Shown: one piece after another, positions 1 through 64,000 of the stretch
Layout of the letters: each line of letters starts with the position of its first letter
How positions within the stretch are numbered: the first letter of the stretch is position 1
Source of the DNA: Pseudomonadota bacterium
GTDB taxonomy: Bacteria; Pseudomonadota; Alphaproteobacteria; UBA828
Direction: 5' to 3'
Assembly (NCBI GenBank): GCA_027624955.1
Contig: JAQBTG010000002.1
Location: 24,694-88,693 of the forward strand
Length of the DNA: 64,000 bases
Position numbers and translations under genes: made by a program
The notes under the pieces: model-generated
What the model saw: only the letters and a program-made list of their open reading frames with translations
Told to the model about the DNA's origin: nothing
Database searches by the model: none

Positions 1-833
1 TCCATCGAAATTCCAACCAGGATCGCGAATACCCGCCAAATGCGCCAGAAGGCGATATCGACCGCTTGCTGCGCCTCTGCCTTTTTGCCGTTGCGAATCA
101 TGATCTGAATGACCGGCGTGCCGATCTGGGCATGGCGCGCTTCATCTGATTGGATGCTGGTGATCAGGTTTGAGAAGGTGTAATCGCCCATGTTCGCGGC
201 ATCGCGCGACAGGCCGATCATCTGGACGTTGGTCAGGCCGGTCTCAAAAGCGAAATTGAGCATGAGTGAAGTGGTCGGCGCGTCGCGCGTCATCATCACA
301 TCGTCGAGCGCATGACGGCCAGCAACGACGGCCCAATTCTGGGTGTGATGGGCCTGATGCGCCCAATCGAATTGACGGTCTTTTTTGGCTAGCGCATGGG
401 CGAACCAGAGATGGATCTGGCCGTGCCGCATTTCGTCCAGCATGCCGAAGGTCGCCATGTTGCGCATGCTCGGCGCGCGGCCGAAGCGCACCATCCGTTC
501 GTCCGCATGGCAGGCGGCATATTCGGATAAAGAGATCGAGCCATAATGCATTTTTAAGGCGCTTAAATAGGCCGGGTCGGCGTCTTCGTAATAATCGGAA
601 TGTGCGAGGGCGGTGCGGACAGAATAGGCGCCCGAGTCTTTCTCGCGCTGAATGCGGACATATTCGCGGTACGACACTTTATAGGGCTCGTCGAACGTCT
701 CCCACTCGGCGACCGGAATGCCGTAGGGATCGCTCATTTCCGGCGGGAATATTTCCTGTTCATCGACATAGCGCGGCGTCCAGTTGGTGTCGCGCGCGAG
801 GTCGTACCATTCGGAGCGTTCGAGTCTGGGCAT
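1..833 (-). CDS. Soluble di-iron monooxygenase hydroxylase alpha subunit (TmoA/TouA-like, aromatic/alkene monooxygenase). Only the N-terminal ~277 aa are present; the 3' end lies beyond the window start.
   Basis: The reverse-strand translation from the ATG at 833 (RBS GGAGG 6 nt upstream) gives MPRLERSEWYDLARDTNWTPRYVDEQEIFPPEMSDPYGIPVAEWETFDEPYKVSYREYVRIQREKDSGAYSV..., which by recall closely resembles group-2 SDIMO alpha subunits (TmoA-like). Segments such as GMLDEMRHGQ and ITSIQSDEARHAQ are present. This ORF is missing from the six-frame track because it runs off the window edge. Confidence 0.8.
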   Translation of the reverse strand, partial: MPRLERSEWYDLARDTNWTPRYVDEQEIFPPEMSDPYGIPVAEWETFDEPYKVSYREYVRIQREKDSGAYSVRTALAHSDYYEDADPAYLSALKMHYGSISLSEYAACHADERMVRFGRAPSMRNMATFGMLDEMRHGQIHLWFAHALAKKDRQFDWAHQAHHTQNWAVVAGRHALDDVMMTRDAPTTSLMLNFAFETGLTNVQMIGLSRDAANMGDYTFSNLITSIQSDEARHAQIGTPVIQIMIRNGKKAEAQQAVDIAFWRIWRVFAILVGISM

Positions 834-1040
834 TGTCGTGCCTCCATGAAGCGATGACGTGCCGCCTTAGCAGCATTCCGTAGATCAGGAGCTGCCTCTC
901 CCGAGCAGAGAAAACCTAGCCCGGCAGGACGAATTGCACCGACGGTAGCATGTTTCTGGGAATGAGTCGGTGGTTTTGATCCAAATCAGCGCGGCACATG
1001 CGTCACCCGCGACGCTGGAAAGGGGCATCGGCTCGGAGTT

Positions 1041-1120
1041 GTCAGGCCCCAGGTCCTTGGACTTGTCAGGCCCCAGGTCTTTGGACTTATCAGGCCCCAG
1101 GTCTTTGGACTTATCAGGCC
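1041..1120. repeat. Perfect/near-perfect 24-bp tandem repeat, 3.3 copies (gtcaggccccaggtcYttggactt), in the intergenic region between the hyuB-like stop and the SDIMO alpha start.
   Basis: Units lie at 1041-1064, 1065-1088 and 1089-1112, with a partial unit at 1113-1120 that overlaps the hyuB-like stop codon. The spurious plus ORF 970-1239 reads SGPRSLDL x3 across it. Confidence 0.9.
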
Positions 1121-2961
1121 AATGCCGCGAGGCGGGATTGGCGGAGTTTGGTGGTGGCGCTGATGTCGACAGCGAGATCGTCGCGCGCCGGCGAGCCGGT
1201 GATGATCACGCCATAGACCGCTTCGGCCTTGGCGCGTGAGACATAGCGCTCCTGCACATCGTTGAGAACACGTTCGGTCTCGCGCGTCAGGGGGTCGCCG
1301 TAGCCGCCACCGCCATTGTCGACGGCGCGTAATCTATCGCCCGGCGAGAGATGGCAATAGGCATCGGTGGAATAAAACTCCTCGCTGCCGTCGGCGGCAA
1401 TCTTCATTTGGATGGCGGGCTGCGACGGCAAGCCGCCGAGCACGCCCTGCGGCACATTTTCCAAGCCGTTGGCGATATTGATGATCAGCATGGGTTCGAT
1501 GCGCGGCCCCATGATCACTTCCGACGCCGGGCCGCCGCGCCGCCGTCCGGCGCCGCATGAATCCTCCAGCGCGCGCACGCTTTCAACCTGGAACGGAAAG
1601 CGCTGTTCGTTGACCTCGATGCTGTCGCGGTAGACCAGCCCGGCGCTGACCGGATTGACCATGCCGTGCATGCCGTCATTGCGCGCTGAGGCGGGCATGC
1701 CGCCGGCCGACATGAACATCTGGTTCACATAGGGTGCGCCGCCGTTGCGCCAATCCTTGCCCGAGCACACGCCCGTGCCGGCGCCGTTGCACATATTGCC
1801 CTGGCTGAAGCCATAGCCGTCGCCGAGCTGAGCGAAGCCGGCCTGAATGGTATTGATGATGGTATCGGTCATATTGGTGGTGGCGACCGAGCAGCTATGC
1901 GGAAAGCGCGGAATGCCGGTGACGCAATTTTCGCGCAGCAGAATATCCAGCCGCCGGAAGCTGCCGGAATTGTGCGGAATGTCGGGATCGAGGCAGCAGA
2001 ACACCGCTTGCGCCGCCGACATGGTGGAGGTCGCCTCGGTCAGATTTAGTCCGGCATCGACGGAATCCGGATTGTCGCGCAGATCCACCTTGATCCGGCC
2101 GTCGGTGCTGTCGATATCGATAGCGACTTTGATCTGAATGCCGTCCGGCAGAAACGGCATGATCGGATCATGCACGCCGGTGGCGGAGATGGTGCCACCC
2201 GGCAGAGCGCGGATCGCCTCGGCCGTCCGTCGCTCGGAATAATCGAACCAGTCGGCGACGAATTTGCGCGTCATGGCCTTGCCGTATTTGCCGATGAACT
2301 CCTTCAGCCGGCGCTCGCCGATGCGGGCCGCGCCCATCGCCGCGAGATAATCGCCATACCATTGATCAGGCACGCGGATGCGCCGGCGGCACATGCGGAT
2401 GATATCCTGGTTGTCCTCATAATCGCTTTGCACCTGCACACAGGGAAAGATCAGCGCGCCTTCTTGATAGACGTCCTTGGCGGCGGCGAAATAGGTCGTC
2501 GGCTGGCTATTGCCGCAATCGGCCTGATGCGCCTTGACCGCCGCCGTAAAGAAATGCTCGCCCTCAAAAAATACCGGAATGAGAAAGGTATGATCCGCGG
2601 GGTGGCTGTTGCCGACATAGGGATCATTGTCGAGAAAGGCATCGCCCTCGCGAAAATCCGGATGATATTTCGCCATCGAGGCGGTTTGCAGATGCATGCC
2701 AAACACATGAATCGGCATCGCCTCGGCGACCGCCAGAACCTCGTCATCCGAGGTGATAATCGCGCAGGAAAAATCGCGCGCGATGCCGATCACCGCCGAG
2801 CGGGCGGAGAACAACACGGTGTTGGTCATCTCACGGCAGATCGCGTCCATGCGGTTGGCCATGATGGCGAGCAGCACAGAGTCGAACTGGCCGTCCTGGT
2901 CCGCCTGGCTCGTCTGGTCCGTCCCTGTACCGGACGCGGGATTGTTCTTGGATATAGCCAT
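1114..2961 (-). CDS. Hydantoinase B / 5-oxoprolinase family protein (HyuB-like, ATP-dependent amidohydrolase beta subunit).
   Basis: A 615-aa ORF with typical HyuB architecture and length. A GGGGAG RBS sits before the ATG, and the gene lies 12 bp downstream of the hyuA-like gene, so the two are translationally coupled. Confidence 0.85.
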   Translation of the reverse strand: MAISKNNPASGTGTDQTSQADQDGQFDSVLLAIMANRMDAICREMTNTVLFSARSAVIGIARDFSCAIITSDDEVLAVAEAMPIHVFGMHLQTASMAKYHPDFREGDAFLDNDPYVGNSHPADHTFLIPVFFEGEHFFTAAVKAHQADCGNSQPTTYFAAAKDVYQEGALIFPCVQVQSDYEDNQDIIRMCRRRIRVPDQWYGDYLAAMGAARIGERRLKEFIGKYGKAMTRKFVADWFDYSERRTAEAIRALPGGTISATGVHDPIMPFLPDGIQIKVAIDIDSTDGRIKVDLRDNPDSVDAGLNLTEATSTMSAAQAVFCCLDPDIPHNSGSFRRLDILLRENCVTGIPRFPHSCSVATTNMTDTIINTIQAGFAQLGDGYGFSQGNMCNGAGTGVCSGKDWRNGGAPYVNQMFMSAGGMPASARNDGMHGMVNPVSAGLVYRDSIEVNEQRFPFQVESVRALEDSCGAGRRRGGPASEVIMGPRIEPMLIINIANGLENVPQGVLGGLPSQPAIQMKIAADGSEEFYSTDAYCHLSPGDRLRAVDNGGGGYGDPLTRETERVLNDVQERYVSRAKAEAVYGVIITGSPARDDLAVDISATTKLRQSRLAALA

Positions 2962-2973
2962 ATTTAAGCTCCC

Positions 2974-5064
2974 CTACGCCTTGCTCTCGGTTTCTGTTTC
3001 CAACATATAATTCCGCCGCGCCGTCACCCGTGCGGTGGCGCCGGGATAGACGACGATGGTGGTGGTTGGCTCCTCAATAATTGCCGGGCCAGCGATCACA
3101 GCGCCGGGGCTGAGGTCCGTGCCGACATAGACCGGCGCGTCGAGGGCGTCGTCGCCGCCGAAATAGGTTTTCGAAACACGCCTGGCTTCGGGCGCCTTTA
3201 ATTCGCCCGCCGCTTCTTCCGGCAAATTCGGCTTGTCGAGGATCGCGGTCAGCCGGCCCTTCCAATTGACGCATTCGATGGCGCCGCCTTCTTCTTTCAT
3301 GGCGTAGCGGCGGAAATGCACATCGTGGAACGCCTGCACCAAAACCTCTACATCGGCGGCGCTTTTGACCGTCTCCAGCGGCATGGCGAATTCCATTTCC
3401 CACTGTTGATTGATGTAGCGCGCCTCGACAAAATATTCGCTTTTGAACTGGTTGATGCCGCGCTCGCGCAATTCTTCGCTGAAGGCCTCGATCTGCTGGG
3501 TGATGCCGCCGAGCGCGCGATCGACGCCGGCGAAATCGAAATTTCCCGAATGGGCGTATTGGCTGGCGCTGAATTCGGCGACGATGTTGGAATATTGCCC
3601 ACCGCAGGCGCTAAGCGCCCCAGCGGTGCGCGGCACCAGCACTTTGGCGCAGCCGAGTGCCTTGGCGATGGGCAGAATATTGAGACCGGCAGCGCCGCCG
3701 CCGGCGACGAGAATGCTCTCCGCCGGGTTAACACCGTCCTGCACGGTGATTTCCTGAATCGCCTTGATCATCTGCTCACCGGCGATGGTGATGATGGCAA
3801 AGGCCGCCTGCTCAACGCTCAACTTGCTCTGATCGGCAATTGCCGAAACAGCCTTGCGCGCCGCCGCCACATCGAGCGCCATGCGCCCGCCGAGAAAGAA
3901 ATGCGGATCGATATAGCCGAGCACCACGGCGGCATCGGTGACCGTCGCTTCGGTGCCGCCGCGGCCGTAACAGGCCGGGCCGGGCATCGCGCCGGCACTC
4001 TTGGGGCCGACCCGGAGCAGGCCGCCTGAATCGATCCAGGCGATGGAGCCGCCGCCGGCGCCGACGCTCCGCACATCGACCGAGGAGAGGCCGAGATTGT
4101 GGCCGATCCATTCGCCGAGCAACCACGTCTCGCGGGTGAATTTGATTTGCCCGGCGCGCACCATGCTGACGTCGAACGTCGTGCCGCCGGTGTCGACGAT
4201 GATGACGTCGTTGCCTTCGCCTTCCGCCTCGGCATAAGCGATGCCCGCCAGGGGCGCCATGGCCGGCCCCGATTTAACCGTGTAGATCGGCTTCTCAACC
4301 ACATCTTTGACATGCATAACGCCGCCCGAGCACGCGCTCACCAGGATTTCGCCCTGATAGTTGGCCGCGCGCAGATCGCTCTCAAAGCCAGAAAGATGGT
4401 GCTGCATGAGCGGCTTTAGCGAGGCATCGATGGCGGTGGAGGAGGTGCGCGGATATTCGCGGATGATCGGATTGAGCTGATGCGACAGCGTGTAGGGAAT
4501 GCCCGGCAGGATCTCTGCAATCAATTCGCCAAGGCGCTTTTCATGCGCCGAATTGACGATCGACCAAAGCAGGCTCACCGCGACGGCCTCGATATTCATG
4601 TTCGCCAGGCCGGCGATGGTGGCGCGCGCCGCCGCTTCGTCGAGCGCTGTCTCGACGCCGCCTTCGGCATTGATGCGCTCGGGAATTTCGAAGGTGAGGC
4701 GGCGCGGCACGTAGGGCGGTGGAAACTCAATCACAATATTGAGCGGCTCGCGCTTGCCGCCTTGGCGGTACAGCAGAATGTCGGGGAAGCCTTCGGTCAC
4801 GAGGAGGGCGGTCTTGGCGGTCTTTTTTTCCACGATGGAATTGGTCGAGCGCGTGGTGCCGTATATCAAAACTTCAGTCTCGCCCAGTAGAGTCACCACC
4901 GGAACACCGATGATTTCCGCCGCATTGGTCAACGCGGCGGAAAAGCCGTCATAGCTGCGTTCGGGTGTGGTCAGCGCCTTGCCGACCACCAAATGCCCTT
5001 GTGCATCTGCAACGACGACATCGGTGAAGGTGCCGCCAGTATCGACGGCAATGCGATAGCCCAT
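2974..5064 (-). CDS. Hydantoinase A / oxoprolinase family protein (HyuA-like). The start is probably the internal Met giving MGYRIAVDTGGTFTD (5064); the longest ORF extends to 5106.
   Basis: The N-terminal DxGGTFTD ATPase motif is present (RIAVDTGGTFTDVVV). Length is about 697 aa, and it forms a pair with the downstream HyuB-like gene. Confidence 0.85.
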   Translation of the reverse strand: MGYRIAVDTGGTFTDVVVADAQGHLVVGKALTTPERSYDGFSAALTNAAEIIGVPVVTLLGETEVLIYGTTRSTNSIVEKKTAKTALLVTEGFPDILLYRQGGKREPLNIVIEFPPPYVPRRLTFEIPERINAEGGVETALDEAAARATIAGLANMNIEAVAVSLLWSIVNSAHEKRLGELIAEILPGIPYTLSHQLNPIIREYPRTSSTAIDASLKPLMQHHLSGFESDLRAANYQGEILVSACSGGVMHVKDVVEKPIYTVKSGPAMAPLAGIAYAEAEGEGNDVIIVDTGGTTFDVSMVRAGQIKFTRETWLLGEWIGHNLGLSSVDVRSVGAGGGSIAWIDSGGLLRVGPKSAGAMPGPACYGRGGTEATVTDAAVVLGYIDPHFFLGGRMALDVAAARKAVSAIADQSKLSVEQAAFAIITIAGEQMIKAIQEITVQDGVNPAESILVAGGGAAGLNILPIAKALGCAKVLVPRTAGALSACGGQYSNIVAEFSASQYAHSGNFDFAGVDRALGGITQQIEAFSEELRERGINQFKSEYFVEARYINQQWEMEFAMPLETVKSAADVEVLVQAFHDVHFRRYAMKEEGGAIECVNWKGRLTAILDKPNLPEEAAGELKAPEARRVSKTYFGGDDALDAPVYVGTDLSPGAVIAGPAIIEEPTTTIVVYPGATARVTARRNYMLETETESKA

Positions 5065-5368
5065 TCCTGCTCTCCCGATTTCTTCATATTTGGCCGTGCG
5101 TACCACGCATTTTTAAGATGCTCGACGACCTTGTCCTTGGATTCGATCTTGCGCGAATTGGAGGCGGCGATCAAATACTCAAGCGCGTCTTTGGCAAAAC
5201 AGTCGAAATTATTTTTCGCCGCGCCGACGTCTAGGCTCCTCAGCCGCACGCCATCCTGTGACCAGGCCGTTTTTTGCGCTCGATCTCCAGCCAGCCAATA
5301 TTTTTAAAGCCTTGTTGGTGGCGGCCAGCTAACGTAGCAGCCCTCTGGATTGGGAAGGCGGCAAAATT

Positions 5369-6118
5369 ATGTTGAAGGATCGCGTGGGACTGGTGACGGG
5401 TGGTGCGTCCGGAATTGGGCGGGCGACGGTACTGGCCATGGCTGCGGCGGGGGCCAAGGTTCTCGTCGCCGATATCGATGAAGCGGGCGGTGAAGCGGTG
5501 GCGCGCGAAGTAACGGAGGCCGGTGGCGTCGCCGAGTTTCTGCGCGCCGATGTGTCTAACGCGGCAGATGTGAACGCCATGGTGGCGCGCGCATTGAGCG
5601 CCTTTGGCAGGCTCGATGCCGCCGTCAACAATGCCGGCCTCGAGGGCCCTGAGGCGCCGGTACAGGGACAGGACATGGCGCAGGTGCAGCGCGTGTTCGA
5701 TATCATGATTAACGGCGTCTATCTCGCCATGCAGGCTGAGATACCGGCCATGCTGGCTGGCGGCGGTGGCGCCATCGTCAATATGAGTTCGATTTGGGGC
5801 TTGTTCGGCTACGCCGATTGGTCGCCCTATATCACCGCAAAGCACGCGGTTTCCGGCATGACCAAAGCGGTGGCGCTTGAAGTCGCGGCCCAAGGCATCC
5901 GCATCAATGCGGTTGCCCCCGGACCGATCCACACGCCGCTCCTGCTGCGCCTGTGGGATAACGATCTCTCTGGGTCGGCGGCACGCGTGCCGATGCGCCG
6001 CATCGGCCAGCCCGAGGAGGTTGCCAATGCGGTCGTCTGGTTGCTTTCAGATCAATCCAGTTTCATCACCGGCCATATCCTGCCGATCGATGGCGGCATG
6101 CTGGCCGAGAAGGGCTGA
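5369..6118 (+). CDS. SDR family NAD(P)-dependent oxidoreductase.
   Basis: It carries TGGASGIGRA (the Rossmann TGxxxGxG motif), NNAG, and the catalytic S...YxxxK (YITAKH). It is paralogous to the SDR at 33551-34303. Confidence 0.9.
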   Translation: MLKDRVGLVTGGASGIGRATVLAMAAAGAKVLVADIDEAGGEAVAREVTEAGGVAEFLRADVSNAADVNAMVARALSAFGRLDAAVNNAGLEGPEAPVQGQDMAQVQRVFDIMINGVYLAMQAEIPAMLAGGGGAIVNMSSIWGLFGYADWSPYITAKHAVSGMTKAVALEVAAQGIRINAVAPGPIHTPLLLRLWDNDLSGSAARVPMRRIGQPEEVANAVVWLLSDQSSFITGHILPIDGGMLAEKG

Positions 6119-6414
6119 CCCGCGCTGCGTTGTGGGCCGAGCTGCGTTTGATCGTGCTCGGCGGCGAAGATGTTGGCGGGCTTCGTCACAGACTCGTTTA
6201 ACTGCCCGCCCGCACGCTAGATGATCGATCGTGGGAAGCGAGGGCTTCGACAGCTGCTCGCATTCATCCGGCCAGTTTAACCGGATCGGCGCCGCTGGGG
6301 CACTCGCGTTTGCGACAAAGCCTTATATAAAACCGGGGCTTACACTCCAGTAACGCTTGCTCCGACAGCGCCAAATCTGTCGCCGCACGAGCTGGCGATG
6401 CGCCCGACAGATTC

Positions 6415-6472
6415 AGAAGGCGCCTTCGTCTTGGAGGCCGTTGCATTGAAAACGTTGAGGTGGCTTCTGTAG
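6415..6472. repeat. Copy A of an imperfect ~58-bp direct repeat; copy B is at 11941-11998. The core is ggaggccgNtgcattgaaaacgttgNNgtggcttctg.
   Basis: By-eye alignment gives about 83% identity over ~58 bp, with a near-perfect 28-bp core. The two copies flank the lower-GC nhaA-nhaR-hflK'-kef block. Confidence 0.7.
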
Positions 6473-6736
6473 GCTTCACTTCTTGCCATGATGAAAAACG
6501 CCAACACACGCGTATTTGATGGCCGGTGCAAGTACATGGCGCCTGTGTTTATGCAAAGCTTCGATGCCATTATTGGCTATCAGAATCTCGCATTCATTTT
6601 CCAGCAACCGGATGTTGAGACCGCCTTTAAGTTAATCGTCTTGAACAACTAGAACTTTCTTCATAGCCTTACTTTCCACCCGAGGGAACGCATCCGATTG
6701 TCCCCCAGGTCATTAACTCCATCCGCGATCCAGAAT

Positions 6737-8137
6737 CTAGTCTTCCGCCTCTCCTGGCCTGCTAACTAGGTAGAGCCAAATGAATCCAGCCACGCCCGCC
6801 AGCAGGGAAGCGGCAATAATGCCCGTCTTGGCCACCAGCAACAAATCATTGCGCTCGCCAAAACCGAGCTGAGCGACAAATATGGACATGGTGAATCCGA
6901 TCCCGGCCAGCAACGACACACCAGCGATCTGGGTGAACCGCGTATTTTTCGGTAGTTCGGCCACACCCAGCTTCAGCACCAGCCAACTTGCCCCAGTGAT
7001 GCCAATGAACTTGCCCACCACTAGACCGAGCGACACACCGTGCATCACCGGATTGGTCAAAATTTCACCCAGCGAACCAGAAGATAGCGGAATGCCGGCG
7101 TTGGCCAAGGCGAAGATTGGAATTACGAAGTAGGCCACCGGCATATGCCAGGTATGCTCCAATCGCTGCAACGGGGCTTCAACGCTGTGCACACTGTTTT
7201 TCAAGGCCTGTACGACGGCACGCAACTCGATATTGGTCATGATGCTTTTCCCAGGTTTGTGGCTGGCATCAAAACGCCTTATGAGTTCTTTGACGTGCTC
7301 ACTGAAACGTGTCGGGTCGTACTTTGGTATCGCTGGGACCGATAGCGCTCCCAATATGCCAGCCAGAGTGGCGTGCACACCTGATTGCTGCATGGCGTAC
7401 CACATCAACACCGCGACAATAAAATAGGGCATGGTATTGCGGATGCCGACCAGATTGAAAGCCAGCAGCAAAGCGAAGAGACCGCCGCAGAGCGCTAGGG
7501 GACCAAACGCAATGGTGTCGGTATAGAATAACGCAATCACCATCACGGCACCCAGATCGTCTACAATCGCCAGAGCGACCAGAAAGGTGATCAAGGCCTT
7601 GGGCACCCGGCTTGCCAGCAAAGCCAGGGCACCAACTGCGAAAGCGATGTCGGTGGCCATGGGTATCCCCCATCCAGCCGCCGCGTCGCCTTGTGGGTTG
7701 AAGGCAAAATATATCAAGGCAGGCACAACCATGCCGCCAATTGCCGCCGCAATCGGCAGGATGGCATTTCGTAGTTTCGCCAGTTCTCCTACCAGCAACT
7801 CACGTTTAAGTTCCAATCCGACGACAAAGAAAAATAGCGCCATTAGGCCATCATTGATCCAATGGTGCAGGGTCATTTCCAGCGCCCAACTGCCGATGTC
7901 GAGGCTGATTAGGGTATGTACGACATGCTCATAGACGGAAGCCAACGGTCCGTTGGCCAGTACCAACGCGACGATTGCCATACACATCAGCAGTAAGCCG
8001 CTCGTGGTCTGGCGGTGAATAAACTCTTCAAACGGCGTGAGGATTTTGCCGAAACTTTTTTCCCAGGGAGCGTAATAAACGCCTCTTTTCATTTTGGGAA
8101 TACGGTTTGCTCCTGTGTTTTTATTTTTCATCACCAA
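6737..8137 (-). CDS. nhaA: Na+/H+ antiporter NhaA. The start could alternatively be the Met at 8092.
   Basis: The NhaA signature region HWINDGLMALFFFVVGLELKRE and a 12-TM-type hydrophobic profile are present. It lies immediately downstream of nhaR. Confidence 0.9.
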   Translation of the reverse strand: MVMKNKNTGANRIPKMKRGVYYAPWEKSFGKILTPFEEFIHRQTTSGLLLMCMAIVALVLANGPLASVYEHVVHTLISLDIGSWALEMTLHHWINDGLMALFFFVVGLELKRELLVGELAKLRNAILPIAAAIGGMVVPALIYFAFNPQGDAAAGWGIPMATDIAFAVGALALLASRVPKALITFLVALAIVDDLGAVMVIALFYTDTIAFGPLALCGGLFALLLAFNLVGIRNTMPYFIVAVLMWYAMQQSGVHATLAGILGALSVPAIPKYDPTRFSEHVKELIRRFDASHKPGKSIMTNIELRAVVQALKNSVHSVEAPLQRLEHTWHMPVAYFVIPIFALANAGIPLSSGSLGEILTNPVMHGVSLGLVVGKFIGITGASWLVLKLGVAELPKNTRFTQIAGVSLLAGIGFTMSIFVAQLGFGERNDLLLVAKTGIIAASLLAGVAGFIWLYLVSRPGEAED

Positions 8138-9023
8138 ACAGCGACTGACGAGCTGCCTCCACTATGGCGGAGACGACTGGGTGCTTGACTTGGCGCTCGA
8201 CGGAGATGGCGTAGAAATGCGCTTTCACCTCATTGACCCGGCCAATCACAGTCACCTGATACTGCCTCTCCACCTCTGCCTCGATAACAGCGGGCGCTAT
8301 GAAGATCCCGACACCTTCTTGCCCAAAAGCCTTCATCAGCGCGCTGTCATCAAACTCGGCAATTCTTTGCGGGTAGATGCGATGTTTGTTCAGCCACTGA
8401 TCAATACTGGAACGCAGTTGATTGCCGGTACTCGGAAACAGTAGCGGTGCGCCTTCCAGACACTGGGGAAAATCACCAATTAGCTTCTTTTTCAGTTTCG
8501 CTGTGGCAAAGAAGCTGACCGCGCTCTCGCCAAGTTTATGACTAAAACTTCGCGTGCTGACCGTGGGAGGAACAGGACTGTCGGCCAGTACCAAGTCAAG
8601 GCGGTGCACGGACAATTCTGCCAGCAAAGTATCGAGACCCGTCTCGCGGCAAATCATGCGTACTGGGTCCGGCATCCGCAGCGCAGGCTGAAGAATTCGA
8701 TGGGCGATGGACTTGGATAGCACGTCGACAACACCAACCCGAAACAATTGGGGGCGGTCGTCAGGCAGCCGATGAATCGTATTTTCCAACTCACCGCCCA
8801 GCGAGAAGATCTCATCAGCATAGCTCAATACAAGTTGCCCGGTCTCAGTGAGCTCCAAATTGCGGCCGACCCGGGAGAACAGTTTCACTCCCAGATGCTC
8901 CTCCAGCAAACTCAGTTGCCCGCTGATCGTTTGCGGTGTCAGGTTTAGCCGTTCACTGGCCCTAGAGACGCCGCCCTCCCTAGCTACCGACCAGAAATAA
9001 TGTAGATGCTTGTAGTTGATCAT
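8121..9023 (-). CDS. nhaR: LysR-family transcriptional activator NhaR. The start is probably the Met giving MINYKHLHYFW (9023); the longest ORF extends to 9089.
   Basis: The N-terminal MINYKHLHYFWSVAREGGVSRASERLNLTPQTISGQLSLLEEHLGVKLF resembles, by recall, E. coli NhaR (INYNHLYYFWHV...LTPQTITGQI). Its stop is adjacent to or overlaps the nhaA start. Confidence 0.85.
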   Translation of the reverse strand: MINYKHLHYFWSVAREGGVSRASERLNLTPQTISGQLSLLEEHLGVKLFSRVGRNLELTETGQLVLSYADEIFSLGGELENTIHRLPDDRPQLFRVGVVDVLSKSIAHRILQPALRMPDPVRMICRETGLDTLLAELSVHRLDLVLADSPVPPTVSTRSFSHKLGESAVSFFATAKLKKKLIGDFPQCLEGAPLLFPSTGNQLRSSIDQWLNKHRIYPQRIAEFDDSALMKAFGQEGVGIFIAPAVIEAEVERQYQVTVIGRVNEVKAHFYAISVERQVKHPVVSAIVEAARQSLFGDEK

Positions 9024-9052
9024 CGGAATACCATAGTTCGATAAATACGAAT

Positions 9053-9075
9053 AATACGTCATATATATTCGTATT
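9053..9075. promoter_or_regulatory. Candidate LysR-type operator (a T-N11-A-style palindrome, AATACG-N11-CGTATT) immediately upstream of the likely nhaR start.
   Basis: An inverted repeat aatacg tcatatatatt cgtatt lies in an AT-rich tract 30-50 bp upstream of the Met at 9023. Confidence 0.4.
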
Positions 9076-9410
9076 TTATTGAATTTCAAGGATGGCCACC
9101 ATAGTTGTTGTTGAAACTACAACGACAATGCAGCGGAGGGGTTGATACGGGCTGACGTCACCCCGGACATCTTTTGTCTGATCCCATTCAATGCGCAGTC
9201 ATGCCTAAAGTTGGCGGCGTACTTATTTCCAATATTGGCGATCACATTCAACGATTGCCTGCGAGGAAATCTCGTTTCGGCGCAGGCCGAGAACATTGTC
9301 GATAAGGTAAGATGATAGGGAAAATGCATCCGCATGACGGGAATTTTGGAAAAACGGGGCATGGTAAAGCCACGAATTATTTATAACTTGAGAGACGAAT
9401 AAACTGTTAC

Positions 9411-9656
9411 GTGGTCGGACCAACGTGGTGGCAACGGCAACGGCCCCTGGGGAATTTCCCAGTTGGGTCACGCCGTGGTGAGGGCGGTCGCGGCTCCGGC
9501 GGCGGTGGCCGACGACCAAATGGCGGTGGCGGACCGCAACCGCCTGACTTAGAAGAGGTGTTGCGACGCGGTCAAGACAAGGCGCGGCGCTGGATGCCCT
9601 CTATTCGGGGGCCGCGCGGCGTCATTATCTTAATTCTTGTCGCCATTCTATCGGAC
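9411..9656 (+). pseudogene. hflK: Truncated 5' fragment of hflK (about the first 82 codons: Gly-rich N-terminus, PPDLEE(V/L)LRRGQD motif, start of the TM helix), then non-homologous sequence and a stop.
   Basis: The translation ...GGGGRRPNGGGGPQPPDLEEVLRRGQDKARRWMPSIRGPRGVIILILVAIL resembles the HflK N-terminal region. The SPFH/band-7 domain that should follow is absent, and the ORF ends at 9722 after an unrelated tail. Confidence 0.6.
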
Positions 9657-9784
9657 GATTGCGAGGTAAATCGATTCCAATACCAGAGTCAATTTAGCGA
9701 TTATTTGGAAAAGAACTGCTGAGCGGGAGCGTGCGGCTCGGTGCGCCGTCGCGGCCGAGGAGATGCCCAGGGGGGCTAGATTCG

Positions 9785-11506
9785 ATGGATATTCCAGAGA
9801 CCCATCTTGACGAACTGCTCTTTGCCCTAGTGATCATCCTGGGGGCCAGCGCGGGCGCCATGGCTATCGCGAAGCGCTTCCGCTTAAGCCCTGTGATTGG
9901 ATTGTTCGCGACGGGGTTCGTTGTCGGGCCGTCGGTCCTGGGCATTACCCAAAACGTGAGCCAGCTTCGCGAGATTGCCGAGTTCGGCGTGGTGTTGCTT
10001 CTGTTCGTGGTCGGACTTGAGATGGCTCCGCGCAAATTGTGGGCGATGCGCACCCGGGTTTTCGGGTTGGGCTCGCTTCAAGTGGCGGTAAGCGGCGCGC
10101 TCCTGTTCGGCTTTCTCGTCGCCACCGCGCTGCCGTGGAACGTGGCGCTAGTCGTTGGCCTGGCGCTCGCACTGTCGTCTACAGCATTCGTCGCGCAGAT
10201 TCTTTCCGAGCGGGCCGAGCTGAACACCGAGACGGGGCGGACTAGCATTTCGATCCTCATCTTACAGGATATGGCGGTCGTTCCCTTGCTGGCGATGGTT
10301 CCGCTCATTTCGGAGGGCGCGCCGCAGATCGCGGGCGAGCCAATCTGGCTGCGCGCGTTGATGATCATCGGCGTCATAGCCATCGTGCTGCTGATCGGGC
10401 GCTTCGTCTTGCCGGTCTTGCTCACTTGGACGGCGAAGCGGCGCTTCATGGACGTGTTCGCCGTGCTCTCAATGCTTGCGATGTTAGCCAGCGCCTGGGC
10501 GATGGAGTTCACGGGGTTGTCCATGGCGCTCGGCGCCTTTCTCATCGGGGTGACGCTGTCGGTGTCGGATTATCGCCATCAGGTCGAGGCGGCGGTGTTG
10601 CCCTACAAGGGACTACTGCTTGGGCTGTTTTTTCTCTCGGTCGGCATGTCGATCGACATCGCGGTGATAAAGCAGGAGTGGGTGCGGGTGATCTTCAGCG
10701 TACTCGCTGTCATCGGAATCAAGATCGCGGTCCTAATCGTGCTATGCGCTGCATTTCGGGTCTCGCGTCGGGCGACGATCCGCACAGCGTTCCTGCTCTC
10801 GCAAAGCGGCGAGTTTGGTTTCGTGCTACTGGGTTCTGCGCTGGCGAGCGGCCTCGTGGGCGAGGACCAGTTCGCCTTCGCCCTTGTCGTGATTTCTGTG
10901 TCGATGGCGGCGACGCCGGTTTTCGTCAAGCTCGGCAACGCGCTTGCCGACTTACTAGAAAGAGCGGGGCGCACATCTGCCCACTCCACGGCGGCCGACT
11001 GGGGCGAGGAAAAATACGTCGTGGTGACGGGAATTGGCAGGGTGGGGCGGATCGTTTGCGATATGCTCAAGGCTTCTGACATCCCCTACATCGCCTTCGA
11101 TGTCGACATTGAGAAGGTGGTGCGGGAACGGAAGTTGGGCCACCATGTCCGCTTCGGTGACGTCAGCGACCCGCACGTACTGACCTCGGGAGAACTCGCT
11201 CGGGCTGCGGCGGCGGTAGTGACGCTGAACGACAAGCGAGCCTGCGAAAAGGTGGTTAGTGCGCTGCGCAATTTCTATCCAGAAATGCCTGTACATGTGC
11301 GCGTCTATAATTTCGAGGACCGAGACGCGATGCTGGAGCGCGGGGTCGTTTCGGCGATTCCCGAAACCGTGGAAGCGAGCCTCGAGCTCGGCGCGGACCT
11401 TCTGCAGCACCTCGGCATATCCGACTCTGAGGTCCAGGACTTGCTCGGTATATTACGCGCAGATGGCTACGCACGGATCCGTAGCGGCGAGGAGAGGGGG
11501 GGCTGA
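9785..11506 (+). CDS. Monovalent cation:proton antiporter-2 (CPA2) family K+/H+ antiporter with a C-terminal RCK/TrkA-N domain (KefB/KefC-like). The track ORF begins at 9731; the Met at 9785 (MDIPETHL...) is more likely.
   Basis: A ~12-TM Na+/H+-exchanger-type membrane domain is followed by VVTGIGRVGRIVCDMLK, the Rossmann GxGxxG of the RCK domain. Total length is about 573 aa. Confidence 0.85.
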   Translation: MDIPETHLDELLFALVIILGASAGAMAIAKRFRLSPVIGLFATGFVVGPSVLGITQNVSQLREIAEFGVVLLLFVVGLEMAPRKLWAMRTRVFGLGSLQVAVSGALLFGFLVATALPWNVALVVGLALALSSTAFVAQILSERAELNTETGRTSISILILQDMAVVPLLAMVPLISEGAPQIAGEPIWLRALMIIGVIAIVLLIGRFVLPVLLTWTAKRRFMDVFAVLSMLAMLASAWAMEFTGLSMALGAFLIGVTLSVSDYRHQVEAAVLPYKGLLLGLFFLSVGMSIDIAVIKQEWVRVIFSVLAVIGIKIAVLIVLCAAFRVSRRATIRTAFLLSQSGEFGFVLLGSALASGLVGEDQFAFALVVISVSMAATPVFVKLGNALADLLERAGRTSAHSTAADWGEEKYVVVTGIGRVGRIVCDMLKASDIPYIAFDVDIEKVVRERKLGHHVRFGDVSDPHVLTSGELARAAAAVVTLNDKRACEKVVSALRNFYPEMPVHVRVYNFEDRDAMLERGVVSAIPETVEASLELGADLLQHLGISDSEVQDLLGILRADGYARIRSGEERGG

Positions 11507-11940
11507 CGGTATGCGGTGGAACGTCACTCAAATTTGCGGCGGCGGTCGCACCCCAGGGCGCATCCCAGGGCAGCTTGACTGTTTGACCGGTATCGTTAGA
11601 TCGGCTCCTGGTACATCGGAACGACAATTTCCGAGACCATGCGCGGTAGCTCTATGCACCTGCGGGGGTTGTCAGACAAACTGATCTGGCGGATCTCGGC
11701 AGCAAACATCGGATCGTGCCGGCTCCACCAGAACCGCACCGTCTGGTGGCAAATGTCTATCCCACGCTCGAACGGCGGATCCTCAACCTGCCGCTACGAC
11801 AGCGGATAGCTGATGTACATCGTGACCGCGAGGCGGATCACCTTGGGTGAGCTGTCGAAATAGCGGAACGGATTTGCCGTCCGCCCGGGCTATGCGTCGC
11901 CCACGCCGCCATCAAGCCGGTTTGGTCCGACAGAGCCCAT

Positions 11941-11998
11941 AGAAGGCCACCTGATCTCGGAGGCCGCTGCATTGAAAACGTTGCTGTGGCTTCTGCCG
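11941..11998. repeat. Copy B of the ~58-bp direct repeat (see 6415-6472). It overlaps the annotated GTG start of the fused oxoprolinase-like ORF.
   Basis: The sequence agaaggccacctgatctcggaggccgctgcattgaaaacgttgctgtggcttctg aligns with copy A. Confidence 0.7.
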
Positions 11999-14900
11999 CT
12001 GCCGGCACTTATATTGTGGTCGCTGTCAGCCATTTTGTGGCCTATTTGGGCAACGGCAATTTCGGAGTGTTACGACGTGGGCGAACGAACGGTGATGTTG
12101 CTGTGATTCTCGGCGTAGACGTTGGCGGCACCTTCACCGACCTGCTGCTTGCCGATCCCAAGACCGGGCGCTTCGAGATTGCCAAGGTGCCCTCTACGCC
12201 AGCCGATCAGTCGGACGGGTTCATGGCCGGCATCCAGGCGCTCGGCGCCGATCCGAGCACACTCGATTCAATCATTCACGGCACGACCGTGGGCACCAAT
12301 GCGGTGCTTGAACGGAAGGGCGTGCGCTGCGGGCTGATCACCACGCGCGGCTTTCGCGACACGCTGGAGCTTGGCCGGCGCACGCGGCCCAACCCTTGGG
12401 GCATGACCGGCCATTTCGAGCCGCTCGTGCCGCGCGACCGCCGGATTGAGGTGAGCGAGCGCATCGACGCCTCGGGCCGCGTGGTGACAGTGCTCGCAGA
12501 AGACGAGGTGCGCGAAGCCGTGGAGACGCTGCGCGAAGCCGGCGCGGAAGCGCTCATCATCCATTTCATTCACTCCTACCTCAATCAGGACCACGAGCGC
12601 CGCGCCGGTGAAATCGCGCGCGAAACCTGGACCAACGGGCATATCACGCTGGGCTCTGAGGTCTTGCGCGAAGTACGCGAGTTCGAGCGCGGCAGCACGG
12701 CGGCGCTCAACGGCTATATCCAGCCCATCATGACGCGCTATCTCGGCCATCTCCAACAGCGTCTGCGCGATGCCGCGTTTGGCCATGAATTGCTCGTGAT
12801 GCAGGGCAATGGCGGCATGATGAGCGCTGCGACCGCTGGTGAAAAAGCGGTTCATACCGTGATGTCGGGTCCGGCCGCGGGTGCAATTGCCGCGGCGCAT
12901 CTCGGCAGCGCCGCGGGCTTTCCGAACGTGATCAGCTGCGACATGGGTGGCACCAGCTTCGACATCGCCATCGTAAAAAACGGCGTGCCAACGACCACGA
13001 CCGAGAAGGACATCAGCTACGGCATGCCGCTCCGCGTGCCGATGGTCGATATCCAGACCATCGGGGCAGGCGGCGGCAGCATTGCCCGCGTTGATACCGG
13101 CGGCATCCTTCGCGTCGGGCCGGAAAGCGCGGGCGCGACACCCGGCCCGATCTGCTACGGGCGGGGCGGCACCGAGCCCACCGTGACCGATGCCAACCTC
13201 CTGCTCGGGCGGATCGACCCGGATACGATCGCGGGCCTCAATACCGGCCTTGGCGCAGACGCGGTGCGGCGTGCCATTGCCGAGAAGATCGGCAAACCGC
13301 TGGGGCTCGACGCCACCGAGGCGGCAGCGGCGATCATCCGCGTGGTCGATCATCAGATGGCGGGTGCGGCCAGGCTGGTCTCGGTCGACAAGGGAAACGA
13401 CCCACGAGAGTTCGCGCTGTTCGCATTCGGTGGCGCGGGTCCGATGCACGCGACGGCGATCGCGCGCGAGCTCGGCGTGCCGCATGTGGTGGTGCCGCGC
13501 TATCCCGGCATCACCTCGGCGCTCGGCTGTGTGCTCGCCGATGTCCGCCATGATTTCGTGCAGACCCTGCACACACCGCTCGAAGACGTGGATGTTGACG
13601 AGGCGGACCGCATTCTTGCCGACCAAGCTCACGAAGGGCGCGAGGTATTGGCGCGCGAGGGCGTGGCGGTCACGGCGGTCGAGGTCAGCCACGAGGCCGA
13701 TCTCTTCTATCGCGGCCAAAGCCATATGTTCCGCGTCGCGGTTGAGAGCCCGGGCTTCTCACTGGATGCAACGCGCGAGCGCTTCGCCGATCTCTACCGC
13801 GAGCGCTTCGATATTCTTTTGCCTGAGATGCAGCCGATCCTGGTGAGCCTCCGGACCACGATTCGCGGCGTCCGCACCTCGCCCGAGCTCACCTTCACGC
13901 CGAGCGCTGCTAAGAACGATCTGGCGGCCGCGCGAATCTCAACCCGCCCGGTCTTTTTCGATGGCGCTTGGCACGAGACGCCGATCTATGAACGCGAGCG
14001 CCTGCCGGCGGAAGCTGAGATCACCGGCCCCGCCGTTATCCAGCAGCTCGATACCACCATCCTCATTGAGCCGGGTTCGACCACGCGCATCGACCGCGCG
14101 GGCAACCTGATCGTCGAGGTGCCGCAAGCCGCCGCACAGAAGATCGCTGGGGCGCTAGATGCCGTGACCCTCGCGGTTATTCAAAGCGGTCTCGAACAAG
14201 TTGCGAGCGAGATGGACCTGGTTCACCAGCGCACCTCGTTCTCGCCGGTGATCTCCGAGGCCTACGACCGATCGAACGGGATTTACGACGCCGTAACCGG
14301 CGACATCATTGCCCAGGGCGAACTTGGGCTGCCGATCTTCCTTGGCGTCATGCAATCGACGACACAAGCCGTGATCGCCGAGCGCAAGGATTTGGAGCCC
14401 GGTGACATCATCCTGATCAACGATCCGTATAAGGGCGGCACGCATCTGATGGACGTCAAGATGGTGCGCCCTTTCTACTATAAAGGCAGGCACTGGGCGT
14501 ATCTCTCCAACACGGGGCATTGGCCCGACACTGGCGGCATGGTGCCGGGCGGCTTCTCCTCCGAGGCCACTGAGATCCAGCAGGAAGGCCTGCGTCTGCC
14601 CCCGGTAAAACTTTATCGGCGCGGCGTGATCGACCAGGACATCTTGCAAATCGTGCTGGCAAACATCCGCGTGCCAGACGAACGTGTCGGCGACATCCGC
14701 GCCCAGGTGGGCGCTCTTTCGGTCGGCGAAAAACGGCTTACGGCACTGCTCGACAAATACGGCGAAGCTACAGTCAGCGCAGCCATCGAGGCGCTCAAGG
14801 ACCGCTCCGAACAGCGCATGCGCGCGCATATCGAGACCATCCCCGACGGCGCATATGTTTTTTCCAGTTATATGGACAGCGACGGTGTCGATGACGCGCC

Positions 14901-15840
14901 GCTTGAAGTGCGCGTCAACACGACCGTCAAAGGCAGCGACATCCACGTCGATTTCTCGGGCTCCAGCCCGCCTTGCCGCGGGCCTGTCAACTCGGTTTGG
15001 GCGACCACGCTGGCCTCGGTCTATTGCGCGGTTAAGCACATCTTCCCCGACGTGCCGATCAACGCCGGCTGCTTCCGGCCGATCGCCGTCACCCCACCGC
15101 ATGACACGTTTCTCTATGCGACCTATCCGCGCCCGGTTTCGGGCTGCGCCGCCGAGACCGCACAGCGCATCATGGAAGCCGTGTTCGGCGCCTTGGGCCA
15201 GGCAATCCCGGAACGCATGTTCGCCGCACCCGCCGGTACCAGCGGCAATTTCAGCTTGGGCGGCGAAGACCCCGACGAAGGGCGCCGCTACGTCATGTAC
15301 ATCTTCTCGGGCGGCGGCTACGGCGGCTGGTGGGAGACCGACGGCCTGACCAACGGCTGCTCCTCTGTCGGCATCTCCAAAACCCAGCCGGCCGAGATAT
15401 TGGAGCAGCATTACCCGATCCTGTTCGAGGAATATGCGCTCCGCGAAGGCTCGGGCGGCGCCGGGCGGCATCGCGGCGGCTTCGGCGTCAACTACCGGGT
15501 CCGCCTGTTGCGGGGCGAGGCGAAAGCCTCGTTTATGATGGATCATGGGCGCATCGGTCCGCCCGGCTTGGGTGGCGGCCTGGCGGGTGCGGTGAACGAA
15601 ATAGAGATCACGCGCGGCGGTAATACCGAGCGGCCACCGCATCTCTCCAAGGGTGAGGGCTATGCGCTTCGTCCCGGCGACGTGGTGCAGGTACGCACAC
15701 CGGGCGGCGGCGGTTACGGCGATCCGCACGCCAGGCAACGTTCGAGGGTGGTTGAGGATCTTCGCCGGAATTACCTTAGCGCCGAGGATGCGGTGCGCGA
15801 CTACGCCTTCGATCTCACTGCAGACGAAGCCGCCGAGTAA
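11986..15840 (+). CDS. Fused hydantoinase A + hydantoinase B protein (5-oxoprolinase OplA-like, ATP-hydrolysing). The true start may be the GTG near 12103, just before VILGVDVGGTFTD.
   Basis: A 1284-aa ORF. The N-terminal half has the HyuA DVGGTFTD motif. The C-terminal half from about aa 730 is HyuB-like (AVTLAVIQSGLEQVASEMDLV...). The only in-frame ATG/GTG upstream of the motif is the GTG at 11986. Confidence 0.85.
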   Translation: MASAAAGTYIVVAVSHFVAYLGNGNFGVLRRGRTNGDVAVILGVDVGGTFTDLLLADPKTGRFEIAKVPSTPADQSDGFMAGIQALGADPSTLDSIIHGTTVGTNAVLERKGVRCGLITTRGFRDTLELGRRTRPNPWGMTGHFEPLVPRDRRIEVSERIDASGRVVTVLAEDEVREAVETLREAGAEALIIHFIHSYLNQDHERRAGEIARETWTNGHITLGSEVLREVREFERGSTAALNGYIQPIMTRYLGHLQQRLRDAAFGHELLVMQGNGGMMSAATAGEKAVHTVMSGPAAGAIAAAHLGSAAGFPNVISCDMGGTSFDIAIVKNGVPTTTTEKDISYGMPLRVPMVDIQTIGAGGGSIARVDTGGILRVGPESAGATPGPICYGRGGTEPTVTDANLLLGRIDPDTIAGLNTGLGADAVRRAIAEKIGKPLGLDATEAAAAIIRVVDHQMAGAARLVSVDKGNDPREFALFAFGGAGPMHATAIARELGVPHVVVPRYPGITSALGCVLADVRHDFVQTLHTPLEDVDVDEADRILADQAHEGREVLAREGVAVTAVEVSHEADLFYRGQSHMFRVAVESPGFSLDATRERFADLYRERFDILLPEMQPILVSLRTTIRGVRTSPELTFTPSAAKNDLAAARISTRPVFFDGAWHETPIYERERLPAEAEITGPAVIQQLDTTILIEPGSTTRIDRAGNLIVEVPQAAAQKIAGALDAVTLAVIQSGLEQVASEMDLVHQRTSFSPVISEAYDRSNGIYDAVTGDIIAQGELGLPIFLGVMQSTTQAVIAERKDLEPGDIILINDPYKGGTHLMDVKMVRPFYYKGRHWAYLSNTGHWPDTGGMVPGGFSSEATEIQQEGLRLPPVKLYRRGVIDQDILQIVLANIRVPDERVGDIRAQVGALSVGEKRLTALLDKYGEATVSAAIEALKDRSEQRMRAHIETIPDGAYVFSSYMDSDGVDDAPLEVRVNTTVKGSDIHVDFSGSSPPCRGPVNSVWATTLASVYCAVKHIFPDVPINAGCFRPIAVTPPHDTFLYATYPRPVSGCAAETAQRIMEAVFGALGQAIPERMFAAPAGTSGNFSLGGEDPDEGRRYVMYIFSGGGYGGWWETDGLTNGCSSVGISKTQPAEILEQHYPILFEEYALREGSGGAGRHRGGFGVNYRVRLLRGEAKASFMMDHGRIGPPGLGGGLAGAVNEIEITRGGNTERPPHLSKGEGYALRPGDVVQVRTPGGGGYGDPHARQRSRVVEDLRRNYLSAEDAVRDYAFDLTADEAAE

Positions 15841-15899
15841 GCCGCCGAGTAAGCCCGCGACAAAGCCGCTGAATGAGCGCCTGATAAGGATATCGAAAC

Positions 15900-17237
15900 A
15901 TGACAAATTATCCCGACACCGGCTCACGCTCCGCCGCGCTCTTTAAGCGTGCGCAAGCAGTGCTGCCCGGCGGCAACTCGCGGCAAAGCGTCTATCGTGC
16001 GCCGTACCCGATCTACATCCAATCGGCCAAAGGCGCGGTGTTGACCGATGTCGACGGCATCGAGCGCACGGATTTTCTCAACAACTTCACCTCACTCATT
16101 CACGGCCATGCACATCCGGACGTGATTGCGGCGGCGGCGGCGCAGCTTCCGCTCGGCACCTGTTATGCCGGCCCGACCGAGGCGGAGATCATGCTGGCGG
16201 AGCTGATTTGCGAGCGCTTGCCTTCAGCCGAGCGCGTGCGCTTCGCGAATTCCGGCACCGAGGCGGTGATGATGACTATCAAGGCGGCGCGTGCGCATAC
16301 GGGCCGGTCGAAGATCGCGAAATGTGAAGGCGCCTATCACGGTACCTATGATTATGCCGAAGTGAGCGAAGGCGTCGGGCCGGACGTATGGTCAGCGAGC
16401 GACCCAACTGCCATCGCCACCTCGCGCGGCACGCCAGCCGGCGTGCTCAGCGATGTCGTCGTGATGCCGTTCAATGATCCGGTCGCGGCCGAACGTATCC
16501 TGACACCGGAAGCTGGCAACCTCGCGGCCATTATCATCGACCCGTTGCCCAACCGTTGCGGCTTGACACCCGCCAACCAAGTATTCCTAAAATTTCTTCG
16601 TGATTTCGCTGACCGCCACGGCATCGTCCTCATCTACGATGAAGTCATCAGCTTCCGCATTGGCTTCAATGGTGCGCAGGGCGTGTTTGGCGTGTTGCCT
16701 GACCTCACGGCGCTCGGCAAGATTGTCGGCGGCGGCTTTCCCGTCGGCGCTATCGCCGGGCGGGAAGAAGTCATGTCGGTGTTTGATCCACGGGCGAGTG
16801 CGGTCGCGCTGCCCCATGCCGGTACGTTCAACGCCAATCCAGTTACGATGGTGGCAGGGCTGACGACGATGCGCCTCCTAGACGAGAAGCGCCTGGCCGA
16901 ATTGAACGCCTTGGGTGAGAAGGCGCGTGTTGCCTTCCGCGCCGCGATGGCCGATGCGGGAGTCGCCGGGCAAGTCACCGGCGCTGGCTCGCTGTTTCGG
17001 CTTTATCTCAACGACCGCCCGATCAGCGATTACCGCTCGGCCTATGTCGATGCCGACGAAAAGGCGCGCATGGCGCGGCTCAACCGCTATTTCCTCAATC
17101 ACGGTTTCATGATGGCGCCCTACGGCATGGGCAATTTGTCTACCGCGCTCGTCGAGGCCGATATCACCCGTTTCGCCGATGTTTTGCGGGACGGATTGCG
17201 CGATCAATTGCGCAATGCCGAAGACGAAGCTGCCTAA
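15900..17237 (+). CDS. Class III pyridoxal-phosphate-dependent aminotransferase (GSA-aminomutase / omega- or beta-amino-acid transaminase-like).
   Basis: A 445-aa ORF with the class-III AT fold and HemL-like layout. It has the YDEVISFR segment; the Schiff-base lysine lies in LGKIVGGGFP. Confidence 0.8.
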   Translation: MTNYPDTGSRSAALFKRAQAVLPGGNSRQSVYRAPYPIYIQSAKGAVLTDVDGIERTDFLNNFTSLIHGHAHPDVIAAAAAQLPLGTCYAGPTEAEIMLAELICERLPSAERVRFANSGTEAVMMTIKAARAHTGRSKIAKCEGAYHGTYDYAEVSEGVGPDVWSASDPTAIATSRGTPAGVLSDVVVMPFNDPVAAERILTPEAGNLAAIIIDPLPNRCGLTPANQVFLKFLRDFADRHGIVLIYDEVISFRIGFNGAQGVFGVLPDLTALGKIVGGGFPVGAIAGREEVMSVFDPRASAVALPHAGTFNANPVTMVAGLTTMRLLDEKRLAELNALGEKARVAFRAAMADAGVAGQVTGAGSLFRLYLNDRPISDYRSAYVDADEKARMARLNRYFLNHGFMMAPYGMGNLSTALVEADITRFADVLRDGLRDQLRNAEDEAA

Positions 17238-17266
17238 CCTAATCCCGGTTTAAGGAGTATTTTCTT

Positions 17267-18160
17267 ATGGCGCGAAAAGTCATCATCACCTGCGCGGTCA
17301 CCGGCTCTGCCGATACCGTCGGCAAGAACCCAGCCGTACCGGTCACACCGCAGCAGATCGCCGATTCGGCGATAGAGGCGGCGAAGGCGGGGGCTGCGAT
17401 CGTGCATGTCCATGTGCGCGACCCCGAAACCGGCCAGGCCAGTATGGCGCCTGAGCTTTACGAGGCAACGGCGGGCCGCATCCGGGAGAGCAACACCGAC
17501 GTGGTGCTGAATCTGACCACCGGTTATGGCGGTCGCATCAGCCTCGGGCTCGATAATCCACTCGAATTCGGGCCCGGCACGACCATGACTTCGCCGGCGC
17601 GGCGGATCGAGCATGTCTTGGCGCTCAAGCCGGAAATTTGCAGCCTGGATGTCGCGACCATGAATTCCGGCGGCATCCGCGACGAGAGCGTGATGATCAA
17701 CTCGCCGCCGCATCTGCGCTACATGGCCCAGGCGATGCGCGAGAACGGCGTGGTACCGGAGCTCGAAGTGTTCGATGTCGGACATGTGCGCCTCGCCCGG
17801 CATATGCTCGAAGCTGACCAGATTGCGCGCCCCGGCTTCTTCCAGCTTTGCCTCGGAATCCAATGGGGCGCGCCTGCGACGCCTGCCGCGCTTAACTATC
17901 TGTTGACCCTGTTGCCCGAGGGCGCGCATTGGGCGGCGTTTGGCATTTCGCGCGATCAATTGCCGCTGGCTGGCCTTTCCATTCTGAGCGGCGGCCATGT
18001 GCGCACGGGGCTTGAGGACAATCTCTATCTGCGCCAGGGCGAACTTGCGCCGTCTAACGCGGCGTTGGTCGAGCAGGCTGTCACGTTGATCGAGATGTTC
18101 GGCTGCGAAGCCGCAACGCCGGCCGAGGCGCGGGATATTCTCAACCTCCGCAAGCCCTGA
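17267..18160 (+). CDS. BKACE family enzyme (3-keto-5-aminohexanoate cleavage enzyme-like, DUF849), a beta-keto acid cleavage enzyme.
   Basis: A 297-aa ORF with an AAGGAG RBS. The N-terminus VIITCAVTGS...VPVTPQQIADSAIEAAKAGAAIVHVHVRD is typical of Kce/BKACE TIM-barrel proteins. Confidence 0.8.
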   Translation: MARKVIITCAVTGSADTVGKNPAVPVTPQQIADSAIEAAKAGAAIVHVHVRDPETGQASMAPELYEATAGRIRESNTDVVLNLTTGYGGRISLGLDNPLEFGPGTTMTSPARRIEHVLALKPEICSLDVATMNSGGIRDESVMINSPPHLRYMAQAMRENGVVPELEVFDVGHVRLARHMLEADQIARPGFFQLCLGIQWGAPATPAALNYLLTLLPEGAHWAAFGISRDQLPLAGLSILSGGHVRTGLEDNLYLRQGELAPSNAALVEQAVTLIEMFGCEAATPAEARDILNLRKP

Positions 18161-18168
18161 TCCAGCCG

Positions 18169-19968
18169 ATGGCTGGCAACCCCCAGATTGAGAGTGAGGG
18201 CTATACCCTAGAGCCGATGATGCTCGCCGTGCTATCGCGGCGCTTCGAGGCGATCTGCCGCGAGATGACCAACGGCATTTTGAAGGCCAGCCGTTCTGCC
18301 GTGATCAAAAACGCGCGCGATTTCTCGGTCGGCATCCTGACCCACGATCATCGATTGATCAGCGTTGAGGACGGCCTGCCGATCCACATCACCGCCCTCG
18401 ACCTCACCACGCGCGCGATCGATCGCCTGTTCGACGATATTGGAGAGGGTGACGCTTTTCTTAACAACTGCCCCTATTACGGCGCGACGCATCACGCCGA
18501 TCTCGATGTCATCGTGCCGGTGTATTTCGAGGGGCGTATCATGTTCTGGGCGCTCGTGCGTTGCCATCATGCCGACATGGGCGCGCCGCTGCCGACGACC
18601 TATTTGCCGCATGCTGCGACGATTTATGAGGAAGGTCTGCATTTCCCCGGCGTGCGCGTGGAGGAGGGCTACAAATCCAAGGCCGATATCCTGCGTATCG
18701 GATTGACTAAGATTCGCGCGAGCAAGATCTGGCTGGGCGATTATCGGGCGCAGCTTGGCGCCTGCCGCATCGGCGAGCAGCGCTTGAAGGAGCTGGTCGA
18801 GCGCCACGGTAGTACGATGATCGAGGACTTTATCGAAGACTGGATAACCTATGGCGAGCGCCGCACCAAAGCCGCCATCGCCAGTTTGCCGGCGGGCACC
18901 TGGTCATACGCGACAAAGCATGATCCGGTGCCGGGTGTGGCGGAAGACGGCATTCCGGTGCGCGTCACGGTTACGGTCGACCCTGAAGCCGGCGAGGTCA
19001 CGGTCGATGCCCGCGACAATATCGATTGTGTGCCGGGCGGGCTCAACCTGTCCGAGGCAACGGCCACCGCGTCCTGCCGCATCGGCGTGTTCGTCAATCT
19101 CGACCCTTCGATCCCGCACAACGAAGGCAGCGCCCGCTGTATCAACGTGCTATTGCGCGACGGCTGCGTCGTCGGCCGCCCGGCCTATCCCGTCGGCACC
19201 TCGGTCGCGACGACCAACGTCAACGACCGCTTGATCAACGCGGTGGCGTGCTGCTTCGCTCAGATGGGCAGCCCGCACGGCATTGCCGAAGGCGGCGGCA
19301 TGATGGCGAGCGGGCTGGCGGTGATTTCCGGCGACGATCCGTTGCGCGGCGGGCGCGCCTATGTGAACCAGCTTTTCGTTGGCTATTCGGGCGGGCCCGG
19401 CATCCACGGCCATGACGGCTGGCTCACCTATAACGACGCCGACACCTGCGGCATGCTGATGCTTGATTCGGTCGAGGTCGACGAAGGCATGTATCCGATT
19501 TTGATCGAGGAGCGCGGGGTGGCGCCCGACACCATGGGGCATGGCCGCTGGGACGGGGCGCCGGCGATGACCGGTATCTACGGGCCGCTCGCCGCTGAAA
19601 TGACAGCGATCTATTGCAGCGACGGCGATGTGGCGGCGGCACGCGGCGTGCTCGGCGGTCATGACGGCGCGCCTTCGTGCAACTGGAAGCGCGACGGTGC
19701 GGGCGGCTGGACAGAGATGCCGAGCTTCCATACCGAAATCTGCCAGCCGGGCGAGGCGCTGCGTTTCCTGGCAGGTGGCGGTGGCGGTTACGGCAACCCA
19801 AAGGAGCGCGCGCCCGAACGCGTGGTCGAGACGGTCAATCGCGGCTGGCTCTCAGCCGAGCGCGCCGAGGCGACCTACGCGGTCAAGCTCCGAATATCTG
19901 AGGACGGCCTCGATTACGTACTCGATGACACCGCGACGGCTCAACTGCGCACCAGCAACGGCGACTGA
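18169..19968 (+). CDS. Hydantoinase B / oxoprolinase family protein (second HyuB-like paralogue).
   Basis: A 599-aa ORF that is clearly paralogous to the 1114-2961 product, with the same block order (e.g. ICREMTN, GDAFLNN.PY). Its start lies 9 bp after the BKACE stop. Confidence 0.85.
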   Translation: MAGNPQIESEGYTLEPMMLAVLSRRFEAICREMTNGILKASRSAVIKNARDFSVGILTHDHRLISVEDGLPIHITALDLTTRAIDRLFDDIGEGDAFLNNCPYYGATHHADLDVIVPVYFEGRIMFWALVRCHHADMGAPLPTTYLPHAATIYEEGLHFPGVRVEEGYKSKADILRIGLTKIRASKIWLGDYRAQLGACRIGEQRLKELVERHGSTMIEDFIEDWITYGERRTKAAIASLPAGTWSYATKHDPVPGVAEDGIPVRVTVTVDPEAGEVTVDARDNIDCVPGGLNLSEATATASCRIGVFVNLDPSIPHNEGSARCINVLLRDGCVVGRPAYPVGTSVATTNVNDRLINAVACCFAQMGSPHGIAEGGGMMASGLAVISGDDPLRGGRAYVNQLFVGYSGGPGIHGHDGWLTYNDADTCGMLMLDSVEVDEGMYPILIEERGVAPDTMGHGRWDGAPAMTGIYGPLAAEMTAIYCSDGDVAAARGVLGGHDGAPSCNWKRDGAGGWTEMPSFHTEICQPGEALRFLAGGGGGYGNPKERAPERVVETVNRGWLSAERAEATYAVKLRISEDGLDYVLDDTATAQLRTSNGD

Positions 19969-19972
19969 GCGC

Positions 19973-22030
19973 GTGCGCTTCAATGTTTGCATCGATATCG
20001 GCGGCACGTTCACGGATTGCGTGGTGGCGGACGATGCCGGCACGGTTGAAATATTCAAGTCACCCACCACGCCGGGCCAATTCGAGCTAGGCTTCATGGA
20101 TGCGCTCGCGCTTGCGGCGGCTCATCATGGGCTGGAGCTGCCGGCATTTCTCGCGACCTGCGAGCGGATTGTGCATGGCACCACCGTTTCGACCAATGCC
20201 TTGGTCGAAGGCAAGACGGTGCCCACTGGCTTTCTGTGTAACAAGGGCCATCCAGATATTTTGACTTTTCGCGAGGCGCCTCGGAAACGCTGTTTCGATT
20301 TTCGCCTCGACTATCCCAAGCCCTATGTGCCGCGCCAGATGACAGCCGAAATTGGCGGGCGCATTGATGCCCAGGGGCGCGAGCATGTGCCGCTGGTGGA
20401 AAACGACGTGCGCGCGGCCGTCGATATGCTGCAACGGCGGAGCGTGCAGGCGATTGCCGTTTGCTTTTTGTGGTCGACCGTGAACCCGGCGCATGAGCTT
20501 CGGGCGCGCGCCATCGTTCACGAGATGTGGCCCGAGGTATCGGTCACGTTGAGCCACGAGCTCAACCCGATTCCGCGTGAGTACCGGCGCGCCATCTCGA
20601 CGGCGATTGACGCGTCGCTCCACCCGATCGTCAGCGCCTATACGAAAGCGCTCGCCGGTGCGCTCGAGGCCAACGGCTTCGATACCGATCATTTCCTTGT
20701 CGCAACCTGCACCGGCGGCATGATGCCGCCCGACGCGATCGTGGCGAAGCCGATTTTCAGCGTCATGTCGGGGCCGACGTTGGCACCGGTCGCGGCGCAA
20801 CATCTGACGAACGCGCCGGATGTCGTGGTTGTCGACATGGGCGGTACGACGTTCGATGTCGCAGCGATCCGCGATCGCCGGCTGATCGTCAATGACGAGG
20901 CCATGATCGGCGATGACATGCTGGGCATTCCCAAGGTGGACGTGCGCTCGGTGGGCGCCGGCGGCGGCAGCATCGCCTGGGTCGATGTTGGCGGTATGAT
21001 CCAGGTCGGGCCGCAAAGCGCCAGCGCCCAGCCAGGTCCGGCATGTTATGGCCTGGGCGGCACAGAGCCGACGGTGACGGATGCCAATGTCGTCCTCGGG
21101 CTGATTGATCCCGATGATTTTCTCGGCGGGCGCATGCACCTCGATGCCGCAGCCGCAGAGAAGGCGGTGGGCACGCTCGGCCAAATGCTCGGCCTCGGCC
21201 TGATCGAAACAGCTCTGACGATCCACACCACCAGCAATCACAACATGATCGCGGCGATCGAAGACATCACCGTGATGGAAGGCATCAACCCGCGCGAGAG
21301 CTTCCTCGTCGCCGGGGGTGGCGCAATCGGTTGCCATATCGGTGGCATCGCGCGCGAGCTCGGAATTAGGCGTTTCATGTTGCCACGGTTTGCTGCTGGC
21401 CTCAGTGCGTTCGGTGGCCTGATCTCGACCATCAAGTGGGAGCAAGCGACGACAGTTTTCTCAATCGCAGAGGATTTTGCGCTTGCCGCCGTCAATGAGG
21501 CGCTCGTCAGTATGCGCCGCAAAGGTGCCGCATTTCTTGAGCGCGCCGGACTCGAACCCGAAACACATCATTTTGAATGCGTTTTCTTTGGTCGATACGA
21601 GTTCCAGTCCTGGGAGATTGAAGTGCCGTTCGATGCTGCCGGTGGTCAACTTGTCGAAGCAGATATCGCCAAGCTGACGGCAGACTTCCATCGTCTGCAT
21701 GAGCGCATCTATGGCGTGAAGGATGAAGAGGACAGCGTCGAATTCGTGAGCTGGAAAGTGCGGGCGTTTGGCGAGGTTGCCAGGCTAAAAGGCGATAGCG
21801 ACCGGGTTGAACAAACCTATATGCCTGCATCAGAAGGCCAGCGCACGATCTTCCTCAGCGACCCCGAAACGCCGCTGGCTGCCCAGTTCTACCGTACAAA
21901 AAACATATCATCGGGTGCGGTTATCGACGGGCCGGCGGTGATTGCCGATGACACAACAACGATTGTCATCCATCCGGGATCAGTCGCGACCGCCGACGAA
22001 AACGGCAATCTTGTTGTCGTACAGGCATAA
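19973..22030 (+). CDS. Hydantoinase A / oxoprolinase family protein (second HyuA-like paralogue). A GTG start lies 5 bp after the hyuB stop.
   Basis: The translation (M/V)RFNVCIDIGGTFTDCVVAD... carries the HyuA N-terminal motif. About 110 codons at the 5' end of the track ORF (19628-) overlap hyuB in an Arg-rich wrong-context frame, so the GTG at 19973 is the plausible start. Confidence 0.8.
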   Translation: MRFNVCIDIGGTFTDCVVADDAGTVEIFKSPTTPGQFELGFMDALALAAAHHGLELPAFLATCERIVHGTTVSTNALVEGKTVPTGFLCNKGHPDILTFREAPRKRCFDFRLDYPKPYVPRQMTAEIGGRIDAQGREHVPLVENDVRAAVDMLQRRSVQAIAVCFLWSTVNPAHELRARAIVHEMWPEVSVTLSHELNPIPREYRRAISTAIDASLHPIVSAYTKALAGALEANGFDTDHFLVATCTGGMMPPDAIVAKPIFSVMSGPTLAPVAAQHLTNAPDVVVVDMGGTTFDVAAIRDRRLIVNDEAMIGDDMLGIPKVDVRSVGAGGGSIAWVDVGGMIQVGPQSASAQPGPACYGLGGTEPTVTDANVVLGLIDPDDFLGGRMHLDAAAAEKAVGTLGQMLGLGLIETALTIHTTSNHNMIAAIEDITVMEGINPRESFLVAGGGAIGCHIGGIARELGIRRFMLPRFAAGLSAFGGLISTIKWEQATTVFSIAEDFALAAVNEALVSMRRKGAAFLERAGLEPETHHFECVFFGRYEFQSWEIEVPFDAAGGQLVEADIAKLTADFHRLHERIYGVKDEEDSVEFVSWKVRAFGEVARLKGDSDRVEQTYMPASEGQRTIFLSDPETPLAAQFYRTKNISSGAVIDGPAVIADDTTTIVIHPGSVATADENGNLVVVQA

Positions 22031-22147
22031 ATCCAGCCCTGCGACCTTCGCGGTGACAGGCGAATTTGATATCCGCTGTCAGACTTGAGCCGACCGAAGA
22101 ATCAAGTCTCGTTGGTTGCTTGGCCGCACACGCAACAGGAGCAAATA

Positions 22148-23173
22148 ATGCGTATCTATGTAATCGGCGCGGGGGCCATGGGCTCCTTGTATGGCGGGTT
22201 GTTGGCGCGAAGCGGGTGTGAGGTAATTTTTGTCGATCGCTGGCGGGAGCACATGGATGCGGTCGCGGCGGACGGGCTCCGGCTGAGCGGTATCACCGGC
22301 GATTTCACCGTGCCGGTGCGGGCGATTTACGCTTCTGAAGAAGCGGGCATGCTGGCCGACGGCGGTGACGGCGATATCGCCATTATCTTGACGGATGCCA
22401 ATTCCACCGCGTTTGCCGCCAGCCTGGCGAAGCGGCTGCTCAAGCCGGGCGGTTACGCGCTGACGCTGCAAAACGGGATTGGCAATATCGAGGCGCTGGA
22501 GGCCGAACTCGGCCGCCCACGTGTGATTGGCGGGCTGAGCTATCATAGCGCCGCCATGGTCGAACCCGGCCACGCCATCCATACTCATAAGGGACCGACC
22601 TGGATTGGCGAGCTCGACGGCACGCCAAGCGCACGGGTAAGCGCGCTGGCGACGATGCTCAGCGACGCCGGCTTTAAGCCGCAGATTGTCGCGGATATCC
22701 TCGGCCAGATCTGGACGAAATTTATCCATAATTGCGCGATTAATCCGGTCTCGGCGCTGACCGGCCTCCGGGTTGGCGAGATATCGCGGGTGGCGGAGGC
22801 CGATGCGCTGCAAAGCGCGATTATTGAAGAGGCGCTCGCGGTGGTCGCGGCCAAGGGCATTGCTCTCGTCGACAGCGACCCGATGGCGAGCATCAAGAAA
22901 TTCTGCCTCGCCAAGTTCAACAAGCCCTCCATGTTGCAGCATATGGAGCAGGGCCGGCGCACCGAGATCGACGCGCTCAACGGCGCGCTGGTGCGTGAGG
23001 GCCGCGCCCTCGGCATTGCCACGCCGTATAACGAGGCCGTGACCTGGATGGTGGCGGCGATGCAGCACCAGAACATGCAGGTGATGCACGGCGCGCCGAT
23101 CGACTATGAGGCGCTCGAGGCCGAGATTAAGGGTGGCGCGGCGGCAGACCGCTCAGAAGACGAGGAAACCTAG
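22148..23173 (+). CDS. 2-dehydropantoate 2-reductase family (PanE/ApbA-like) NAD(P)H-dependent ketoreductase.
   Basis: MRIYVIGAGAMGSLYGGLLARSG (Rossmann) with an AGGAG RBS. Length is about 341 aa. The C-terminal ketopantoate-reductase domain includes LQHMEQGRRTEIDALNG. Confidence 0.8.
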   Translation: MRIYVIGAGAMGSLYGGLLARSGCEVIFVDRWREHMDAVAADGLRLSGITGDFTVPVRAIYASEEAGMLADGGDGDIAIILTDANSTAFAASLAKRLLKPGGYALTLQNGIGNIEALEAELGRPRVIGGLSYHSAAMVEPGHAIHTHKGPTWIGELDGTPSARVSALATMLSDAGFKPQIVADILGQIWTKFIHNCAINPVSALTGLRVGEISRVAEADALQSAIIEEALAVVAAKGIALVDSDPMASIKKFCLAKFNKPSMLQHMEQGRRTEIDALNGALVREGRALGIATPYNEAVTWMVAAMQHQNMQVMHGAPIDYEALEAEIKGGAAADRSEDEET

Positions 23174-23222
23174 GCATCGCCGCTGTGCTAGTCTGGTCAC
23201 GCTGGGATCAAGGAGCAAGCAG

Positions 23223-23570
23223 TTGGTAATCGTTATTTTCGAGTACGTCATCAAGGAAGGGCAGGCCGAGCGCTATTTAGAGACGGCGGCAAAGCTCATG
23301 CCGCTGGTTGAAACATTCGACGGTTTCCTTGGCGTGGAGCGCTACCAGAGCCGCACCGAAGCCAATAAACATCTCTCGCTTGTCTTCTGGCGCGACGAAG
23401 CCGCGATCGAGCCCTGGCGCAATCATCCGAATCATCGGGCTGCTCAAGATCTTGGGAAATCCGAGATATTCGAGGATTTCCGTATCACCGTGGTTGATAC
23501 CTTACGGTCCTATACGATGGGCGACCGAGGCGGCGCCCATACCGAAGATGCGATGCAAGCATTGGCCTGA
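23223..23570 (+). CDS. Antibiotic-biosynthesis-monooxygenase (ABM) domain protein, about 115 aa, with a probable TTG start.
   Basis: LVIVIFEYVIKEGQAERYLE...FDGFLGVERYQS...LSLVFWRDEAAIEPWRNHPNHRAAQ fits the ABM ferredoxin-like fold. An AAGGAG RBS sits 7 nt before the TTG at 23223. The upstream part of the track ORF (from 23106) is Arg-rich junk. Confidence 0.6.
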   Translation: MVIVIFEYVIKEGQAERYLETAAKLMPLVETFDGFLGVERYQSRTEANKHLSLVFWRDEAAIEPWRNHPNHRAAQDLGKSEIFEDFRITVVDTLRSYTMGDRGGAHTEDAMQALA

Positions 23571-23615
23571 CCTGCACTTGCCGCGCTCCCTAAATATCAC
23601 CAGGTTTCGGCTGCG

Positions 23616-23897
23616 CTAGCTGGCCTTTTGGCCGCCCGAAATCTCTGCAGGCGCCTGGTCGCGCAATAACGCTGCATCCAGCTCATTCGGGTCGATATTC
23701 AATATTTGCGTATGGCCCGGCTTTAGGCGGAGGTGAATCTGCGTCGATATCCGGTGGTAGGCGGCAAACGAAATGCTGTCCAGAAGCTCTTCTTCCGTTT
23801 CTACACGATAGGTGCCTGCCGGCAGCAGCTCATCGAATCCACTCAGGGCGAATGCCCGTTGGAAGGTCACTGTCTTGGTGCTGGTGCGTGTTGTCAT
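23616..23897 (-). CDS. Hypothetical protein of about 93 aa. The start is probably the Met giving MTTRTSTKTVTF.
   Basis: This is an ORF with a coherent acidic C-terminal half and no recognisable domain. The upstream in-frame extension to 24023 is encoded by an 11-bp x3 repeat and is probably leader, not coding. Confidence 0.4.
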   Translation of the reverse strand: MTTRTSTKTVTFQRAFALSGFDELLPAGTYRVETEEELLDSISFAAYHRISTQIHLRLKPGHTQILNIDPNELDAALLRDQAPAEISGGQKAS

Positions 23898-24044
23898 GGG
23901 TGGCCTCGTGGTGGCCTCGTGTGGCCTCGTGGCTGACGGCTTTATCGTCCCGTGGAGGCTGACGGCGGCGACGAGACGAGGTGCAGAGAATTGATCAGAC
24001 CATCGGGAATGTTTCGCGCGCACGTCTCAATCGGGCTCGCTGTA

Positions 24045-24353
24045 TTATTCAGCGGCATCCCGCTTTTCTTGTTCGGCCAATTTCTTGGCCCGTTTGGCTT
24101 GCTTTTCGTAGTAAATTGCATCGTCGCGGTCCGTCGCATCGGCGCGATCCTGGGCGGCGCGGGCCTTCTTGTCATAGTACCCGGCGCCCTCTCGTTCTTG
24201 CTCTTGCAGAAGTGCGGGCGCCGATTCAACGATGTCCGCCTTGTCGTCGTCGTTGGCGGATAGCGGGCTGGCCTGAATCAACAAAGCAGCTAAAGCCGTG
24301 GCGATAGCTGCCCCGCCGCGATATCGCCAGGGAGATTTGAAAAATATGTGCAT
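24045..24353 (-). CDS. Small secreted hypothetical protein (102 aa) with a signal peptide followed by a charged, Lys/Asp/Ala-rich region.
   Basis: The N-terminus MHIFFKSPWRYRGGAAIATALAALLIQASPLSA has the look of a signal peptide, and no domain is recognised. It sits immediately downstream of an AT-rich island. Confidence 0.45.
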   Translation of the reverse strand: MHIFFKSPWRYRGGAAIATALAALLIQASPLSANDDDKADIVESAPALLQEQEREGAGYYDKKARAAQDRADATDRDDAIYYEKQAKRAKKLAEQEKRDAAE

Positions 24354-24950
24354 GAATATATCCCAACCTGCATCTGGCTGGCAGGCGTCGTCGCGTGTGA
24401 TAGACCGAGCGTTGTCTGCTTCGAATGTTACGGCTTCGTAGAGGAGACGGCTACGCTCGATATTTTGTTCGGCACTGCAGCGGGCTGCTCGGCTGCCGGC
24501 GCGTCCTCGGGCCTAAATTTGGACGGCGCATCTTTTGCAGAGGAAATATCCTTGAATGACATGTAATGTTCCTTTTACTTATGGTGGCAATGAAATTGCA
24601 CCAATAAGTACATGGTTGTTTCATATGTATATTGCAACAAATTCTGATAATATTTTTGAATTATTTGATCAACGCAAAAAATGCGAAGAATTTATTTCAT
24701 TATTTAATATAACATTATTTATTCGGAAAATCTTTTATTTATGGGGTGACCCGGGAATTCGCGCGAGCCGACGCGCCGCCGCAAGCCTGCAAGTAGGCGA
24801 GGAATCGTCGTGCGGCCTGTTAAGTGTGCGGTCCGTTAAGAAGCCCGCACGGTGGATCCAGTCAGGTCGCGCCTTTGGTCTGGGCCGGCGAAGTCTATTG
24901 AGGGTCAAAACCGGCCCGGCGGAACGCGATGGCGCCGGGCGAGCCGGAAG

Positions 24951-25415
24951 TTACAGGCCTAAATCCGAAAGCCCGAGGTGCGCGTCGGGGCGGCGCCCCA
25001 ACGGCCAGGTGAACTTGCGGTCCGCCGCGGCGATGGGATGTTCGTTGATGCTGGCGATGCGGCGCCGCATGAGACCGTCCGCATCGAATTCCCAGTTTTC
25101 GTTGCCATAGGCGCGAAACCAATTGGCTGTATCGTCATGATACTCATAGGCAAAACGGACGGCGATGCGATTGTCGGCAAAGGCCCATAATTCCTTTATC
25201 AGACGATAGTCGAGCTCTTTTGCCCATTTGCGCGTGAGGAAAGCTTCGACCTCGGCACGTCCGGTAAGGAATTCAGCGCGGTTTCGCCACTGACTTTCCG
25301 CTGTGTAGGCGAGCGCAACCTTGGCCGGGTCGCGGCTGTTCCACCCATCCTCCGCCATGCGCACCTTTTGCTTGGCGGTCTCTTCCGTGAATGGCGGCAA
25401 TGGGGGTCGCGGCAT
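24951..25415 (-). CDS. DUF1348 family protein (NTF2/SnoaL-like fold).
   Basis: [30 protein letters not shown]...[24 protein letters not shown]...NENWEFD matches the conserved DUF1348 pattern as recalled. It is the last gene of a minus-strand operon. Confidence 0.7.
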
Positions 25416-25445
25416 GTCCGGCTCCTATGGATTGCGGCATCCTTG

Positions 25446-27098
25446 TCACCCAGCCGGTCCAAAAGACTCGGTGTGAATGCGTTCGGAAGGAATGCCCTGC
25501 TTCTCAAGTGTGTTCTGAATATTAGCCATAAACGCCGTCGGACCACAGAGCAGATAGTGCGCCTCGGGTAGTGCCGAAAGGGAGGCAATCAAATCACCGT
25601 CGATCCGTCCTTCGGAATCGTAGTCGATACCGAGTTTGTCCTCGGCGAGCGGTTTGCTGTAGGCAATGTGCAGATTGATTCCCGGACGGCGAGCCGCGAG
25701 ATCGCGTATCTCGCTCGCCAAAGCGTGGTGGGCGCTGTCGTGGCTGCCGTGGATAAACCAAACCGGACGCGCTCCGTCTTCGCCCGCCAGAGCATGAAGC
25801 ATCGACGCCATTGGCGTAATACCCACGCCTGCGCTGACCAGCAACACGGGGCATTGGTCACATGGAAGGATGAGATCGCCGATAGGGTTGCGGGCGTCGA
25901 CAAAAGCGCCAACTTCAATCTTGTCATGCAGATGACGCGAGGCGATGCCCAGCGGGTGGCGCTTTACGGTTGTTCTGTAGCGTTCGGCGCTTGGTCGACC
26001 GGAGAGCGAATAGGTGCGGCCAACCGTGCCGTCAATGCCTGGTACGTTAAGTTCAATCGGCAGATATTGACCCGCTGCAAAAAGAGGCAGGGGACCGCCA
26101 TCGCGCGCCTCAAATACAAATGACGTAATGTCCGCGCTCTCCCGGGCCTTCTCGATGAGCCGCAGGGTGCGGACGGAATCGGCGGATGCTTGCCACCGTA
26201 AAGCTACAGCGGAGGGGAGTTCGACAACCTGTTCGATATCTAGGGAGACCAAGCGTCGCGCTCCGGGAATTGCAGCGACAGCGTCCGAATCCCAATCGAT
26301 CGTTGTCCGGCCAGTCAGTTGCAGCAGGCTCCCCGTCGTGAAGTCCACAAACAACAATCCTGCTCTGGCATCGAGCACGAGGTTGCCGATGGTGTTGAAG
26401 TGATTGTTGCCGGCGAAATCCGGGAACCGTATTTGCGTTTGGTTCATCACCTGTACGAAGCCGGGTTCGCCGCCGCGGTGCGAGGCATCCATGCCGTATG
26501 CCGGACTTTCTTCTTCGCCTGCGTGGCCGCTGGCGATAAAAAATGTATCGGCCGACGAGATCCAGGCGATCTGTGATGGTGTGAGACGAGTGCCGCGCGA
26601 TGGCACGCCGGCTGAATTATCGCTGGTCCGCCGCCATTGCCGCTCGCGAATATATTGCGGGCAATTTCCGAAAGCTTGGTCCACGGAAAACAGCAAATCT
26701 CCGGTAGCGTTCGTAGAGACCCGGCCATTGACGCGATTGCGCCGGCGGCTGTCGAGCTCAATTCCCAGTAGCCCAAGGTGGTGCCCTGATGACAGCGTAC
26801 CCTCCAAGGCGTCGCCATCAGCGAGCGTTGCGTCTATGACCAGTGACTTGGAATCCGGTGACGTGATGAAGTTCTCTGGCCCTGTGAGCAAAGTTGCCCA
26901 AGGGCGTCCCCGGTCGTCGCGTGCTGCGGCGACCAAAAAGGGCAGGGCTGTGTGGAAGTCGAGGTGATCCTTCGCCAAGAACGGGCGCACGACTTTCCGC
27001 GCCCAATCTTCGATATCTTGAACACCCATCCTTCTCTGAACATCATGCTCACCGGAATGGAAAGGCGAACCGCTTTCCGTCCAATCATCGGTCATCAT
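25446..27098 (-). CDS. Two-domain flavoprotein: a pyridoxamine-5'-phosphate-oxidase-like FMN-binding domain fused to a ferredoxin-NADP reductase-like FAD/NAD(P)-binding oxidoreductase domain.
   Basis: A 550-aa ORF. The C-terminal half carries RTYSLS (the FNR-type RxYS FAD motif) and LLVSAGVGITP (the NAD-binding GxGxxP motif). The N-terminal half is a PNPOx-like split-barrel. Its start overlaps the upstream VOC stop (ATGA). Confidence 0.7.
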   Translation of the reverse strand: MMTDDWTESGSPFHSGEHDVQRRMGVQDIEDWARKVVRPFLAKDHLDFHTALPFLVAAARDDRGRPWATLLTGPENFITSPDSKSLVIDATLADGDALEGTLSSGHHLGLLGIELDSRRRNRVNGRVSTNATGDLLFSVDQAFGNCPQYIRERQWRRTSDNSAGVPSRGTRLTPSQIAWISSADTFFIASGHAGEEESPAYGMDASHRGGEPGFVQVMNQTQIRFPDFAGNNHFNTIGNLVLDARAGLLFVDFTTGSLLQLTGRTTIDWDSDAVAAIPGARRLVSLDIEQVVELPSAVALRWQASADSVRTLRLIEKARESADITSFVFEARDGGPLPLFAAGQYLPIELNVPGIDGTVGRTYSLSGRPSAERYRTTVKRHPLGIASRHLHDKIEVGAFVDARNPIGDLILPCDQCPVLLVSAGVGITPMASMLHALAGEDGARPVWFIHGSHDSAHHALASEIRDLAARRPGINLHIAYSKPLAEDKLGIDYDSEGRIDGDLIASLSALPEAHYLLCGPTAFMANIQNTLEKQGIPSERIHTESFGPAG

Positions 27099-27406
27099 AT
27101 TTTCTCTGCTACTTCATTCAGGCGCTGATAGAGATCATCGAGTACCGCCGCGGTCGCAACCTTCAATGCAAGATGATGAAGCCCTATGACATTCTTGCGG
27201 TCGAACGGAGCGGCGGTTTGCGGATTTTCTGCCTGCCACAGGGTGATCATCGTTGTGCCGTCACTCAAAAATACGGCGGTATAATCCGCTACCTCGCCGA
27301 CTTGCATGAATCCCAACAAATCGCCGAAAAATGATTGAGCCTCGGATAAATTAGGTACCGTCAGCCCAACGTGATGCGTCCCTTGGGTCAATGCGGTGGT
27401 TGTCAT
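27095..27406 (-). CDS. VOC (glyoxalase/bleomycin-resistance/dioxygenase) family protein, 103 aa.
   Basis: HHVGLTVPNLSEAQSFFGDLLGF...VIGLHHLALKV is typical of the VOC beta-alpha-beta-beta-beta module. A GGGGGA RBS is present, and its stop overlaps the downstream start. Confidence 0.7.
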   Translation of the reverse strand: MTTTALTQGTHHVGLTVPNLSEAQSFFGDLLGFMQVGEVADYTAVFLSDGTTMITLWQAENPQTAAPFDRKNVIGLHHLALKVATAAVLDDLYQRLNEVAEKI

Positions 27407-27616
27407 AATTTTTATCCCCCGGATGTAGCGCTGGCCGGCGACACCGGATGTGTTCGCCTCCTTTCCGCTACTGGGATAAATATATTATGTCTGAAGGAGA
27501 AGATAATTGGCAGACTTGGCAATTGATTGTTGCGATTATTGAAATAATCAATTGGTCGGTTTCAGCCCATGCCTCTTCTCAGGCAAGTCCCGCCGGTACA
27601 CTGGGGCGTGCTCCAA

Positions 27617-28414
27617 CTAGCCGATCATCACGCCATTCTGGATACACAGCACCTCGCCCTCGTCGAGCGGCACCCAGCCCTCGTCTGAAAGCGGCACGCT
27701 GGCAACTAAGACAACATGCTGGTCTTCGCTGTCGAAATGCAATCCCGGAATATCATAGGCAGACTCCGGCGCGCATTGCCGGCACAGCCGATACAATCCG
27801 GGTGGCGCGACATTTCCCGAGGTGGGTTGTGTTCTCTTGTTGCCATGCGCAAAAAATGCATCGCCATCGGCGTAAAGGAAATTGGCCGGACCCAGCGGAC
27901 TGATTTCAGCCGCGAATTGACTAACGATTTGATGGCGGTGGGTCAGCGACGGAACCCCTCTGGTACTGAGCCAAAGCTCAGATAAACGCTCAAGCAGGAT
28001 GCAGAAGGCGTGCTCGGAATCGGTCTCTCCGACGGGTCGATAGCGCTGATATGACAGCGGCTTCGCCGTTTCGATGTCGTGCAGGTTGCCGTTATGCGCG
28101 AAGACATGCTTGCGCCCGCCAAGCTCCCGCATAAACGGGTGGGTGTTGATGAAAGATACGCTGGTCCCCGTCGCCGAGCGGATGTGCGAAAGAATGATTT
28201 TACTGTTGAGCTTTTGCCGGCCGATGAACTCCACCCATTCGCTGCCGGCGGCGGGCCCGGCCTCCTTGATGAGCCTGGCGTCGCGGTCTTCAAAATATGC
28301 GATGCCCCATCCGTCACGATGCGGCCCCGTGTCACCGCCATGCCTGGCGAACGTATCGAGGGAGAGTTTCGCGGTAACCGGAATATTGCTGGAAAGACCG
28401 AACAGTTCGCACAT
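27617..28414 (-). CDS. Class II (Ntn-type) glutamine amidotransferase domain protein, stand-alone (YafJ/EgtC-like amidohydrolase).
   Basis: The N-terminus begins MCELFG (Cys2 nucleophile after Met removal). A 265-aa GATase-II domain has no fused synthetase domain. Confidence 0.8.
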   Translation of the reverse strand: MCELFGLSSNIPVTAKLSLDTFARHGGDTGPHRDGWGIAYFEDRDARLIKEAGPAAGSEWVEFIGRQKLNSKIILSHIRSATGTSVSFINTHPFMRELGGRKHVFAHNGNLHDIETAKPLSYQRYRPVGETDSEHAFCILLERLSELWLSTRGVPSLTHRHQIVSQFAAEISPLGPANFLYADGDAFFAHGNKRTQPTSGNVAPPGLYRLCRQCAPESAYDIPGLHFDSEDQHVVLVASVPLSDEGWVPLDEGEVLCIQNGVMIG

Positions 28415-28508
28415 TTTATGAAGAAACCTTTTCAGCTATCGGCCTGGCAGCCGGCAATTGCAGCAGCGCAAAGGTGTTACCGCGTTTCAGCGGCGCCGGG
28501 TCGGGAAT

Positions 28509-29807
28509 TTAATCGCTCGGTGTTGGCACCTTTGGCGCGTGTTGCAGGACGTCGACATAATGTTCACGGATCGCTCCGAGGTTGACCTGATTCAGAAAGG
28601 CCGAATAAGCGAGGTAGGACACAAGAAACCGTAGGTCCTTCACCCAAGGCGGCAGATAGCGGGGAAATTGGCAAAGCCCTTCCTGGACCAATATGCAGAT
28701 CGCCGGCAGATCTTCGATGTTGAGTTTGCCGCAGAATAGCAAACGGATGCAGTCCAGCCGGTCGAGCTGCACGGCGACCCGCAAGAAATTATGAACGCGC
28801 AGAAGCCCTTCTAGATAGACCACATCCTTGGTAAACGGCGCACCGCCAGTGACCAATCCGCCGCGCACCACCCGGCGCGCATTTTCGAAGGATTGGCGCG
28901 TGCTGTCGGTGCGCTCGAAAAAGAATTTATAGATCTCGAGAAAATCGGCGCCGTCGATCGCCATTTGTATCGCGATGACACGGTCGGCCAAGCGGCGCAT
29001 GCGGCTCGGGTCCATAGCGCCACTGATGATTTCGGCGAACACGGCGAGGCCTTCTTGCGTGCGTGTGGTGCCGGGATGCCCCGCCGCCAGCAGGGGCATT
29101 CGCTTCTGCTCATGGCCATTCAGGGTGGTCCCGATATGGACGAAGGCCTCGTGCTGAATCAGTTGCGCGCAGTCTCGGTCGGAAAACACCGCATCGCTGC
29201 GAAATCGGATATAGCGTCCTCCGGCGATGGCTTTCGCGGATAGATGATCCATGATCTCAAGGCGCGGCGCGGCAGCGCCAAAATGCGCGACGACTTGAGG
29301 GCGGATTTGTTCGACCAGTTCGGTTGCGCTGTATTCTATGGGCGATTCGTCGAGGTGGAGGTCCTGATGCTTGAAGCCGGCCAGCACACCGTCGAGCGCC
29401 TGGGCGAGATCGATGGGACGGGTAACTTTATCCACCATGGCCGCATTCGGCGCGCCGTACAGCTCGGCCGACAATTCGAAAAATTCTTTCGTTCCGACGG
29501 CACCGACCATATTTGCACCGGTATCGACCACATCGGCGACCCTCGATAGCCAGTGATGGACGGGCGAGGAACCATCGATCAAGGCGCGGGCGGCGCGAGT
29601 GCGCTCGTGTGTTTCATCGGGGCGAATCTGGGTATACGTTACCTGTGGCAGGGCGCATGCTCTTTTCGCCATGAACGCTTCGTAAGCGTCTTCAGGCCAT
29701 GCCACGCTGCGCAACATGCGCACCGGGCGTTCAGCTTCGCGCAAGGCAGCGGCTGCTTCGATTATTCGATCGCGCTCTCGTGAGCTAAATTCGGCGGTGG
29801 CGTTCAA
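28509..29807 (-). CDS. DUF1704 / 'flavohemoglobin expression-modulating QEGLA motif' family protein, with an HExxH motif suggesting a gluzincin-like metallohydrolase. TTG start.
   Basis: It contains QHEAFVH (HExxH) followed 27 residues later by TRTQEGLAVFAE (the QEGLA motif, a possible third zinc ligand Glu). Length is 432 aa. An AAGGAG RBS sits 8 nt before the TTG. Confidence 0.65.
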   Translation of the reverse strand: MNATAEFSSRERDRIIEAAAALREAERPVRMLRSVAWPEDAYEAFMAKRACALPQVTYTQIRPDETHERTRAARALIDGSSPVHHWLSRVADVVDTGANMVGAVGTKEFFELSAELYGAPNAAMVDKVTRPIDLAQALDGVLAGFKHQDLHLDESPIEYSATELVEQIRPQVVAHFGAAAPRLEIMDHLSAKAIAGGRYIRFRSDAVFSDRDCAQLIQHEAFVHIGTTLNGHEQKRMPLLAAGHPGTTRTQEGLAVFAEIISGAMDPSRMRRLADRVIAIQMAIDGADFLEIYKFFFERTDSTRQSFENARRVVRGGLVTGGAPFTKDVVYLEGLLRVHNFLRVAVQLDRLDCIRLLFCGKLNIEDLPAICILVQEGLCQFPRYLPPWVKDLRFLVSYLAYSAFLNQVNLGAIREHYVDVLQHAPKVPTPSD

Positions 29808-29958
29808 GAACCTGGCTCCTTATGGTTTATCGTTTGTCGATCCCGGTAGGCTTAGAGGATACATATTGACCGCAGGCGAAGCGGCCGGTCGAGAGAATTG
29901 TGGAGATTCGCGATGAAATTTCTTTCTGGCGCGGCACGCGACAAGGGATAGGAAAAAC

Positions 29959-30342
29959 GTGACTCAGACATCACCAAACGCCGTGAATCTTCTCGGCGAA
30001 TTCGAAAATGTAACGGAATATTGGTCACCGCAAATCGTCGGGCAGGTCAATGACCAGTACGTCAAGATAGCCAAAGCCAAAGGAGTGCTGGCGTGGCACA
30101 AGCATGATGAGGAGGACGAGCTTTTCTACATCTGCAAAGGCAGCCTCAAGATCGAGTACGAAGATTCGGAGGTTATCCTCAACGAAGGCGACTTCCATAT
30201 CGTACCGAAAGGGAAAATGCATAATCCCGTGGCGGAATCGGAATGCTGGATCATGTTGATCGAAACGGTAACGGCAGCGCATACTGGCGATGTCGTGATA
30301 GAGCGGACCAAATCCATCGCGGCGCAGCGCAAGCGGCGCTAA
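29959..30342 (+). CDS. Cupin domain protein (cupin_2 type).
   Basis: A 127-aa ORF. WHKHDEEDELFYICKGSLKIEY....GDFHIVPKGKMHNP matches the two cupin motifs, G(X)5HXH and G(X)5PXG(X)2H. Confidence 0.7.
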   Translation: MTQTSPNAVNLLGEFENVTEYWSPQIVGQVNDQYVKIAKAKGVLAWHKHDEEDELFYICKGSLKIEYEDSEVILNEGDFHIVPKGKMHNPVAESECWIMLIETVTAAHTGDVVIERTKSIAAQRKRR

Positions 30343-30453
30343 ACGACGAACCCCCTGGATGGGCGACCGCCTGATTCGGGGTCAAGAACAGACCCAAAGT
30401 GCCGGAAAGTTCGGCAATATGTCTATTTCAGCCCTTACAAATTGGAGAATTTA

Positions 30454-30888
30454 ATGCCCGAATACATTCCCTCACCCATTGATTGGGTGCGCGAACAGAT
30501 AAAACTTTATGAAAGCAGCGGCGGTACCGAAGGCACCACATTGAAGGATACAGGATTGCCCTGCATCGTCATCACGCATAAGGGCAATAAGACCGGTGGC
30601 GTGCGCAAAATCGCATTGATGACGGTTAAGGTTGGCGATGGCTATGTGCTGATTGGCTCGAACGGCGGCGCGCCTACGCATCCGGTGTGGATTTATAATT
30701 TTAGGGCCAATCCGGACGTGGAAATACGGGATAAGACCAAGGTCCAAAAGATGCGGCTTCGCGAGGTTCACGATGATCCGGAACGCGAGAAGTTATGGCA
30801 GGCCGGTGTGAAGGCATTCCCCCCCTACGAAGAATACAAAGCAAAAACGTCGCGTAAAATCGCGGTCTTTATTGCCGAACCAATTTGA
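30454..30888 (+). CDS. Nitroreductase-family deazaflavin-dependent oxidoreductase (DUF385/Ddn-like PNPOx split-barrel).
   Basis: MPEYIPSPIDWVREQIKLYESSGGTEGTT...PCIVITHKG.KTGG.RK.ALM...GYVLIGSNGGAP.HP.W..N is the characteristic pattern of this family. The local GC is lower, about 52%. Confidence 0.65.
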   Translation: MPEYIPSPIDWVREQIKLYESSGGTEGTTLKDTGLPCIVITHKGNKTGGVRKIALMTVKVGDGYVLIGSNGGAPTHPVWIYNFRANPDVEIRDKTKVQKMRLREVHDDPEREKLWQAGVKAFPPYEEYKAKTSRKIAVFIAEPI

Positions 30889-30980
30889 GCTGACCGACTG
30901 CGGCAGCCGCACGCCCAAGATTGTGAGGCGTGCGGCTGTGACCGCATGGGTAAAGAGAATTCGGCGAAGGGAATTTGGTG

Positions 30981-31787
30981 ATGGGTAGGCTCGAAGATCG
31001 GGTGATCATCGTAACCGGTGCGGGTGCCAGCGGTGAAGGCATCGGCAACGGCAAGGCATGTGCAATTCACTATGCCCGCGAGGGTGCACGGGTCGTCGCG
31101 GTCGACATCAATAAAAGCGCCGTGGAGGAGACGGCGAATATCATCACCGAGGAAGGCAATTCAGTTCTAACCATATTGTGCGATGTCACCGATAATAGCT
31201 CGGTATCGGCGATGGTTGCGGCCTGCCTAAAAATCTATGGCCGGATTGATGTTCTGCACAATAATGTTGGCATTCTGGATGTTAACGGGCCGGTATCACT
31301 GCCCGAAGCGATGTGGGACAAAATTATCGATACCAACGTCAAGAGCATGTTTCTCACGTGCAAACATGTCTTGCCGGTGATGGAAAAACAGGGCAAGGGC
31401 GCGATTGTGAACATCTCCTCGGTCGCGGGAATCCGTTATTGGGGAACGCCGGCAATCGCCTACGACACGTCGAAAGCAGCGATCCTGCAATTTACCCGCA
31501 CCGTGGCGCTTGAATATGCCGCCAAGGGAATCCGCGCGAACTCAATTTTGCCCGGCGTTATCGATACGCCGTTGATCAACGCGTCGCTTGAGGAGATCAA
31601 TGACCCGGCTGAAGTTGAACGTATCCGCCAAGAGCGCCATGCCATGATTCCGATCGGGCGCATGGGCGATCCGTTTGAGATTGCCAAGGCAGCGGCTTTT
31701 CTGGCCTCCGACGATGCAAGCTATATCACCGGGACGGAATTGATCGTAGATGGCGGGCTGACGAGCACCTGCATCCCTACTTGGTAG
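30981..31787 (+). CDS. SDR family oxidoreductase.
   Basis: It has VIIVTGAGASGEGIG, NNVG, and S...YDTSK (the catalytic triad region). Confidence 0.85.
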   Translation: MGRLEDRVIIVTGAGASGEGIGNGKACAIHYAREGARVVAVDINKSAVEETANIITEEGNSVLTILCDVTDNSSVSAMVAACLKIYGRIDVLHNNVGILDVNGPVSLPEAMWDKIIDTNVKSMFLTCKHVLPVMEKQGKGAIVNISSVAGIRYWGTPAIAYDTSKAAILQFTRTVALEYAAKGIRANSILPGVIDTPLINASLEEINDPAEVERIRQERHAMIPIGRMGDPFEIAKAAAFLASDDASYITGTELIVDGGLTSTCIPTW

Positions 31788-31902
31788 GGGCGGCGACGCG
31801 GGGCGACGCGGCGCGGCCGTTCAAGCTATTTGATTTGGCGTTGATCTGCGCCGGCGCTGGTGCAGGAATGCGGCGCCATTCTGCCGCCCGCCGGGGCTAG
31901 CA

Positions 31903-33525
31903 ATGAAACTGGTCCACGGGCTCGCCTTCGATAATATACGCGGCGATATCTATGGTGGTCTCACAGCCGCCGTGGTCGCCCTGCCGCTGGCGTTGGCGTT
32001 TGGCGTTGCCTCCGGCGCCGGGCCAATGGCCGGGCTGTACGGCGCCATCATTGTCGGCTTTTTTGCCGCCCTTCTCGGCGGCACGCCAAGTCAAATTTCC
32101 GGCCCAACCGGGCCCATGACCGTGGTCATGGCGGTGATCTTCCTGCGCTATGCCGATCAGCCGGGCACCGCTTTTACGGTCGTGCTCATGGGCGGGCTAT
32201 TGCAAATTCTTTTCGGTGCGCTTCGTGTCGGTCGCTATATCAACCTGGTACCGTTTCCGGTGGTATCCGGCTTCATGAGCGGCATCGGCTGTATCATTAT
32301 CATCCTGCAATTGGCGCCGTTGATAGGGCAAAGCCATCCCGGCGCAAATGTTGTGCAAAGCCTGGGTGCCCTGCCCAGCGATATCGCCGCACTCAATTGG
32401 CAGGCCGCGTTGATCGCCTGCGTGACGCTGGGCATCGTCTATTTCACGCCACGGCCTATCCAGCGCCTCGTGCCGACTCCGCTGATTGCCCTGGTGATCG
32501 GCACCATCGTGGTGTGGCTGTTTCTTGCCGGTGTGCCGACCCTGGGTGAGATTCCAACCGGCCTGCCTGAACTGCAATTGCCGTCGCTCGATTGGCTGAC
32601 GCTCAGCGACATGGTGGGCTCGGCCCTGATGCTGGCGCTGTTGGGATCGATCGACAGCCTGTTGACTTCTTTGGTTGCCGATAGCGTTACACGGAGCCAG
32701 CACAATTCAGACCGCGAACTTATCGGCCAAGGCATCGGCAATTTTCTCGCCGGCCTGTTTGGCGCCATTCCCGGTGCCGGCGCCACGATGCGCACGGTCG
32801 TCAATGTGCGCGCCGGCGGGCGCACACCGATTTCGGGCATGGTGCATTCGCTGGTGTTGCTCGCCGTGGTGTTGGGCGCCGGGCCAATTGCCTCGCATAT
32901 GCCGCACGCTGTGCTGGCCGGCATTCTGGTCAAGGTTGGCATCGATATTATCGATTGGGGTTATCTCCGGCGCATCGCGCGAGCGCCGCGCGCCGGCATC
33001 GCCATCATGGGCGTGGTGCTGGGATTAACTGTGTTCGTCGATCTGATCATTGCGGTCGCGGTCGGCATCGTCTCGGCCAGCCTGTTGTTCGTCAAGCGCA
33101 TGTCCGATTTGCAGTTGGAGAATGTGCACGAGGTTTCAGAAGACCGGCCGCTCACGCCTGAAGAGGCGGATATATTAGAGCGCCACGCAGACGACATCAT
33201 AATCTACTACATTTCCGGGCCGATGAGTTTTGGCGCCGCCAAAGGCCTGACGCGGCGCGTCGCCGTCACCGGCGAATTCAAAGTGTTGGTGCTTGATCTC
33301 TCAGACGTGACGTTTATCGATACCAGCGCGTCGCTCGCCATCGAAGATGCCATGGCTAATGCTACGGAGTTGGGCCTGGACGCGCTCCTCGTCGGCCTAC
33401 GCCCGCGCGTACGCAATACGCTGGAACGGCTCGGCGTCATCCACAACATTCCCGCGCATCATTGTTTAGAGACCCGCGCCGAGGCGCTGACCTACGCCGC
33501 GGAATTGCTCGCCAAGCGCGGCTAA
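31903..33525 (+). CDS. SulP family inorganic anion transporter (sulfate-permease fold with a C-terminal STAS domain).
   Basis: A 540-aa ORF with multiple TM helices. Its N-terminus is SulP-like (GDIYGGLTAAVVALPLALAFGVASG), and the C-terminal ~120 aa are STAS-like. Confidence 0.85.
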   Translation: MKLVHGLAFDNIRGDIYGGLTAAVVALPLALAFGVASGAGPMAGLYGAIIVGFFAALLGGTPSQISGPTGPMTVVMAVIFLRYADQPGTAFTVVLMGGLLQILFGALRVGRYINLVPFPVVSGFMSGIGCIIIILQLAPLIGQSHPGANVVQSLGALPSDIAALNWQAALIACVTLGIVYFTPRPIQRLVPTPLIALVIGTIVVWLFLAGVPTLGEIPTGLPELQLPSLDWLTLSDMVGSALMLALLGSIDSLLTSLVADSVTRSQHNSDRELIGQGIGNFLAGLFGAIPGAGATMRTVVNVRAGGRTPISGMVHSLVLLAVVLGAGPIASHMPHAVLAGILVKVGIDIIDWGYLRRIARAPRAGIAIMGVVLGLTVFVDLIIAVAVGIVSASLLFVKRMSDLQLENVHEVSEDRPLTPEEADILERHADDIIIYYISGPMSFGAAKGLTRRVAVTGEFKVLVLDLSDVTFIDTSASLAIEDAMANATELGLDALLVGLRPRVRNTLERLGVIHNIPAHHCLETRAEALTYAAELLAKRG

Positions 33526-33550
33526 GTCGGACGACTAATGGGCGGCTCGC

Positions 33551-34303
33551 TCAGCCGACCTTGCACATCATGCCGCCATCGATCGGCAGCACATGGCCGG
33601 TAATGTAACTGGCGCGATCGGAGCATAGCCAGACCACGGCCTCGGCCACTTCGTTTGCTTCGCCGACGCGGCCCATCGGCACGCCGAGCGCGGCTTTGTC
33701 GACATCGCCGCTCCAATCGCGCAGCATCATCGGCGTGCGGATCGGCCCCGGCGCGATGGCGTTGACGCGGATGTTCTTTTTCGCGAGTTCGAGCGCGGCG
33801 GTTTTTGTCAGGCCAGAAATGGCGTGCTTGGCCGCGATATAGGTCGAGCGCTCGGGGCCGGCATTCAGGCCCCAGACCGACGTGGCATTGACGATTGAAC
33901 CGCCGCCGCCGGCGATCATTGCTGGGATCTCATGCTTCATGCAGGCGAGGATGCTGAACAAATTGACGTCATAGGCGGCTTTCACCTCCGCCAAATCGAC
34001 GTCCTGAACGGGGCAGGCCGGGCTTTCGATGCCGGCATTGTTATAGGCGATGTCGAGGCGGCCATATTCATCGAGCGCACGCGCCACCATGCGCGCGATC
34101 GCGGCCTCATCAATCACATCGACCGTCTCAAAAACCGCGCGTCCGCCCAATTCGTGGATTTCCGCCACCATCGGATCGCCCTCCGAAGGCTCTCTGCCGG
34201 TGACCACCACCGCTGCGCCTTCGCGCGCCATGGCAAACGCCGCAGCCCGGCCGAGCCCTGCGGTGGCGCCCGTCACCACGCCAACTTTTCCCTGCAACAT
34301 CAT
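33551..34303 (-). CDS. SDR family oxidoreductase, paralogous to the 5369-6118 product. The start is probably at the MMLQGK Met; the track ORF extends to 34339.
   Basis: It has VVTGATAGLGRA, NNAG, and YIAAKH. The C-terminal 100 aa are near-colinear with the 5369 protein (VNAIAPGPI.TP..LR.W......A..VPM.R.G...EVA.AVVWL.SD..S.ITGH.LPIDGGM). Confidence 0.85.
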   Translation of the reverse strand: MMLQGKVGVVTGATAGLGRAAAFAMAREGAAVVVTGREPSEGDPMVAEIHELGGRAVFETVDVIDEAAIARMVARALDEYGRLDIAYNNAGIESPACPVQDVDLAEVKAAYDVNLFSILACMKHEIPAMIAGGGGSIVNATSVWGLNAGPERSTYIAAKHAISGLTKTAALELAKKNIRVNAIAPGPIRTPMMLRDWSGDVDKAALGVPMGRVGEANEVAEAVVWLCSDRASYITGHVLPIDGGMMCKVG

Positions 34304-34496
34304 ATCTTGCTTACCCTCTACCCGGTTGATGGCGCGCATCGAGCAGGCGCCGCCGACGATGATGCGAAATCATTTCGGTTATATCAATGACCTGGCGCTG
34401 GCTGGTTGCGGCGGTAGATAGCGCTGCCAACGGCTGGGCGGTGCGCTTTGCCGCCCAGCCGTTGGCATACTTGGGTTTAGAGGTTCAAGCCCGGTG

Positions 34497-35381
34497 CTAG
34501 CTCACATTGTCGCCGCGGCGGAAGGCTCGGATCACGTTGTCGCGCAGCACATGGCGAGCCATGTCTTCACCGAGCCGCTCGGCTAATTTCGCCTCGAAAT
34601 AGCGGTGCACATAGGTGTTGTCGCGGTCGTACTGCCACACCGGCGGATTGACATAAACCGAGGCATCGGCCGAGACGATCACCTGGTCGGGATGGCCCTT
34701 GGTGATGTTCTCGATGCGCTCGAGCATTGAGGCATCGTCGGTCGGGCCGTTGAAAAACGGGTCGGTGTCGGCGCTGATCGCATCGAACTGCACGGTTGCG
34801 CCGCGACCGACCATCTTGAGATGGTCTTCATTGCTCGACGGCTGCGAATGGCCCCACACAAATCGATCCAGTTTGAAGCCCTCCGCTTCCAACGACGCGA
34901 CAACTTCGTTGGCCACATTCGCATGCGGGCAATGCATCGAAATGGTGCAGCCGGTTTTCTTCGCCGCTATGGCAGCGGCCCGATGAAATGGAACCTCGGT
35001 TTCGACGACGGCATCCGAGGACACCGAGATCTTGATAAATCCGGCGCGAATATTGGTGCCGTCAATTCCCATCGTCAGCTCGCGCATGAAGTGCTCGGCG
35101 AGACGCGGGACCGAGAGATCAGCCATCGCCGGCGGCACCAGGCTTTTGTAGATGCCGGTCGGACAGACAATATTCATCCCGGTTTGGCGCGACACATGGC
35201 GCAGCAACAGGACGTTGCGCCCGACACCGAGGTTGGTCCACTCAATCATCAAATTGACGCCCTGGCCGCGCAGTTCCATGGCGCTGGTGACGCTGGCGCC
35301 GAGCGCTGCCGACCAATTAACGTCCATATATTCGGCAGCGTTTGGCCCGTGAAAATCGACGAACAGATGTTCATGCGCCAT
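34497..35381 (-). CDS. Phosphotriesterase-like (PTE/PLL, amidohydrolase superfamily) protein body, beginning MAHEHL... with the metal-ligand residues intact.
   Basis: It has HEHL (first two His ligands), IRAGFIKIS (the carboxylated Lys), and the remaining ligands in MHCPH, WGHSQ and VSADAS, by recalled alignment to Brevundimonas OPH. The upstream in-frame codons are separated from the start by a single TAG. Confidence 0.75.
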   Translation of the reverse strand: MAHEHLFVDFHGPNAAEYMDVNWSAALGASVTSAMELRGQGVNLMIEWTNLGVGRNVLLLRHVSRQTGMNIVCPTGIYKSLVPPAMADLSVPRLAEHFMRELTMGIDGTNIRAGFIKISVSSDAVVETEVPFHRAAAIAAKKTGCTISMHCPHANVANEVVASLEAEGFKLDRFVWGHSQPSSNEDHLKMVGRGATVQFDAISADTDPFFNGPTDDASMLERIENITKGHPDQVIVSADASVYVNPPVWQYDRDNTYVHRYFEAKLAERLGEDMARHVLRDNVIRAFRRGDNVS

Positions 35382-35387
35382 GGCTTT

Positions 35388-35567
35388 CTAGATGTCTGCG
35401 GCGCTGACCGGCCCGGTAACGGTCTGTAGGACGGCGTTCTCGATTGTGTCCGCCAACGCGAATTTCGAACTGCCGAGAGTTGTCAGGGCCATCGCGCCGA
35501 GCGCCGCGCCCGAGCCCAGTAGAAACGATCGCCGGCTTGCTAGGATATCCAGAGGATTGTTTGACAT
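35388..35567 (-). other. 5' ORF encoding a twin-arginine (Tat) signal peptide plus the first PTE-homologous residues. It is in frame with the PTE body but ends at a TAG (35388-35390).
   Basis: MSNNPLDILASRRSFLLGSGAALGAMALTTLGSSKFALA contains the SRRxFL Tat motif. A GGGAG RBS precedes the ATG at 35567. ...LQTVTGPVSAADI* aligns to the OPH region TVRGPITISEAGF. Confidence 0.65.
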
Positions 35568-35718
35568 GATTGCTCCCGTAGTTGATTTTGTGAACCACTT
35601 GTGATCCAATGGAAAATTGATCTAATAATGGTACACTAATGGATCCAATGATCAAGGTGCAACTTGGCGTCCTAGAGCGCGCGGCGGAATCGATCAAGCG
35701 TGCGACAAGGCGCGCGAT

Positions 35719-36405
35719 ATGAACAAGCGCGAGCGATCACACGAGCTGTCCGGCGCGGTTCGTGCCTCGATAACCGATCGCATCGCATCGGGTGAATTGG
35801 CGCCGGGCGACCGGGTGCCGACGGAGCGCGCGCTCTCGGAAAAATATGAGATTGCCAGGAATACCGTGCGCACGGTGTTGCGCCAGCTTGAGCGCGACGG
35901 GCTGATCGTGCGCCATGTCGGCAGCGGTACGTTTGTTGCCGATAGGGAAGGCCAGGTGCGGTTGACGCCGGCCACGGGCATTGGTGACGCGTCGCCGTCC
36001 GATATCATGGAGGTTCGCTTGCTCGTCGAGCCGGGCATGGGCGAGCTTGCTGTCTTGCGCGCTACTCAATCGGATCTCGACACCCTACAAAAATGCCTGG
36101 AGCGCGGAGAGGCGGCGCGTTCGTGGCGTGAATTCGAGCGCTGGGACGCTGAATTTCATGAGGCATTGGCGCTGACGACGAAAAACCGCGCGGTGATCGA
36201 TATTCTAAGTTCGATCAACCGGCTTCGATCCCTTTCGGCGTGGGGAGAGTTGAAGAAGAAGAGCCTCACTCCGGCGCGCCGGACAATTTACGAACGCCAG
36301 CACCGCGCGATTTTGACGGCGCTCTCCAAACGAGATTCTGCCGGTGCGCAGAAGACCATTCGCCAGCATCTGCTGTCCGTTCGACATAATCTCATCGGAT
36401 ATTAA
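35719..36405 (+). CDS. GntR-family transcriptional regulator (FadR/FCD subfamily).
   Basis: An N-terminal winged-HTH (LPTERALSEKYEIARNTVRTVLRQLERDGLI) is followed by a C-terminal FCD-like helical domain. It is divergent from the PTE-like gene. Confidence 0.85.
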   Translation: MNKRERSHELSGAVRASITDRIASGELAPGDRVPTERALSEKYEIARNTVRTVLRQLERDGLIVRHVGSGTFVADREGQVRLTPATGIGDASPSDIMEVRLLVEPGMGELAVLRATQSDLDTLQKCLERGEAARSWREFERWDAEFHEALALTTKNRAVIDILSSINRLRSLSAWGELKKKSLTPARRTIYERQHRAILTALSKRDSAGAQKTIRQHLLSVRHNLIGY

Positions 36406-36520
36406 GCGCTGCCGGCGATCGATCGACCGGCAATCGGGCCTCGCCTCATGTTTTGGCGGACTTCGCCAAGTTGATCTATCGGGGCGTTTACATCTTTTGA
36501 AAATGCGGCGGCGCTAATAC

Positions 36521-37333
36521 TCAGAACTTGAACTCAATTACCGCAGCGCCGGCGCCATATGTGGGGCCGTAGCCGTGAATTTCGGCGTGGTTATAGCTGC
36601 CGCCGATCCCGCCCAGTACCCAGGCGAGATGTTTGAAGCCCATATCGACCTTCGCCGCCGCCGCATATTCGCCGCAGAGGTCCTCGACCTGCTGTGCTTC
36701 TCCCGCTGCCATCAAGTCGAGCATGCGGCGGTTCCATTTGTCATCTTCGGCACTGGCGATGCGGTCCGCGGCGATATCGATTTCTTCGCGGAATATCGTG
36801 CCTGACAAGCCGCCGACACCGACCACGGCATAGCGTTTGCCCTGTGCCTCCGCGGTTTCTGCAGCCATCGCGGCGATGGTTCGGGTCTTTTCAAAATCGT
36901 GATAGACGTTATTCGCGGCCAACACGAGCGGGCAGTTTGCGCCCGAATTCAAAAAACCGTTGGCGACAATCGTGCCCGTGTCGATCGGGAAAGCGTCGTA
37001 ATCAACGCCCTTGGATTGGATGCCGCGTGCGTTGGCGGTTTCGATACAGGCATGCGCCAGTTTGGTATCGATTTTTAGATCATATTCAAGATCGCCATAC
37101 TCGTACCAGTTTTCGTCAACATGGGTCCCGGACAATTGCGGTCGTGTTTGCCACAGTTCGTCCAGCACAGCGATCCATTGGGTCGAATAGAGCAAAATGA
37201 CATCAGGCTTGGCCGCAGCCAAAGCGCGCGCGGCTATCTCGAAGCCGGTGGTAAGTTCCTTCCAGGCTGGATTGTCTTTGCGCAAATAGGGCAGGGGGGA
37301 GCCGGTCACCAAAAACGCTGCGGCCAATGTCAT
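36521..37333 (-). CDS. LigB-family extradiol ring-cleavage dioxygenase, non-catalytic-type subunit (2-aminophenol 1,6-dioxygenase alpha, AmnA-like).
   Basis: A 270-aa ORF with the LigB/class III extradiol fold. It lies directly downstream of a 304-aa LigB catalytic-type subunit. The size pair (about 305 + 271 aa) and the beta-then-alpha order match amnBA as recalled. Confidence 0.6.
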   Translation of the reverse strand: MTLAAAFLVTGSPLPYLRKDNPAWKELTTGFEIAARALAAAKPDVILLYSTQWIAVLDELWQTRPQLSGTHVDENWYEYGDLEYDLKIDTKLAHACIETANARGIQSKGVDYDAFPIDTGTIVANGFLNSGANCPLVLAANNVYHDFEKTRTIAAMAAETAEAQGKRYAVVGVGGLSGTIFREEIDIAADRIASAEDDKWNRRMLDLMAAGEAQQVEDLCGEYAAAAKVDMGFKHLAWVLGGIGGSYNHAEIHGYGPTYGAGAAVIEFKF

Positions 37334-37364
37334 GGAATTTATCCTCGGTGCGTAACGTGTGAAG

Positions 37365-38291
<927 letters not shown>

Positions 38292-38467
38292 CTACCGGAC
38301 AAGCTGATTGCGACAGGTCATTAGATTAAATTCAAAGAGCGGTCTCATCGACTTAGGTTGGTACACTTCATTGTCGTCGTTAAAGTGAGTCTATATCAAT
38401 TACACCTAGTCTATCGGCAGTGCACTGCCTCCGCCATCCCCTGCCAGGATCAAGAGGAACATCAGAT

Positions 38468-39580
38468 ATGGTTAAGCATCTCGTCTCGGTTGATCGTACC
38501 ATTCCGTTGGCGGAGTGCCCCGCGGAAGGCCATAACCGTTGGCACCCCGACATCACACCGATGATTCATGTGAAGAGCGGCGACGAGGCGGAAATTCATA
38601 CGCGTGACTCGTTTGACTGCCAAATTCACAAATCTATGTCGGGCGCGGATTTGGGTCAGGCCAGCATTGGCCGTGCGCATCCTTTGACCGGGCCGGTTTA
38701 TGTCGAGGGAGCGGAGCTCGGCGATTTGCTGGCGGTCGATATCTTGGACGTCAAATCGCATGACGAAGGGTTCACGCTTATCGCGCCGGGGTTCGGCTTT
38801 TTGCGCGACCGCTTTACCAAACCGCATCTGATTCATTGGGAGATGCGGGATGGGTTTGCGACCTCGCCCGACCTGCCCGGTGTGCGCATTCCGGGCGCGC
38901 CGTTTTTTGGCGTGATGGGCTTGGCGCCGTCGCATGAATTGCTCGCCCGCATAAATGCGCGGGAGAAGAGCCTGCATGAGCGCGGCGGCGCGGTATTTCT
39001 GCCCGATGCCGACATGGCGGTGCCGGCTGATCCGGCAATCGCGGGTGAAGCCATGCGCACCATCGCGCCGCATGAAACCGGCGGTAATCTCGACATCAAA
39101 CAATTCGTCAAAGGCACGACAGTCTATTTGCCGGTCTATCAGAAGGGCGCGTTGTTTTCAGTAGGCGACGCACATTTTGCCCAAGGTGACGGCGAATCTT
39201 GCGGCAGCGCGATCGAGACTTCGGCCATTCTGCATGCGCGCTTCCGCGTGCTGTCCGGCGTGGCGGCGCGGCGCGGCCAGACCGATGTTTCTTTCGGCAA
39301 TGAAAACCCCGGGGGCGCGCCGCTCGATTGCTCGACCCGGTTCTACGCAACCACCGGCACCTGCCTGAAACGCGACGGCGAGAATCTGTCGGAAGACCTC
39401 ACCTTGGCAACGCGCAACGCGCTCTTGAATATGGTGGATTACATCGGCGAGCGCTGCGGCTTCTCGCCGGAAAATTCGCTGGCCTTGGCGAGCGTCGCGG
39501 TAAATTTGCGCATCAGCCAAATTGTCGATGTCCCCAACCTGACGGTATCCGCCTTCTTGCCGCTTGAGATTTTCGACTAG
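38468..39580 (+). CDS. Acetamidase/formamidase (FmdA_AmdA) family protein.
   Basis: A ~370-aa ORF with a GAGGAA RBS. It has the conserved FmdA-family profile, including GNLD.KQ and SVGDAHFAQGDGE. The start was chosen at MVKHLV. Confidence 0.75.
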   Translation: MVKHLVSVDRTIPLAECPAEGHNRWHPDITPMIHVKSGDEAEIHTRDSFDCQIHKSMSGADLGQASIGRAHPLTGPVYVEGAELGDLLAVDILDVKSHDEGFTLIAPGFGFLRDRFTKPHLIHWEMRDGFATSPDLPGVRIPGAPFFGVMGLAPSHELLARINAREKSLHERGGAVFLPDADMAVPADPAIAGEAMRTIAPHETGGNLDIKQFVKGTTVYLPVYQKGALFSVGDAHFAQGDGESCGSAIETSAILHARFRVLSGVAARRGQTDVSFGNENPGGAPLDCSTRFYATTGTCLKRDGENLSEDLTLATRNALLNMVDYIGERCGFSPENSLALASVAVNLRISQIVDVPNLTVSAFLPLEIFD

Positions 39581-39595
39581 CAAAGGAACGTCGCT

Positions 39596-40357
39596 GTGAA
39601 GATGCATATTCTCTCCGGCGGCCGCCTCAGGATGCAGAAGCTCGTCTATTTGCCTGGCTCGGCGCCCGAGGAAATGATCGAGCTGCCGGTTTCCTGTTTC
39701 CTGTTCATTCACCCACACGGCAATGTGCTGTTCGATACCGGCTGTCACCCGGAAATAGCCGTCAACCCGGAGGAGCGTTGGGGGCCGATGGCGCGCTTTG
39801 TAATTCCGGCGATGTCGGCTGATGACAACATCATCAGCCAGCTCGCGCGGGTGAATCTGGCGCCCGACGATATCGATATCGTGGTGAATTCGCATTTGCA
39901 CTGCGACCATTGCGGCTGCAACGAGTTTTTCTCCAAGGCGACGATCTACTTACACCGCGATGAGCTAGCCTGTGCGCGCGATCCGGCGAGCGAGGGCCAA
40001 GGCTATTTCCAGGCCGAATGGGACCACCCGATGCCGATGATCGAATTCGACGGTGAAGTGGATATCTTCGATGATGGGCGCTTGGTATTGCTGCCGCTGC
40101 CTGGCCATTCGCCGGGGATGACCGGCCTGCTCGCCGCGCTGCCAAAGAGCGGCGCGCATCTGCTGGCTTCGGACGCGGTCGCGGTGCGCGAGAATTTACA
40201 GCCGGAAAACATGCCGCAAAATACCTGGAACCGCGACGTGCAAACTAAATCCATCGCCGAGATCACCCGCATCGAGAAATCGGGGGCGCAGGTTCTGTGC
40301 GGCCATGACTTGGCGGAGTGGTCGACCTTCAAGCAGGCGGAGGAAAGTTACGCCTAA
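39596..40357 (+). CDS. Metallo-beta-lactamase-fold N-acyl homoserine lactonase-like hydrolase.
   Basis: A 253-aa ORF. HLHCDHCG matches the AiiA-type HxHxDH zinc motif, with a downstream His in LPGHSPGM. Confidence 0.65.
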   Translation: MKMHILSGGRLRMQKLVYLPGSAPEEMIELPVSCFLFIHPHGNVLFDTGCHPEIAVNPEERWGPMARFVIPAMSADDNIISQLARVNLAPDDIDIVVNSHLHCDHCGCNEFFSKATIYLHRDELACARDPASEGQGYFQAEWDHPMPMIEFDGEVDIFDDGRLVLLPLPGHSPGMTGLLAALPKSGAHLLASDAVAVRENLQPENMPQNTWNRDVQTKSIAEITRIEKSGAQVLCGHDLAEWSTFKQAEESYA

Positions 40358-40400
40358 CGCGTCCGCCGCCCCGCCGCCATTGAGCAAAGGAAAAAACACC

Positions 40401-41414
40401 ATGTCGAATATCGTAAATCATCAAATCAGACTGGCCGGCCGGCCGGTCGGCCTGCCCAAATCAAGCGATTGGCAGTTTACCGAGGCGGCGGTGCCTGACC
40501 TCGAGGCTGGCCAGGTATTGGTCAAGATTCACTACATCTCGGTTGATCCGGCGATGCGCGGCTGGATGAACGACCGCGAAACTTATGTGCCGGCGCTCAA
40601 GCTCGGCGAAGTGATGCGCGCGCTGACGGTTGGCGAGGTGATCGCCAGCGAGAATCCGGCCTTCGCCACCGGCGAGTTCGTCGTTGGTATCGACGGCGTG
40701 CAGGAATATGCGATCTCCGACGGCAGCGCATTGATGAAGGCCGACGCCAGCCTGGCGCCGCTGCCGGCTTATTTGAACAGCTTGGGGATCGCCGGGCTGA
40801 CCGCCTATTGCGGCCTGATCGAGGTCGGCGCGCCGAAAGCGGGCGAGACGGTGGTCGTCTCCGGTGCTGCCGGATCGGTCGGCGCGCATGTCGGTCAGAT
40901 CGCCAAGATCAAGGGCTGCCGCGCGGTCGGCATTGCCGGCGGGGCGCGCAAATGTGCGTTCCTCATCGACGAGCTCGGGTTCGATGCGGCGATCGACTAT
41001 CAGAATGAGGATCTCAATGACGGCCTGGCGCGGAGCTGCCCTGACGGTATCGACGTGTTTTTCGATAATGTCGGGGGCGAATGTCTGGATGCGGCCCTGG
41101 CGCGCATCAACTTTCACGCCCACGTCGTGATCTGCGGCGCGATCTCTCAATATAACAATACGACGGCGATCGAAGGCCCGGCCAATTACCTCAATCTACT
41201 TATCCGCAGTGCTCGGCTGGAAGGCTTTATCTATTTCAACTGGCGCAACCAGTGGCCGGAGATGGTCGCTGAACTCGCCGGTTGGCTGAATGCCGGCAAG
41301 TTGAACTGCCCCGACGATATCGTCGAGGGCGGTGTGGCGGCCTTCCCTGAGACGCTGTTGCGGCTGTTTTCCGGCGACAATTTCGGAAAATTGATGATCA
41401 AGGTGGCCGCTTAA
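40401..41414 (+). CDS. NADP-dependent oxidoreductase of the MDR superfamily (YncB/PTGR-like alkenal/one reductase).
   Basis: A ~337-aa ORF with an AAAGGAA RBS. It has the Rossmann motif VVVSGAAGSVG and no zinc-binding Cys cluster. The start was chosen at MSNIVNHQ. Confidence 0.75.
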   Translation: MSNIVNHQIRLAGRPVGLPKSSDWQFTEAAVPDLEAGQVLVKIHYISVDPAMRGWMNDRETYVPALKLGEVMRALTVGEVIASENPAFATGEFVVGIDGVQEYAISDGSALMKADASLAPLPAYLNSLGIAGLTAYCGLIEVGAPKAGETVVVSGAAGSVGAHVGQIAKIKGCRAVGIAGGARKCAFLIDELGFDAAIDYQNEDLNDGLARSCPDGIDVFFDNVGGECLDAALARINFHAHVVICGAISQYNNTTAIEGPANYLNLLIRSARLEGFIYFNWRNQWPEMVAELAGWLNAGKLNCPDDIVEGGVAAFPETLLRLFSGDNFGKLMIKVAA

Positions 41415-41552
41415 GGTTCTCTGCTGACGTCTTCGCCCCCAGGTACGAAGCAACCATAGTTCAGCGGCCGGCGATGGCGGCGCAATATTGGCGTAGGCGC
41501 CTCCCATAGCCTATCGTGCCAGTCAGGTATTAAACCGGGGAGAACAGCGAAG

Positions 41553-41996
41553 ATGCGCTCGATCAAGGTAAGCAAGAGGATATCTGCCGCGCCGGCGGCG
41601 GTGTGGGCGGTTCTCGCGGACTATCCCAACATCGCGTCATGGAACTCGGGTGTCACCAAATCATTCTCGACCTCGGACAGCACCAGCGGCGTCGGCGCAC
41701 AGCGGCACTGCGATTTGGCGCCGTTCGGCGCGCTCGAAGAAACCGTCAAAGAATGGGATGAGGCGAGCCGCCTGGTGATCAGCATTGATTCGGCGAAAAA
41801 ATTGCCGATGGCGCATGGTCTCGCCACCTTCACCCTCACCCCGGCGGGCGAAGAAACCACCGTCACCATCGATTACGCCTACCAGCCGAAGTTCGGCTTT
41901 GTCGGGCAAATCCTGGGCAGCGTCGCCCTGGACGGCCAATTTACCAAGGGCTTCAACGCATTCCTCAAAGATCTCGACAAGGCCGCGCGGAAATAG
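41553..41996 (+). CDS. SRPBCC (START/Bet v1/polyketide-cyclase-like) family protein.
   Basis: A 147-aa ORF. The N-terminal KVSKRISAAPAAVWAVLADYPNIASWN pattern is typical of the SRPBCC helix-grip fold. Confidence 0.6.
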   Translation: MRSIKVSKRISAAPAAVWAVLADYPNIASWNSGVTKSFSTSDSTSGVGAQRHCDLAPFGALEETVKEWDEASRLVISIDSAKKLPMAHGLATFTLTPAGEETTVTIDYAYQPKFGFVGQILGSVALDGQFTKGFNAFLKDLDKAARK

Positions 41997-42056
41997 CCTA
42001 GCCGTAGCCTCGGCCGCAATCGGTGCTTTCAGATGGCGACGGCCGGCGTCTGATCC

Positions 42057-42530
42057 TTAAGTCTTGGCGGATTCTGCCCAGCCTTTGTTGATCGGCTCGA
42101 AGAAATTGACATAGACGTTGACCGCCTGAAATTTCCACACGCCATCGACCTTGACGAACACATTGTCATAAGCGGCAACGAGTAGGTTTGAATCAAGAGC
42201 GCCGTCGCTATTCACGGTGGCGGTCTGAAACAGGCGCCAGGCGCCGCGCACGCGATCATCGGTCTCGAAGGTGATGATCGGGTTGGTGACGAAATGGGCG
42301 GCGAACACCAGTACGCCCGACAGGCTTTCGAAAAAATCCCAGATCGCTTGGCGTCCTTCATGGCGGCCGAAGGCGTCGGATTCCCAGGTGGCGTCCTCGA
42401 CGAAAAAGGCGGTGATTTTATCGGGATCGTAGCCCTGGTCAGCGACCAGCAGATATTCCGCCATCAATTTGCAAATGTCGTTATGCGCCTCAAGCCGGGC
42501 GATGCGTTGTTCGAGGGTCTGGTCAGCCAT
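42057..42530 (-). CDS. Nuclear transport factor 2 (NTF2/SnoaL-like) family protein. The start is probably at MADQTLEQ...
   Basis: About 157 aa. It has the LEAHNDICKLMAEY pattern and an NTF2-like cone fold. The upstream extension to 42623 has no RBS support. Confidence 0.6.
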   Translation of the reverse strand: MADQTLEQRIARLEAHNDICKLMAEYLLVADQGYDPDKITAFFVEDATWESDAFGRHEGRQAIWDFFESLSGVLVFAAHFVTNPIITFETDDRVRGAWRLFQTATVNSDGALDSNLLVAAYDNVFVKVDGVWKFQAVNVYVNFFEPINKGWAESAKT

Positions 42531-42646
42531 GGCAAACTCCTTCTTCAATGGGCGGCGATGAATATCATGGATTTTACCGGCGGCGCTAGGCAGTATTCCG
42601 ACCGCTTTTATGATGTGGTGCAAGCGGCGACAGAGGAGAAGAAAAA

Positions 42647-43147
42647 ATGAGCGCGCGAGAATGGATGATGAGCGATCGCAACATGGCCGATCAGCCGATC
42701 GAGAGTTTTACTGAACTGAACGATGAAGAGCGCGCCAATCTGGCACTTCTGGCGCAGCAATGCCGCGGGTGGTCGAGCCAGAATATCGACGAGGTGGTCG
42801 CGCCGATGGCGGAAGACGGGGTGTATCACGACATCACCTTGCCGCCGGCGGAAGGCCATGCCGCGATTCGTGAATTCGGTGCCGGGTGGCTCGAAGCGGT
42901 GCCGGATCTCTCGCTTTATATCGAGACGTTCTGTGTGCAGGGCAACGTGGTGTGCGATATGGGGCGCATGAGCGGCACCATTTCCAAGGAATATTTCGGC
43001 TTGCCCAATACGGGGAAAAGGTTCGATTGCCAGTTTTCGCAAATTTGCTTCATCGAAAACCACAAGATTAGCTATCTGCGGGGGCTGTGGAACGCCGCCG
43101 ATATGTACAATCAGGTCGGTTGGGATGTGGCCGGCTTGAAACGCTAG
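42647..43147 (+). CDS. SnoaL-like / ester-cyclase (NTF2 superfamily) protein.
   Basis: A 166-aa ORF. Its N-terminal region (EERANLALL....W) is typical of SnoaL-like polyketide cyclase family proteins. Confidence 0.55.
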   Translation: MSAREWMMSDRNMADQPIESFTELNDEERANLALLAQQCRGWSSQNIDEVVAPMAEDGVYHDITLPPAEGHAAIREFGAGWLEAVPDLSLYIETFCVQGNVVCDMGRMSGTISKEYFGLPNTGKRFDCQFSQICFIENHKISYLRGLWNAADMYNQVGWDVAGLKR

Positions 43148-43268
43148 CTGTGCAGGGCGGTTTGGCGCTATGCTCGGCCTTGGCGACCGTCCTTCCCAAG
43201 GGTCACATTGACCGTTCTGGGCATTGGGCGTCTCGGAAACATACTGAAACGGTTGACTGGGACGCGCT

Positions 43269-44219
43269 ATGAAATCGGTTGATATCGTTGCCCGCCGGAG
43301 CGGCGGGCTGTTCCTATCGCTACTGCTGATTTTTATCGCCGGCGCCAATTTCAGCTTTATCTTTTCAGTCAACAAGGTCGCGACCGAAGCCGGGGTTCCA
43401 TTTTTCGCCTACGTCTTCTGGTACACGTTCGGCGCCGGCGCGGTGTTGTTTGTCGTTGCCGCAATTCGCCGCGAATTGCCGCGCGTTGATTTCATCCATT
43501 TAAGGGCTTACGGCGTGGCCGCGGCGCTCGGCATCGCCTTTCCATTCGCGCTGCTCGCCTTTGTCGCGCCCAAATTGCCGTCCGGCGTGGCGGTGCTGCT
43601 GGTTATTTTGACTCCGGCGTTTACCTATTTATTTTCACTGCTCGCCCGTCTCGAGCGCATCCACATCATGAGTGTCGCTGGGCTCGTGCTCGGCGTCGCC
43701 GGCGTGTTGTTTATCGTCATTCCGAGTGGCAGCCTGCCGGACGCCGACATGGCTGGCTGGTTCATCCTCGCCCTGCTGGCACCGATCTGTTTTGCCGGTC
43801 TCAATGTTTATGTCGAACTGGTGCGCCCGCCGGAAACGGCTTCGCTTTCGCTCGCGGTCGGCATTCTGTTGTCGAGCGCTTTGCTGCTGCTGCCCTTGAT
43901 GCTGGCGACCGGTCAGCTTTATATTTTCCCCGGACCGGTGCAGGACGGCGACCTCGCGCTTCTGGGTGCGGTGGTGATCAACATCATCATGTGGCCGCTG
44001 TTCTTCGAAATCGTCAAACGTACCGGTGCTTTTTTGATGTCGATGATTAACGTCTTCGGCGTGGTGATCGGCATTTTGTGGAGCATTGTCCTTTTTGGAG
44101 AACGCCATAGCGGCTACGTCTGGCTTGCCGCCGCGCTGATGTTGCTGGGCCTCGGGCTAATTCTGGCGCGGCCCATTATGTCGAGTCGGGCGAAACGCGC
44201 CGCCGCCGACAAGGCTTAG
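43269..44219 (+). CDS. DMT-superfamily (EamA-type) transporter.
   Basis: A 316-aa ORF with about 10 predicted TM helices arranged as two repeated EamA-like halves. Confidence 0.75.
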   Translation: MKSVDIVARRSGGLFLSLLLIFIAGANFSFIFSVNKVATEAGVPFFAYVFWYTFGAGAVLFVVAAIRRELPRVDFIHLRAYGVAAALGIAFPFALLAFVAPKLPSGVAVLLVILTPAFTYLFSLLARLERIHIMSVAGLVLGVAGVLFIVIPSGSLPDADMAGWFILALLAPICFAGLNVYVELVRPPETASLSLAVGILLSSALLLLPLMLATGQLYIFPGPVQDGDLALLGAVVINIIMWPLFFEIVKRTGAFLMSMINVFGVVIGILWSIVLFGERHSGYVWLAAALMLLGLGLILARPIMSSRAKRAAADKA

Positions 44220-44298
44220 AGCGTGCCGCCAAAATTCCTTTAAAATATAGCCTTGGTTTGCCAGGCGCGCTCCCGGGTGGAGAAGGGGAATTTTTGAA

Positions 44299-45057
44299 AT
44301 GTTGTTCGATCTCACAGGAAAAGTGGCACTGATTACCGGAGCGAGCCGCGGCGTTGGCGCGGCGATTGCAGCGGGCCTTTCGCAGCACGGCGCGACCATT
44401 ATCCTGAATGGCCGCAACCCGGAAACTCTGGAACAAACCGCCACAGAACTGCGCGCTATTGGTGGCCAGGTTCACACATCCGCCTTCGATGTGAGCGATG
44501 CCGAGGCGATCACAGCGGCGGTTGGCGAGATCGAGGCGACGATCGGGCCGGTCGATATATTGGTGAACAATGCCGGCGTTCAACACCGTCAATTGCTGAG
44601 CGAATTGCCCGAAGCCGATTGGCGGCGCGTGCTCGAAATCAATCTGACCGCACCGTTCTTGATGGCGCAATCGGTGGCGCGGGGCATGCTGCGGCGGAAG
44701 TCGGGAAAAATTATCAATATCTGCTCGTTGACCAGCGAAATTACCCGGCCCGGTATCGCGCCTTATACGGCGGCCAAAGGCGGCTTGAAGATGCTAACGA
44801 AATCTATGGCGGTGGAATGGGCAAAGGACAATGTGCAAGTCAACGCGATTGGTCCGGGCTTTTTGATGACGGAGATGAACAAGGTTCTGGCGGAGGACGA
44901 AAAGTTTAATGAATGGGTTTGCGGGCGGACACCGGCTGGGCGATGGGGCACACCGGAAGAAGTGGCGGGCGCCGCAGTCTTTCTCGCATCCGAGGCGTCA
45001 AATTACATTACCGGTCAAGTGATCTATGTCGATGGCGGCTTTCTCTCCACCATGTAA
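44299..45057 (+). CDS. SDR family oxidoreductase (gluconate-5-dehydrogenase-like).
   Basis: It has VALITGASRGVG, NNAG, and S...YTAAKG. Confidence 0.85.
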   Translation: MLFDLTGKVALITGASRGVGAAIAAGLSQHGATIILNGRNPETLEQTATELRAIGGQVHTSAFDVSDAEAITAAVGEIEATIGPVDILVNNAGVQHRQLLSELPEADWRRVLEINLTAPFLMAQSVARGMLRRKSGKIINICSLTSEITRPGIAPYTAAKGGLKMLTKSMAVEWAKDNVQVNAIGPGFLMTEMNKVLAEDEKFNEWVCGRTPAGRWGTPEEVAGAAVFLASEASNYITGQVIYVDGGFLSTM

Positions 45058-45086
45058 GTACAGGCGGTGGCGCGATATCTTAGGTC

Positions 45087-46544
45087 TTAACCGGCGAGCG
45101 GAATACGGACGATAAATTCCGTGCCCTGGCCCGCCACGCTCTTTACCTCAGCACTGCCGCCATGCACCTCGGCGGCACTTTTTACGGTCGACAGGCCCAA
45201 CCCCGTGCCAGAGAACCCGACGGCGTTGCCGCCCCGGAAATATAGCTCGAAGATGTTATCGATCTCCGCCGGCTCGATGCCGATGCCTTGATCGGCAACG
45301 CGAAATTCAACCTGGTTTCCGCGGCGTGAAATTTTGATATCGATAGTGCTTCCGTGCGAAGAATATTTGATCGCGTTTGATATTAGATTGTTCAAGATAT
45401 GGCGCAGCAGCTGCGCATCGAGCACCACCTGATCGAGATCGCCGCTAAAATTCAAATTTACCGTCTGCTCTGCATTGGTGCTGAGGCGCATTTGCTGCAC
45501 CAGATCGCGGCAAAACGGGCCGAGGTCCATCACCGCCGGATTGCACTCCAGCTTGTTGGCGCCGATCTTGCTACCGACAAGAATTTTGTCGAGCACTTGG
45601 GTGATGGCCGATACTTGCTTCTTGATATTTTCCAAATTGTCCTTGAATTCATGCGGTTCCAAGCGCTCGGCATAGCGGTCCATGATATCGGCGGAGGCGT
45701 GAATCGTGGTCAGCGGCGTGCGGAAATCATGCGACACGGAGGCGACAAAGTTCGACCGGACCTTGCCCATCTCGCGCTCATTGTCGAGCGCCACCCGGGC
45801 GACCTCCTCGGACCGCCGGCGCTCGGCCAACTCAAGCTGGAGCTCTAAGTTTTCCTGATGTTTGCGCGCCGTCAGCCGGGTGCCGGCAACCACCGTGAAC
45901 AAAACAACGGCGTACACCACCAGGAGAATGCCGATCGTGACGCCCAGAATTAACCAAACTAGATTGGAGATCGTGCTTTTGAGCGTGGTGACGTCGGAAT
46001 AAATCTCTAGCACGCCGGACGCCGCCGGCGCGCCAGAGGTCGTGAAGATCGGGATGTAGCTCGAGACCAGGTCGCGATTAAAAATTGTTTCCTCGAATGC
46101 ATTAAATTGGTCGCGAAAGGTCAGCGTGCTGGCGACCACATTGCCGATGGCCGATTGAAATCCCGCGTTGTCGCTTTTGTCCTCGCCGATCTGGCTGGGG
46201 TCTGAGGAATAAACCGTCATGCCGGAGCGGCTGTATATCTTAATATTGACGATTCGCGTTCCCTGCGTGGCGTCGGTAAAGGCAAGGTTGATGTGCCGTA
46301 GCGCGGGGAGTTGCTTTAACTCCGCTGCTGAGAGGTCCGGCGCTATATTCATAAGCTCGCCGACTTCCTCGCGTAGCATGTTCGACATGGCAAAGGTGAG
46401 CGCGACGTTGCTTTCTTCCGCCATGTTCTTGAGCCGTGCGATCGAAGCAGCCTGATTGACATAGGCCAGCGCGCCTGCGGCCACCAACAGGACAATGCCG
46501 CCGATAAGGGCGAAGCGAAGCGGTAGTGATAAATTGCGCAGCAT
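45087..46544 (-). CDS. Sensor histidine kinase with an N-terminal periplasmic/extracytoplasmic sensor region flanked by two TM segments. No cognate response regulator is adjacent.
   Basis: It carries the HisKA H-box SVSHDFRTPLT and HATPase_c N/G1/G2 boxes (LISNAIKYS; DQGIGI; GTGLGLS). Confidence 0.85.
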   Translation of the reverse strand: MLRNLSLPLRFALIGGIVLLVAAGALAYVNQAASIARLKNMAEESNVALTFAMSNMLREEVGELMNIAPDLSAAELKQLPALRHINLAFTDATQGTRIVNIKIYSRSGMTVYSSDPSQIGEDKSDNAGFQSAIGNVVASTLTFRDQFNAFEETIFNRDLVSSYIPIFTTSGAPAASGVLEIYSDVTTLKSTISNLVWLILGVTIGILLVVYAVVLFTVVAGTRLTARKHQENLELQLELAERRRSEEVARVALDNEREMGKVRSNFVASVSHDFRTPLTTIHASADIMDRYAERLEPHEFKDNLENIKKQVSAITQVLDKILVGSKIGANKLECNPAVMDLGPFCRDLVQQMRLSTNAEQTVNLNFSGDLDQVVLDAQLLRHILNNLISNAIKYSSHGSTIDIKISRRGNQVEFRVADQGIGIEPAEIDNIFELYFRGGNAVGFSGTGLGLSTVKSAAEVHGGSAEVKSVAGQGTEFIVRIPLAG

Positions 46545-46679
46545 AATTGACGCCCCGGCTATTTGCCGGCGGGCCGAATTCGGCTTTGCGGCTTAGATCG
46601 TTGAATTATTTTTTGTCATAGACTTTTCTGTGTCGCGGTCGGCCGCAGCGAATTGTATCTACGTCAGACAATCCGAATC

Positions 46680-47201
46680 CTATAGGAAGACGCCGATACT
46701 CTGAGTTGGAAGGGTTGTATGGGATAATAGCACCCGCCGCCGCGCCAAACGTAAACCTTGCTCCTCTTTTCGCAGAATATCCTGACGTTCGGCGGCAAGC
46801 ACGGTGTACTCCGCTGAATCGCCGCGGCCCAGATAAAGCAAGAGGTTCGATTTAACGTCGATCTTCCCTTCGTTCCACTGCCCGGCTCTGACGTTACCGA
46901 TCACCCGGCGGGTGCGTGTTGGCGGATCTTCTCCCCAGGCACTGTCGGTGCCGAGCCGGGCCACGCGGGCTTGGAGCGACGCAAAGGTTTCCTTCATATG
47001 CCATCCGTTTTCGACAACCGGATCTTCACCGCGCAGCCGGGTCACCAGGATTGGCATTTCATAGTGAATATCGGCAGTCAATAAATCGAGCCATTCGGTG
47101 ACGCGGTTTTCGTCGAGGCACTCGGCTTCCTGCGCGAGAAATTGATAGCAGGCAAACCAGGCCGTTATGTCCTGCTCCTGTAAATTTGAATTTTTCATCA
47201 T
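46680..47201 (-). CDS. Aromatic ring-hydroxylating dioxygenase beta (small) subunit.
   Basis: About 173 aa with an NTF2-like fold. It lies directly downstream of the Rieske alpha subunit and has an AAGGGA RBS. The start was chosen at MMKNSN. Confidence 0.75.
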   Translation of the reverse strand: MMKNSNLQEQDITAWFACYQFLAQEAECLDENRVTEWLDLLTADIHYEMPILVTRLRGEDPVVENGWHMKETFASLQARVARLGTDSAWGEDPPTRTRRVIGNVRAGQWNEGKIDVKSNLLLYLGRGDSAEYTVLAAERQDILRKEEQGLRLARRRVLLSHTTLPTQSIGVFL

Positions 47202-47235
47202 TCCCTTGTTCCTCGAGTGCTCGCGCTGGATGGCG

Positions 47236-48639
47236 TCAGTCGAGTTCGCGCGGTGCCGGCAGCAGCTCCGGATAGGCATCGTCCGTTACGAATCGCGCCC
47301 ATTGCCGAATTGTGTAGCGGTAGGAGTTCTCCTCATAGCGGTGTGAGGTCGCGAGTCCGGGGCCCTGCCAATCCTTGATCGGTTCGGCGGTGCCGACGCG
47401 AAATCCGGCCTGATAGTTTAATTTCATGCCGCAGCCGAAAACGCTTGTGCTGGTGCGGTTCATCCCACGTCCGGCGACGCCGTCGTCCTGATCGAACACG
47501 CCGGTGCTGCCGAAGGTTTGCACCGCCGCCAGATAGGATTTTTCGCGAAACTCGGCCGACGCGCTCTTCGGCACCAGGGTCCAGCTCCACGCTTCCATCT
47601 TGCCGTCGCCGCGCGGCTGCCAGAGGCGCACCTGCGCGAACCCGGTGGCGGGCTGCCCAGCGGTGCCGGTTAGGGGGATGATGAGGTAGGAGAAATTGGG
47701 GAACACGGTGCCGACCAGCACGCGGCTGCGGCGCGCGAGATCGGCTTGCAGCGCATCGAGTTTGTCGAACGAATAGCGCTCAGCGAATTCTTCGGGATAT
47801 CCCCAGAACGCGGATTCATCGCTCGGTGCGATTGATATGGTGGTGTTGTGTCCGCCGCCGGTGATGACATGGTGGCCGAGAATATTGGCCGCGAAGGGAA
47901 TCTCGATTGCGCCGATGTCGAACAACGAACGGTGCAGGGTGATCAAGTGATAATCATCGCCAAAGCCGTCAAACCCGGCTTTCCAATTGGTTGGCCACAT
48001 ATAGCGCTGCGGTGCGCCGACGACTTCGAGATCGTCGAACAGAGCGAAGAAAATATCGAGATAATAGGCCGCATCGCCAAGGTAATCTGCGAGCGACGGC
48101 GCGGCGTTATCTAAACAAGCGAAATACAAGCCGCGATAGAGCTCAAGCCGAGGCGCCGCATGCAAGCCCCATTGGCTGCGATCGAGGCCGCCGATCGCAT
48201 CGCCCTGTGACGGCGCGCCGATGAGATGGCCGATATTGTCATATGTCCAGCCGTGATAGGGGCATTGAAATTTCTCGCTGTTGCCGCGTTCCACCGCGCA
48301 AACCTGAGAGCCGCGATGGCGGCACGCGTTGAACAACAGCCGGACTTGATTATCGGCGCCGCGAACAAGAATGAACGAGTCCTCGCCGATATAGCGCAGC
48401 AGATGATCGCCGCGCTTTGGAATTTCAGATTCATGGCCGACAAATGTCCACGCCCGGGGAAACAGGCGCTCGCGTTCCAGGGCATATAGCTCCGGATCGC
48501 TGCCGAACACCCATGCCGGCACCAAGCCTTGCTGGATATCTTTTTCCAGCATCTCAAACCTGGCGCGCATTTCTGGCGATAGGTTGCGGGTGCGCATTAT
48601 TGCCGGGGACAGGCCGTTCGCTGCCGGGTTCGACGTCAT
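47236..48639 (-). CDS. Rieske [2Fe-2S] aromatic ring-hydroxylating dioxygenase alpha (large) subunit.
   Basis: CRHRGSQVC...CPYHGW is the Rieske motif, and DDYHLITLH is the mononuclear-iron His motif region. A GGAGA RBS precedes the chosen start MTSNPAANG (48639); the track ORF extends to 48729. Confidence 0.85.
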   Translation of the reverse strand: MTSNPAANGLSPAIMRTRNLSPEMRARFEMLEKDIQQGLVPAWVFGSDPELYALERERLFPRAWTFVGHESEIPKRGDHLLRYIGEDSFILVRGADNQVRLLFNACRHRGSQVCAVERGNSEKFQCPYHGWTYDNIGHLIGAPSQGDAIGGLDRSQWGLHAAPRLELYRGLYFACLDNAAPSLADYLGDAAYYLDIFFALFDDLEVVGAPQRYMWPTNWKAGFDGFGDDYHLITLHRSLFDIGAIEIPFAANILGHHVITGGGHNTTISIAPSDESAFWGYPEEFAERYSFDKLDALQADLARRSRVLVGTVFPNFSYLIIPLTGTAGQPATGFAQVRLWQPRGDGKMEAWSWTLVPKSASAEFREKSYLAAVQTFGSTGVFDQDDGVAGRGMNRTSTSVFGCGMKLNYQAGFRVGTAEPIKDWQGPGLATSHRYEENSYRYTIRQWARFVTDDAYPELLPAPRELD

Positions 48640-48652
48640 AGGCTGTCTCCGC

Positions 48653-49762
48653 TTATGAACAAGGCTGCGGGAATCGAATTGCCCCGCGGGTGATCTTATG
48701 GCCTTCCAAATCGTCGAAGGCCGCCGCAATCTCGGAGATATCGTAGTATCGGTCGGTGATGGCGTCGAACGGCAGTTCGCCGGCCATCATGAGGTCGACG
48801 AAGCGCGGGATATCGCGGCGCGGAACAATTGAGCCGCCATTGGTCCCGGTAATAATTTTTTCATTAATCAAGCCGCGCAACGGCACCGAATATTCAAGAT
48901 CGTTTTTCATGATGCCGATAGCGACGATTGTGCCGCCGGCCCGGGTCGCGGCGATGCCGGCCTCGATGGTGCCGGCGGCGCCGACGGCATCATAGAAAAT
49001 ATCGACACCCCTGCCGCCCGGTGTCAGCTTCAATATATCGTCAATGGCATTGGGGCCGGCGAGCACGGCATCTGTCGCGGCGCCGGAGGTGAGCGCGTTG
49101 TCGAGCTTTGTCGGTACGAGATCGACGGCGATCACGCGCAACGCCTTGAGCGCGCGCGCACCCAGCATGGTGGCGATGCCGACGCCGCCGGCGCCCAGCA
49201 CAGCAATCGTTGCGCCGGGCTGCACGGGCGCGCGGATCATGGACGCGCCAAGACCGGTAGAGATGCCGCAGGCCAGGCCGGCCAATTTTTCGAGCGGCGC
49301 ATCGGGGCGCACCTTGACCACCGCTGAGACCGGGACAACGGCATATTCGGCGAATGAGGATTGCGAAAAGAAACTGTTGATGTCATTGCCGCCGCGCCGG
49401 AGCCGCGTCGTGCCGTCGGGCATGACGCCGCTGAAAGCGGTCTCAAACCAGCGATCGCAGATCGACAGGGCGCCGCGATCACATTGCGGGCAGGCGTTGC
49501 ACGGCATGATGATGGAGCAGATCACCGGGTCGCCGAGCGCTACTTCGCGCACGTCCGGCCCGACCGCATCGACGTAGCCACAGCCTTCATGGCCGAGCAC
49601 CACCGGCTTCGGCACATCGAAATTGCCGCGCACCACCGAGAGATCGGTATGGCAAATGCCGGCGGCGACGATCCTTATCCGGACCTCGCGCGCCTGCGGT
49701 TGCGGAACATCAATATCCTCGACGGAGAATTGATTTGTGCCAGTGCATAGGACGGCTCGCAT
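48653..49762 (-). CDS. Zinc-dependent alcohol dehydrogenase (MDR family). The start is at MRAVLCTG.
   Basis: GHEGCGYV (catalytic Zn), the CxxC..C structural-zinc cluster (CNACPQCDRGALSIC), and the GAGGVG Rossmann motif are present. A GGAGA RBS sits about 10 nt upstream. Confidence 0.85.
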   Translation of the reverse strand: MRAVLCTGTNQFSVEDIDVPQPQAREVRIRIVAAGICHTDLSVVRGNFDVPKPVVLGHEGCGYVDAVGPDVREVALGDPVICSIIMPCNACPQCDRGALSICDRWFETAFSGVMPDGTTRLRRGGNDINSFFSQSSFAEYAVVPVSAVVKVRPDAPLEKLAGLACGISTGLGASMIRAPVQPGATIAVLGAGGVGIATMLGARALKALRVIAVDLVPTKLDNALTSGAATDAVLAGPNAIDDILKLTPGGRGVDIFYDAVGAAGTIEAGIAATRAGGTIVAIGIMKNDLEYSVPLRGLINEKIITGTNGGSIVPRRDIPRFVDLMMAGELPFDAITDRYYDISEIAAAFDDLEGHKITRGAIRFPQPCS

Positions 49763-50034
49763 TTTTTGTGTTTCTCCGTGCCTGTTATTGTGGCCCCCAA
49801 AGCGCCGCGCTGCTCGAGATCGGGCACTTCGGTATTGGTAATTTAACATCGCCAATCTGACCACAGCAATCGGCCTGTCGCCGCGATCCGGCATGCCTGA
49901 GGGTTGACGGATCGCTGGTGGCGCCACTGCGTTAGAATATGATCCGGGCTTGGCATAGCGGAGAATCAGATTAATTTAGCGGGCTCACGCCGCGCCGGAC
50001 CTGCGCAACCAGACCGGAAGGAGAACCGCCAGCG

Positions 50035-50691
50035 ATGACGGATGATACAGAATCGACGACACCGTTCGAAATTGTGCGCTGGGATCTCAACCCTGGGCGC
50101 ACAGTGCTCGTCATCATTGATGCGCAGAATGATTTTCTCCACCCGGACGGTTGGTATGGCCAGAAGGGCATCGATATTTCCCATATGCGGCGCACCATCG
50201 CGCCGACACGCCAGTTGCTGAAGGATATCCGCGCCAAAAACATCCCTGTGGTGTGGACGCGCCATGGCTGCCGCGGGGTGGAAGACGGCGGACCGTTCAT
50301 GCAACTCCGCCCGTTTCTCAAGGAAGGCGGCTTGCGCCAAGGCAGTTGGGGCTATCAAATATTTGACGAGCTCGGCCCGCGCGAAGACGATTGGTACGTG
50401 GAGAAATCGCGCCTCAGCGCCTTCTACAACAGCAATCTTGAGACCGTCCTGCGCGCGCTTAATGCAGATACCGTGCTGATCGTTGGCGTGCTCACCAACC
50501 AATGCGTGGCGGCAACCTCCAAAGATGCGATGTTTCGCGACTTTCGGCCGATTGTGATTGAGGACTGCACCGGCACCACGTTGCCGCACCTGCACGCCCC
50601 GGCAATCGAAATGATGCAGGTCGGCTGGAGCGAAGTACGCGATCTTGAGTCTGCGCTGAGCGAAATTCGCCAGCTCTCACCGGCGCGCTGA
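50035..50691 (+). CDS. Isochorismatase-family cysteine hydrolase.
   Basis: A 218-aa ORF. VLVIIDAQNDF, the catalytic Cys in GVLTNQCV, and the overall YcaC-like profile are present. Confidence 0.8.
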   Translation: MTDDTESTTPFEIVRWDLNPGRTVLVIIDAQNDFLHPDGWYGQKGIDISHMRRTIAPTRQLLKDIRAKNIPVVWTRHGCRGVEDGGPFMQLRPFLKEGGLRQGSWGYQIFDELGPREDDWYVEKSRLSAFYNSNLETVLRALNADTVLIVGVLTNQCVAATSKDAMFRDFRPIVIEDCTGTTLPHLHAPAIEMMQVGWSEVRDLESALSEIRQLSPAR

Positions 50692-50748
50692 AGCCGAGCT
50701 ATGCGCCGAATTTTATGACCACAAAGAACAGTTCAAGGGAGGCGGGAC

Positions 50749-51912
50749 ATGCAATTGGGTGAACCATCTTGGATGAACGAGGAATATGCGATCGTCCGGG
50801 ATTCGGTGCAGAAATTCATCGCCGCCGAGATTGCGCCGCATTATGAGGCGTGGGAGCAAGCCGGCATCATGCCGCGTGACATCTGGACCAAGCTCGGCGC
50901 GCACGGCCTGCTCGCCCCCGACATGCCGGAGGAATATGGCGGCGCCGGCGGAACTTTCGAACATCTGGCGGTAGTCATCGCCGAGTTTGCCCGGCACGGC
51001 TATGCGAGCTTTGCCGGCAGCATGCTCGGCGTCCATTCCGGCATCATTAATCATTATATTTTGAACAATGGCAGCGCCGAGCAGAAAGCGCGCTATCTGC
51101 CGGCGATGGCGTCCGGCGAGATGGTGGCCGCCATCGCCATGACCGAACCCGGCGCCGGATCGGACCTCCAAGGCGTGACCACGACGGCGAAGCGCGACGG
51201 CAATGGCTATATCCTGAACGGCGCCAAGACTTTCATTTCCAACGGCCAGCATTGCGACGTCGTCGTGGTGATCGCCAAAACCGACAGCACGGTCGCCGGC
51301 TCCAAAGGCATCAGCCTGCTGTTTGTCGAGAAAGACGCTGCCGGCTTTAGCCGCGGTCGCAATCTCGATAAGATCGGCCTGCACTCCGCCGACACCTCGG
51401 AACTGTTCTTCGCCGACGTCCGGGTTGAGGGCGATGCCGTTCTCGGCCCCGAACATGGCGGATTCGGCGTGCTGATGACTGAATTGCCGCGCGAGCGCTT
51501 GACGCTGGCAATTGGCTCTCTGGCCGCCGCCGAGGGCGCGATGCAATGGACGATCGACTACATCCAGGAACGCCAGGTCTTTGGCCAGCCGATCGGAAAA
51601 TATCAGAACACCCGTTTCAAGATAGCCGAAATGATGACCGAACTGCGCTCGCTGCGCGCCTTTATCGACGATTGCACAAGACTGCTATCGACCGACGATC
51701 TCGACACCGTGACGGCCAGCATGGCCAAGCTCAAAGCCACCGAATTGCAGGGCGAAATCATCGATGGCTGCCTGCAATTCTTCGGCGGCTATGGCTATAT
51801 GCGCGAGTTTCCGATCAGCCGCGCCTTCGTTGACGCGCGAGTGCAGCGCATCTATGGCGGCACGTCGGAGGTAATGAAGGAAATTATCGCGCGCGACATC
51901 CTCGGGCGATGA
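50749..51912 (+). CDS. Acyl-CoA dehydrogenase.
   Basis: A 387-aa ORF with ACAD N-terminal, middle and C-terminal domains. It ends with the IYGGTSEVMKEIIAR-type region that precedes the catalytic Glu. Confidence 0.85.
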   Translation: MQLGEPSWMNEEYAIVRDSVQKFIAAEIAPHYEAWEQAGIMPRDIWTKLGAHGLLAPDMPEEYGGAGGTFEHLAVVIAEFARHGYASFAGSMLGVHSGIINHYILNNGSAEQKARYLPAMASGEMVAAIAMTEPGAGSDLQGVTTTAKRDGNGYILNGAKTFISNGQHCDVVVVIAKTDSTVAGSKGISLLFVEKDAAGFSRGRNLDKIGLHSADTSELFFADVRVEGDAVLGPEHGGFGVLMTELPRERLTLAIGSLAAAEGAMQWTIDYIQERQVFGQPIGKYQNTRFKIAEMMTELRSLRAFIDDCTRLLSTDDLDTVTASMAKLKATELQGEIIDGCLQFFGGYGYMREFPISRAFVDARVQRIYGGTSEVMKEIIARDILGR

Positions 51913-51953
51913 GCGCTTCCTAAGGCGCCCGCGCTAATTCGTAAATTAGGCGA

Positions 51954-52580
51954 TCAAAGCGCCGGCGGAACGGTTTTCTTGGCGCTGTCACGCTCTGCCA
52001 TGCGCGCTGACCAGGGCCTGAGATTTTGCGTCGCGTTGAGCAGTGACTTGCCTTCTGCGGTCATCTCCAAAACTGAAAGCACTGGGAAAACGAAGAAATC
52101 CGCCAGCGTTGGCTTGTCGCTGGCAAAATATTTTTGTTTACCGAGCGCGCCGTCGAGTGCGGTGAGGGCTTTTGCCGCCTTGGGCATGCTTTCTAATATA
52201 AGGTCTTCATTTGTCGTGCCGCCGAAGGCCGGAATGACCAGCCGTTGCAGGACGATATCGATTCCCGGGCGGTAGAGATATTGGATAAATACCGATATCC
52301 ATTGATTCATGCGGGCACGTTGCAGCGGATCATCCGGCTGTAAGGCGGGTCCGTCGAAATTTGTGTCGATGTAAGAGGTGATCGCGAGCGTCTCATAGAG
52401 GCGAATATCGCCATGGGTCATCGCCGGCACTGGGCCCCAGGGATGGCGTTCCAACTGCTCCGCAGATTGTGGCTGGGCCGGGTCTAGCTCGTACGGCACG
52501 CCTTTTTCGATCAGGGCGAGGGTGCAGGTGCGGCCATAGGTGCTGAGCGGCAGCGCATGGATGATTAAAGCAGACATCAC
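51954..52580 (-). CDS. Glutathione S-transferase.
   Basis: A 208-aa ORF with an N-terminal thioredoxin-like GST domain followed by a C-terminal helical domain. Confidence 0.75.
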   Translation of the reverse strand: MMSALIIHALPLSTYGRTCTLALIEKGVPYELDPAQPQSAEQLERHPWGPVPAMTHGDIRLYETLAITSYIDTNFDGPALQPDDPLQRARMNQWISVFIQYLYRPGIDIVLQRLVIPAFGGTTNEDLILESMPKAAKALTALDGALGKQKYFASDKPTLADFFVFPVLSVLEMTAEGKSLLNATQNLRPWSARMAERDSAKKTVPPAL

Positions 52581-52778
52581 GATCCATTTGAGTTAGGGCA
52601 GGGTTAAGTTGATCCTATAGTTAGCACTCTCAGCCACGCCTTCAATATATTTTCGGCGGGCCTCCCTTTGGGGCTTGGCGTCTTCGCTTACCCCCGTCGC
52701 TTTACTCGCCAAGGGCCAATCGCCATAATTAACGACTTCCTCTGATACCATCGCCACCGCAACTGGAAAGCCGTAAGC

Positions 52779-53621
52779 ATGCCCGAAACATCGTCCTATA
52801 CGCCGCCAAAAGTTTGGAAAGACGTTAATGAAAACGGTGGCACATGGGCCAGCATCAATCGCCCGACCGCCGGTGCAACGCATGAGCAGGAGCTGCCGGT
52901 CGGCAAGCATCCGTTGCAGCTCTATTCGCTGGCGACGCCGAACGGCGTCAAAGTCACGATCCTGCTGGAGGAACTGCTGGCGCTCGGACATAAGGGGGCT
53001 GAATATGATGCCTTCCTGATCGAGATCGGCGATAGCCAGCAGTTCGGCAGCGGCTTCGTCGCGCTCAACCCGAACTCTAAGATTCCGGCCTTGCTCGATC
53101 AGAGCACATCGCCGGGAACGCGGGTGTTTGAATCAGGCGCGATCCTCCTCTACCTGGCGGAAAAGTTCGGAGAGTTTGTTCCGCAGGAGCTATCGGCACG
53201 GGCCGAATGTTATTCCTGGCTGTTTTGGCAAATGGGAAGCGCGCCCTATCTCGGCGGCGGATTCGGCCATTTCTACGCCTATGCGCCGGAAAAATTCGAA
53301 TACCCGATCGACCGCTATGCGATGGAAGCGAAACGCCAGCTTGATGTCTTGGATCAAAATTTGTCGGAGCGGCGCTACCTGTGCGGCGATGACTACAACA
53401 TCGCTGACATCGCCACCTATGCCTGGTATGGCAATCTGGTGCTGAATAATTCTTACGATGCGGCGGAATTCCTCGACGTGGCGTCGTATAAACATGTCGT
53501 CAGATGGGCGACGGAAATAGAACAGCGCCCGGCGGTCAAGCGCGGCCGGCGGGTCAATAAAACCTCGGGACCGGAAGACGAACGCCTCCCCGAACGCCAC
53601 GACGCAAGCGACCTCGATTGA
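52779..53621 (+). CDS. YghU/YfcG-type (Nu-class) glutathione S-transferase / glutathione-dependent disulfide-bond oxidoreductase.
   Basis: A 280-aa ORF. Its long N-terminal extension, with LQLYSLATPNGVKVTILLEEL, is typical of YghU. Confidence 0.75.
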   Translation: MPETSSYTPPKVWKDVNENGGTWASINRPTAGATHEQELPVGKHPLQLYSLATPNGVKVTILLEELLALGHKGAEYDAFLIEIGDSQQFGSGFVALNPNSKIPALLDQSTSPGTRVFESGAILLYLAEKFGEFVPQELSARAECYSWLFWQMGSAPYLGGGFGHFYAYAPEKFEYPIDRYAMEAKRQLDVLDQNLSERRYLCGDDYNIADIATYAWYGNLVLNNSYDAAEFLDVASYKHVVRWATEIEQRPAVKRGRRVNKTSGPEDERLPERHDASDLD

Positions 53622-53797
53622 TCGGCGCGGCAAGCGGAACGCGCCGGAGTTGGTGAGGATCGGGCAACAAGGCTTAACGAGCCTGTGATATGGCCGGCTT
53701 TGCGCCGGGGATATCTGGCCTCACAATCCACCCGGCGGAAAAAAATTCGTTACCGTTGATCTCTCTTCCTTGACCTTCCAGGTGCTGGAAGCATTAT

Positions 53798-54274
53798 ATG
53801 GATGGAATGACAAGCGACGCGAAGAACATTGTTCCGCCGCCGCAGCGGCAGCCGGTCAATTTTTTCAGATTTTCCGGACGCGTTGCCATGGCGTTGGCCC
53901 TGGCATTTACAATAGTTTTTGGCCCCTCCCAAATTAGCGCGGCCACGCCGGATCTGAATAATGCGGCGGGCCAGAAGCAACCTCATCACGACGAGCAGGC
54001 GAACGCCGGTCATCATTCAATTGGCCCGGCGGCAAGCGGGCATCACACAGCGGCGATTAAGGTCTATTGCAACACGGCGACGCCTGGCCATGGCGACCAT
54101 GCGCAGCATGGCGACGGTATGTGCGAAGGCTACCGCGTTATGTCTTCTGCCCTGACATCCGCCGAACGCGAATTTGCGCGGTATTACATTCGCCTCAGTG
54201 CGAAAACGGCGCCTGATAGCGCCCCGGCCGGCCACTCACCCGAGCGCCTCAAAGAACCTCCCCGAACCGTCTAA
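53798..54274 (+). CDS. His-rich hypothetical exported protein. The start is uncertain; an internal Met at about 53888 begins a hydrophobic signal/TM segment.
   Basis: The segment MALALAFTIVFGPSQISAATP is followed by a run of His residues (PHHDEQANAGHHSIGPAASGHHTAA...HGDHAQHGDGMCEGY). It lies immediately upstream of a multicopper oxidase gene. Confidence 0.4.
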   Translation: MDGMTSDAKNIVPPPQRQPVNFFRFSGRVAMALALAFTIVFGPSQISAATPDLNNAAGQKQPHHDEQANAGHHSIGPAASGHHTAAIKVYCNTATPGHGDHAQHGDGMCEGYRVMSSALTSAEREFARYYIRLSAKTAPDSAPAGHSPERLKEPPRTV

Positions 54275-54382
54275 GGCGGGTATCCCCGCTTCATTTTGAA
54301 TGAAGGGCTTCCGTAGCGAAGCTTGAAATGGCCTGCCGTGGTTCTCCCATCCGCGGCGGCTGGGACGGATCATGTGTGAGGA

Positions 54383-55708
54383 GTGATCATGAGCGAGAAA
54401 AGAGAATTGCCACAATCGGCGGCACAGACCGCCGAAGAAACCACCGAAGAAAGCGCCAAAAAATCTAGGCCGACCACATCGTCTTCTAGTACCGACACGC
54501 CGCCTTCGGGACCGACGCGGCGCGCCGTGCTGCGCTCGGCGGCGTTGGCGGCCACCGGCGGCGCGCTGTTGGGCGCGGCGGGCAAAGCAGGGGCCAGCGA
54601 ATATCAGGCAGCCCAGGGCTCCATGATGTTTATGAAAGGGCACAACATGATTGGTGCGCGCACCAATCCGCCGGGCGCGCCGGGCGACCATGAAGTGCCC
54701 TACCGCAGTTTCGATATCAGCTTTGATCTGATGGAGCATGAATTGGTGCCGGGCGTGAGCCTGCCGGTATTCGCTTTCAATAAGCAGGTGCCGGGGCCGC
54801 TCTTCCGCGTGCAAGAGAATGATTGGGTCAAGATCAGCGCCACCAACAATACGGAAGAGATGCACACCATCCATTGGCATGGTCTCGACGTGATTTACAC
54901 CATGGACGGCGTACCGATGGTGACGCAGGACCCGATCCACCCGGGCGAGACGTTCGTTTATCGCTTTCAGGCGCGCCCGGCAGGGACGCGGTTCTATCAC
55001 TGCCACTGGAGCACGCCGCTGCATATGATGTCGGCCCTGCACGGTGCCTTCATCATCGACCAGGCAGATGATCCGGTGCGCCAAGCCTTCCCCTATACGC
55101 GCGACTACACGCTGATGCTTGAAGCGTTCGACGTGAATTGGACACGCAAGCACATCAATGAAGTTTTGGCCGGCATGAAGCGGGTCAACAAGCTCATGGC
55201 GATGGGCAAGCTGGACCCGATCACGCACGGCTTCTTTCGCGATTACGATGAATTTAAGGCCGCCGTCGCGGACGGTTGGACACCGCCCTATGTGCGCGGC
55301 GCGGCGGAGCGCAGCACGCCGGAGCCCGATTTCTTCGCGATCAACGGCAAATGTTATCCGGCCACCGAAAAACTCAAAATCAAGCAAGGCGAATATATCC
55401 GCATCCGCCTGATCAATGGCGGCTTCCTGTCACATCATATGCATTTGCACGGTCATAATTTTTGGCAGGTGGCGGAGGACGGCAACCCGCTGCCCCAGCC
55501 AATTCGCATGAACACCGTATCGCTGTTTCCCGGAAAGACGGCAGACATCATCGTTTACGGCGACAATCCTGGGTTTTGGACTTTCCACGACCACGATGTC
55601 CGGCGGGTGATGAATAACGGCATCTATCCGGGCGGCATGCTCACGATGCTTGAATATGAAGATATGGGCGACGTGCCCTACGTCCCCTCCATCGCCATCA
55701 ACGAATAA
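54383..55708 (+). CDS. Tat-exported multicopper oxidase, two-domain type (laccase-like).
   Basis: The Tat motif TRRAVLRSAALAATGG and the Cu-binding motifs HWHG, HCHWSTPLHMM, HHMHLHGH and HDHD are present. The length of 441 aa fits two cupredoxin domains rather than a 3-domain CopA or PcoA. Confidence 0.75.
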   Translation: MIMSEKRELPQSAAQTAEETTEESAKKSRPTTSSSSTDTPPSGPTRRAVLRSAALAATGGALLGAAGKAGASEYQAAQGSMMFMKGHNMIGARTNPPGAPGDHEVPYRSFDISFDLMEHELVPGVSLPVFAFNKQVPGPLFRVQENDWVKISATNNTEEMHTIHWHGLDVIYTMDGVPMVTQDPIHPGETFVYRFQARPAGTRFYHCHWSTPLHMMSALHGAFIIDQADDPVRQAFPYTRDYTLMLEAFDVNWTRKHINEVLAGMKRVNKLMAMGKLDPITHGFFRDYDEFKAAVADGWTPPYVRGAAERSTPEPDFFAINGKCYPATEKLKIKQGEYIRIRLINGGFLSHHMHLHGHNFWQVAEDGNPLPQPIRMNTVSLFPGKTADIIVYGDNPGFWTFHDHDVRRVMNNGIYPGGMLTMLEYEDMGDVPYVPSIAINE

Positions 55709-55726
55709 CCGGAAAGGAACTGACCG

Positions 55727-56971
55727 ATGAAAAACAAACTTATCTCTCTCGCCGCCGGTTGTTCAGCCGCCCTCTTTGCCGCCGGCGCTATGGCTCTGGA
55801 GATCGATCCAAACGTGCCGCCGGAGATCAGTCTCGGCGGGCGTCTTGTTGCCACGGCCAACTTCTCGGATACGGAACAAGCGGTTGGCAGCAATAAGACC
55901 GATGCGGCGCTCGATATCGCCGATTCAAGCATTCTCATCAGCGCCAGCAAATATTTGTTCAACGCCGGTGATTACGGTTACGCGGTGTTTGGCCTCACAA
56001 TTCCGGAGGACGATTCTGACCTGCCGGATGAGATATTCGTGCACCAGGCGGCGGTCGGCATGGGCAGTCAAGATTACGATCTAGTCCTTGGCCGCACGCG
56101 ACTGCCAAATACCTTGGTTTCGTTTCCGACCGTGCGCGACGACGATCTTCTCGCTTTCACCCATGTCGGCAACGCCGGCGCTAACGTAGAGGCGGAGGAA
56201 GATACAATTTTTGGCGGTGTCCTCGGCGGCACGCGGTATCTATGGAAGCAATTCCAGGCGCAAGCCTTCGCCACGGCGCGGGCCGAAACCGACCTTACCA
56301 ATCTCACAAATAGTGACCGAACTGCGCGTTCTAATTTAAACGGCGCGGCGTTTGGCTTTGCCTATGAAATTCCCGAAGAGATCAAGTTTGACCGCGGCAT
56401 CCGCTACGCTGCTGTCGGGCTCGATTGGCAGCGCGTTGATGAGTTGGCGGGCGGCGATGATGACGACGTCGCGGCCGTTCTGGCCGGCCTAAGTTACAAC
56501 CTCAGCGACGACCCTGAGGCAAGCTGGGCATTGGATTTTCAGGGCATCTACAATTTCGGCGCCGGGGTCGCCAATCTCAATTCCGACGTGGCGCGGGCGC
56601 GCGGCGAGCAATATGCCCTGGTCAGCGCGCTCCGCTACACCGCCCGCCCGCAATTGCAAACCGATTGGCAAGCGGCCATCACGGTGGCGTGGAAGGATTA
56701 TGCGGATTTTGACGACGCCTCTTCTTTTGCAATAGTGCCGAGTATCGCCTGGCGATTGGGCAGTGGTGTCGAGGTGCTCGGCCAATATCGATTTCTCAAC
56801 AATGGCGCCACCTTGGGCGCTGCGGAGAATCAGGACCGTAGCCACACACTCTTTCTCGGCCTGTCCTTCGCTTTGGATACGACCTTCAACGAATCTGTCG
56901 GTGCGCGCGGCTCGATTCTCAGCCTAGAGCACAACATGCTCAATCCCGGCCCCGCCGGGCTCGGCCATTGA
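55727..56971 (+). CDS. Outer-membrane beta-barrel (porin-like) protein with a signal peptide.
   Basis: The signal peptide is MKNKLISLAAGCSAALFAAGAMA. Alternating amphipathic beta-strand patterns with Tyr/Phe/Trp-rich strands follow. No family was recognised. Confidence 0.5.
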   Translation: MKNKLISLAAGCSAALFAAGAMALEIDPNVPPEISLGGRLVATANFSDTEQAVGSNKTDAALDIADSSILISASKYLFNAGDYGYAVFGLTIPEDDSDLPDEIFVHQAAVGMGSQDYDLVLGRTRLPNTLVSFPTVRDDDLLAFTHVGNAGANVEAEEDTIFGGVLGGTRYLWKQFQAQAFATARAETDLTNLTNSDRTARSNLNGAAFGFAYEIPEEIKFDRGIRYAAVGLDWQRVDELAGGDDDDVAAVLAGLSYNLSDDPEASWALDFQGIYNFGAGVANLNSDVARARGEQYALVSALRYTARPQLQTDWQAAITVAWKDYADFDDASSFAIVPSIAWRLGSGVEVLGQYRFLNNGATLGAAENQDRSHTLFLGLSFALDTTFNESVGARGSILSLEHNMLNPGPAGLGH

Positions 56972-56991
56972 GAGACGGAGGAAGGAAGAGA

Positions 56992-57420
56992 ATGATGCAA
57001 ATCAAAAGTAAGACGCTTCCACTCATCGCGGCGGTGGCCGCTTTCACCACTTCCGTCGCTGTGGTCACTCCCGCTATGGCGCAAGAGTCCGGCAGCCATG
57101 AGGGGCACGATATGTCTGCCATGATGGCTGTGGGCGAAGCCGGTGCCTGGTCCTATACAGGGCGGGAAAATCCACAAATGCAGATGCACGGGCGCTGGGA
57201 AACGGTGCCGCTAAAGGGGCGAGCTAGCGCCGCGGTTTCCGCCGCCGCCATGACGCACCAGGAGCGCTGCGCCGCGCTGATGGCGGCGGAGGATTTGATG
57301 CAGGATCACGCGACCCTCGCGGCTTGTACGGGGATAAACCCATCCACCCCGATGGAACAACAACCGCCGCCGAGCCAACATGATGACATGGACCATGGCG
57401 ACGGCGGACAAAGTAACTAA
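56992..57420 (+). CDS. Met/His-rich periplasmic hypothetical protein and possible copper ligand.
   Basis: The signal peptide MMQIKSKTLPLIAAVAAFTTSVAVVTPAMA is followed by SGSHEGHDMSAMMAVGE...MQMHG...HDDMDHGDGG. The gene sits between the porin-like and cupredoxin genes. Confidence 0.45.
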   Translation: MMQIKSKTLPLIAAVAAFTTSVAVVTPAMAQESGSHEGHDMSAMMAVGEAGAWSYTGRENPQMQMHGRWETVPLKGRASAAVSAAAMTHQERCAALMAAEDLMQDHATLAACTGINPSTPMEQQPPPSQHDDMDHGDGGQSN

Positions 57421-57444
57421 CTCTAACTCCAACAGAGAAGGCAG

Positions 57445-58278
57445 ATGATGAAACACAGAAAACTGGCCGCCACCACGGTGCTGGCTCTAATGATCGGCGC
57501 GGGAATTTCCACAGCAGCCATGGCCGATACGGCGGTCATCAAAATGAAATTCGATGAAGACAGCGGCGATCTTTATTTTGAGCCGGCCAAGGTCACTATC
57601 AATCCCGGCGATACCGTGGTCTGGCTGCAAGATGATGTCGACAACGAGCACAACGTGGCTGCCTATCCCAACCTCATTCCGGAAGGCGTGCAGCCCTTTG
57701 AAAGTCAGATGATGACGCGGGTAGGCGAAAGCTGGAGCATGACCTTCGACAAGGTAGGCAGCTATTTCTATCACTGCCATCCGCATGAGGCGGCGGGCAT
57801 GAAAGGGCTGATCGTGGTCGGTCGCGAATCTCTGCCGGAGGAATTCCGAAAAGCCAGAGCGGGTGATATGTCGCATGACCATGGCGACGGCGATATGGAC
57901 GACATGAAGCATGGCGATAAGGACGGCATGAAGCATGGCGACAAGGACGGCATGAAGCATGGTGACATGGACGACATGAAGCCTGGCGATAAGGACGGCA
58001 TGAAGCATGGTGACATGGACGGCATGAAGCATGACGACATGGACGGCATGAAGCATGACGACATGGACGGCATGAAGCATGGTGACATGGACGGCATGAA
58101 GCATGACGATAAGGACGGCATGAAGCATGACGACATGGACGGCATGAAGCATGACGACATGGACGGCATGAAGCACGGCGACGATGATGATCATCACCAA
58201 GATGGTGACAAAAAGGAGAACAAGATTATGGAGGATGGGCATGGCCACGATAATGACCATGGCGATCACCACGATTAG
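57445..58278 (+). CDS. Exported type-1 copper (cupredoxin: plastocyanin/pseudoazurin/amicyanin-like) protein with a C-terminal tail of 12 tandem 8-aa DGMKH(G/D)D(M/K) repeats.
   Basis: A signal peptide is present. The cupredoxin ligand pattern His...Cys-x2-His-x4-Met appears in FYHCHPHEAAGMKGLIVV. Residues from about 148 to 250 are a Met/His/Asp repeat array. Confidence 0.75.
   Translation: MMKHRKLAATTVLALMIGAGISTAAMADTAVIKMKFDEDSGDLYFEPAKVTINPGDTVVWLQDDVDNEHNVAAYPNLIPEGVQPFESQMMTRVGESWSMTFDKVGSYFYHCHPHEAAGMKGLIVVGRESLPEEFRKARAGDMSHDHGDGDMDDMKHGDKDGMKHGDKDGMKHGDMDDMKPGDKDGMKHGDMDGMKHDDMDGMKHDDMDGMKHGDMDGMKHDDKDGMKHDDMDGMKHDDMDGMKHGDDDDHHQDGDKKENKIMEDGHGHDNDHGDHHD
57886..58192 (+). repeat. 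24-bp tandem repeat array (about 12 units of gacggcatgaagcatgRcgaYaWg) encoding the DGMKHxDx repeats.
   Basis: Direct inspection shows highly regular 24-nt periodicity. The spurious minus-strand ORFs 57487-58296 and 57771-58169 are its reverse-frame translations (MLHAV / MPSMSSCF repeats). Confidence 0.9.
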
Positions 58279-58420
58279 GGCGCGCCGGACGGTCAAGGGC
58301 GCCTTCGGCTAGGCGCTCCGCATTAGAGAAGATAACTGTGAACGGCAATTTTTTTGACAGCGAGGTGGCGGAGCTAATCGCTCTATGCCCCGCACCGCCA
58401 GCGGCCTTGATTGATCGGCT

Positions 58421-59614
58421 TCAGCGCGGCCCCAGCAAACAATAGGTGTCCATCTTGCCTTTGCCTTTGATCTCGATCGTTCCGTTTGCGCTGAATAGGT
58501 ATTTGTCGCTTAGCGCGCGGTAGACGGTTTCCGTGACCTGGATGGTATCCGCCGCACCGCTTGATTCCATACGGCTCGCGACGTTCACCGTGTCGCCCCA
58601 CATATCGTAGGCGAATTTGTTTTTTCCGATGACGCCAGCGACGACCGGGCCGCTATGGATACCGATGCGGAGTGAAAAGGCCTCGCCGCTGTCCTTCTTT
58701 ATCTCGCTGATGGCCGATTGCATATCGAGCGCCAGATTGGCGATGGCCTCGGCGTGGTCCGGTCTTGGCTCCGGCACGCCGCCCGCTACCATATAGGCGT
58801 CTCCGATGGTTTTGATTTTCTCCAGACCGTGACGGATGGTGAGTTCATCAAAGCGAAAAAAGATCTCGTTGAGCTTGGTCACCAGTTGATCCGGGCGCAC
58901 GGTGCTCGAATACCCGGTGAAATCGACAATATCGGCGAAGAGCACGCTCGCATCGTCATATTCCTCGGCGATGACGCCGGGCCGCGACTTCAGAACCTGC
59001 GCAGTTTTTCGCGGAAGAATGTTCAACAGCAGGCCGTCGGCTTTGGCCCGTTCGCTGACGGCGCTGATCACGAAATAGCTGGCGAAAACAAAGACGATGA
59101 GCGACCAAATGCTCAAATTCATGAAGAAGAACAACACCCTCGTATCATCGGATACGGGATGGCCGTGCCTGATAAAAAAATCTTCGAAGGCAAACGAGAT
59201 AGCGATATTTACGAGATAAAGCAGCAGCCAGATGATTGACTGCTTCATTGAAAAAAACATCAACGCGATGATCGGGCCGCAGAACGCCCATAGAAGGACC
59301 AAACCGGAATCGAAAACGCTGCCGATGCTCCACTGGATCAGCGCGGTGATATAGATGATGCAGAGGATCTGGACATAAACCAACGGGCGATGCTTACGCG
59401 TGAAATGGCAGATAACGATTGTTGATCCGACAATCACGACAAAGGCGAAAGGCAGGAGCGAAACCAACCCGAAGCCAAAGATGATGTAGTACATTGCCGT
59501 CCAGGCAGTGCCCGCTAGGCAGCACGACGCGGCGACCAGAAAGATGGTGATTTTTTCCAGTCTGACGTCGTCGGTGTCATCGGGTGCGTAGGCGAAAAAG
59601 GTCTTCAGATTCAT
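58421..59614 (-). CDS. Membrane-anchored class III adenylate/guanylate cyclase. The start is probably the Met giving MNLKTFFAYAP...; the track ORF extends to 59854.
   Basis: A ~6-TM N-terminal domain is followed by a CYCc catalytic domain (VLFADIVDFTGYSS, KTIGDAYMVAGG, the metal-binding Asp residues, and the GDTVNVASRME transition-state region). GC is markedly lower, about 48-55%. Confidence 0.8.
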   Translation of the reverse strand: MNLKTFFAYAPDDTDDVRLEKITIFLVAASCCLAGTAWTAMYYIIFGFGLVSLLPFAFVVIVGSTIVICHFTRKHRPLVYVQILCIIYITALIQWSIGSVFDSGLVLLWAFCGPIIALMFFSMKQSIIWLLLYLVNIAISFAFEDFFIRHGHPVSDDTRVLFFFMNLSIWSLIVFVFASYFVISAVSERAKADGLLLNILPRKTAQVLKSRPGVIAEEYDDASVLFADIVDFTGYSSTVRPDQLVTKLNEIFFRFDELTIRHGLEKIKTIGDAYMVAGGVPEPRPDHAEAIANLALDMQSAISEIKKDSGEAFSLRIGIHSGPVVAGVIGKNKFAYDMWGDTVNVASRMESSGAADTIQVTETVYRALSDKYLFSANGTIEIKGKGKMDTYCLLGPR

Positions 59615-59769
59615 TCTGTTCGGCGCTCTGATGTGAAAGCCGGGCTGCGAATTTGAACGGCTGGCAGGGGCGGCGAACCGTAGCATGAACTGGCGGGCGG
59701 CAGAGAGCTGCTGGAGGAACGGTGACAAACAGCGCTTCGAGAGCGCCCAGTGCGGGGAGGCTGAGCAAT

Positions 59770-60486
59770 ATGGATGATTTTTATGTGGTTGCGACCGAGC
59801 CCGGCCATGTTCGGCACGACCTACCAGTTTGGGCCGGCAAGCGTGCTGGGGCAATCAAGTTCGATGCCGCATCCGGCCGCAAAGTCGAGCGGGCAGATAT
59901 CGCGGACGTGCCAGGCGCTTTTCAGCTCCTCGATGTCCTGAGCGTTGATGAGTGTGATCGCTTGGTCGAACTCAGTGATGCTCTCGGCTATCACGATGAC
60001 GCGCCGGTGTCGCTGCCGCGCAGCATTCTCCACACCAACAATTTCAATTGGGTGGTGGATGAAAGCGTCGACGGCCCAATCTGGGAACGTTGCAAAGATT
60101 TTGTCGCAGCATCCACCTACACCAGCCGGATAGCCTGCGGCCTCAACGGGCGTTTTAGATTTTACCGGTACCACCCGGGTGATTACTTTGCGCCACATAC
60201 GGACGGGGTGTGGCCTGGGAGCCGCGTCGTTGACGGGCGATTGGTCCATGACGCCTATGGCGATCGCATCAGCGAAATGACGTTCTTGATTTTCCTAACG
60301 GACGGATATGAGGGCGGGCGGACTCAGTTCCAGTCGCAACAGAACGCTGTTACCAGCGTCGCCACCCCGAAGGGCGCGGTCCTGTGCTTTCCGCATGGTA
60401 CGCATCCGCAGCACTGTGTTCATGCGGGCGAAGAAGTAACATCTGGGAAAAAGTACATCATACGCACCGACATATTGTTTGGTTGA
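59770..60486 (+). CDS. 2-oxoglutarate/Fe(II)-dependent oxygenase (prolyl-4-hydroxylase-like).
   Basis: About 238 aa. The facial triad is present: YHPGDYFAPHTDG (HxD) and a distal His in GTHPQHCVHAG. The start was chosen at MDDFYVV; the track ORF begins at 59722. Confidence 0.65.
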   Translation: MDDFYVVATEPGHVRHDLPVWAGKRAGAIKFDAASGRKVERADIADVPGAFQLLDVLSVDECDRLVELSDALGYHDDAPVSLPRSILHTNNFNWVVDESVDGPIWERCKDFVAASTYTSRIACGLNGRFRFYRYHPGDYFAPHTDGVWPGSRVVDGRLVHDAYGDRISEMTFLIFLTDGYEGGRTQFQSQQNAVTSVATPKGAVLCFPHGTHPQHCVHAGEEVTSGKKYIIRTDILFG

Positions 60487-60925
60487 AGAATAACACCAGC
60501 GAGAATTTCCAGTGCTCCGATCACTAACCCTGCACGTCCGTCCGGGGTCGCGAACAAACTCACCGTCGGCTCGTTCTGAGCCGGCGGTCGTTTCATCTGG
60601 GTTGGTAGAGCCGCAACGATTTTACAGCCGCTGCAGGCAAAAACCGAGGTCCAGAAGGCGATGAATTGCCACCGCCATGTGATCGTCCTACGATGGATTC
60701 AATGGCTTGCAAAACATCGGCGGTGGAACAATTGACCCGCAAACGCCATCGCGTCACAATTCGAAAAGAGGCAGCGCAAGACGTGATCAAGGCCATTTTA
60801 CGCGCCTCTATGAGAAACCTCATGCGGGTTTCTTTGTTGTTCGCGCCATCACCGCGCCGCTGGCCAAACGGTCGTGATACGCAAGCTAGGAATGGCCGCT
60901 CAAATGTTGGTCTCCACCCTCTGAT

Positions 60926-61693
60926 TTGGCGGCAGGGCGGTCCGGATTGACTGAGCAGCCCAAAGATTCTTGCCCCGCTTGCCTCTGTGGCGAATCCACA
61001 CCCTTTGCGATTCACGAGGGGATGGCGCTCGTCCGCTGCGGCGATTGCGGCGTCATCCACATGGACAGACTGCCTTCGCCGACGCAATTGGCGAGCCTGT
61101 ACGACGATGCCTATGACGGCGCGACGACGGGTTACTTCGCCAAAGTAGACTCAAAAATGCGCCGGTCCCTTCACCGTGTCCGTCAATTGCGGCGGCGGGT
61201 CAGCGGCGGCCGATTCCTTGATATCGGTTGCAGTGGCGGATTCATGGTGGAGGCGGCGCGGCTGCAAGGATTTGGAGCGCATGGCGTTGAGGTCGATCCT
61301 AAGTCGGTCGCCTATGCGCGCGAACATTACCCGGCCAACGCCTATTTTCATGGCACCGTACAGGCGTTCGCGGAATCGCACGGCGGCGAGCCACTTTTCG
61401 ACGCTGTGTACTGCAGCGAAGTGATCGAGCATGTGCCCGAATCGCGGTCTTTCGTTGCCGCCATTGCCGGTTTGATGCGGCCAGGAGCGGTCCTCTACAT
61501 CACGACGCCGGACATCAGCCACTGGCGCCGTCCCAAGGAACTGACGAATTGGGACGCTTTCTGCCCGCCCTCGCATTGCGTTTTTTTCAATCCAGCCAAC
61601 CTCACCAGGCTGCTCGCCGCGCACGACCTTGTCGTATTTAAACGCTTCATTTCTTTGAAGCCGGGGGTCAAGCTTTTGGCGCGAAAGTCATGA
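60926..61693 (+). CDS. Class I SAM-dependent methyltransferase with an N-terminal Cys4 zinc-ribbon. A TTG/alternative start is possible.
   Basis: CPACLCGES...CGDCGV (zinc ribbon) is followed by FLDIGCSGGF (SAM motif I, GxGxG-like) and an acidic motif II. Confidence 0.65.
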   Translation: MAAGRSGLTEQPKDSCPACLCGESTPFAIHEGMALVRCGDCGVIHMDRLPSPTQLASLYDDAYDGATTGYFAKVDSKMRRSLHRVRQLRRRVSGGRFLDIGCSGGFMVEAARLQGFGAHGVEVDPKSVAYAREHYPANAYFHGTVQAFAESHGGEPLFDAVYCSEVIEHVPESRSFVAAIAGLMRPGAVLYITTPDISHWRRPKELTNWDAFCPPSHCVFFNPANLTRLLAAHDLVVFKRFISLKPGVKLLARKS

Positions 61694-61942
61694 CCCTGAA
61701 ACCGTTGCAGGCTTAAGCAAAGGCCGCTCCTGCTCCGCGGCTTCCGCCGGATATTCGCGGCGCTGCTGGCCCGCTGGATCGCCCCCGGAAGGTTCGATCA
61801 TGCCCGTTCGGGTCCTTCAGCCGCTCTGTCCGACTTGCGATAGCCGGCGCGGTCGAGCGCAGCGTAAAATCCTAATCCGAAAACCTGACCGGCCCCGGTA
61901 CGGTTTGAACTGTACAAGGCCAATTTACCGGCTAGGCTCGCA

Positions 61943-62896
61943 ATGATGCAAAAGATACTAGTTACAGGCGCGTTGGGACAAATCGGTTCGGAACTGGTGC
62001 CGGCCCTGCGAGAGCGGTATGGGAGCGAGGCGGTCATCGCTTCGGGCATCCGCTTCAGGTCCATGGGCCCTGTTACGGAAGGCGGCATTTTTGAGATTCT
62101 AGATTGCACCAATGTCGATGACGTCGGCGCGATCGTTCAGAGACACAATATCGGCACGATCTATCACCTGGCCGCAATCATGTCGGCGGTCGGGGAGAAA
62201 CAACCGGAAGACGCCTGGGACCTTAATTTTGGCGCCTTCGCGAATGTCCTGAAAGTCGCCCGACAGCACCGGTGCGCCGTATTTTTTCCGAGTTCGATTG
62301 GCGCATTCGGTCCGACCACGCCGAGTCACAACACGCCTCAAGACACGTCGCAGCGTCCCACGACAATATATGGCGTCGCCAAAGTCGCGGGCGAATTGTT
62401 GAGCGACTATTACGCTGCCCGCTTCGACCTCGACACGAGAGGAATTCGATTGCCGGGCCTTATCTCCAGCGTGACATTGCCAGGCGGCGGTACCACGGAT
62501 TACGCGGTCGATATATTTTATCAGGCGGTGCGCGAGAAACGCTATACCTGCTTCCTGCGGGCCGATTCACGGCTCGATATGATGTACATGCCCGATGCGA
62601 TCAGCTCGATCACGCAATTGATGGAGGCCGACGCGAGCCGTTTGAGGCATCGCAATGCCTTTAACGTGACCGCCATCAGCATTACGCCAGCGGAGCTTGC
62701 CGCTGAAATCCAACGACACATTCCGGACTTTGTCATCGACTACGACGTCGACCCCTTGCGTCAGGCGATCGCCGATTCCTGGCCTGATTCGATGGACGAC
62801 AGTGCGGCGCGCGCGGAATGGGATTGGTCGCCCCGTTACGATCTCGCCGCTATGACCAGAGACATGCTTGAGAAAATCCGAACCAAGCTGACCTAG
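61943..62896 (+). CDS. tdh: NAD-dependent epimerase/dehydratase-family L-threonine 3-dehydrogenase (extended-SDR type).
   Basis: MMQKILVTGALGQIGSEL...IYHLAAIMSAVGEKQPEDAWDLNFGAFANVLKVAR...YGVAKVAGELL (catalytic YxxxK) resembles, by recall, SDR-type TDHs of Cupriavidus/Flavobacterium. Confidence 0.7.
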   Translation: MMQKILVTGALGQIGSELVPALRERYGSEAVIASGIRFRSMGPVTEGGIFEILDCTNVDDVGAIVQRHNIGTIYHLAAIMSAVGEKQPEDAWDLNFGAFANVLKVARQHRCAVFFPSSIGAFGPTTPSHNTPQDTSQRPTTIYGVAKVAGELLSDYYAARFDLDTRGIRLPGLISSVTLPGGGTTDYAVDIFYQAVREKRYTCFLRADSRLDMMYMPDAISSITQLMEADASRLRHRNAFNVTAISITPAELAAEIQRHIPDFVIDYDVDPLRQAIADSWPDSMDDSAARAEWDWSPRYDLAAMTRDMLEKIRTKLT

Positions 62897-63237
62897 CCGT
62901 CAGGCGCGCGGTGGCGCCGCCGCTTGGCCGCCGGCACTTTCTCTGTTTGGCAGATTTCTGTCACACCGGAATCCCCGAGATGACTCCCTTTGTTCAACGG
63001 CATTGCCGGCCCACAAAGCCGGCCGATCTGGCACCTTAGGTCAGGCAGTCGGTGACTTCGCGCCCCGCCGCTTGGCCGGGAAAATATGTCGCCATCGCCT
63101 GGGTAGACAGTGTTAACATACGGCGGTAAAGTCCAGAATCTCTGAAGGCATGGCGGCGCCAACAGGCGCACGGACTGACGCCCGACGTATCGGGTTGTGA
63201 ATTTTTGCCGAGGACCAGAAAGAACTATCACGTGTCC

Positions 63238-64000
63238 ATGAACACAATTCCCCTCCGCTCCTGGGTTACGGGTCGAATGTCGATTGCGCCATCGACGTCG
63301 CAGGCCGTCGAGCAGCGCGTGTCGTCGCTGGTCTTGTTGGTTGGCAGTTTGGTAAGCGCCACAGGCGCCGGCCTCGGAATTCTCGCCGCGTCCTGGTCGC
63401 CCGAGCAGGCAATGCCCTTTGATATGGTGACGATGCCCACGGCGACGGTGCTGTTTTCCTCAATATTTCTCGCCATCCTTGTCACGGGCAACCGCTATAA
63501 CCGCCAAATTGCCTATGTTTGGGTCGCCTTTTCAGGACTGTTCAACCTGATCGCGGTCGCCGATGCGTTGTTTGTTTCGCCCTCGCCAAATCTGGTTTTC
63601 TATCTTCTGTGGATTCCGCTCTATTACATATTCCTCAGCTTCGTCTTAAACGGTCGCCAAGCATTCTTTGTCGGTTGGGGCTGTTTTCTCGCCGTTGTGC
63701 TGATGTTCCTGGTGTATGGCCTAACGGGACCTGGCGCCGATCTTGACGGACGCGAGTTCAATTTGCTCGTTCAATCAGCCGCCACACAGGGCGGCACGTT
63801 GGGTTTGATGTATTTCTTCCGTGTCTATCGCGAGCGCTTTCACCATGAATCGGAGCGTAGTTCGGAATATCGAAAAATAGCAGCGGAACTGGAAGCCGCG
63901 GTGCAGCGCGAGCAGGCGACGCATCAGCAGGTAGAAATCGCCAACCAAGCCAAAATTCAATTTCTCGCCGGCATGAGCCATGAATTGCGCATGCCGCTGA
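63238..64000 (+). CDS. Sensor histidine kinase, 5' portion (membrane domain plus the start of the HisKA domain). It runs off the window end.
   Basis: Checked codon by codon, the ORF runs open from the ATG at 63238 to position 64000. Several TM helices are followed by a coiled region and the H-box FLAGMSHELRMPL at the window end. It is not in the ORF track because it has no stop. Confidence 0.75.
   Translation, partial: MNTIPLRSWVTGRMSIAPSTSQAVEQRVSSLVLLVGSLVSATGAGLGILAASWSPEQAMPFDMVTMPTATVLFSSIFLAILVTGNRYNRQIAYVWVAFSGLFNLIAVADALFVSPSPNLVFYLLWIPLYYIFLSFVLNGRQAFFVGWGCFLAVVLMFLVYGLTGPGADLDGREFNLLVQSAATQGGTLGLMYFFRVYRERFHHESERSSEYRKIAAELEAAVQREQATHQQVEIANQAKIQFLAGMSHELRMPL

Follow-up and report, generated by a model that had tools for sequence, protein, structure and literature searches.

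Among soluble di-iron monooxygenases (SDIMOs), the closest described systems to the locus reported here are the group-2 enzymes ToMO (TouABCDEF) and T4MO (TmoABCDEF), and among ATP-dependent cyclic-amide hydrolases they are the caprolactamase CapAB of Pseudomonas jessenii (PDB 6YRA) and the N-methylhydantoinase/5-oxoprolinase enzymes. The acetone and acetophenone carboxylases (AcxABC and Apc) share a superfamily with HyuAB and are likewise ATP dependent. HpdABCDE of Burkholderia sp. MAK1 is reportedly a 2-hydroxypyridine 5-monooxygenase, a five-gene SDIMO at the head of the maleamate pathway, and to our knowledge HyuAB has not been reported as a member of the hpd cluster. In the tetrahydrofuran/dioxane pathway, an SDIMO hydroxylates beside the heteroatom, followed by dehydrogenation to a lactone, ring hydrolysis, and an aldehyde dehydrogenase; the enzymes acting on tetrahydrofuran are group-5 SDIMOs, not group 2. 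Our literature search returned no paper linking the HyuAB and SDIMO families.

The window, by which we mean the whole 64-kb stretch of DNA that was analyzed, carries hyuA, hyuB, and the start of an SDIMO alpha gene on its minus strand. By open reading frame (ORF) coordinates, 12 nt separate the two hyu genes and 280 nt separate the hyuB stop (1114) from the co-oriented alpha ATG (833). An earlier note on this DNA had described this same-strand pairing of a HyuA-HyuB gene pair with a TmoA-like SDIMO, and both the ORFs and the Pfam assignments agree with it. The locus comes from an uncultured marine proteobacterium, and we consider it probable (roughly 0.6) that it represents an amide/lactam-catabolic cluster of recent assembly whose steps are coupled. 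The features concerned are as follows.

1 to 833, minus strand: SDIMO hydroxylase alpha gene, N-terminal 277 codons, truncated by the left window end (Pfam Phenol_Hydrox, E value of 2e-69)
1 to 898, minus strand: in-window portion of the 5.6-kb SDIMO-cupin-amidase indel cassette (DNA alignment with the relative L095)
899 to 1113, minus strand: remaining part of the ancestral intergenic region between hyuB and the amidohydrolase gene, now 5' of the SDIMO (aligns with the L095 spacer)
1035 to 1120, no strand assigned: 24-bp tandem repeat, 3.6 copies (TRF score of 144)
1114 to 2961, minus strand: hyuB, 615 aa (Pfam Hydantoinase_B, E value of 2e-120)
2962 to 2973, minus strand: hyuA-hyuB spacer, 12 nt (read from the sequence)
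2974 to 5064, minus strand: hyuA, 696 aa (ATG at 5064; the ORF reaches a GTG at 5106)
5369 to 6118, plus strand: divergent short-chain dehydrogenase (SDR) gene, 249 aa (adh_short and NCBIfam SDR models)

The SDR gene may or may not be a member of the cluster; its position is not kept in the closest relatives, the homolog lying elsewhere or flipped in L097 and L095. The rest of the window has many lactam and amide genes, including two further Hyu systems (three within 22 kb in all), an omega-aminotransferase, BKACE, and a formamidase.

HyuA contains the Pfam domains Hydant_A_N, Hydantoinase_A, and Hydant_A_C (E values of 1e-77, 1e-41, and 3e-18, with the core domain at 1e-77), and all Pfam matches of HyuA and HyuB exceed gathering scores. 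Because homology begins only at residue 15 of the 710-aa ORF, the hyuA start is likely the ATG at 5064, giving a protein of 696 aa, the length also returned by gene callers, rather than the position 5106 given previously. Alignment showed that both DxGGTxxD phosphate-binding motifs are intact (AVDTGGTFTDV at residues ~20 to 30 and VDTGGTTFDVS at ~303 to 313), so that HyuA has both copies of the nucleotide-binding motif of an ASKHA-type ATPase subunit. Caprolactamase is the best PDB match of both HyuA (6yra_A, E value of 6e-118, followed by the fused N-methylhydantoinase 7hk5) and HyuB (6yra_B, E value of 4e-56), and the overall ranking for HyuAB is caprolactamase, N-methylhydantoinase, acetophenone carboxylase, and, far behind, acetone carboxylase. 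The caprolactamase equivalogs NF050156 and NF050157 were nevertheless missed, with 544 bits and, for HyuB on the CapB model, 249 bits against a cutoff of 1000. Four other Hyu systems reach similar scores on these models; since all other Hyu paralogs tested give comparable scores, the match indicates family membership and not substrate. HyuAB is thus predicted to be a generic two-subunit ATP-dependent cyclic-amide hydrolase of the hydantoinase/oxoprolinase type. That the pair is of this ordinary type, lacks a gamma subunit, and is not an acetone carboxylase had been proposed before, and the PDB ranking, the NCBIfam results, and the gene content all agree.

The hyuA and hyuB genes do not overlap; the 12-nt spacer between them reads GGGAGCTTAAAT, and a GGGAG Shine-Dalgarno-like motif directly abuts the hyuA stop. 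Tight co-translation, described as translational coupling in the earlier note, is therefore plausible. The tandem repeat at 1035 to 1120, absent from the earlier description, covers the hyuB stop codon, with the unit GGCCTGATAAGTCCAAAGACCTGG on the minus strand, and its copy number differs among strains (the window and L002 have three complete copies, L001 has two, and L097 has none). The stretch from 899 to 1113 holds the conserved blocks TTTGGNTCAAAA... and GAAACATGCTACCGTC and can be aligned with the L095 spacer, 167 bp long, between hyuB and the amidohydrolase gene. On its minus strand we found neither an intrinsic terminator nor a sigma-70 consensus, an Rfam search of the stretch returned no match, and its predicted folding is ordinary (z = -0.4).

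The alpha gene continues past the left window end, and contigs with identical proteins show that the complete subunit has 501 aa. Its best PDB matches are TouA of ToMO and TmoA of T4MO (E values of 1e-197 to 1e-191), in keeping with the TmoA-like label given before and with assignment to group 2. The di-iron ligands E104, E134, H137, E197, E231, and H234 are invariant in a 25-sequence alignment that includes the window protein, and ToMO and T4MO have the same six ligands at the same residue numbers. In contrast, the pocket of the window alpha has L176, L200, M205, S103, and H141, with F176, F200, and F205 lining the hydrophobic substrate pocket in the canonical enzymes; relative to ToMO/T4MO the substitutions are F176L, F200L, F205M, F175A, and G/V103S, plus Q141H in the window protein. 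All but H141 are common to the whole subclade, in which position 103 is Ser or Thr. The SDIMO is a member of a distinct, uncharacterized group-2 subclade with a remodelled pocket.

On the contigs with identical proteins, the operon runs alpha, TmoB, effector, beta, cupin, amidase, and D-aminoacylase-like amidohydrolase, and NCBI protein accessions are consecutive from hyuB through the amidase. The genes directly 3' of alpha match PF06234, PF02406, and PF02332 and encode gamma (TmoB), the effector (MmoB/DmpM), and beta. Of the subunits that had been expected leftward of the window, effector and beta are thus present on these contigs, as is gamma, and the ferredoxin and reductase are absent. Searches of the 64-kb window and a 10-kb extension detected neither a Rieske ferredoxin nor a reductase. 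By tblastn, four Rieske queries gave no credible match to the window, to L001, or to L097, and no TmoF-like reductase was matched, the slot after beta being taken by the cupin. The cupin retains intact GAKLPIHMHPEIEQAYILEG and GEYVWRHGGSIH motifs, and its 3His-1Glu metal site is complete. The amidase is of the Rhodococcus N-771 type (PDB 3a1k, E value of 6e-134).

Comparison with close relatives explains how the two gene sets came to be neighbors. L097 (HyuB 95% identical) is arranged as in the window. In L095 (HyuA and HyuB 91 and 90% identical, amidohydrolase 91%), hyuA, hyuB, and the amidohydrolase gene are contiguous, and the four SDIMO genes (alpha, gamma, effector, and beta), the cupin gene, and the amidase gene that lie between hyuB and the amidohydrolase gene elsewhere therefore form a 5.6-kb indel cassette. 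The hyuB-proximal junction falls at ~898/899, ~65 nt 5' of the alpha ATG; homology with L095 ends at ...CTCGG(G/T)A, the junctions are clean, and in L097 each of them carries CGGTA. Whether the window lineage gained the cassette or L095 lost it can be inferred from parsimony only. The adjacency thus arises from an SDIMO-cupin-amidase block sited there in the window strain lineage, and since a 91% relative lacks this block, it is a strain-level juxtaposition and not a conserved operon. Orthologs of hyuB (75 to 93% identical) are mostly orphans in unrelated contexts, most of them without hyuA nearby, and SDIMO linkage was absent among those examined; on a single contig of one genome, a hyuB ortholog (78%) lies ~1.15 Mb from an SDIMO alpha gene (72%). 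For the window Hyu lineage, linkage to an SDIMO is not conserved.

The neighborhoods of related SDIMOs nevertheless contain Hyu genes of another kind. In six species, SDIMO homologs with 73 to 75% alpha identity have a different HyuAB lineage (Px type) directly upstream in the same operon, the hosts being Pseudonocardia, four Actinomadura species, and one Dehalococcoidia (Chloroflexi) MAG; on the metagenome contig L114, Px-type HyuAB lies upstream of the SDIMO and is divergent. Hyu genes were found at none of 32 canonical toluene-monooxygenase loci. Because Px-type HyuAB is only 29 to 34% identical to the window HyuAB, the two need not share a substrate. The earlier note had set a generic Hyu pair and a lack of conserved linkage as grounds for doubting any tie to the SDIMO; the pair is generic and its own orthologs lack SDIMO linkage, yet related SDIMOs carry the other HyuAB lineage. 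An NCS2 permease gene lies immediately upstream of the SDIMO in L005, L049, L051, L052, and the THAF192 plasmid, and actinomycete SDIMO loci include an NCS1-like permease (a weak match) and a PucR regulator. Other subclade neighbors are NicX, which in a Reyranella relative adjoins the SDIMO as a NicX-type dioxygenase, xanthine dehydrogenase-family and molybdopterin enzymes, and allophanate hydrolase, and the contexts are mixed in that they also include PRISE and 2OG oxygenases and Rieske oxygenases. A functional tie between the SDIMO subclade and ATP-dependent lactamases is plausible, and the repeated Hyu-type and nucleobase-transporter neighbors hint at an unstudied degradation route for nitrogen-containing rings.

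It is possible, though rather doubtful, that the adjacency is a coincidence, with SDIMO, cupin, and amidase forming an independent module for an aromatic hydrocarbon or amide in a Hyu-crowded region while HyuAB and the amidohydrolase serve an unrelated lactam or N-acyl amino acid. An accidental adjacency is made more likely by the presence of three Hyu systems in 22 kb, and the cassette-free arrangement in L095, the orphan hyuB orthologs, the 1.15-Mb separation, and the distant paralogy of the Hyu lineage that is linked to related SDIMOs all fit such an account. Against this, at least three independent Hyu arrangements occur beside the SDIMO subclade compared with zero of 32 canonical loci, the genes are all co-oriented with no terminator detected between hyuB and alpha, and cassette and resident genes both encode amide-bond hydrolases, a common theme. 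The absence of electron-transfer genes in cis means that the hydroxylase could be inactive, and one might regard the four-gene SDIMO as a decaying remnant that has lost its ferredoxin and reductase, so that the adjacency would be physiologically meaningless. This is improbable, since none of the four genes is disrupted and alpha retains its six iron ligands. Moreover, strains with 93 to 95% identity in the flanking genes share 99% identity in alpha, which points to purifying selection, and the Rieske-less A-B-D-E layout is retained in several species with 73 to 76% alpha identity, among them the closest alphaproteobacterial relatives (L007, L009, L014, L043, and L113). In two of those Rieske-less MAGs, a further SDIMO locus does include a Rieske gene (L021 and L028), which could serve in trans.

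The earlier note had envisaged a ketone or a lactam downstream of the SDIMO. In the ketone version, an alkane or alkene would be oxidized by the SDIMO to a secondary alcohol and on to a ketone, which HyuAB would carboxylate. The acetone and acetophenone carboxylases do belong to the HyuAB superfamily, with weak matches to Apc delta (E value of 2e-27) and Acx alpha (5m45_A by phmmer, E value of 6e-14), but the latter covers only residues 97 to 263 of HyuB, which has 615 aa compared with 776 aa for Acx alpha. No ORF for the gamma subunit (~170 aa) lies between or after the hyuA and hyuB genes, the additional Apc subunits are missing, with only two genes present, no NCBIfam acetone carboxylase model matches HyuAB, and the acetophenone carboxylase models (ApcA, ApcC, and ApcD) give 108 to 310 bits against cutoffs of 1250 to 1500. 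Assignment of HyuAB as either carboxylase was rejected on these grounds. The neighbors, moreover, are amidases and amidohydrolases, not acetoacetate-activating enzymes. The ketone route is largely refuted and we regard it as extremely improbable. A lactam is plausible in view of the Px-type HyuAB in related SDIMO operons.

Under the preferred reading of a coupled amide/lactam-catabolic cluster, the hydroxylase would draw its electrons from a reductase and a Rieske ferredoxin whose genes lie at other sites in the genome, and it would hydroxylate an aromatic amide or a polar ring containing nitrogen. The resulting lactam or amide intermediates would then be opened and hydrolyzed by the cupin, amidase, HyuAB, and amidohydrolase with release of ammonia, and the cassette may be kept beside hyuAB because these steps would feed one another. 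Functional coupling of the locus to N-heterocycle breakdown is plausible, judging from gene content. The heterogeneous subclade contexts and the 1.15-Mb separation of hyuB ortholog and SDIMO were counted against this reading.

Compared with ToMO and T4MO, to which the alpha subunit is homologous over its full length (canonical TmoA-like loci in genomes and plasmids encode alpha subunits ~54 to 58% identical to the window type), the window-type operon keeps gamma, effector, and beta in the same order but lacks TmoC between gamma and effector and TmoF after beta, and has a cupin and an amidase instead. Subclade genomic contexts also point to polar N-heterocycles rather than hydrocarbons. Five-gene clusters are the rule in the subclade, as in HpdABCDE, a likeness drawn from description and not from sequence, whereas the window SDIMO has four genes. 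Downstream of Hpd come ring cleavage and amide hydrolysis, which the cupin and amidase could supply in the window cluster; NicX, sought across the window, and the other maleamate pathway homologs NicD and NicF were not found. HyuAB has the same two-subunit architecture and Pfam domains as N-methylhydantoinase/5-oxoprolinase and as CapAB, the best solved relative of both subunits, and is predicted to share the ATP-driven cyclic-amide hydrolysis expected of CapAB-like enzymes. It differs from CapAB in the ~25-aa N-terminal extension of HyuB and in that hyuB orthologs mostly stand apart from hyuA, and from AcxABC and Apc in subunit sizes and in having neither gamma nor epsilon subunits. The tetrahydrofuran/dioxane pathway offers an analogy only, in which an SDIMO, an SDR or aldehyde dehydrogenase, and a ring-opening hydrolase would convert a heterocycle to a lactam and then to an omega-amino acid. 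Related clusters do contain SDR, aldehyde dehydrogenase, and GabR-like (MocR or PucR) regulator genes.

The earlier note had reported a HyuA-HyuB gene pair on the same strand as the alpha-subunit gene of a TmoA-like soluble diiron monooxygenase (SDIMO), 280 nucleotides (nt) away. Open reading frames (ORFs) and Pfam matches confirmed this observation, and its interpretation was supported in part. The genes concerned are as follows.

2974-5106, minus strand: hyuA ORF (Pfam Hydant_A_N, Hydantoinase_A, and Hydant_A_C)
1114-2961, minus strand: hyuB (Pfam Hydantoinase_B, E 2e-120)
ATG at 833, running off the left window end, minus strand: SDIMO alpha, 277 aa in the window (Phenol_Hydrox family), starting 280 nt from the hyuB stop

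Gene callers give a HyuA of 696 aa, and relatives are homologous to the ORF only from Met15 onward; the hyuA start is therefore likely to be at 5064. hyuA and hyuB lie 12 nt apart, with a GGGAG motif directly at the hyuA stop, making the proposed translational coupling a plausible prediction from sequence.

The ATP-binding motifs of HyuA are intact in alignment. For both subunits, the closest solved structure is caprolactamase 6YRA (E 6e-118 for HyuA and 4e-56 for HyuB), followed by the fused N-methylhydantoinase 7HK5, acetophenone carboxylase, and, far behind, acetone carboxylase, whose HyuB match is partial (residues 97 to 263, E 6e-14). The best NCBIfam matches are likewise caprolactamase models, at 544 and 249 bits against cutoffs of 1000. 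Similar scores on these models were obtained for four other Hyu systems (a Pseudonocardia pair, two further systems in the window, and that of comparison locus L053), so the match marks the family rather than the substrate; caprolactamase orthology is ruled out, as every Hyu paralog tested scores alike and far under the cutoff. The locus leaves no space for a gamma subunit gene, which, together with the rankings, upholds the assignment to the ordinary hydantoinase/oxoprolinase type. Subunit content, size, and the PDB and NCBIfam rankings rule out an acetone or acetophenone carboxylase and, with it, the suggested ketone reading. These comparisons predict that HyuAB hydrolyzes cyclic amides in an ATP-dependent manner, as a generic member of the hydantoinase/oxoprolinase family and not as a ketone carboxylase, and a Hyu pair beside an SDIMO should not be annotated as acetone carboxylase.

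Three public contigs encode a HyuB identical to that of the window; two of them extend leftward and have the same gene order.

Gene order on the leftward-extending contigs
1, hyuA
2, hyuB
3, SDIMO alpha, 501 aa (Phenol_Hydrox and YHS)
4, TmoB-like gamma, 93 aa
5, MmoB/DmpM effector, 100 aa
6, beta subunit, 329 aa
7, Cupin_7 protein, 138 aa
8, amidase-signature enzyme, 519 aa
9, Amidohydro_3 protein, 557 to 564 aa
10, LanB-like gene

The genes from hyuB through the amidase have consecutive NCBI protein accessions; therefore, no gene is hidden among them. The further SDIMO subunits looked for to the left were thus found in part: gamma, effector, and beta are present, but ferredoxin and reductase are absent from these identical-protein contigs. 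The amidase reaches the NCBIfam PRK07235 cutoff and matches the amidase structure from Rhodococcus sp. N-771 (E 6e-134). The cupin retains both cupin motifs and a 3His-1Glu metal site, and its ChrR-like matches are weak. The resident amidohydrolase is D-aminoacylase-like.

In tblastn searches with four Rieske and two reductase queries, nothing credible as a Rieske ferredoxin or TmoF reductase was recovered from the 64-kb window, from L001 (a contig encoding the same proteins), or from L097 (a relative with the same arrangement). The window has only one Rieske domain, in the 497-aa alpha subunit of a ring-hydroxylating oxygenase (47.2 to 48.7 kb). Just one FNR-type reductase was seen there, a 550-aa protein (25449-27098, minus strand) with a PNPOx-like N-terminal domain, FAD_binding_6, and NAD_binding_1 and without a 2Fe-2S domain; it is an unlikely SDIMO partner. 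Two MAGs with Rieske-less operons (L007 and L014) carry a second, Rieske-bearing SDIMO locus (L021 and L028, respectively), and it is therefore a reasonable inference that ferredoxin is supplied to Rieske-less SDIMOs in trans.

Alphaproteobacterial MAGs also include a large group, many of them long-read assemblies, with an alpha-TmoB-Rieske-effector cluster and no beta gene (L006, L019, L024 to L026, L028, L030 to L037, and L039). In L006 the cluster is close to the genes for ribosomal proteins L13/S9 and adjoins BolA, and L018 carries alpha-TmoB-Rieske-effector and alpha-TmoB-beta as two divergent partial clusters. Such beta-less and partial clusters suggest that paralogous SDIMOs share components, and together with the ferredoxin-less operons they pose the question of how paralogous loci share the parts of a multicomponent oxygenase.

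A 24-bp tandem repeat (3.6 copies, 1035-1120) overlaps the hyuB stop and recurs in L001 (11842-11905) and in L002 (2026-2110; a "Pseudomonadota bacterium" MAG, GCA_027592445.1), the latter having the same copy number and hyuB-alpha gap length as the window. Full copies number three in the window and L002, two in L001, and none in L097, while L095, a relative without the SDIMO block, has one degenerate proto-copy; copy number thus differs among near-identical assemblies. Within the 280-nt gap, neither a sigma-70 promoter nor an intrinsic terminator was found on the coding strand, and a structured RNA or riboswitch was not indicated (no Rfam match; fold z-score of -0.4). A candidate sigma-54 promoter upstream of alpha (GGCACG-N-CGC) was rejected, its spacing being off by one base.

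Linkage was assessed from the Hyu side in 26 ortholog-anchored loci. HyuB orthologs are many (75 to 96% identity), and most of these loci have hyuB alone, without hyuA within 10 kb and without an SDIMO, in varied contexts. The orphan hyuB loci (L087 to L093, L096, L098 to L107, and L109 to L111) are mostly at 75 to 88% identity and mainly on marine metagenome contigs, and in L094 hyuA has decayed to three frameshifted fragments; the persistence of HyuB without its ATPase partner is unexpected in the hydantoinase family. One genome has, on a single 1.79-Mb contig, a hyuB ortholog (78%) and an SDIMO alpha (72%) that are separated by ~1.15 Mb. Only L097 (HyuB 95%) repeats the arrangement of the window, and conserved hyuAB-SDIMO synteny for this Hyu lineage is therefore ruled out over the 26 loci.

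In L095, by comparison, hyuA, hyuB, and the amidohydrolase gene are contiguous (91%, 90%, and 91% identity, respectively), and in DNA alignments L095 is collinear with the window lineage to either side of a 5.6-kb block that spans alpha through the amidase. This cassette splits the 167-bp hyuB-amidohydrolase spacer of L095 between ...TTCGGTA and ACGG..., at ~898/899 in window coordinates. The tandem repeat was considered as the junction and ruled out, since the junction lies ~140 nt further on. CGGTA stands at both cassette junctions in L097, and L095 may have lost the cassette by microhomology. Gain in the lineage of the window is more parsimonious, because an SDIMO after hyuB is absent in three outgroups (L094, L095, and L109); GC and GC3 gave no distinctive signal of foreign origin in the cassette. 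Under gain or loss alike, the Hyu-SDIMO adjacency is a strain-level polymorphism, and that of the window is a recent one. The near-identical strains with and without the block constitute a natural experiment. At a similar position, L109 (9256-17409; HyuB 91%) has a different oxidoreductase module, in which an OYE-type flavin oxidoreductase, a class III aminotransferase, and an amidase 57% identical to that of the cassette come after the orphan hyuB.

The full alpha matches TouA of toluene/o-xylene monooxygenase (ToMO) and TmoA of toluene 4-monooxygenase (T4MO) with E values of 1e-197 to 1e-191 and keeps all six iron ligands at T4MO residue numbers. In database and genome scans, its relatives form a distinct subclade at 60 to 76% identity, versus 54 to 58% for canonical toluene/alkene monooxygenases. 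At the following pocket positions, the subclade as a whole departs from 32 canonical loci; the window alpha has Q141H in addition.

Position 176: canonical F, subclade L/M
Position 200: canonical F, subclade L
Position 205: canonical F, subclade M
Position 175: canonical F, subclade A
Position 103: canonical V/G, subclade S/T
Position 222: canonical K, subclade N
Position 225: canonical Q, subclade T

A neighbor-joining tree grouped the window alpha with Rieske-less alphaproteobacterial operons (L014, L043, L007, and L009), to which L113 was added afterwards as a fifth.

Seen from the SDIMO side, with the gene content of high-GC loci determined by tblastn, clustering, and targeted Pfam scans, no Hyu gene lies within 10 kb in any of the 32 canonical loci. 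Within the subclade, hyuA-hyuB is directly upstream of alpha in the same operon in Pseudonocardia xishanensis, four Actinomadura species, and a Dehalococcoidia MAG, whose alphas are monophyletic; in L114 a pair of the same Hyu lineage (54 to 59% identical) lies upstream of a Rieske-less operon in divergent orientation, and hyuB-hyuA follows the SDIMO in L053, adjoining a molybdenum hydroxylase. This Hyu lineage is only 29 to 34% identical to the window pair, so the juxtaposition in the window is an independent one, involving a distant paralog. The linkage raised in the earlier note is thus not conserved for the Hyu lineage of the window, but a distant lineage does recur beside SDIMOs of the subclade.

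An NCS2 nucleobase permease is directly upstream of alpha in Reyranella, an Acetobacteraceae MAG, Thermopolyspora, and Nonomuraea, as is the NCS2 permease YicO on the THAF192 plasmid of Mycobacterium sp., and actinomycete clusters include a PucR regulator along with an NCS1-like permease whose match is weak. Other recurrent neighbors are NicX, xanthine dehydrogenase family and molybdopterin oxidoreductases, a RutB-like amidohydrolase, and allophanate hydrolase. Contexts are mixed, some members being followed by PRISE and 2-oxoglutarate-dependent oxygenases or by a Rieske oxygenase. The repeated proximity of this group 2 SDIMO subclade to ATP-dependent lactamases and nucleobase-type transport and catabolism genes is a new pattern and only suggestive. 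A molybdopterin oxidoreductase with the annotation "acetylene hydratase" also recurs downstream of subclade SDIMOs (L117, which is the THAF192 plasmid CP045327.1, L005, L049, L113, and L012). Reyranella (L005) and the THAF192 plasmid have, further downstream, an ABM monooxygenase and a Pyr_redox_2/BedA-type ferredoxin reductase, and the plasmid additionally carries the allophanate hydrolase and RutB-like amidohydrolase; a fusion of the molybdoenzyme with an FNR-Fer2 reductase (1,204 aa) takes the place of hyuAB in L012.

A second lactam-type cluster in the window, an operon at 11986-23173 (plus strand), encodes a fused OplAH (HyuA-HyuB, 1,284 aa), a class III aminotransferase, BKACE, HyuB (599 aa), HyuA (~683 aa), and a PanE/ApbA-like reductase, which places three hydantoinase family systems within 22 kb. 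Two adjacent LigB dioxygenase subunits at 36524-40354 (270 and 304 aa, AmnA/AmnB-like and of the same sizes as 2-aminophenol 1,6-dioxygenase AmnA/AmnB) adjoin a formamidase/acetamidase and a metallo-beta-lactamase-fold protein, with the Rieske oxygenase alpha subunit further on (47239-48729), suggesting aromatic-amine or N-aromatic catabolism there. The three Hyu systems, the LigB pair, the formamidase, and the Rieske oxygenase mark the region as a predicted catabolic island for amides, lactams, and aromatic amines. The gene at 28512-29807 (minus strand) encodes a bacterial MATCAP protein (microtubule-associated tyrosine carboxypeptidase family, E 1e-121); it adjoins a class II glutamine amidotransferase gene and is unrelated to the Hyu-SDIMO finding.

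The gene content, the family assignments, the intactness of the catalytic motifs, the indel, and the genomic settings of the relatives are shown by the data; building on them, we propose that electrons would reach the hydroxylase from a ferredoxin and reductase encoded elsewhere and that the hydroxylase may act on a polar N-containing ring or aromatic amide. The cupin would then cleave or isomerize the hydroxylated ring, and the amidase, HyuAB, and the D-aminoacylase-like enzyme would hydrolyze the resulting amide and lactam bonds. Hydroxylation beside a ring nitrogen would yield a lactam tautomer, exactly the substrate class of HyuAB-type enzymes, which fits the lactam suggestion of the earlier note. 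The island setting likely provides a theme common to hyuAB and the cassette, and it also raises the background chance that a Hyu gene adjoins any inserted block. We put the probability that hyuAB and the cassette act in one pathway at roughly one in three, and simple coincidence is about as likely.

A broader proposal, which as a single joint claim we consider unlikely, is that the window SDIMO and its relatives would be a functionally new group 2 branch hydroxylating polar N-heterocycles (nucleobase-, pyridone-, or imidazole-like) beside the nitrogen. The product would tautomerize to a lactam or hydantoin-like ring, HyuAB would open it, and amidases would free ammonia, the hydroxylase here borrowing ferredoxin and reductase from another locus. 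Such an undescribed aerobic route of N-heterocycle mineralization would have come together on independent occasions, each with HyuAB from one of two unrelated lineages. SDIMOs have been studied mainly as oxidizers of hydrocarbons and solvents, and the hosts of the subclade are marine Alphaproteobacteria, actinomycetes, and Chloroflexi. If true, the proposal would widen the SDIMO substrate range beyond that known and would point to a recycling route for dissolved organic nitrogen held in ring compounds.

In the literature searched, no paper linked a hydantoinase or oxoprolinase to an SDIMO or toluene monooxygenase. The hydroxylase is predicted to work as T4MO and ToMO do, but its operon lacks ferredoxin and reductase genes in cis, and its alpha does not carry the canonical pocket signature. 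The nearest functional precedent, compared by description, is HpdABCDE, the five-gene 2-hydroxypyridine 5-monooxygenase, which is the only SDIMO tied to an N-heterocycle in the literature found.

Follow-up and report, generated by a model that had tools for sequence, protein, structure and literature searches.

The locus analyzed here raises the question whether a 24-bp tandem repeat, which is situated between a hyuB-like gene and the start of a soluble diiron monooxygenase operon, takes part in the expression of that operon or is a repeat with no task of its own. The array is located near the beginning of the window, i.e. the whole stretch of 64,000 nucleotides that was analyzed. An earlier note on this DNA had considered an iterated binding site for an activator as well as a slippage-prone VNTR that modulates spacing and expression, and had proposed to compare the copy number across related assemblies and to search the genome for further copies of the unit. 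Our data make it probable that the array is a young, lineage-specific VNTR or minisatellite without dedicated function. The genes around it, and the part of the spacer next to the monooxygenase gene, are arranged as follows:

5106 to 2974, minus strand: hyuA.
1114 to 2961, minus strand: hyuB-like gene (Hydantoinase_B/oxoprolinase, 615 aa; Pfam PF02538, E=2e-120).
834 to 989, minus strand: proximal spacer of 156 nt, conserved with the sister clade (from the alignment).
1 to 833, minus strand: 5' part of the gene for a TmoA-like alpha subunit of a soluble diiron monooxygenase (Pfam PF02332, Phenol_Hydrox, E=1.6e-69).

The gene for the alpha subunit starts with an ATG at position 833 and runs off the window; its full length of 501 aa is seen in L001, one of the independent assemblies listed below. 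The complete monooxygenase cluster, which extends downstream of window position 1, spans positions 12105-21848 in L001 and 10001-19696 in L037, a locus of the sister clade. It follows hyuA-hyuB in the order alpha (with YHS domain)-TmoB-MmoB/DmpM-beta-cupin_7-amidase-amidohydrolase_3-LanB_N-domain protein, and no ferredoxin or reductase gene was called within the cluster in L001 and L037. Outside the two clades, the closest homologues of the alpha subunit share at most 75% identity. A TmoA-type enzyme in such a cluster is unusual in its composition and context.

The analysis with Tandem Repeats Finder revealed one array at window positions 1035-1120, with a period of 24, 3.6 copies, 95% matches, no indels and a score of 144. 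It is made up of three full units and one partial unit of 7 nt at each end. In gene orientation, its parts and the adjoining sequence are:

1035 to 1120, no strand assigned: the 24-bp tandem array (Tandem Repeats Finder; unit matches only here, 0 expected by chance).
1114 to 1120, minus strand: last 7 nt of hyuB, GGCCTGA, with the stop codon TGA at 1116-1114, representing the first partial unit.
1090 to 1113, minus strand: unit 1, TAAGTCCAAAGACCTGGGGCCTGA, directly after the hyuB stop and identical to unit 2.
1066 to 1089, minus strand: unit 2, same as unit 1.
1042 to 1065, minus strand: unit 3, CAAGTCCAAGGACCTGGGGCCTGA, with 2 substitutions; this unit has no counterpart in the L001/L049 allele.
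990 to 1041, minus strand: a 52-nt tail, the first ~20 nt of which (CAACTCCGAGCCGATGCCCC) are a degenerate fourth copy.

The sequence across the hyuB stop hence reads ...GCA TTG GCC TGA, followed by TAAGTCCAAAGACCTGGGGCCTGA, TAAGTCCAAAGACCTGGGGCCTGA, CAAGTCCAAGGACCTGGGGCCTGA and CAACTCCGAGCCGATGCCCC...; since the genes are located on the minus strand, the unit given in the earlier note was written antisense to them. The existence of the 24-bp repeat is clearly supported, because matches to the 24-mer with up to 3 mismatches were found in the 64-kb window only at the positions of units 1 to 3, none were obtained in 100 dinucleotide-preserving shuffles of the window, and the array is seen in independent assemblies. 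It is not a perfect repeat as first described: units 1 and 2 are identical, unit 3 shows two differences, and the tail as the degenerate copy differs at 7/24 positions (17/24 matching by eye). Such a gradient of divergence would be typical of a growing array. The range 834-1120, formerly assigned to the array, comprises the whole spacer plus 7 nt of hyuB. It was correctly noticed that the array starts inside the end of hyuB, as its last 7 nt including the stop belong to the unit. The array is also located upstream of the monooxygenase start, as had been stated, but it does not fill the space there; of the 280 nt of the spacer, it covers no more than the 79 distal ones and ends 201 nt before the alpha ATG. 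The units are directly adjacent, with a start-to-start spacing of 24 that equals the unit length, and without the unique spacers of a CRISPR array, in agreement with the initial judgement on this point.

Further copies of the unit were not detected in the window or in 12-22 kb of L001, L002 and L050, so that the search suggested before gave no additional site in the ~75 kb covered. Fragments of the unit with 12-16 nt occur elsewhere in the 64-kb window at chance level. An exact 22-mer of the unit found no match in the GTDB species-representative genomes and JGI metagenome contigs, nor did a 26-mer from the clade-specific tail in the JGI metagenomes; these zeros show only that the unit does not belong to a widespread family, and the collections evidently do not contain the window clade, because even this locus was missed.

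The copy number could be compared in independent assemblies of the same lineage, which were recovered by exact-protein look-up of HyuB and the alpha subunit:

L001, equal to L049 (ENA ERZ23495043): spacer of 256 nt, 2 full units.
L050 (ENA ERZ23495042): spacer of 280 nt, 3 full units.
L002 (GCA_027592445.1): spacer of 280 nt, 3 full units.
L003 and L051 (Logan contigs): both end inside the array, which is partly seen in L051.

Over 12,961 aligned nt, L001 differs from the window by 1 mismatch and one 24-nt gap. The gap corresponds to exactly one unit, and the rest of the spacer is identical. The suggestion of a slippage-prone VNTR is thereby supported with regard to copy number (2 versus 3 full units, flanks with 1 SNP in 12.96 kb), and the proposed comparison across related assemblies shows a varying count, with L001/L049 having one unit fewer; this variation refers to a single copy-number change, i.e. 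two alleles, among four or five assemblies from few samples. Owing to 17 shared nt (GACCTGGGGCCTGACAA), every position of the deletion in L001 from 1042-1065 to 1059-1082 is equally possible, and the allele is most simply explained by a deletion between two such 17-nt direct repeats. The junction 21-mer AAAGACCTGGGGCCTGACAAC is present in the L001 allele and missing from the 3-unit allele; this argues against a k-mer collapse of the long allele by a de Bruijn assembler at k >= 21. We treat the short one as a genuine allele and the difference as a true copy-number polymorphism. Within the array, the 31-mer GGCCTGATAAGTCCAAAGACCTGGGGCCTGA is found two times, each time with another successor, and breaks of the Logan contigs inside the array are expected of a short-k-mer assembly. 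The array is no artefact of a single assembly, since it recurs in others that are independent (L002 and L050, L051 in part, and L001, where one unit is missing).

A wider comparison was possible with a sister clade, to which the cluster of alpha subunits at 90% identity led; it comprises 24 additional loci of other marine metagenomes (L037-L048, L052-L061). Its gene order, hyuA-hyuB-alpha-TmoB-MmoB/DmpM-beta-cupin-amidase-amidohydrolase-LanB_N, is that of the window, the DNA identity amounts to ~91-92%, and HyuB is equally 615 aa long. In all 24 loci the spacer between hyuB and alpha has 168 nt, in six sequence variants, and no trace of the 24-nt unit was found in these spacers. The alignment shows that the proximal 156 nt (834-989) are common to both clades, whereas the distal 124 nt (990-1113), i.e. 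the three units and the 52-nt tail, exist in the window clade only. Invariant blocks within the proximal 156 nt include AGAAACATGCTACCGTCG, GCAATTCGTC, GAATGCTGCT and GTCATCGCTTCATGGAGGC, and this part is presumed to represent the leader or promoter region of the monooxygenase operon. The proximal spacer of the sister clade contains a tandem duplication of its own, the 12-nt sequence CATTCTTAGAAA twice (L037 9857-9880), at the same position in 24/24 loci, while its counterpart in the window is a single copy (CATTCCCAGAAA). This independent duplication indicates that small tandem duplications by slippage are recurrent in this spacer.

The origin of the unit became visible in other HyuB lineages, which were taken at >=90% protein identity. 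In the Tara-type lineage (L062-L067) no monooxygenase follows hyuB; a nadA fragment is located downstream in L064, and no downstream gene was called on the other contigs of this lineage. In L068, a 183-aa ORF in ~0.8 kb replaces the whole 9.9-kb block from the monooxygenase to LanB, and the BPD_transp_1 and DctP genes flanking this block are kept. Small convergent genes (67-aa/DUF4197 genes) are found downstream of hyuB in L069-L074. The differing neighbours thus mark the hyuB stop as a synteny breakpoint. In the outgroup L062-L067 the hyuB stop reads GGTCTGA followed by CAAGTCCAA..., which is a single-copy homologue of the unit. Over the sequence GGTCTGA plus CAAGTCCAATCCGACGCGCC of L062-L067, 15/16 first positions match unit 3 (GGCCTGA plus CAAGTCCAAGG...) and 21/27 match the tail (GGCCTGA plus CAACTCCGAGCCGATGCCCC), and the first ~20 nt of the tail are the positional homologue of the post-stop hyuB sequence in L062. 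The presence of a single-copy homologue at the outgroup stop therefore identifies the unit as native hyuB-end sequence that has been tandemly duplicated. The unit is thus of local origin and was not imported as a module.

A stretch of ~70 nt in the proximal spacer (window ~870-936, minus strand) is also conserved in L037 (~9895-9965) and L068 (4930-5000), with the pattern GCAATTCG.CTT.CCGGGC.AGCT...TCG.TAGATG.AGC..CTCGTCAGC. In L068 it directly follows the hyuB stop and precedes an unrelated gene. Its retention there marks the proximal spacer, and not the array, as the conserved element. The stretch may be regarded as a candidate promoter or leader element; it showed no Rfam match and no significant fold.

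Two other origins were considered for the 124-nt segment as a whole. A derivation from the 3' end of hyuB by duplication and divergence was rejected, as local alignment scores did not exceed those of shuffles, and so was a mobile-element or att-site origin, as no other copy of the 124 nt exists in any fetched locus. The monooxygenase island of L037 has no direct repeats (att-like) at its two ends, and no integrase was found. For 33 loci with hyuB relatives of 45-87% identity in representative genomes, no gene for a monooxygenase alpha subunit was located within 6 kb, hence they provide no orthologous spacer.

These comparisons are consistent with the following model for the young VNTR. A 24-nt segment across the hyuB stop, consisting of the last 7 nt of the gene and the first ~17 nt downstream, would have been duplicated in tandem, and the array would since then grow and shrink by slipped-strand mispairing or by recombination between direct repeats of 17-31 nt. 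It would do so outside the conserved proximal 156 nt, which presumably carry the expression signals of the operon. The only demonstrable effect of the array is on the length of the spacer, which changes in 24-nt steps (256 versus 280 nt). Given the missing conservation and the absence of motifs described below, the array is most likely neutral.

The variation in copy number among near-identical strains and the absence of the array from the closest relatives bearing the operon make a regulator-binding array very unlikely. This applies to the iterated site for an enhancer-binding or LysR-type activator of the monooxygenase operon considered in the earlier note. Three regular, near-identical units 200-290 nt upstream of the ATG would fit such a site, since enhancer-like upstream sites can act at this distance, and a LysR-family gene exists ~7 kb away (8121..9089). 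However, evidence against the activator-binding array in the monooxygenase promoter is given by the absence of the 124 nt from 24 sister loci, which keep the same operon and the proximal 156 nt, and by the derivation of the unit from the hyuB stop region. Sites for regulators of the DmpR/XylR/TouR/MmoR type are dyad-symmetric, paired with a -24/-12 promoter and conserved among orthologous operons. The array is likewise repeated and located a few hundred nt upstream of a diiron monooxygenase alpha gene, but a repeat search found no inverted repeat or dyad symmetry inside or between the units, and it is not conserved in orthologous operons. No sigma-54 -24/-12 element (TGGCAC-N5-TTGCW, <=2 mismatches) was detected in 834-1120, the window-wide count being that of chance, so that the motif scan agrees with the earlier inspection by eye, which had found no convincing element. 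A sigma-70-like promoter was not found in 1-5600 either, and no promoter-like hexamers occur in or near the array. LysR boxes have the form T-N11-A and are located near -65; no such dyad is present here. The gene at 8121..9089, the only LysR gene seen nearby, is situated directly upstream of, and overlaps, an NhaA-family Na+/H+ antiporter gene, and it is absent from the sister-clade neighbourhood, where it is not found beside hyuA. Finally, with a period of 24 nt, neighbouring sites would not face the same side of the helix, and partial matches of the unit at other places in the window do not exceed chance.

Another reading is an influence of copy number on expression. The number of units could alter how far hyuB, or a site upstream, is from the promoter and in which helical phase it lies, or it could affect read-through from hyuAB, and thereby the expression of the monooxygenase. 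Copy number indeed differs between near-identical strains, and 24 nt correspond to ~2.3 helical turns, so that each unit would rotate the upstream DNA by ~100 degrees. Neither the spacer nor the gene strand showed a terminator-like site; because the genes are also co-oriented, the array is probably transcribed together with them. Nevertheless, we consider such tuning unlikely: at least 201 nt separate the array from the ATG, with the conserved 156 nt lying in between, only hyuB coding sequence is conserved upstream of it, no promoter hexamers flank the units or occur inside them, and the sister clade has the same operon without an array. The contingency loci of Haemophilus and Neisseria likewise show slippage-driven changes of copy number in non-coding DNA upstream of a gene. 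Known repeats for promoter phase variation have, however, units of 1-7 nt within or next to the -35/-10 spacer, compared with 24 nt and a distance of at least 201 nt from the start codon for this array. Hence, position and unit length argue against this kind of promoter phase variation. The more specific version, a strain-variable cis element that tunes an unusual marine or brackish-water diiron monooxygenase cluster via hyuAB read-through or via the geometry upstream of the leader, is quite improbable. If true, a catabolic operon of a free-living aquatic alphaproteobacterium would be under the control of a contingency switch with long units.

The probable transcription of the array would also permit a role of the repeats in the intercistronic RNA, for example in processing, stability or protein binding, and in the MFE fold the units do pair weakly with each other. 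The folding energies, however, resemble those of shuffled sequences, with z-scores of -0.35 for the spacer and -0.31 for the sense strand of the array, and a range down to -1.40 across strands. No Rfam match at E<=1 was obtained in the spacer; two weak, sub-threshold matches within 1-6000 both lie inside hyuA. With a GGA motif limited to unit 3 and the array absent from the sister clade, an RNA-level element is highly improbable.

On the minus strand, the +1 frame stays open from within hyuB as far as position 885 and reads PDKSKDLG three times, with both substitutions of unit 3 being synonymous. A translated repeat, which would extend HyuB at the C-terminus after a frameshift or belong to a small ORF, could be deduced from this frame, but the frame contains no ATG, GTG or TTG start before 1028, which is located downstream of the array. 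Moreover, two substitutions fall into the same codon phase with a chance of ~1 in 3, and the sister clade lacks the segment with HyuB unchanged in length. Together with the alternative that the whole array is an assembly artefact, against which stand its presence in assemblies from different samples (window, L002/L050, L051) and a shorter allele that is hardly derivable from the longer one by k-mer collapse, the coding repeat is hardly credible.

The young VNTR without dedicated function can be placed next to known kinds of repeats. Bacterial VNTRs or minisatellites, as used in MLVA, likewise consist of head-to-tail units of tens of bp in intergenic DNA, with the newest copies being identical, and differ in copy number between near-identical strains with constant flanks. 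Head-to-tail units of 10-100 bp and copy-number variation with conserved flanks were found here; different from typed VNTRs, the present one is known with two alleles from uncultured metagenome-assembled strains only, to which no typing or phenotype is attached. MIRU elements also form tandem arrays of variable copy number that overlap an upstream stop in the intercistronic spacer of a co-oriented cluster. However, they are 40-100 bp long and dispersed at dozens of loci per genome, whereas the 24-nt unit is unique in the available sequence, derived from its own locus and thus without the dispersal of MIRU. REP/BIME elements are palindromic; the array contains no palindrome, folds with z-scores of -0.3 to -1.4, and its unit is unique in the window.

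Collectively, the array represents a clean, datable tandem duplication that was seeded at a stop codon and has by now become polymorphic within a natural population. A use as strain marker for this uncultured lineage is conceivable. The array can be dropped as a candidate regulatory site, and a search for the promoter or leader should be directed to the region 834-989. The significance beyond this locus is small.

Some observations on the lineage and its genome may be added. The study labels MEHR18 and COLA18 may refer to the Caspian Sea and the Arctic Ocean, and together with sample labels and record titles they suggest a brackish or marine origin of the lineage; no papers were found in the literature under the accessions of the samples and assemblies. 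The genes just upstream of hyuA in the sister clade (L037 1-5095), coding for an SDR, a sulfate transporter/STAS protein, an F420H2 quinone reductase-like protein, a cupin_2 protein and a GATase, map 22-30 kb away in the window (27631-34936). Upstream of hyuA, the window lineage therefore has an additional ~22 kb of DNA, in which the NhaA-type antiporter gene, the LysR gene, a Na+/H+ exchanger gene and a fused HyuA/B gene of 1284 aa are situated.

A second 24-bp tandem array with 12.2 copies is present at window positions 57889-58182, within the ORF 57445..58278 on the plus strand. This array is coding and specifies (G/D)D(M/K)DGMKH octapeptide repeats, which form an Asp/Met/His-rich C-terminal tail. 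The N-terminus of the protein is hydrophobic and resembles a signal peptide, a copper-binding domain of the plastocyanin/azurin type is present (PF00127, E=1.6e-19), and the tail is possibly an extra metal-binding region.

Follow-up and report, generated by a model that had tools for sequence, protein, structure and literature searches.

The two imperfect direct repeats that bracket a 5.5-kb antiporter block in the 64-kb stretch of DNA analysed here (the window), which comes from an environmental alphaproteobacterial MAG, are each a junction, at which the left inverted repeat (IRL) belonging to an insertion sequence (IS) of the IS6 family, on the minus strand, meets about 55 bp of adjoining DNA. 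Given that each copy represents the same type of IRL/flank junction, the locus appears to present two directly oriented IS6 junctions with the block between them, and the block is probably bracketed in the manner expected of a decayed IS26-type pseudo-compound transposon, or of a translocatable unit that was integrated beside a resident copy. The antiporter block is an ordinary old mosaic of the transposon style, not a new kind of element, and the structure is now immobile.

The repeat pair and its copies

The original prediction of imperfect direct repeats of approximately 58 bp and 83% identity was confirmed by repeat finding in the window, which returned a direct repeat of 55 nt with 84% identity and a spacing of 5526 nt (Table 1). 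The 28-nt core of this repeat (TGCATTGAAAACGTTGNNGTGGCTTCTG) has exactly two occurrences in the window with up to 3 mismatches, against an expectation of 0.00 in 100 shuffles, and the 64 kb hold two copies of the repeat only.

In a gapped local alignment, the match grows leftward with a 3-nt indel, and the similarity of the two copies reaches 11 nt into the IRL of the IS6-family element that lies beside copy B. The 55-mer of copy B starts 3 bp outside this IRL, i.e., it is preceded on its left side by 3 nt and then by the outermost 11 nt of the inverted repeat (11927-11937), and the 11 nt on the left side of copy A (6404-6414, CCCGACAGATTC-like) align with the same inverted repeat tip. Both junctions are base-for-base the same in independent assemblies of the same organism, of which L005 and L006 contain both copies and L007 and L008 contain copy A, so the repeat pair is not an artefact of assembly.

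Table 1. Features of the repeat pair, the intervening block and its flanks (positions in the window)
Feature	Position	Strand	Basis and remarks
Captured fragment, 880 bp	5294-6173	+	Nucleotide comparison to native SDR locus
Solo IS6 left-end motif GGCGCTGTCGGAGCAAGC	6355-6372	-	42 bp from copy A; pattern and PWM searches
Spacer, 42 bp, solo IRL to copy A	6373-6414	.	Read directly from sequence
Repeat copy A	6404-6469	+	55-mer at 6415-6469; repeat finding, gapped alignment, core pattern
nhaR-nhaA module	6552-9139	-	LysR regulator 8121-9089, NhaA 6737-8137 (Pfam), 185-bp tail downstream of nhaA
hflK 5' fragment	about 9411-9655/9722	+	Pfam HflK_N, E 2.9e-4, 21.2 bits, below curated cutoff of 22
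kefB-like CPA2 K+/H+ antiporter with TrkA_N	about 9731/9785-11506	+	Pfam
Internally deleted IS6-family element (MITE-like relic), 273 bp	11665-11937	-	NCBIfam, tblastn, DNA colinearity, PWM
Repeat copy B	11927-11995	+	55-mer at 11941-11995; placed relative to the IS end by alignment to intact IS6 elements
Unique spacer, 108 bp, copy B to hydantoinase A/B start	11996-12103	+	Homologue comparison

An IS6-family relic beside copy B

The 480-bp stretch beside copy B had been described as gene-free, and the locus as lacking any transposase, which proved to be wrong, given that the stretch contains the remnant of an IS6-family transposase, detected by both NCBIfam and tblastn. The profile NF033587 (transpos_IS6) matches the relic with an E-value of 2.2e-10 over its positions 5-63 of 202; the score is 40.6 bits, where the curated cutoff is 125. 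Searches by tblastn gave 61-68% identity to annotated IS6 transposases of alphaproteobacterial plasmids, and four full-length relatives matched with E-values of about 1e-25 over residues ~5-75 of 235, as the sole match in the window. Only the N-terminal part of the transposase is represented, and the DDE domain is absent from the relic.

Starting at the IRL, the DNA of the relic is colinear with that of intact IS6 elements as far as approximately position 11686, where the right-end ~20 nt follow. Its layout comprises the IRL GGCTCTGTCGGACCAAAC (11920-11937), a 5' leader, transposase codons ~5-67 (11686-11874) and the right-end ~20 nt GGGGTTGTCAGACAAACTGA (11665-11684), and an internal deletion fuses codon ~66 to these last ~20 nt of the element. 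The approximately 65 remaining codons are decayed, with the loss of the start codon (ATG to ACG), a 6-nt deletion and one in-frame stop.

The IRL is also colinear with the IRLs of the intact relatives, and both terminal inverted repeats, GGCTCTGTCGGACCAAAC and GGGGTTGTCAGACAAACT, start with GG. On a PWM for IS6 ends, built from 12 external ends of eight related plasmid-borne elements, the right inverted repeat (IRR, GGGGTTGTCAGACAAACT) scores 18.3 bits, compared with a top score of 17.7 across 30 shuffled windows, and it agrees with the IRR of L032 at 15 of 16 positions. No 8-bp target duplication was found around the relic, the flanks of which are CACCTGCG and CATAGAAG, as is expected of IS6 copies following cointegrate, deletion or recombination events (PMC7986276).

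With 273 bp and no single full transposase ORF, the element falls outside the norm of ~700-890 bp for the IS6 family. Its transposase matches show homology to this family, but it is a relic and not an intact member. MITE-like derivatives of IS6 elements are known, and the two examples in ISfinder measure 227 bp and 336 bp (Varani et al. 2021, PMC7986276). The relic is more fittingly described as the product of a deletion than as a demonstrated mobile MITE.

IS6 traces beside copy A

On the left, IS6-like sequence consists of the 11-nt IRL tip that touches copy A and a motif of 17-18 nt further out, in the same orientation as the right copy. This solo motif shares 14 of 16 positions with the IRL of the relic and is one of only two sites in the window within one mismatch of GGNNCTGTCRGANCAAA, and its diagnostic 12-mer (CTGTCRGNNCAA) is found in the 64 kb only here and at the genuine IRL, against an expectation of 0.18 occurrences. 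Its PWM score of 12.9 bits is not significant alone (the mean top score of shuffled windows is 13.3), and the short IS motifs of the left side, at 12.9 and 13.4 bits, each lie within the range of the best chance scores of a 64-kb shuffle. No similarity to an IS body or transposase was detected by tblastn to the left of the solo motif, and the outer end of the left IS has been lost. The spacer between this motif and copy A contains a perfect 9-bp palindrome (AATCTGTCG...CGACAGATT), which is similar in makeup to an IS6 tip, and its weaker IS6-tip-like motifs fall outside the top 25 PWM sites.

The mosaic of genes and its flanks

The region of 5.3-12.1 kb is a patchwork of a captured fragment with an SDR gene, a mobile module of nhaR and nhaA, a 5' stub of hflK, and kefB, with sharp homology breakpoints at 5294, 6173, 6552, 9139, ~9655 and 12100. 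Besides an intact SDR gene (5369-6118) and 75 bp of its upstream sequence, the captured fragment includes the 3'-terminal 55 bp of a foreign, convergent neighbouring gene of the Npun_R2479 family. Its nucleotide identity is 82.4% to the native SDR locus of this MAG, which lies on a different contig (L015), and 81-82% to the same conserved locus of the relatives L018-L024. The SDR copy of the window behaves as an outgroup, with 83-84% identity to the native copies, which are 88-92% identical among themselves, and the fragment is copied from, or related to, the native SDR locus.

The nhaR-nhaA module is found elsewhere in unrelated contexts, some of them adjoining IS256 or IS21 transposases. Over positions 6719-9139 it has 79.5% nucleotide identity to L028-L030, and over 6552-8132 it has 86% to L025, where its neighbours include genes for IS256 and IS21 transposases. 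The nhaA module of relatives was found without accompanying IS6 relics. The hflK fragment, the truncation of which had been predicted and is supported by the weak HflK_N match, is frameshifted, and its glycine-rich N-terminus is followed by ...PQPPDLEEVLRRGQDKARRWMP..., and the fragment ends ahead of the band-7 domain. The kefB-like gene (Na_H_Exchanger, E 1.9e-56; TrkA_N, E 3.5e-15) has no close relatives in the JGI metagenomes. Pfam agrees with the earlier naming of nhaA, its regulator nhaR, the CPA2 antiporter and the hydantoinase genes on both flanks. The lower GC attributed to the whole block applies to nhaA and nhaR only (GC 0.54 and 0.52; GC3 0.63 and 0.59), whereas kefB has the composition of the window at large (GC 0.61, GC3 0.77).

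On the right flank, the fused hydantoinase A/B gene starts with a GTG at 12104, not at 11986, given that its homologues (1245-1256 aa) begin with (V/M)ILGVDVGG, and copy B is consequently located upstream of the gene and not inside it. The DNA homology to all of the hydantoinase A/B orthologues begins at 12100-12104, and the upstream DNA of the orthologues in other organisms (80-90% amino acid identity) is entirely different, with neither the antiporter block nor the 55-mer upstream of the gene. Together with the distinct composition of nhaA and nhaR, this upholds the view of the block as a secondary arrival or rearrangement, and not the native gene order. That the two flanks are parts of one interrupted metabolic locus, as had also been suggested, finds no support, and the SDR gene on the left is itself part of a captured fragment.

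Alternative origins of the repeats

One other origin would be a lineage-specific dispersed repeat (REP- or MITE-like, small and palindromic), with IS6 elements inserted independently beside two copies of the 55-mer as a preferred target, which is unlikely. The 55-mer does contain an imperfect dyad around GCATTGAAAACGTTGC, from which copy B can form a hairpin, its copies have diverged by 16%, as is often the case in dispersed repeats, and some IS of other families target REP sequences. On the other hand, the window has two copies and no copy was found in 19.6 kb of L015, which also speaks against the generic genome-wide REP-like element considered in the original prediction, nor was any found in ~420 kb of fetched loci, relatives included. 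Apart from two chance matches in Bacteroidota, the core was not found in any of 185,579 species-representative genomes, and it has no match in JGI metagenomes, viral contigs or plasmids. The folding of the copies is no better than that of dinucleotide shuffles (MFE z of -1.06 to +0.41 on either strand), the IS6 family is not known to be site-specific (PMC7986276), and the near-equal offset of the IS tip in both copies would rarely result from two independent insertions. It is hardly probable that the 55-mer is a functional cis element (an operator, promoter, leader RNA or recombinase site) under selection, even if its copies lie upstream of two plus-strand ORFs, at 19 nt from a small ORF and 108 nt from the hydantoinase A/B gene, its core is better conserved than the remainder, and IS6 ends are known to make hybrid promoters with flanking DNA (PMC7986276). 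Neither copy matches Rfam at E-values up to 1, a promoter scan found no sigma-70-like promoter in either repeat region, the structure is not significant, and the orthologous hydantoinase genes have no such upstream sequence. The small ORF (6488-6652), which had been given 49 codons and read as a possible severed 5' end of a gene, in fact has 54 codons, no family match, and only its last ~33 codons inside DNA conserved with a relative, so it is neither such an end nor credible as a gene. The repeats are without a demonstrated function.

The shared stretch is merely 66-69 bp long, with arbitrary edges on both sides, and just 11 nt of IS lie beside the 55-mer of copy A, with unrelated DNA beyond, which would fit a templated patch, in which ~66 bp over the IS6-end/flank junction were copied once to a site 5.5 kb away through break repair or template switching, the block never having been a transposon. 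This origin is decidedly unlikely, however, as it leaves unexplained both the better IS6 IRL motif found 42 bp further left in the like orientation and the mosaic of imported fragments inside the block, and, given the 16% divergence, the patch would have to be very old. The proposal of a ~5.5-kb cassette that, on insertion, caused the duplication or capture of a ~58-bp target accounts for direct repeats that bracket a block foreign to this position in relatives, but is most improbable. The repeat, of 55-69 bp, has within it the 11-nt tip of a terminal inverted repeat of IS6, and must therefore be younger than an IS insertion and not native target DNA. The duplications made by transposases are short and initially identical, with 8 bp in the IS6 family (PMC7986276), and the imported DNA extends leftward beyond copy A, where both the SDR fragment and the IS6 motif are located. 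While the duplicated or captured target has to be abandoned, the fallback reading of an old degraded insertion was essentially right.

The probable history of the block

Elements of the IS26 type, which to our knowledge move only via cointegrates, give rise to pseudo-compound transposons and to translocatable units (a single IS with the DNA next to it), which integrate beside a resident IS or recombine with it. In the IS6 family, transposons "invariably" have an IS on either side, as direct repeats (PMC7986276). In the IS26-type model, a circular unit of an IS6 element and its passengers, already bearing the 55-mer of copy A, nhaA-nhaR, the hflK stub and kefB, would most likely have joined a resident IS6 beside the 55-mer of copy B, upstream of the hydantoinase cluster, through either targeted integration mediated by the transposase or RecA-dependent recombination in the shared IS/55-mer homology. 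The same outcome could have been reached by the in-situ duplication of such a unit, followed by a deletion. Both IS copies would subsequently have decayed, the right one to the 273-bp relic with both of its ends and the left one to terminal fragments, and the two 55-mers would have drifted to their present identity.

We know of no IS6 reaction that alone duplicates 55 bp outside the element, and the IS26-type model needs either a pre-existing second IS6/55-mer junction or an extra deletion with one breakpoint where the 55-mer ends on its right (6469/11995), and both steps are undocumented. Nor does the model account for the palindromic 42-bp spacer beside copy A. All of the contigs that bear the locus are 99.8-99.9% identical, and neither an empty site nor an intact sister IS6 was found, nor was the antiporter unit found at other places in the collections searched. 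There is a very small chance that the IS6 end and the 55-mer travel as a unit, either with the 55-mer as an extra subterminal or external module, or through site-specific insertion beside a structured 55-bp motif, in which case the duplicated flank would stem from an undescribed trait of this IS6 lineage, rather than from an accident of its history.

Comparison with known systems and significance

The locus resembles the IS26/IS6 pseudo-compound transposons and translocatable units (such as Tn4352, Tn6023 and Tn610; PMC7986276) in its apparently directly oriented IS6-family ends around a passenger of a few kb, the lack of an 8-bp duplication on the individual IS, and the gene-fragment mosaic of its surroundings. 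It differs from these systems in that both IS are dead, ~55 bp beyond the IS end are duplicated too, outside the canonical mechanisms, and, in place of resistance genes, cation/proton antiporters are the passengers, in the MAG of an environmental alphaproteobacterium. The relic is similar to the IS6-family MITEs in its size, its two terminal repeats and its mostly deleted interior, but it still has its decayed transposase codons, is seen in one copy, and has no target duplication. The 55-mer is short, intergenic and imperfectly palindromic, with diverged copies, like the REP, BIME and RIME repeats, whereas it has just two copies, both fused to IS6 tips, with no wider distribution in the searched collections and no significant folding. 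The repeats also share with the target-site duplications of transposons, which are short (2-14 bp), their direct orientation at both edges of an inserted block, but differ from these in their length of 55-69 bp, against 8 bp for IS6, their 16% divergence, and their partial derivation from IS sequence.

Given this, the puzzle of a long target duplication without a transposase receives an ordinary explanation, and the finding of the IS6 junctions opens no new biological question. It does hold a lesson for annotation, i.e., that short direct repeats around a compositionally odd block call for a check of IS terminal motifs, and for a search for transposase stubs of 60-70 codons, which are overlooked by gene callers and Pfam. 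The IS6/IS26-type elements are best known for the assembly of antibiotic-resistance regions in clinical bacteria, and here they appear to have shuffled fragments of ion-transport and catabolic genes in an uncultured environmental alphaproteobacterium, and then to have decayed until they were hardly recognisable.

The Repeat Pair

A repeat search of the window recovered two imperfect direct repeats of 55 nt, copy A (6415-6469) and copy B (11941-11995), which share 84% identity and bracket a block of antiporter genes. The repeat described in the original prediction is thus genuine, given that its 28-nt core, at ≤3 mismatches, occupies exactly two sites in the 64-kb window, against 0.00 expected from shuffles; a window search with the 16-nt centre returned no additional copies. 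In a gapped local alignment, the similarity reaches leftwards over a 3-nt indel, to 6404-6469 and 11927-11995. As both junction sequences are base-for-base identical in the ENA MEHR18-1 scaffolds and in NCBI GCA_027592445.1, which are independent assemblies of the same organism, the repeats are not assembly artefacts. Neither an empty site nor strain variation at the block was found, and all four of the SDR-carrying contigs, which are 99.8-99.9% identical, contain the block.

An IS6-Family Relic beside Copy B

The original prediction held that no transposase was present and that the stretch beside copy B was gene-free, but it is in this very stretch that the remnant of an IS6-family transposase is found. 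The relic matches the NCBIfam model NF033587 (E 2.2e-10, profile positions 5-63 of 202) and shares 61-68% identity with IS6 transposases annotated on plasmids of Novosphingobium, Sulfitobacter, Sphingopyxis, Mesorhizobium, and other alphaproteobacteria. It is the sole transposase remnant of the window by tblastn with four full-length relatives (E ~1e-25).

These relatives have terminal repeats of the GGnnCTGTCAGA form, one ~60 bp ahead of the start codon, the other at the far end, and the relic is colinear with them, running from the left terminal inverted repeat (IRL) through the leader to codons 1-~66. The right terminal repeat (IRR) is the best site in the window for a matrix (PWM) trained exclusively on 12 external IS6 ends, scoring 18.3 bits against a maximum of 17.7 over 30 shuffled windows, and it agrees with the right end of the Pseudorhodobacter element at 15 of 16 positions. 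Given this colinear left part, with a right end directly after it, the relic is an IS6 element with an internal deletion, 273 bp long (11665-11937) and with both ends kept. The start codon is gone, a 6-nt deletion and one in-frame stop are present, and an 8-bp target duplication around the relic is absent. The second-best PWM site of the window, GGTGCGGTCAGATTGATT (44637-44654, minus strand, 15.5 bits), has no transposase similarity nearby and is probably due to chance.

Features of the repeat-bracketed locus and its left flank
Feature	Position	Strand or orientation	Basis or context
Captured SDR fragment, 880 bp	5294-6173		includes 55 bp from the 3' end of a convergent foreign gene
Second left-end motif, GGCGCTGTCGGAGCAAGC	6355-6372	same as IRL	42 bp left of copy A
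nhaR-nhaA module	6719-9139		79.5% nt identity to a chromosomal copy beside pheST in one lineage
hflK stub	~9411-9655		Pfam and sequence reading
kefB	after hflK stub		composition normal for the window
IRR, GGGGTTGTCAGACAAACT	11665-11682	right-end orientation	directly after the end of homology at ~11686
IS6-family transposase N-terminus, ~65 residues	"gene-free" stretch beside copy B	minus	NCBIfam, tblastn
IRL, GGCTCTGTCGGACCAAAC	11920-11937	minus	equivalent to the left repeat of relatives

Copy B lies outside the relic, 3 bp from its left end, and the additional 11 nt of similarity between the copies, brought in by the gapped alignment, are the outermost bases of this end, so that the repeated unit is an IS6-end/flank junction rather than native target DNA. 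The corresponding bases at copy A (6404-6414) do not rank with the top PWM sites on their own; they are supported by their alignment to the IRL tip at copy B. A solo left-end motif also lies to the left of copy A. The 12-mer CTGTCRGNNCAA occurs in the window only in this motif and in the genuine left end (0.18 expected), as does the 17-mer consensus at ≤1 mismatch. Both sites have PWM scores (12.9 and 13.4 bits) that alone are not above the best chance match in a shuffled window, and their weight comes from position and mutual similarity. The 42 bp that separate the solo motif from copy A hold a perfect 9-bp palindrome of IS-tip-like sequence. Further IS6-end-like motifs picked out by eye (6373-6386, 6309-6322, and 12029-12042) fall outside the top PWM sites and are unproven, and GGCTCTGTTGCAAA-like matches in the window are within chance.

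Patchwork Composition of the Block and Its Flanks

Most of the gene content originally described was recovered by Pfam, which identified NhaA, a LysR regulator, a weak HflK_N fragment, a CPA2/TrkA_N antiporter, and hydantoinase genes on both sides. The lower GC attributed to the whole block stands for nhaA and nhaR, which are its only GC-poor genes in the composition scan, and does not extend to kefB. No close KefB relatives were found in JGI metagenomes.

The SDR fragment on the left shares 82% identity with the native SDR locus. The native locus is on a different contig of this genome, in surroundings that relatives conserve, and the window copy is an outgroup to the native orthologues. The same genome thus has two SDR paralogues with 86% protein identity (window 5369-6118; 8849-9598 of locus L015, i.e., GCA_027592445.1 contig JAQCKN010000027.1), of which that in L015 keeps the conserved native order Pyr_redox-SDR-Npun_R2479-inositol phosphatase and the window copy is the displaced one.

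In a second lineage, the segment 6552-8132, including a 185-bp tail, is found at 86% among IS256 and IS21 transposase genes, and NhaA proteins at 80-88% identity are spread across alpha- and gammaproteobacterial MAGs. The tail (6552-6736, against 9395-9580 of the related locus L025) is ~86% conserved with one relative and ends abruptly at window position 6552. The 54-codon ORF that follows copy A (6488-6652) has no family match, and only its final ~33 codons lie within the DNA common to a relative; the small ORFs on the nhaA tail (54 and 64 aa) are probably spurious. A minus-strand reading of 6552-6693 as the 5' fragment of a response regulator was dropped, as there was no Pfam or tblastn match.

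On the right, homology of the fused hydantoinase gene to every orthologue starts exactly at its true start (12100-12104), and the upstream DNA of the orthologues is different in each relative. The nhaA, SDR, and hydantoinase loci in relatives have no IS6 relics beside them. From SDR to hydantoinase, the bracketed DNA and its surroundings form a patchwork. The metabolic locus said to have been interrupted was not demonstrably contiguous before, and its SDR flank is a captured fragment.

Other Features of the Window and of Related Loci

The 3' part of a minus-strand Hydantoinase_B gene (1114-2961) has a 24-bp tandem repeat at 1035-1120, which on the minus strand codes for PDKSKDLG-like units. 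L005, a scaffold of the same organism that is otherwise 99.8% identical, lacks one unit (1038-1062), and the copy number therefore differs between strains. A plus-strand ORF at ~57700-58330 begins with a part that by eye resembles a cupredoxin (…YFYHCHPHEAAGMKG…), followed by ~17 tandem 24-bp units of Asp/Met/His-rich, DMDGMKHD-type repeats and a His-rich tail; this region may act as a metal-binding extension.

In the region 1-5500 of L005, which lies ahead of the window's first position on the same scaffold, a multicomponent monooxygenase cluster (Phenol_Hydrox, MmoB/DmpM, TmoB, YHS), a cupin, and an amidase precede the left hydantoinase A/B pair. With the window's many hydantoinase/acetone-carboxylase-like paralogues, these genes look like a catabolic island. 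Finally, L013, L018-L020, and L025-L027, which are orthologous or related loci of relatives, are rich in IS types other than IS6 (IS256 Transposase_mut, IS3 rve, IS630 DDE_3, IS21 IstA/IstB, and IS4/IS5 DDE_Tnp_1), and this organism group therefore seems to be generally IS-laden.

Probable Origin of the Repeated Junction

It is unlikely that an IS6 element inserted independently next to a rare dispersed repeat, as the 55-mer core has no occurrence in 185,579 species-representative genomes beyond two chance matches in Bacteroidota without extended similarity. The 55-mer was found in neither JGI metagenomes nor viral contigs (0 in each), had no significant blastn match in plasmids, and is absent from another contig of the same genome, and its best resemblance in ~420 kb of related loci consists of 12-13-mers; this absence across collections and sampled loci argues against a generic REP-like element. 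A short templated patch is a still more doubtful source of the second copy. The original model, in which a ~5.5-kb cassette duplicated or captured its target on insertion, is very improbable, given that the repeat includes the outermost IS6 left-end bases and is a junction rather than native target. We give just as little credence to a functional cis element. Rfam returned nothing at E up to 1 across 6100-12200, neither copy folded better than shuffles on either strand, and the promoter scan found no promoter-like sites in either 55-mer region, none of which supports an RNA or regulatory role. The single weak terminator-like hairpin (11994-12007) is within chance expectation. To our knowledge, the 55-mer has no convincing alignment to Tn3-family, IS1, or dif-like ends. 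A plasmid search with the whole locus returned no close relatives.

On the other hand, a duplication of the IS6 junction is, by one route or another, the probable origin. As the review of the family describes them, IS6-family elements transpose through cointegrates and make 8-bp duplications. They are "invariably" present as directly repeated copies on the two sides of passenger DNA (pseudo-compound transposons), give rise to circular translocatable units that insert next to a resident copy, and include MITE-like derivatives of 227 and 336 bp (PMC7986276). The anatomy of the window, with two apparent IS6 junctions in direct orientation, one IS that has no target duplication, and a passenger built of fragments, fits the decayed remains of a pseudo-compound or translocatable-unit structure. 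An incoming circle of IS6 plus passenger may have recombined with a resident IS6 already beside a homologous 55-mer, or the unit may have been duplicated in situ, with one copy subsequently deleted down to the 55-mer. Either route would require one further rearrangement, with its breakpoint at 6469/11995. The route by which the 55 bp outside the IS were duplicated is inferred, as the canonical IS6 reactions do not produce such a duplication.

The locus is an old and degraded product of insertion or recombination, as had been proposed. It is, however, transposon-associated, and its repeats are not a target duplication. It belongs to a known kind of structure, the IS6/IS26-type mosaic, here with dead IS copies; what remains of note is the duplication of the 55 bp outside the IS and the palindromic spacer of 42 bp.

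Follow-up and report, generated by a model that had tools for sequence, protein, structure and literature searches.

Does the plus-strand ORF at positions 9411-9722 (103 codons, GTG start) represent a gene, and, if it does not, how did the beginning of an hflK gene come to lie directly upstream of an antiporter gene? The ORF lies within a stretch of DNA of 64,000 nucleotides, which as a whole is here called the window. From the letters of the window, the first-pass annotation had read the ORF as a truncated 5' fragment of hflK, placed a breakpoint at about 9655, and proposed that the present gene order arose by deletion or insertion, with the destruction of a copy that was presumably redundant or itself on acquired DNA.

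The hflK-derived segment and its lesions

A tblastn search of the window with HflK N-termini (P0001, P0002 and the HflK proteins of loci L009 and L010) returned the fragment as the sole match, with residues ~20-83 of P0001 aligning to 9459-9647 in the frame of the ORF (E = 4.6e-27) and a second segment, HflK residues 3-18, aligning to 9412-9453 in another frame. With full-length HflK proteins of related metagenome-assembled genomes (MAGs), only residues 1-86 matched in the window. When the ORF was searched against 5.8 billion proteins, the best matches were HflK N-termini (P0001, E = 1.7e-20; P0002, E = 3.4e-20), 15 of 18 with domain PF12221; after repair, the fragment shared 73-75% amino acid identity with P0001 and P0002 over 82 residues. 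At the nucleotide level, blastn against the intact hflK of MAG GCA_027592445.1 gave 79% identity over 237 nt (E = 2e-55). The Pfam model HflK_N (PF12221) scored 21.2 bits on the fragment (E = 2.9e-4), just below its gathering cut-off of 22 bits, and an NCBIfam search of the fragment gave no match. The tblastn matches and amino acid identities show that the fragment has the HflK_N region, with its Gly-rich stretch and PPDLEE.LRRGQD motif, and, judged on sequence comparison, its homology to hflK is far beyond chance. In all, 9406-9647 is homologous to the first ~81 hflK codons (~240 bases). The features of the locus are as follows.

6737-8092, minus strand: nhaA (TIGR00773, 396 bits), following nhaR
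8121-9062, minus strand: nhaR, encoding a LysR-family activator (NCBIfam NhaR, 276 bits; cut-off 219); left-hand neighbour of the fragment
9351-9405, plus strand: possible remnant of the hflK 5' leader/promoter, from collinear alignment; left edge uncertain (9335-9406)
9406-9411, plus strand: former hflK codons 1-2, GTT ACG as against ATG CCN in intact genes; start codon lost
9411-9722, plus strand: chimeric ORF of 14 out-of-frame codons, ~65 hflK codons and 24 spacer codons
9412-9453, plus strand: hflK codons 3-16 (WSDQRGGNGNGPWG), in the frame of 9412, which differs from that of the listed ORF
9453-9454, plus strand: frameshift, one base missing (TGGGGA-ATTTCC as against TGGGGACGAACT in intact hflK)
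9454-9517, plus strand: Gly-rich part of hflK, about equally diverged from all hflK genes (65-70%)
9518-9647, plus strand: hflK codons for GGGPQPPDLEEVLRRGQDKARRWMPSIRGPRGVIILILVAI, the motif and the first half of the transmembrane helix; probable gene-conversion tract
9647-9650, no strand: deletion junction, joining hflK codon ~81 to the spacer upstream of the CPA2 gene
9650-9784, plus strand: proximal spacer upstream of the CPA2 gene, collinear with 1241-1378 of contig L026 (see below); supplies the tail and stop codon of the ORF
9785-11506, plus strand: gene for a KefB/KefC-like CPA2 cation:proton antiporter, with Na_H_Exchanger and TrkA_N domains (Pfam, NCBIfam)

Three-frame translation divided the HflK similarity between two frames, the second of which reads ...GGGGPQPPDLEEVLRRGQDKARRWMPSIRGPRGVIILILVAI at 9454-9647 in the frame of the ORF. 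The start-codon lesion was read from nucleotide alignments with five intact hflK genes (L037, L030, L031, L007 and L008), and because of the loss of one base at 9453/9454 the listed ORF begins out of frame at its GTG. At the other end, hflK homology breaks off at 9647 (...GTC GCC ATT), midway through the transmembrane helix, where intact hflK genes continue with GGN ATC TGG CTG CTN; of the helix, GVIILILVAI(L) is left, whereas the intact genes go on with GIWLLTGFY. The fragment thus has no uninterrupted frame with a start codon, and combines significant homology with the disabling lesions of a pseudogene, namely start-codon loss, frameshift and 3' truncation. A Pfam search detected no SPFH/Band_7 domain (PF01145) in it, tblastn with the HflC proteins of L009 and L010 detected no adjacent co-oriented hflC within the 64 kb, and across the whole 64 kb tblastn detected no remnant of the SPFH domain, hflC, apbC, degP, the DUF1015 gene, miaA or thyX.

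The left edge of the segment is less sharp. The best local alignments of 9090-9405 with the regions upstream of hflK at the five intact loci were all collinear and fell at 9351-9403, with significance reached only against L031 (z = 4.1; 1 of 500 shuffles), and identity in this part was 58-62%, as compared with 26-31% farther upstream (alignment A5). About 50 nt of the hflK leader has therefore probably been retained; upstream of it lie AT-rich DNA and then the divergent nhaR-nhaA pair. Taken together, it is very likely that the stretch from ~9351/9406 to 9647 is the remnant of a second, non-canonical hflK copy, presumably without function.

Most of what the first-pass annotation had recognised at this locus holds, including the truncated hflK 5' fragment, the missing SPFH/band-7 domain and hflC, and the unrelated, AT-richer tail. 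Its breakpoint corresponds to a real junction, but at 9647 rather than near 9655; its reading of the ORF as an HflK N-terminus applies from 9454 onwards, the first ~14 codons being out of frame and the true N-terminus lying in the frame of 9412; and the CPA2 gene that it placed next does follow, with an ATG at 9785 and a longest ORF from a GTG at 9731. It had not noticed the missing base and the loss of the start codon, nor that some of the leader may have been kept and that similarity to the resident gene is mosaic (see below).

An intact hflK-hflC locus and the mosaic identity of the remnant

A scan of GTDB genomes with an alignment of HflK N-termini returned 17 relatives, with the genome of the window not among them, and none of the 17 has genes in common with the window. 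An intact locus, L037, was found through the HflC homologue P0212, which agrees with the CPA2 protein of the window in source pattern and organism label. It lies on contig JAQCKN010000057.1 of MAG GCA_027592445.1, where hflK (2008-3147) encodes 379 amino acids without interruption and the genes are arranged as apbC (minus strand) / hflK hflC DUF2065 degP DUF1015 miaA ilvBH ilvC, the canonical order of the relatives. Contigs with P0212 were also present in ERZ23495042 and SRR2027830, samples that hold the contig of the window. The assignment of this resident hflK to the same genome as the remnant rests on MAG binning and on this co-occurrence. Since an intact hflK-hflC is present elsewhere, the lost copy was redundant, one of the two possibilities that the first-pass annotation had named.

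Across the homologous codons 1-81, the resident hflK and the remnant share 79% nucleotide identity overall and 93% over the last 130 nt, and have in common the motif and the start of the transmembrane helix, QPP(D/E)LEEVLRRGQDK.RRWMPSIRGPRGVII.ILVAI. Unlike the resident gene, the remnant has no start codon, is frameshifted and is ~300 codons shorter, having neither the remainder of the transmembrane helix nor the SPFH domain and C-terminal region; none of the canonical neighbours, hflC included, accompanies it. The identity to intact hflK loci was distributed unevenly along the remnant.

9335-9405: 58% to L037; 61-62% to L030/L031
9406-9517: 67% to L037; 65-70% to L030/L031
9518-9648: 92.9% (117/126) to L037; 74.6-75.4% to L030/L031

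The difference in identity to L037 between the last segment and the first two was significant (Fisher p = 2.3e-9), whereas the control orthologue pair, L037 and L030, was flat over the same segments (p = 0.89). In addition, the 5' part of the remnant contains, within 9454-9517, a 15-nt block that is kept in L030 and L031 but is absent from L037. From these alignments we conclude that the 5' part is old, of about the age of the split between these lineages or older, and the high identity of the 3' half points to a recent common ancestry with the resident hflK, as expected from gene conversion. The mosaic (92.9% as against 58-67%) is not accounted for by regional constraint, because the control is flat. 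The tract is short (~130 nt or more), and conversion would have run from the resident gene into the remnant. Conversion also fits the sister lineage described below, in which the CPA2-linked hflC is 98.5% identical to a canonical hflC. Gene conversion between pseudogene remnants and functional paralogues is a general, well-known phenomenon in bacteria. Like known converting pseudogenes, the remnant is truncated, frameshifted, without a start and patchily near-identical to a functional paralogue in the same genome, and compared with them it shows nothing unusual. It is an ordinary pseudogene of a redundant paralogue.

Origin of the junction upstream of the CPA2 gene

The CPA2 protein has few relatives, with 81-87% identity (for example, P0020 with 85% and P0021 with 81%), and then none above 50%. 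A scan of JGI metagenomes with the single CPA2 protein returned nothing, and a scan with an alignment of CPA2 proteins returned a single short contig, L041, on which another gene lies upstream of the CPA2 gene. P0020 is encoded on a 5,319-nt Logan contig of SRR22804947, known from gene calls alone, on which a 68-aa ORF (minus strand), two Band_7 proteins of 323 and 302 aa and the CPA2 gene follow one another, meaning that hflK and hflC lie directly upstream of the CPA2 gene. Sequence from this sister lineage is available in L026 (JGI 3300045738), which carries the last 254 codons of hflC, a spacer of 613 nt and the CPA2 gene, and shares 98.5% identity over 893 nt with L030, a contig with the canonical arrangement apbC/hflK-hflC-DUF2065. 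The two diverge after DUF2065 codon ~17, a point covered by three assemblies. Comparison of L026 ~846-950 with L030 2867-2950 places the truncation of the CPA2-linked DUF2065 after ~17 codons, which marks the right end of the duplicated segment. The hflK-hflC pair of the sister lineage would be a second copy and not the only one, since the ORF 421 nt upstream of it is the 68-aa ORF and not apbC. A tandem or circular unit in the sister lineage was considered, in view of the nhaR 5' end found after its CPA2 gene (see below), and dropped: L026 continues into a different gene, not into hflK, and its antisense ORFs of 67 and 69 aa do not match the 68-aa call.

The window and the sister arrangement have in common the CPA2 orthologue (85% amino acid and 83% nucleotide identity), the proximal spacer of ~135 nt, and hflK-derived DNA that lies upstream in the same orientation. 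In the sister arrangement, however, both Band_7 genes are full ORFs, whereas in the window ~2.3 kb is gone between hflK codon ~81 and the proximal spacer. This length was computed from L030 position 964, L026 position 1240 and an L030-to-L026 offset of 2020, and the missing stretch runs from within hflK through hflC and the DUF2065 stub to ~350 nt into the spacer. The alignment score of the proximal spacer was modest (z = 3.7, reached by 3 of 500 shuffles), and no similarity to window 9650-9784 was seen ahead of the CPA2 gene in either L041 or L029. Given that hflK ends at 9647, that the spacer starts at 9650 and that the sister lineage keeps hflK-hflC, a single deletion of ~2.3 kb explains the junction, as the first-pass annotation had suggested in naming deletion as one source of the gene order. 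By eye, ATCTG[G/A]CTGCT is seen at both ends of the deleted stretch in the parental-type sequences (L037, L030 and L026), making a microhomology-mediated deletion plausible.

One difference is left unexplained by the deletion model. The 5' end of nhaR lies to the left of the remnant in the window but to the right of the CPA2 gene in the sister lineage, so at least one further rearrangement must have occurred. Specifically, L026 3130-3278 matches window 8968-9113 (blastn E = 9e-12), corresponding to antisense nhaR codons ~31-1 plus ~50 nt of upstream sequence; this stub begins 15 nt after the CPA2 stop codon and is followed by a different gene, of which no remnant was found in window 9090-9420. 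The next ORF after the stub (L026 3406-3489) starts with MATGSERRNFGTTLTQTEVDEGLRSYML, a short stretch that we take to resemble the N-terminus of the BI-1/YccA family. In E. coli, YccA is a substrate of FtsH linked to HflKC.

With good confidence, we favour the following model. An ancestor would have carried a ~2.3-kb duplicate of the canonical locus, containing the hflK leader, hflK, hflC and the first ~17 codons of DUF2065, upstream of the gene for the KefB-like CPA2 antiporter; the duplication would have come before the deletion. In one deletion of ~2.3 kb, most of the spacer would then have been lost together with hflC, the DUF2065 stub and all of hflK beyond codon ~81, so that this codon came to lie next to spacer sequence ~135 nt from the antiporter gene. 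What was left of hflK would also have lost its start codon and acquired the 1-base frameshift, and its 3' half may later, or repeatedly, have been overwritten by gene conversion from the resident hflK, while the resident hflK-hflC presumably performs the function from the canonical locus on another contig. The model does not require that the destroyed copy was itself on acquired DNA, nor does it speak against it.

The nearest competitor, which we regard as unlikely, is that a donor in which hflKC adjoined the CPA2 gene passed on the hflK fragment horizontally, either along with that gene or as part of the entire nhaA-nhaR-kefB block, and that the fragment was never a duplicate of the genome's own locus. 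The rarity of the CPA2 gene, with two or three relatives at 81-87% and then none above 50%, its differing contexts in L041 and L029, the lower GC content of nhaA and nhaR (53-54%, as compared with 59% for the window) and the 55-nt direct repeat that brackets the block would all accord with transfer. However, the divergence between the CPA2 genes of the window and L026 (83% nucleotide identity) is about that between the canonical hflC genes of L037 and L030 (77%), which fits co-divergence, the remnant falls in the same HflK clade as the resident hflK, and conversion of the 3' half by the resident gene would still be needed. Slightly less probable again is the insertion, by illegitimate recombination, of a recent partial copy (~300 nt) of the resident hflK upstream of the CPA2 gene, so that a full second hflK-hflC never existed. 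This would account for the 93% identity of the 3' half to the resident gene, but not for a 5' half and leader that are equally far from the resident gene and from the other lineages (58-67%), nor for the 15-nt block that the resident gene lacks, and in the sister lineage a full hflK-hflC occupies the corresponding place upstream of the CPA2 gene, with the proximal spacer in common.

The chimeric ORF, its annotation and the flanking region

Under the model favoured above, the remnant would have no function. We think it improbable that the second hflK-hflC served as the dedicated SPFH partner of a movable ion-homeostasis module (a CPA2 K+/H+ antiporter and NhaA/NhaR) and that its leader and remnant now act as the promoter/5' leader of the CPA2 gene, maintained by conversion; if this were true, the remnant would be co-opted rather than junk. 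A scan for consensus promoters found no promoter-like site, which is weak evidence against expression. A terminator scan found only one weak minus-strand hairpin (9374-9360), at the rate expected by chance, and an Rfam search of 6000-12300 at a permissive threshold found nothing.

As for the ORF itself, its last 24 codons and stop codon are unrelated, AT-richer DNA, and this tail (DDCEVNRFQYQSQFSDYLEKNC) has no homologue among the 5.8 billion proteins, the matches covering at most 39% of the query except for one marginal match (E = 9.5e-3). Gene callers pass over it on five (L001-L005) of the six contigs that carry exactly this CPA2 protein (L001-L006), and on L006 only a 29-codon call lies inside it. 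In the tail search and the gene calls, no conservation of the ORF as a protein was thus seen, and the 103-codon ORF is an accident of these joins. To regard it as a real small gene, whose product would mimic the HflK N-terminus and modulate FtsH/HflKC, we would have to rely on the open frame and its retained PPDLEEVLRRGQD motif; a frame that starts at GTG out of register with hflK, a hydrophobic stretch of ~11 residues, too short to span the membrane, and the tail, gene-call and promoter results make this reading highly improbable. Least probable of all, to the point of being negligible, is an assembly chimera in which reads of hflK were joined to an unrelated contig: two hflK genes in one genome could in principle mislead an assembler, and nothing else was found in its favour, but the six contigs, from different assemblers and at least five samples, are all 100% identical to the window over 9301-9800 (99.9-100% overall), and the remnant differs from the resident gene by the frameshift, indels and 21% of its bases and so could not have been made from reads of that gene. 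The chimera that the first-pass annotation had named as a possible refutation is not what these assemblies contain. The six contigs are two SPIRE/ENA assemblies (MEHR18-1), JAQCKN010000010.1 of MAG GCA_027592445.1, Logan SRR2027830, Logan ERR13319395 and ERZ24794640; the MEHR18-1 label is consistent with sampling of the Caspian Sea in the metagenome project of Mehrshad et al. (BioProject PRJNA279271; PMC9726936), to which these samples would belong.

For annotation, no gene should be called at 9411-9722 and the name HflK should not be given to this ORF; for hflKC, neither absence nor a count of two should be recorded for the organism. The locus provides a clean, datable case of paralogue decay, from duplication through deletion to frameshift, with a gene-conversion tract, in an nhaA-nhaR / hflK' / CPA2 region that has been repeatedly rearranged among related brackish and marine alphaproteobacterial MAGs; beyond annotation, its significance is small.

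Several other features were observed around the block. nhaR lies upstream of nhaA in the same orientation (6737-9062, minus strand), and their longest ORFs overlap by 17 nt; in E. coli, the order is the reverse, nhaA-nhaR. The 55-nt direct repeat, at 6415-6469 and 11941-11995 (84% identity; ~75 nt with looser ends), has only these two copies in the window and brackets the 5.5-kb nhaA-nhaR-hflK'-CPA2 block. Its copies may be the scars of an insertion or have a regulatory role; folding of both copies gave no significant structure, and a PLSDB megablast with 6100-12100 gave no match. An SDR gene lies at 5369-6118, and five hydantoinase/oxoprolinase A or B genes surround the block (1114-5106, 11986-15840 and 18169-22030). 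One of these encodes a 1284-aa A-B fusion, which in L002 (the NCBI MAG) appears to be split, with only a 558-aa Hydantoinase_B call. Just past the end of the Hydantoinase_B gene at 1114-2961 (minus strand), three tandem copies of a 24-nt period (GGACTTGTCAGGCCCCAGGTCTTT...) are present at 1035-1120. The ORF at 57445-58278 (plus strand) opens with what resembles a signal peptide and contains a cupredoxin-like motif, YFYHCHPH, after which come 13 tandem 24-nt (8-aa) repeats (DGMKHGDM / DDMDGMKH); this His/Asp/Met-rich tail looks like a metal-binding region.
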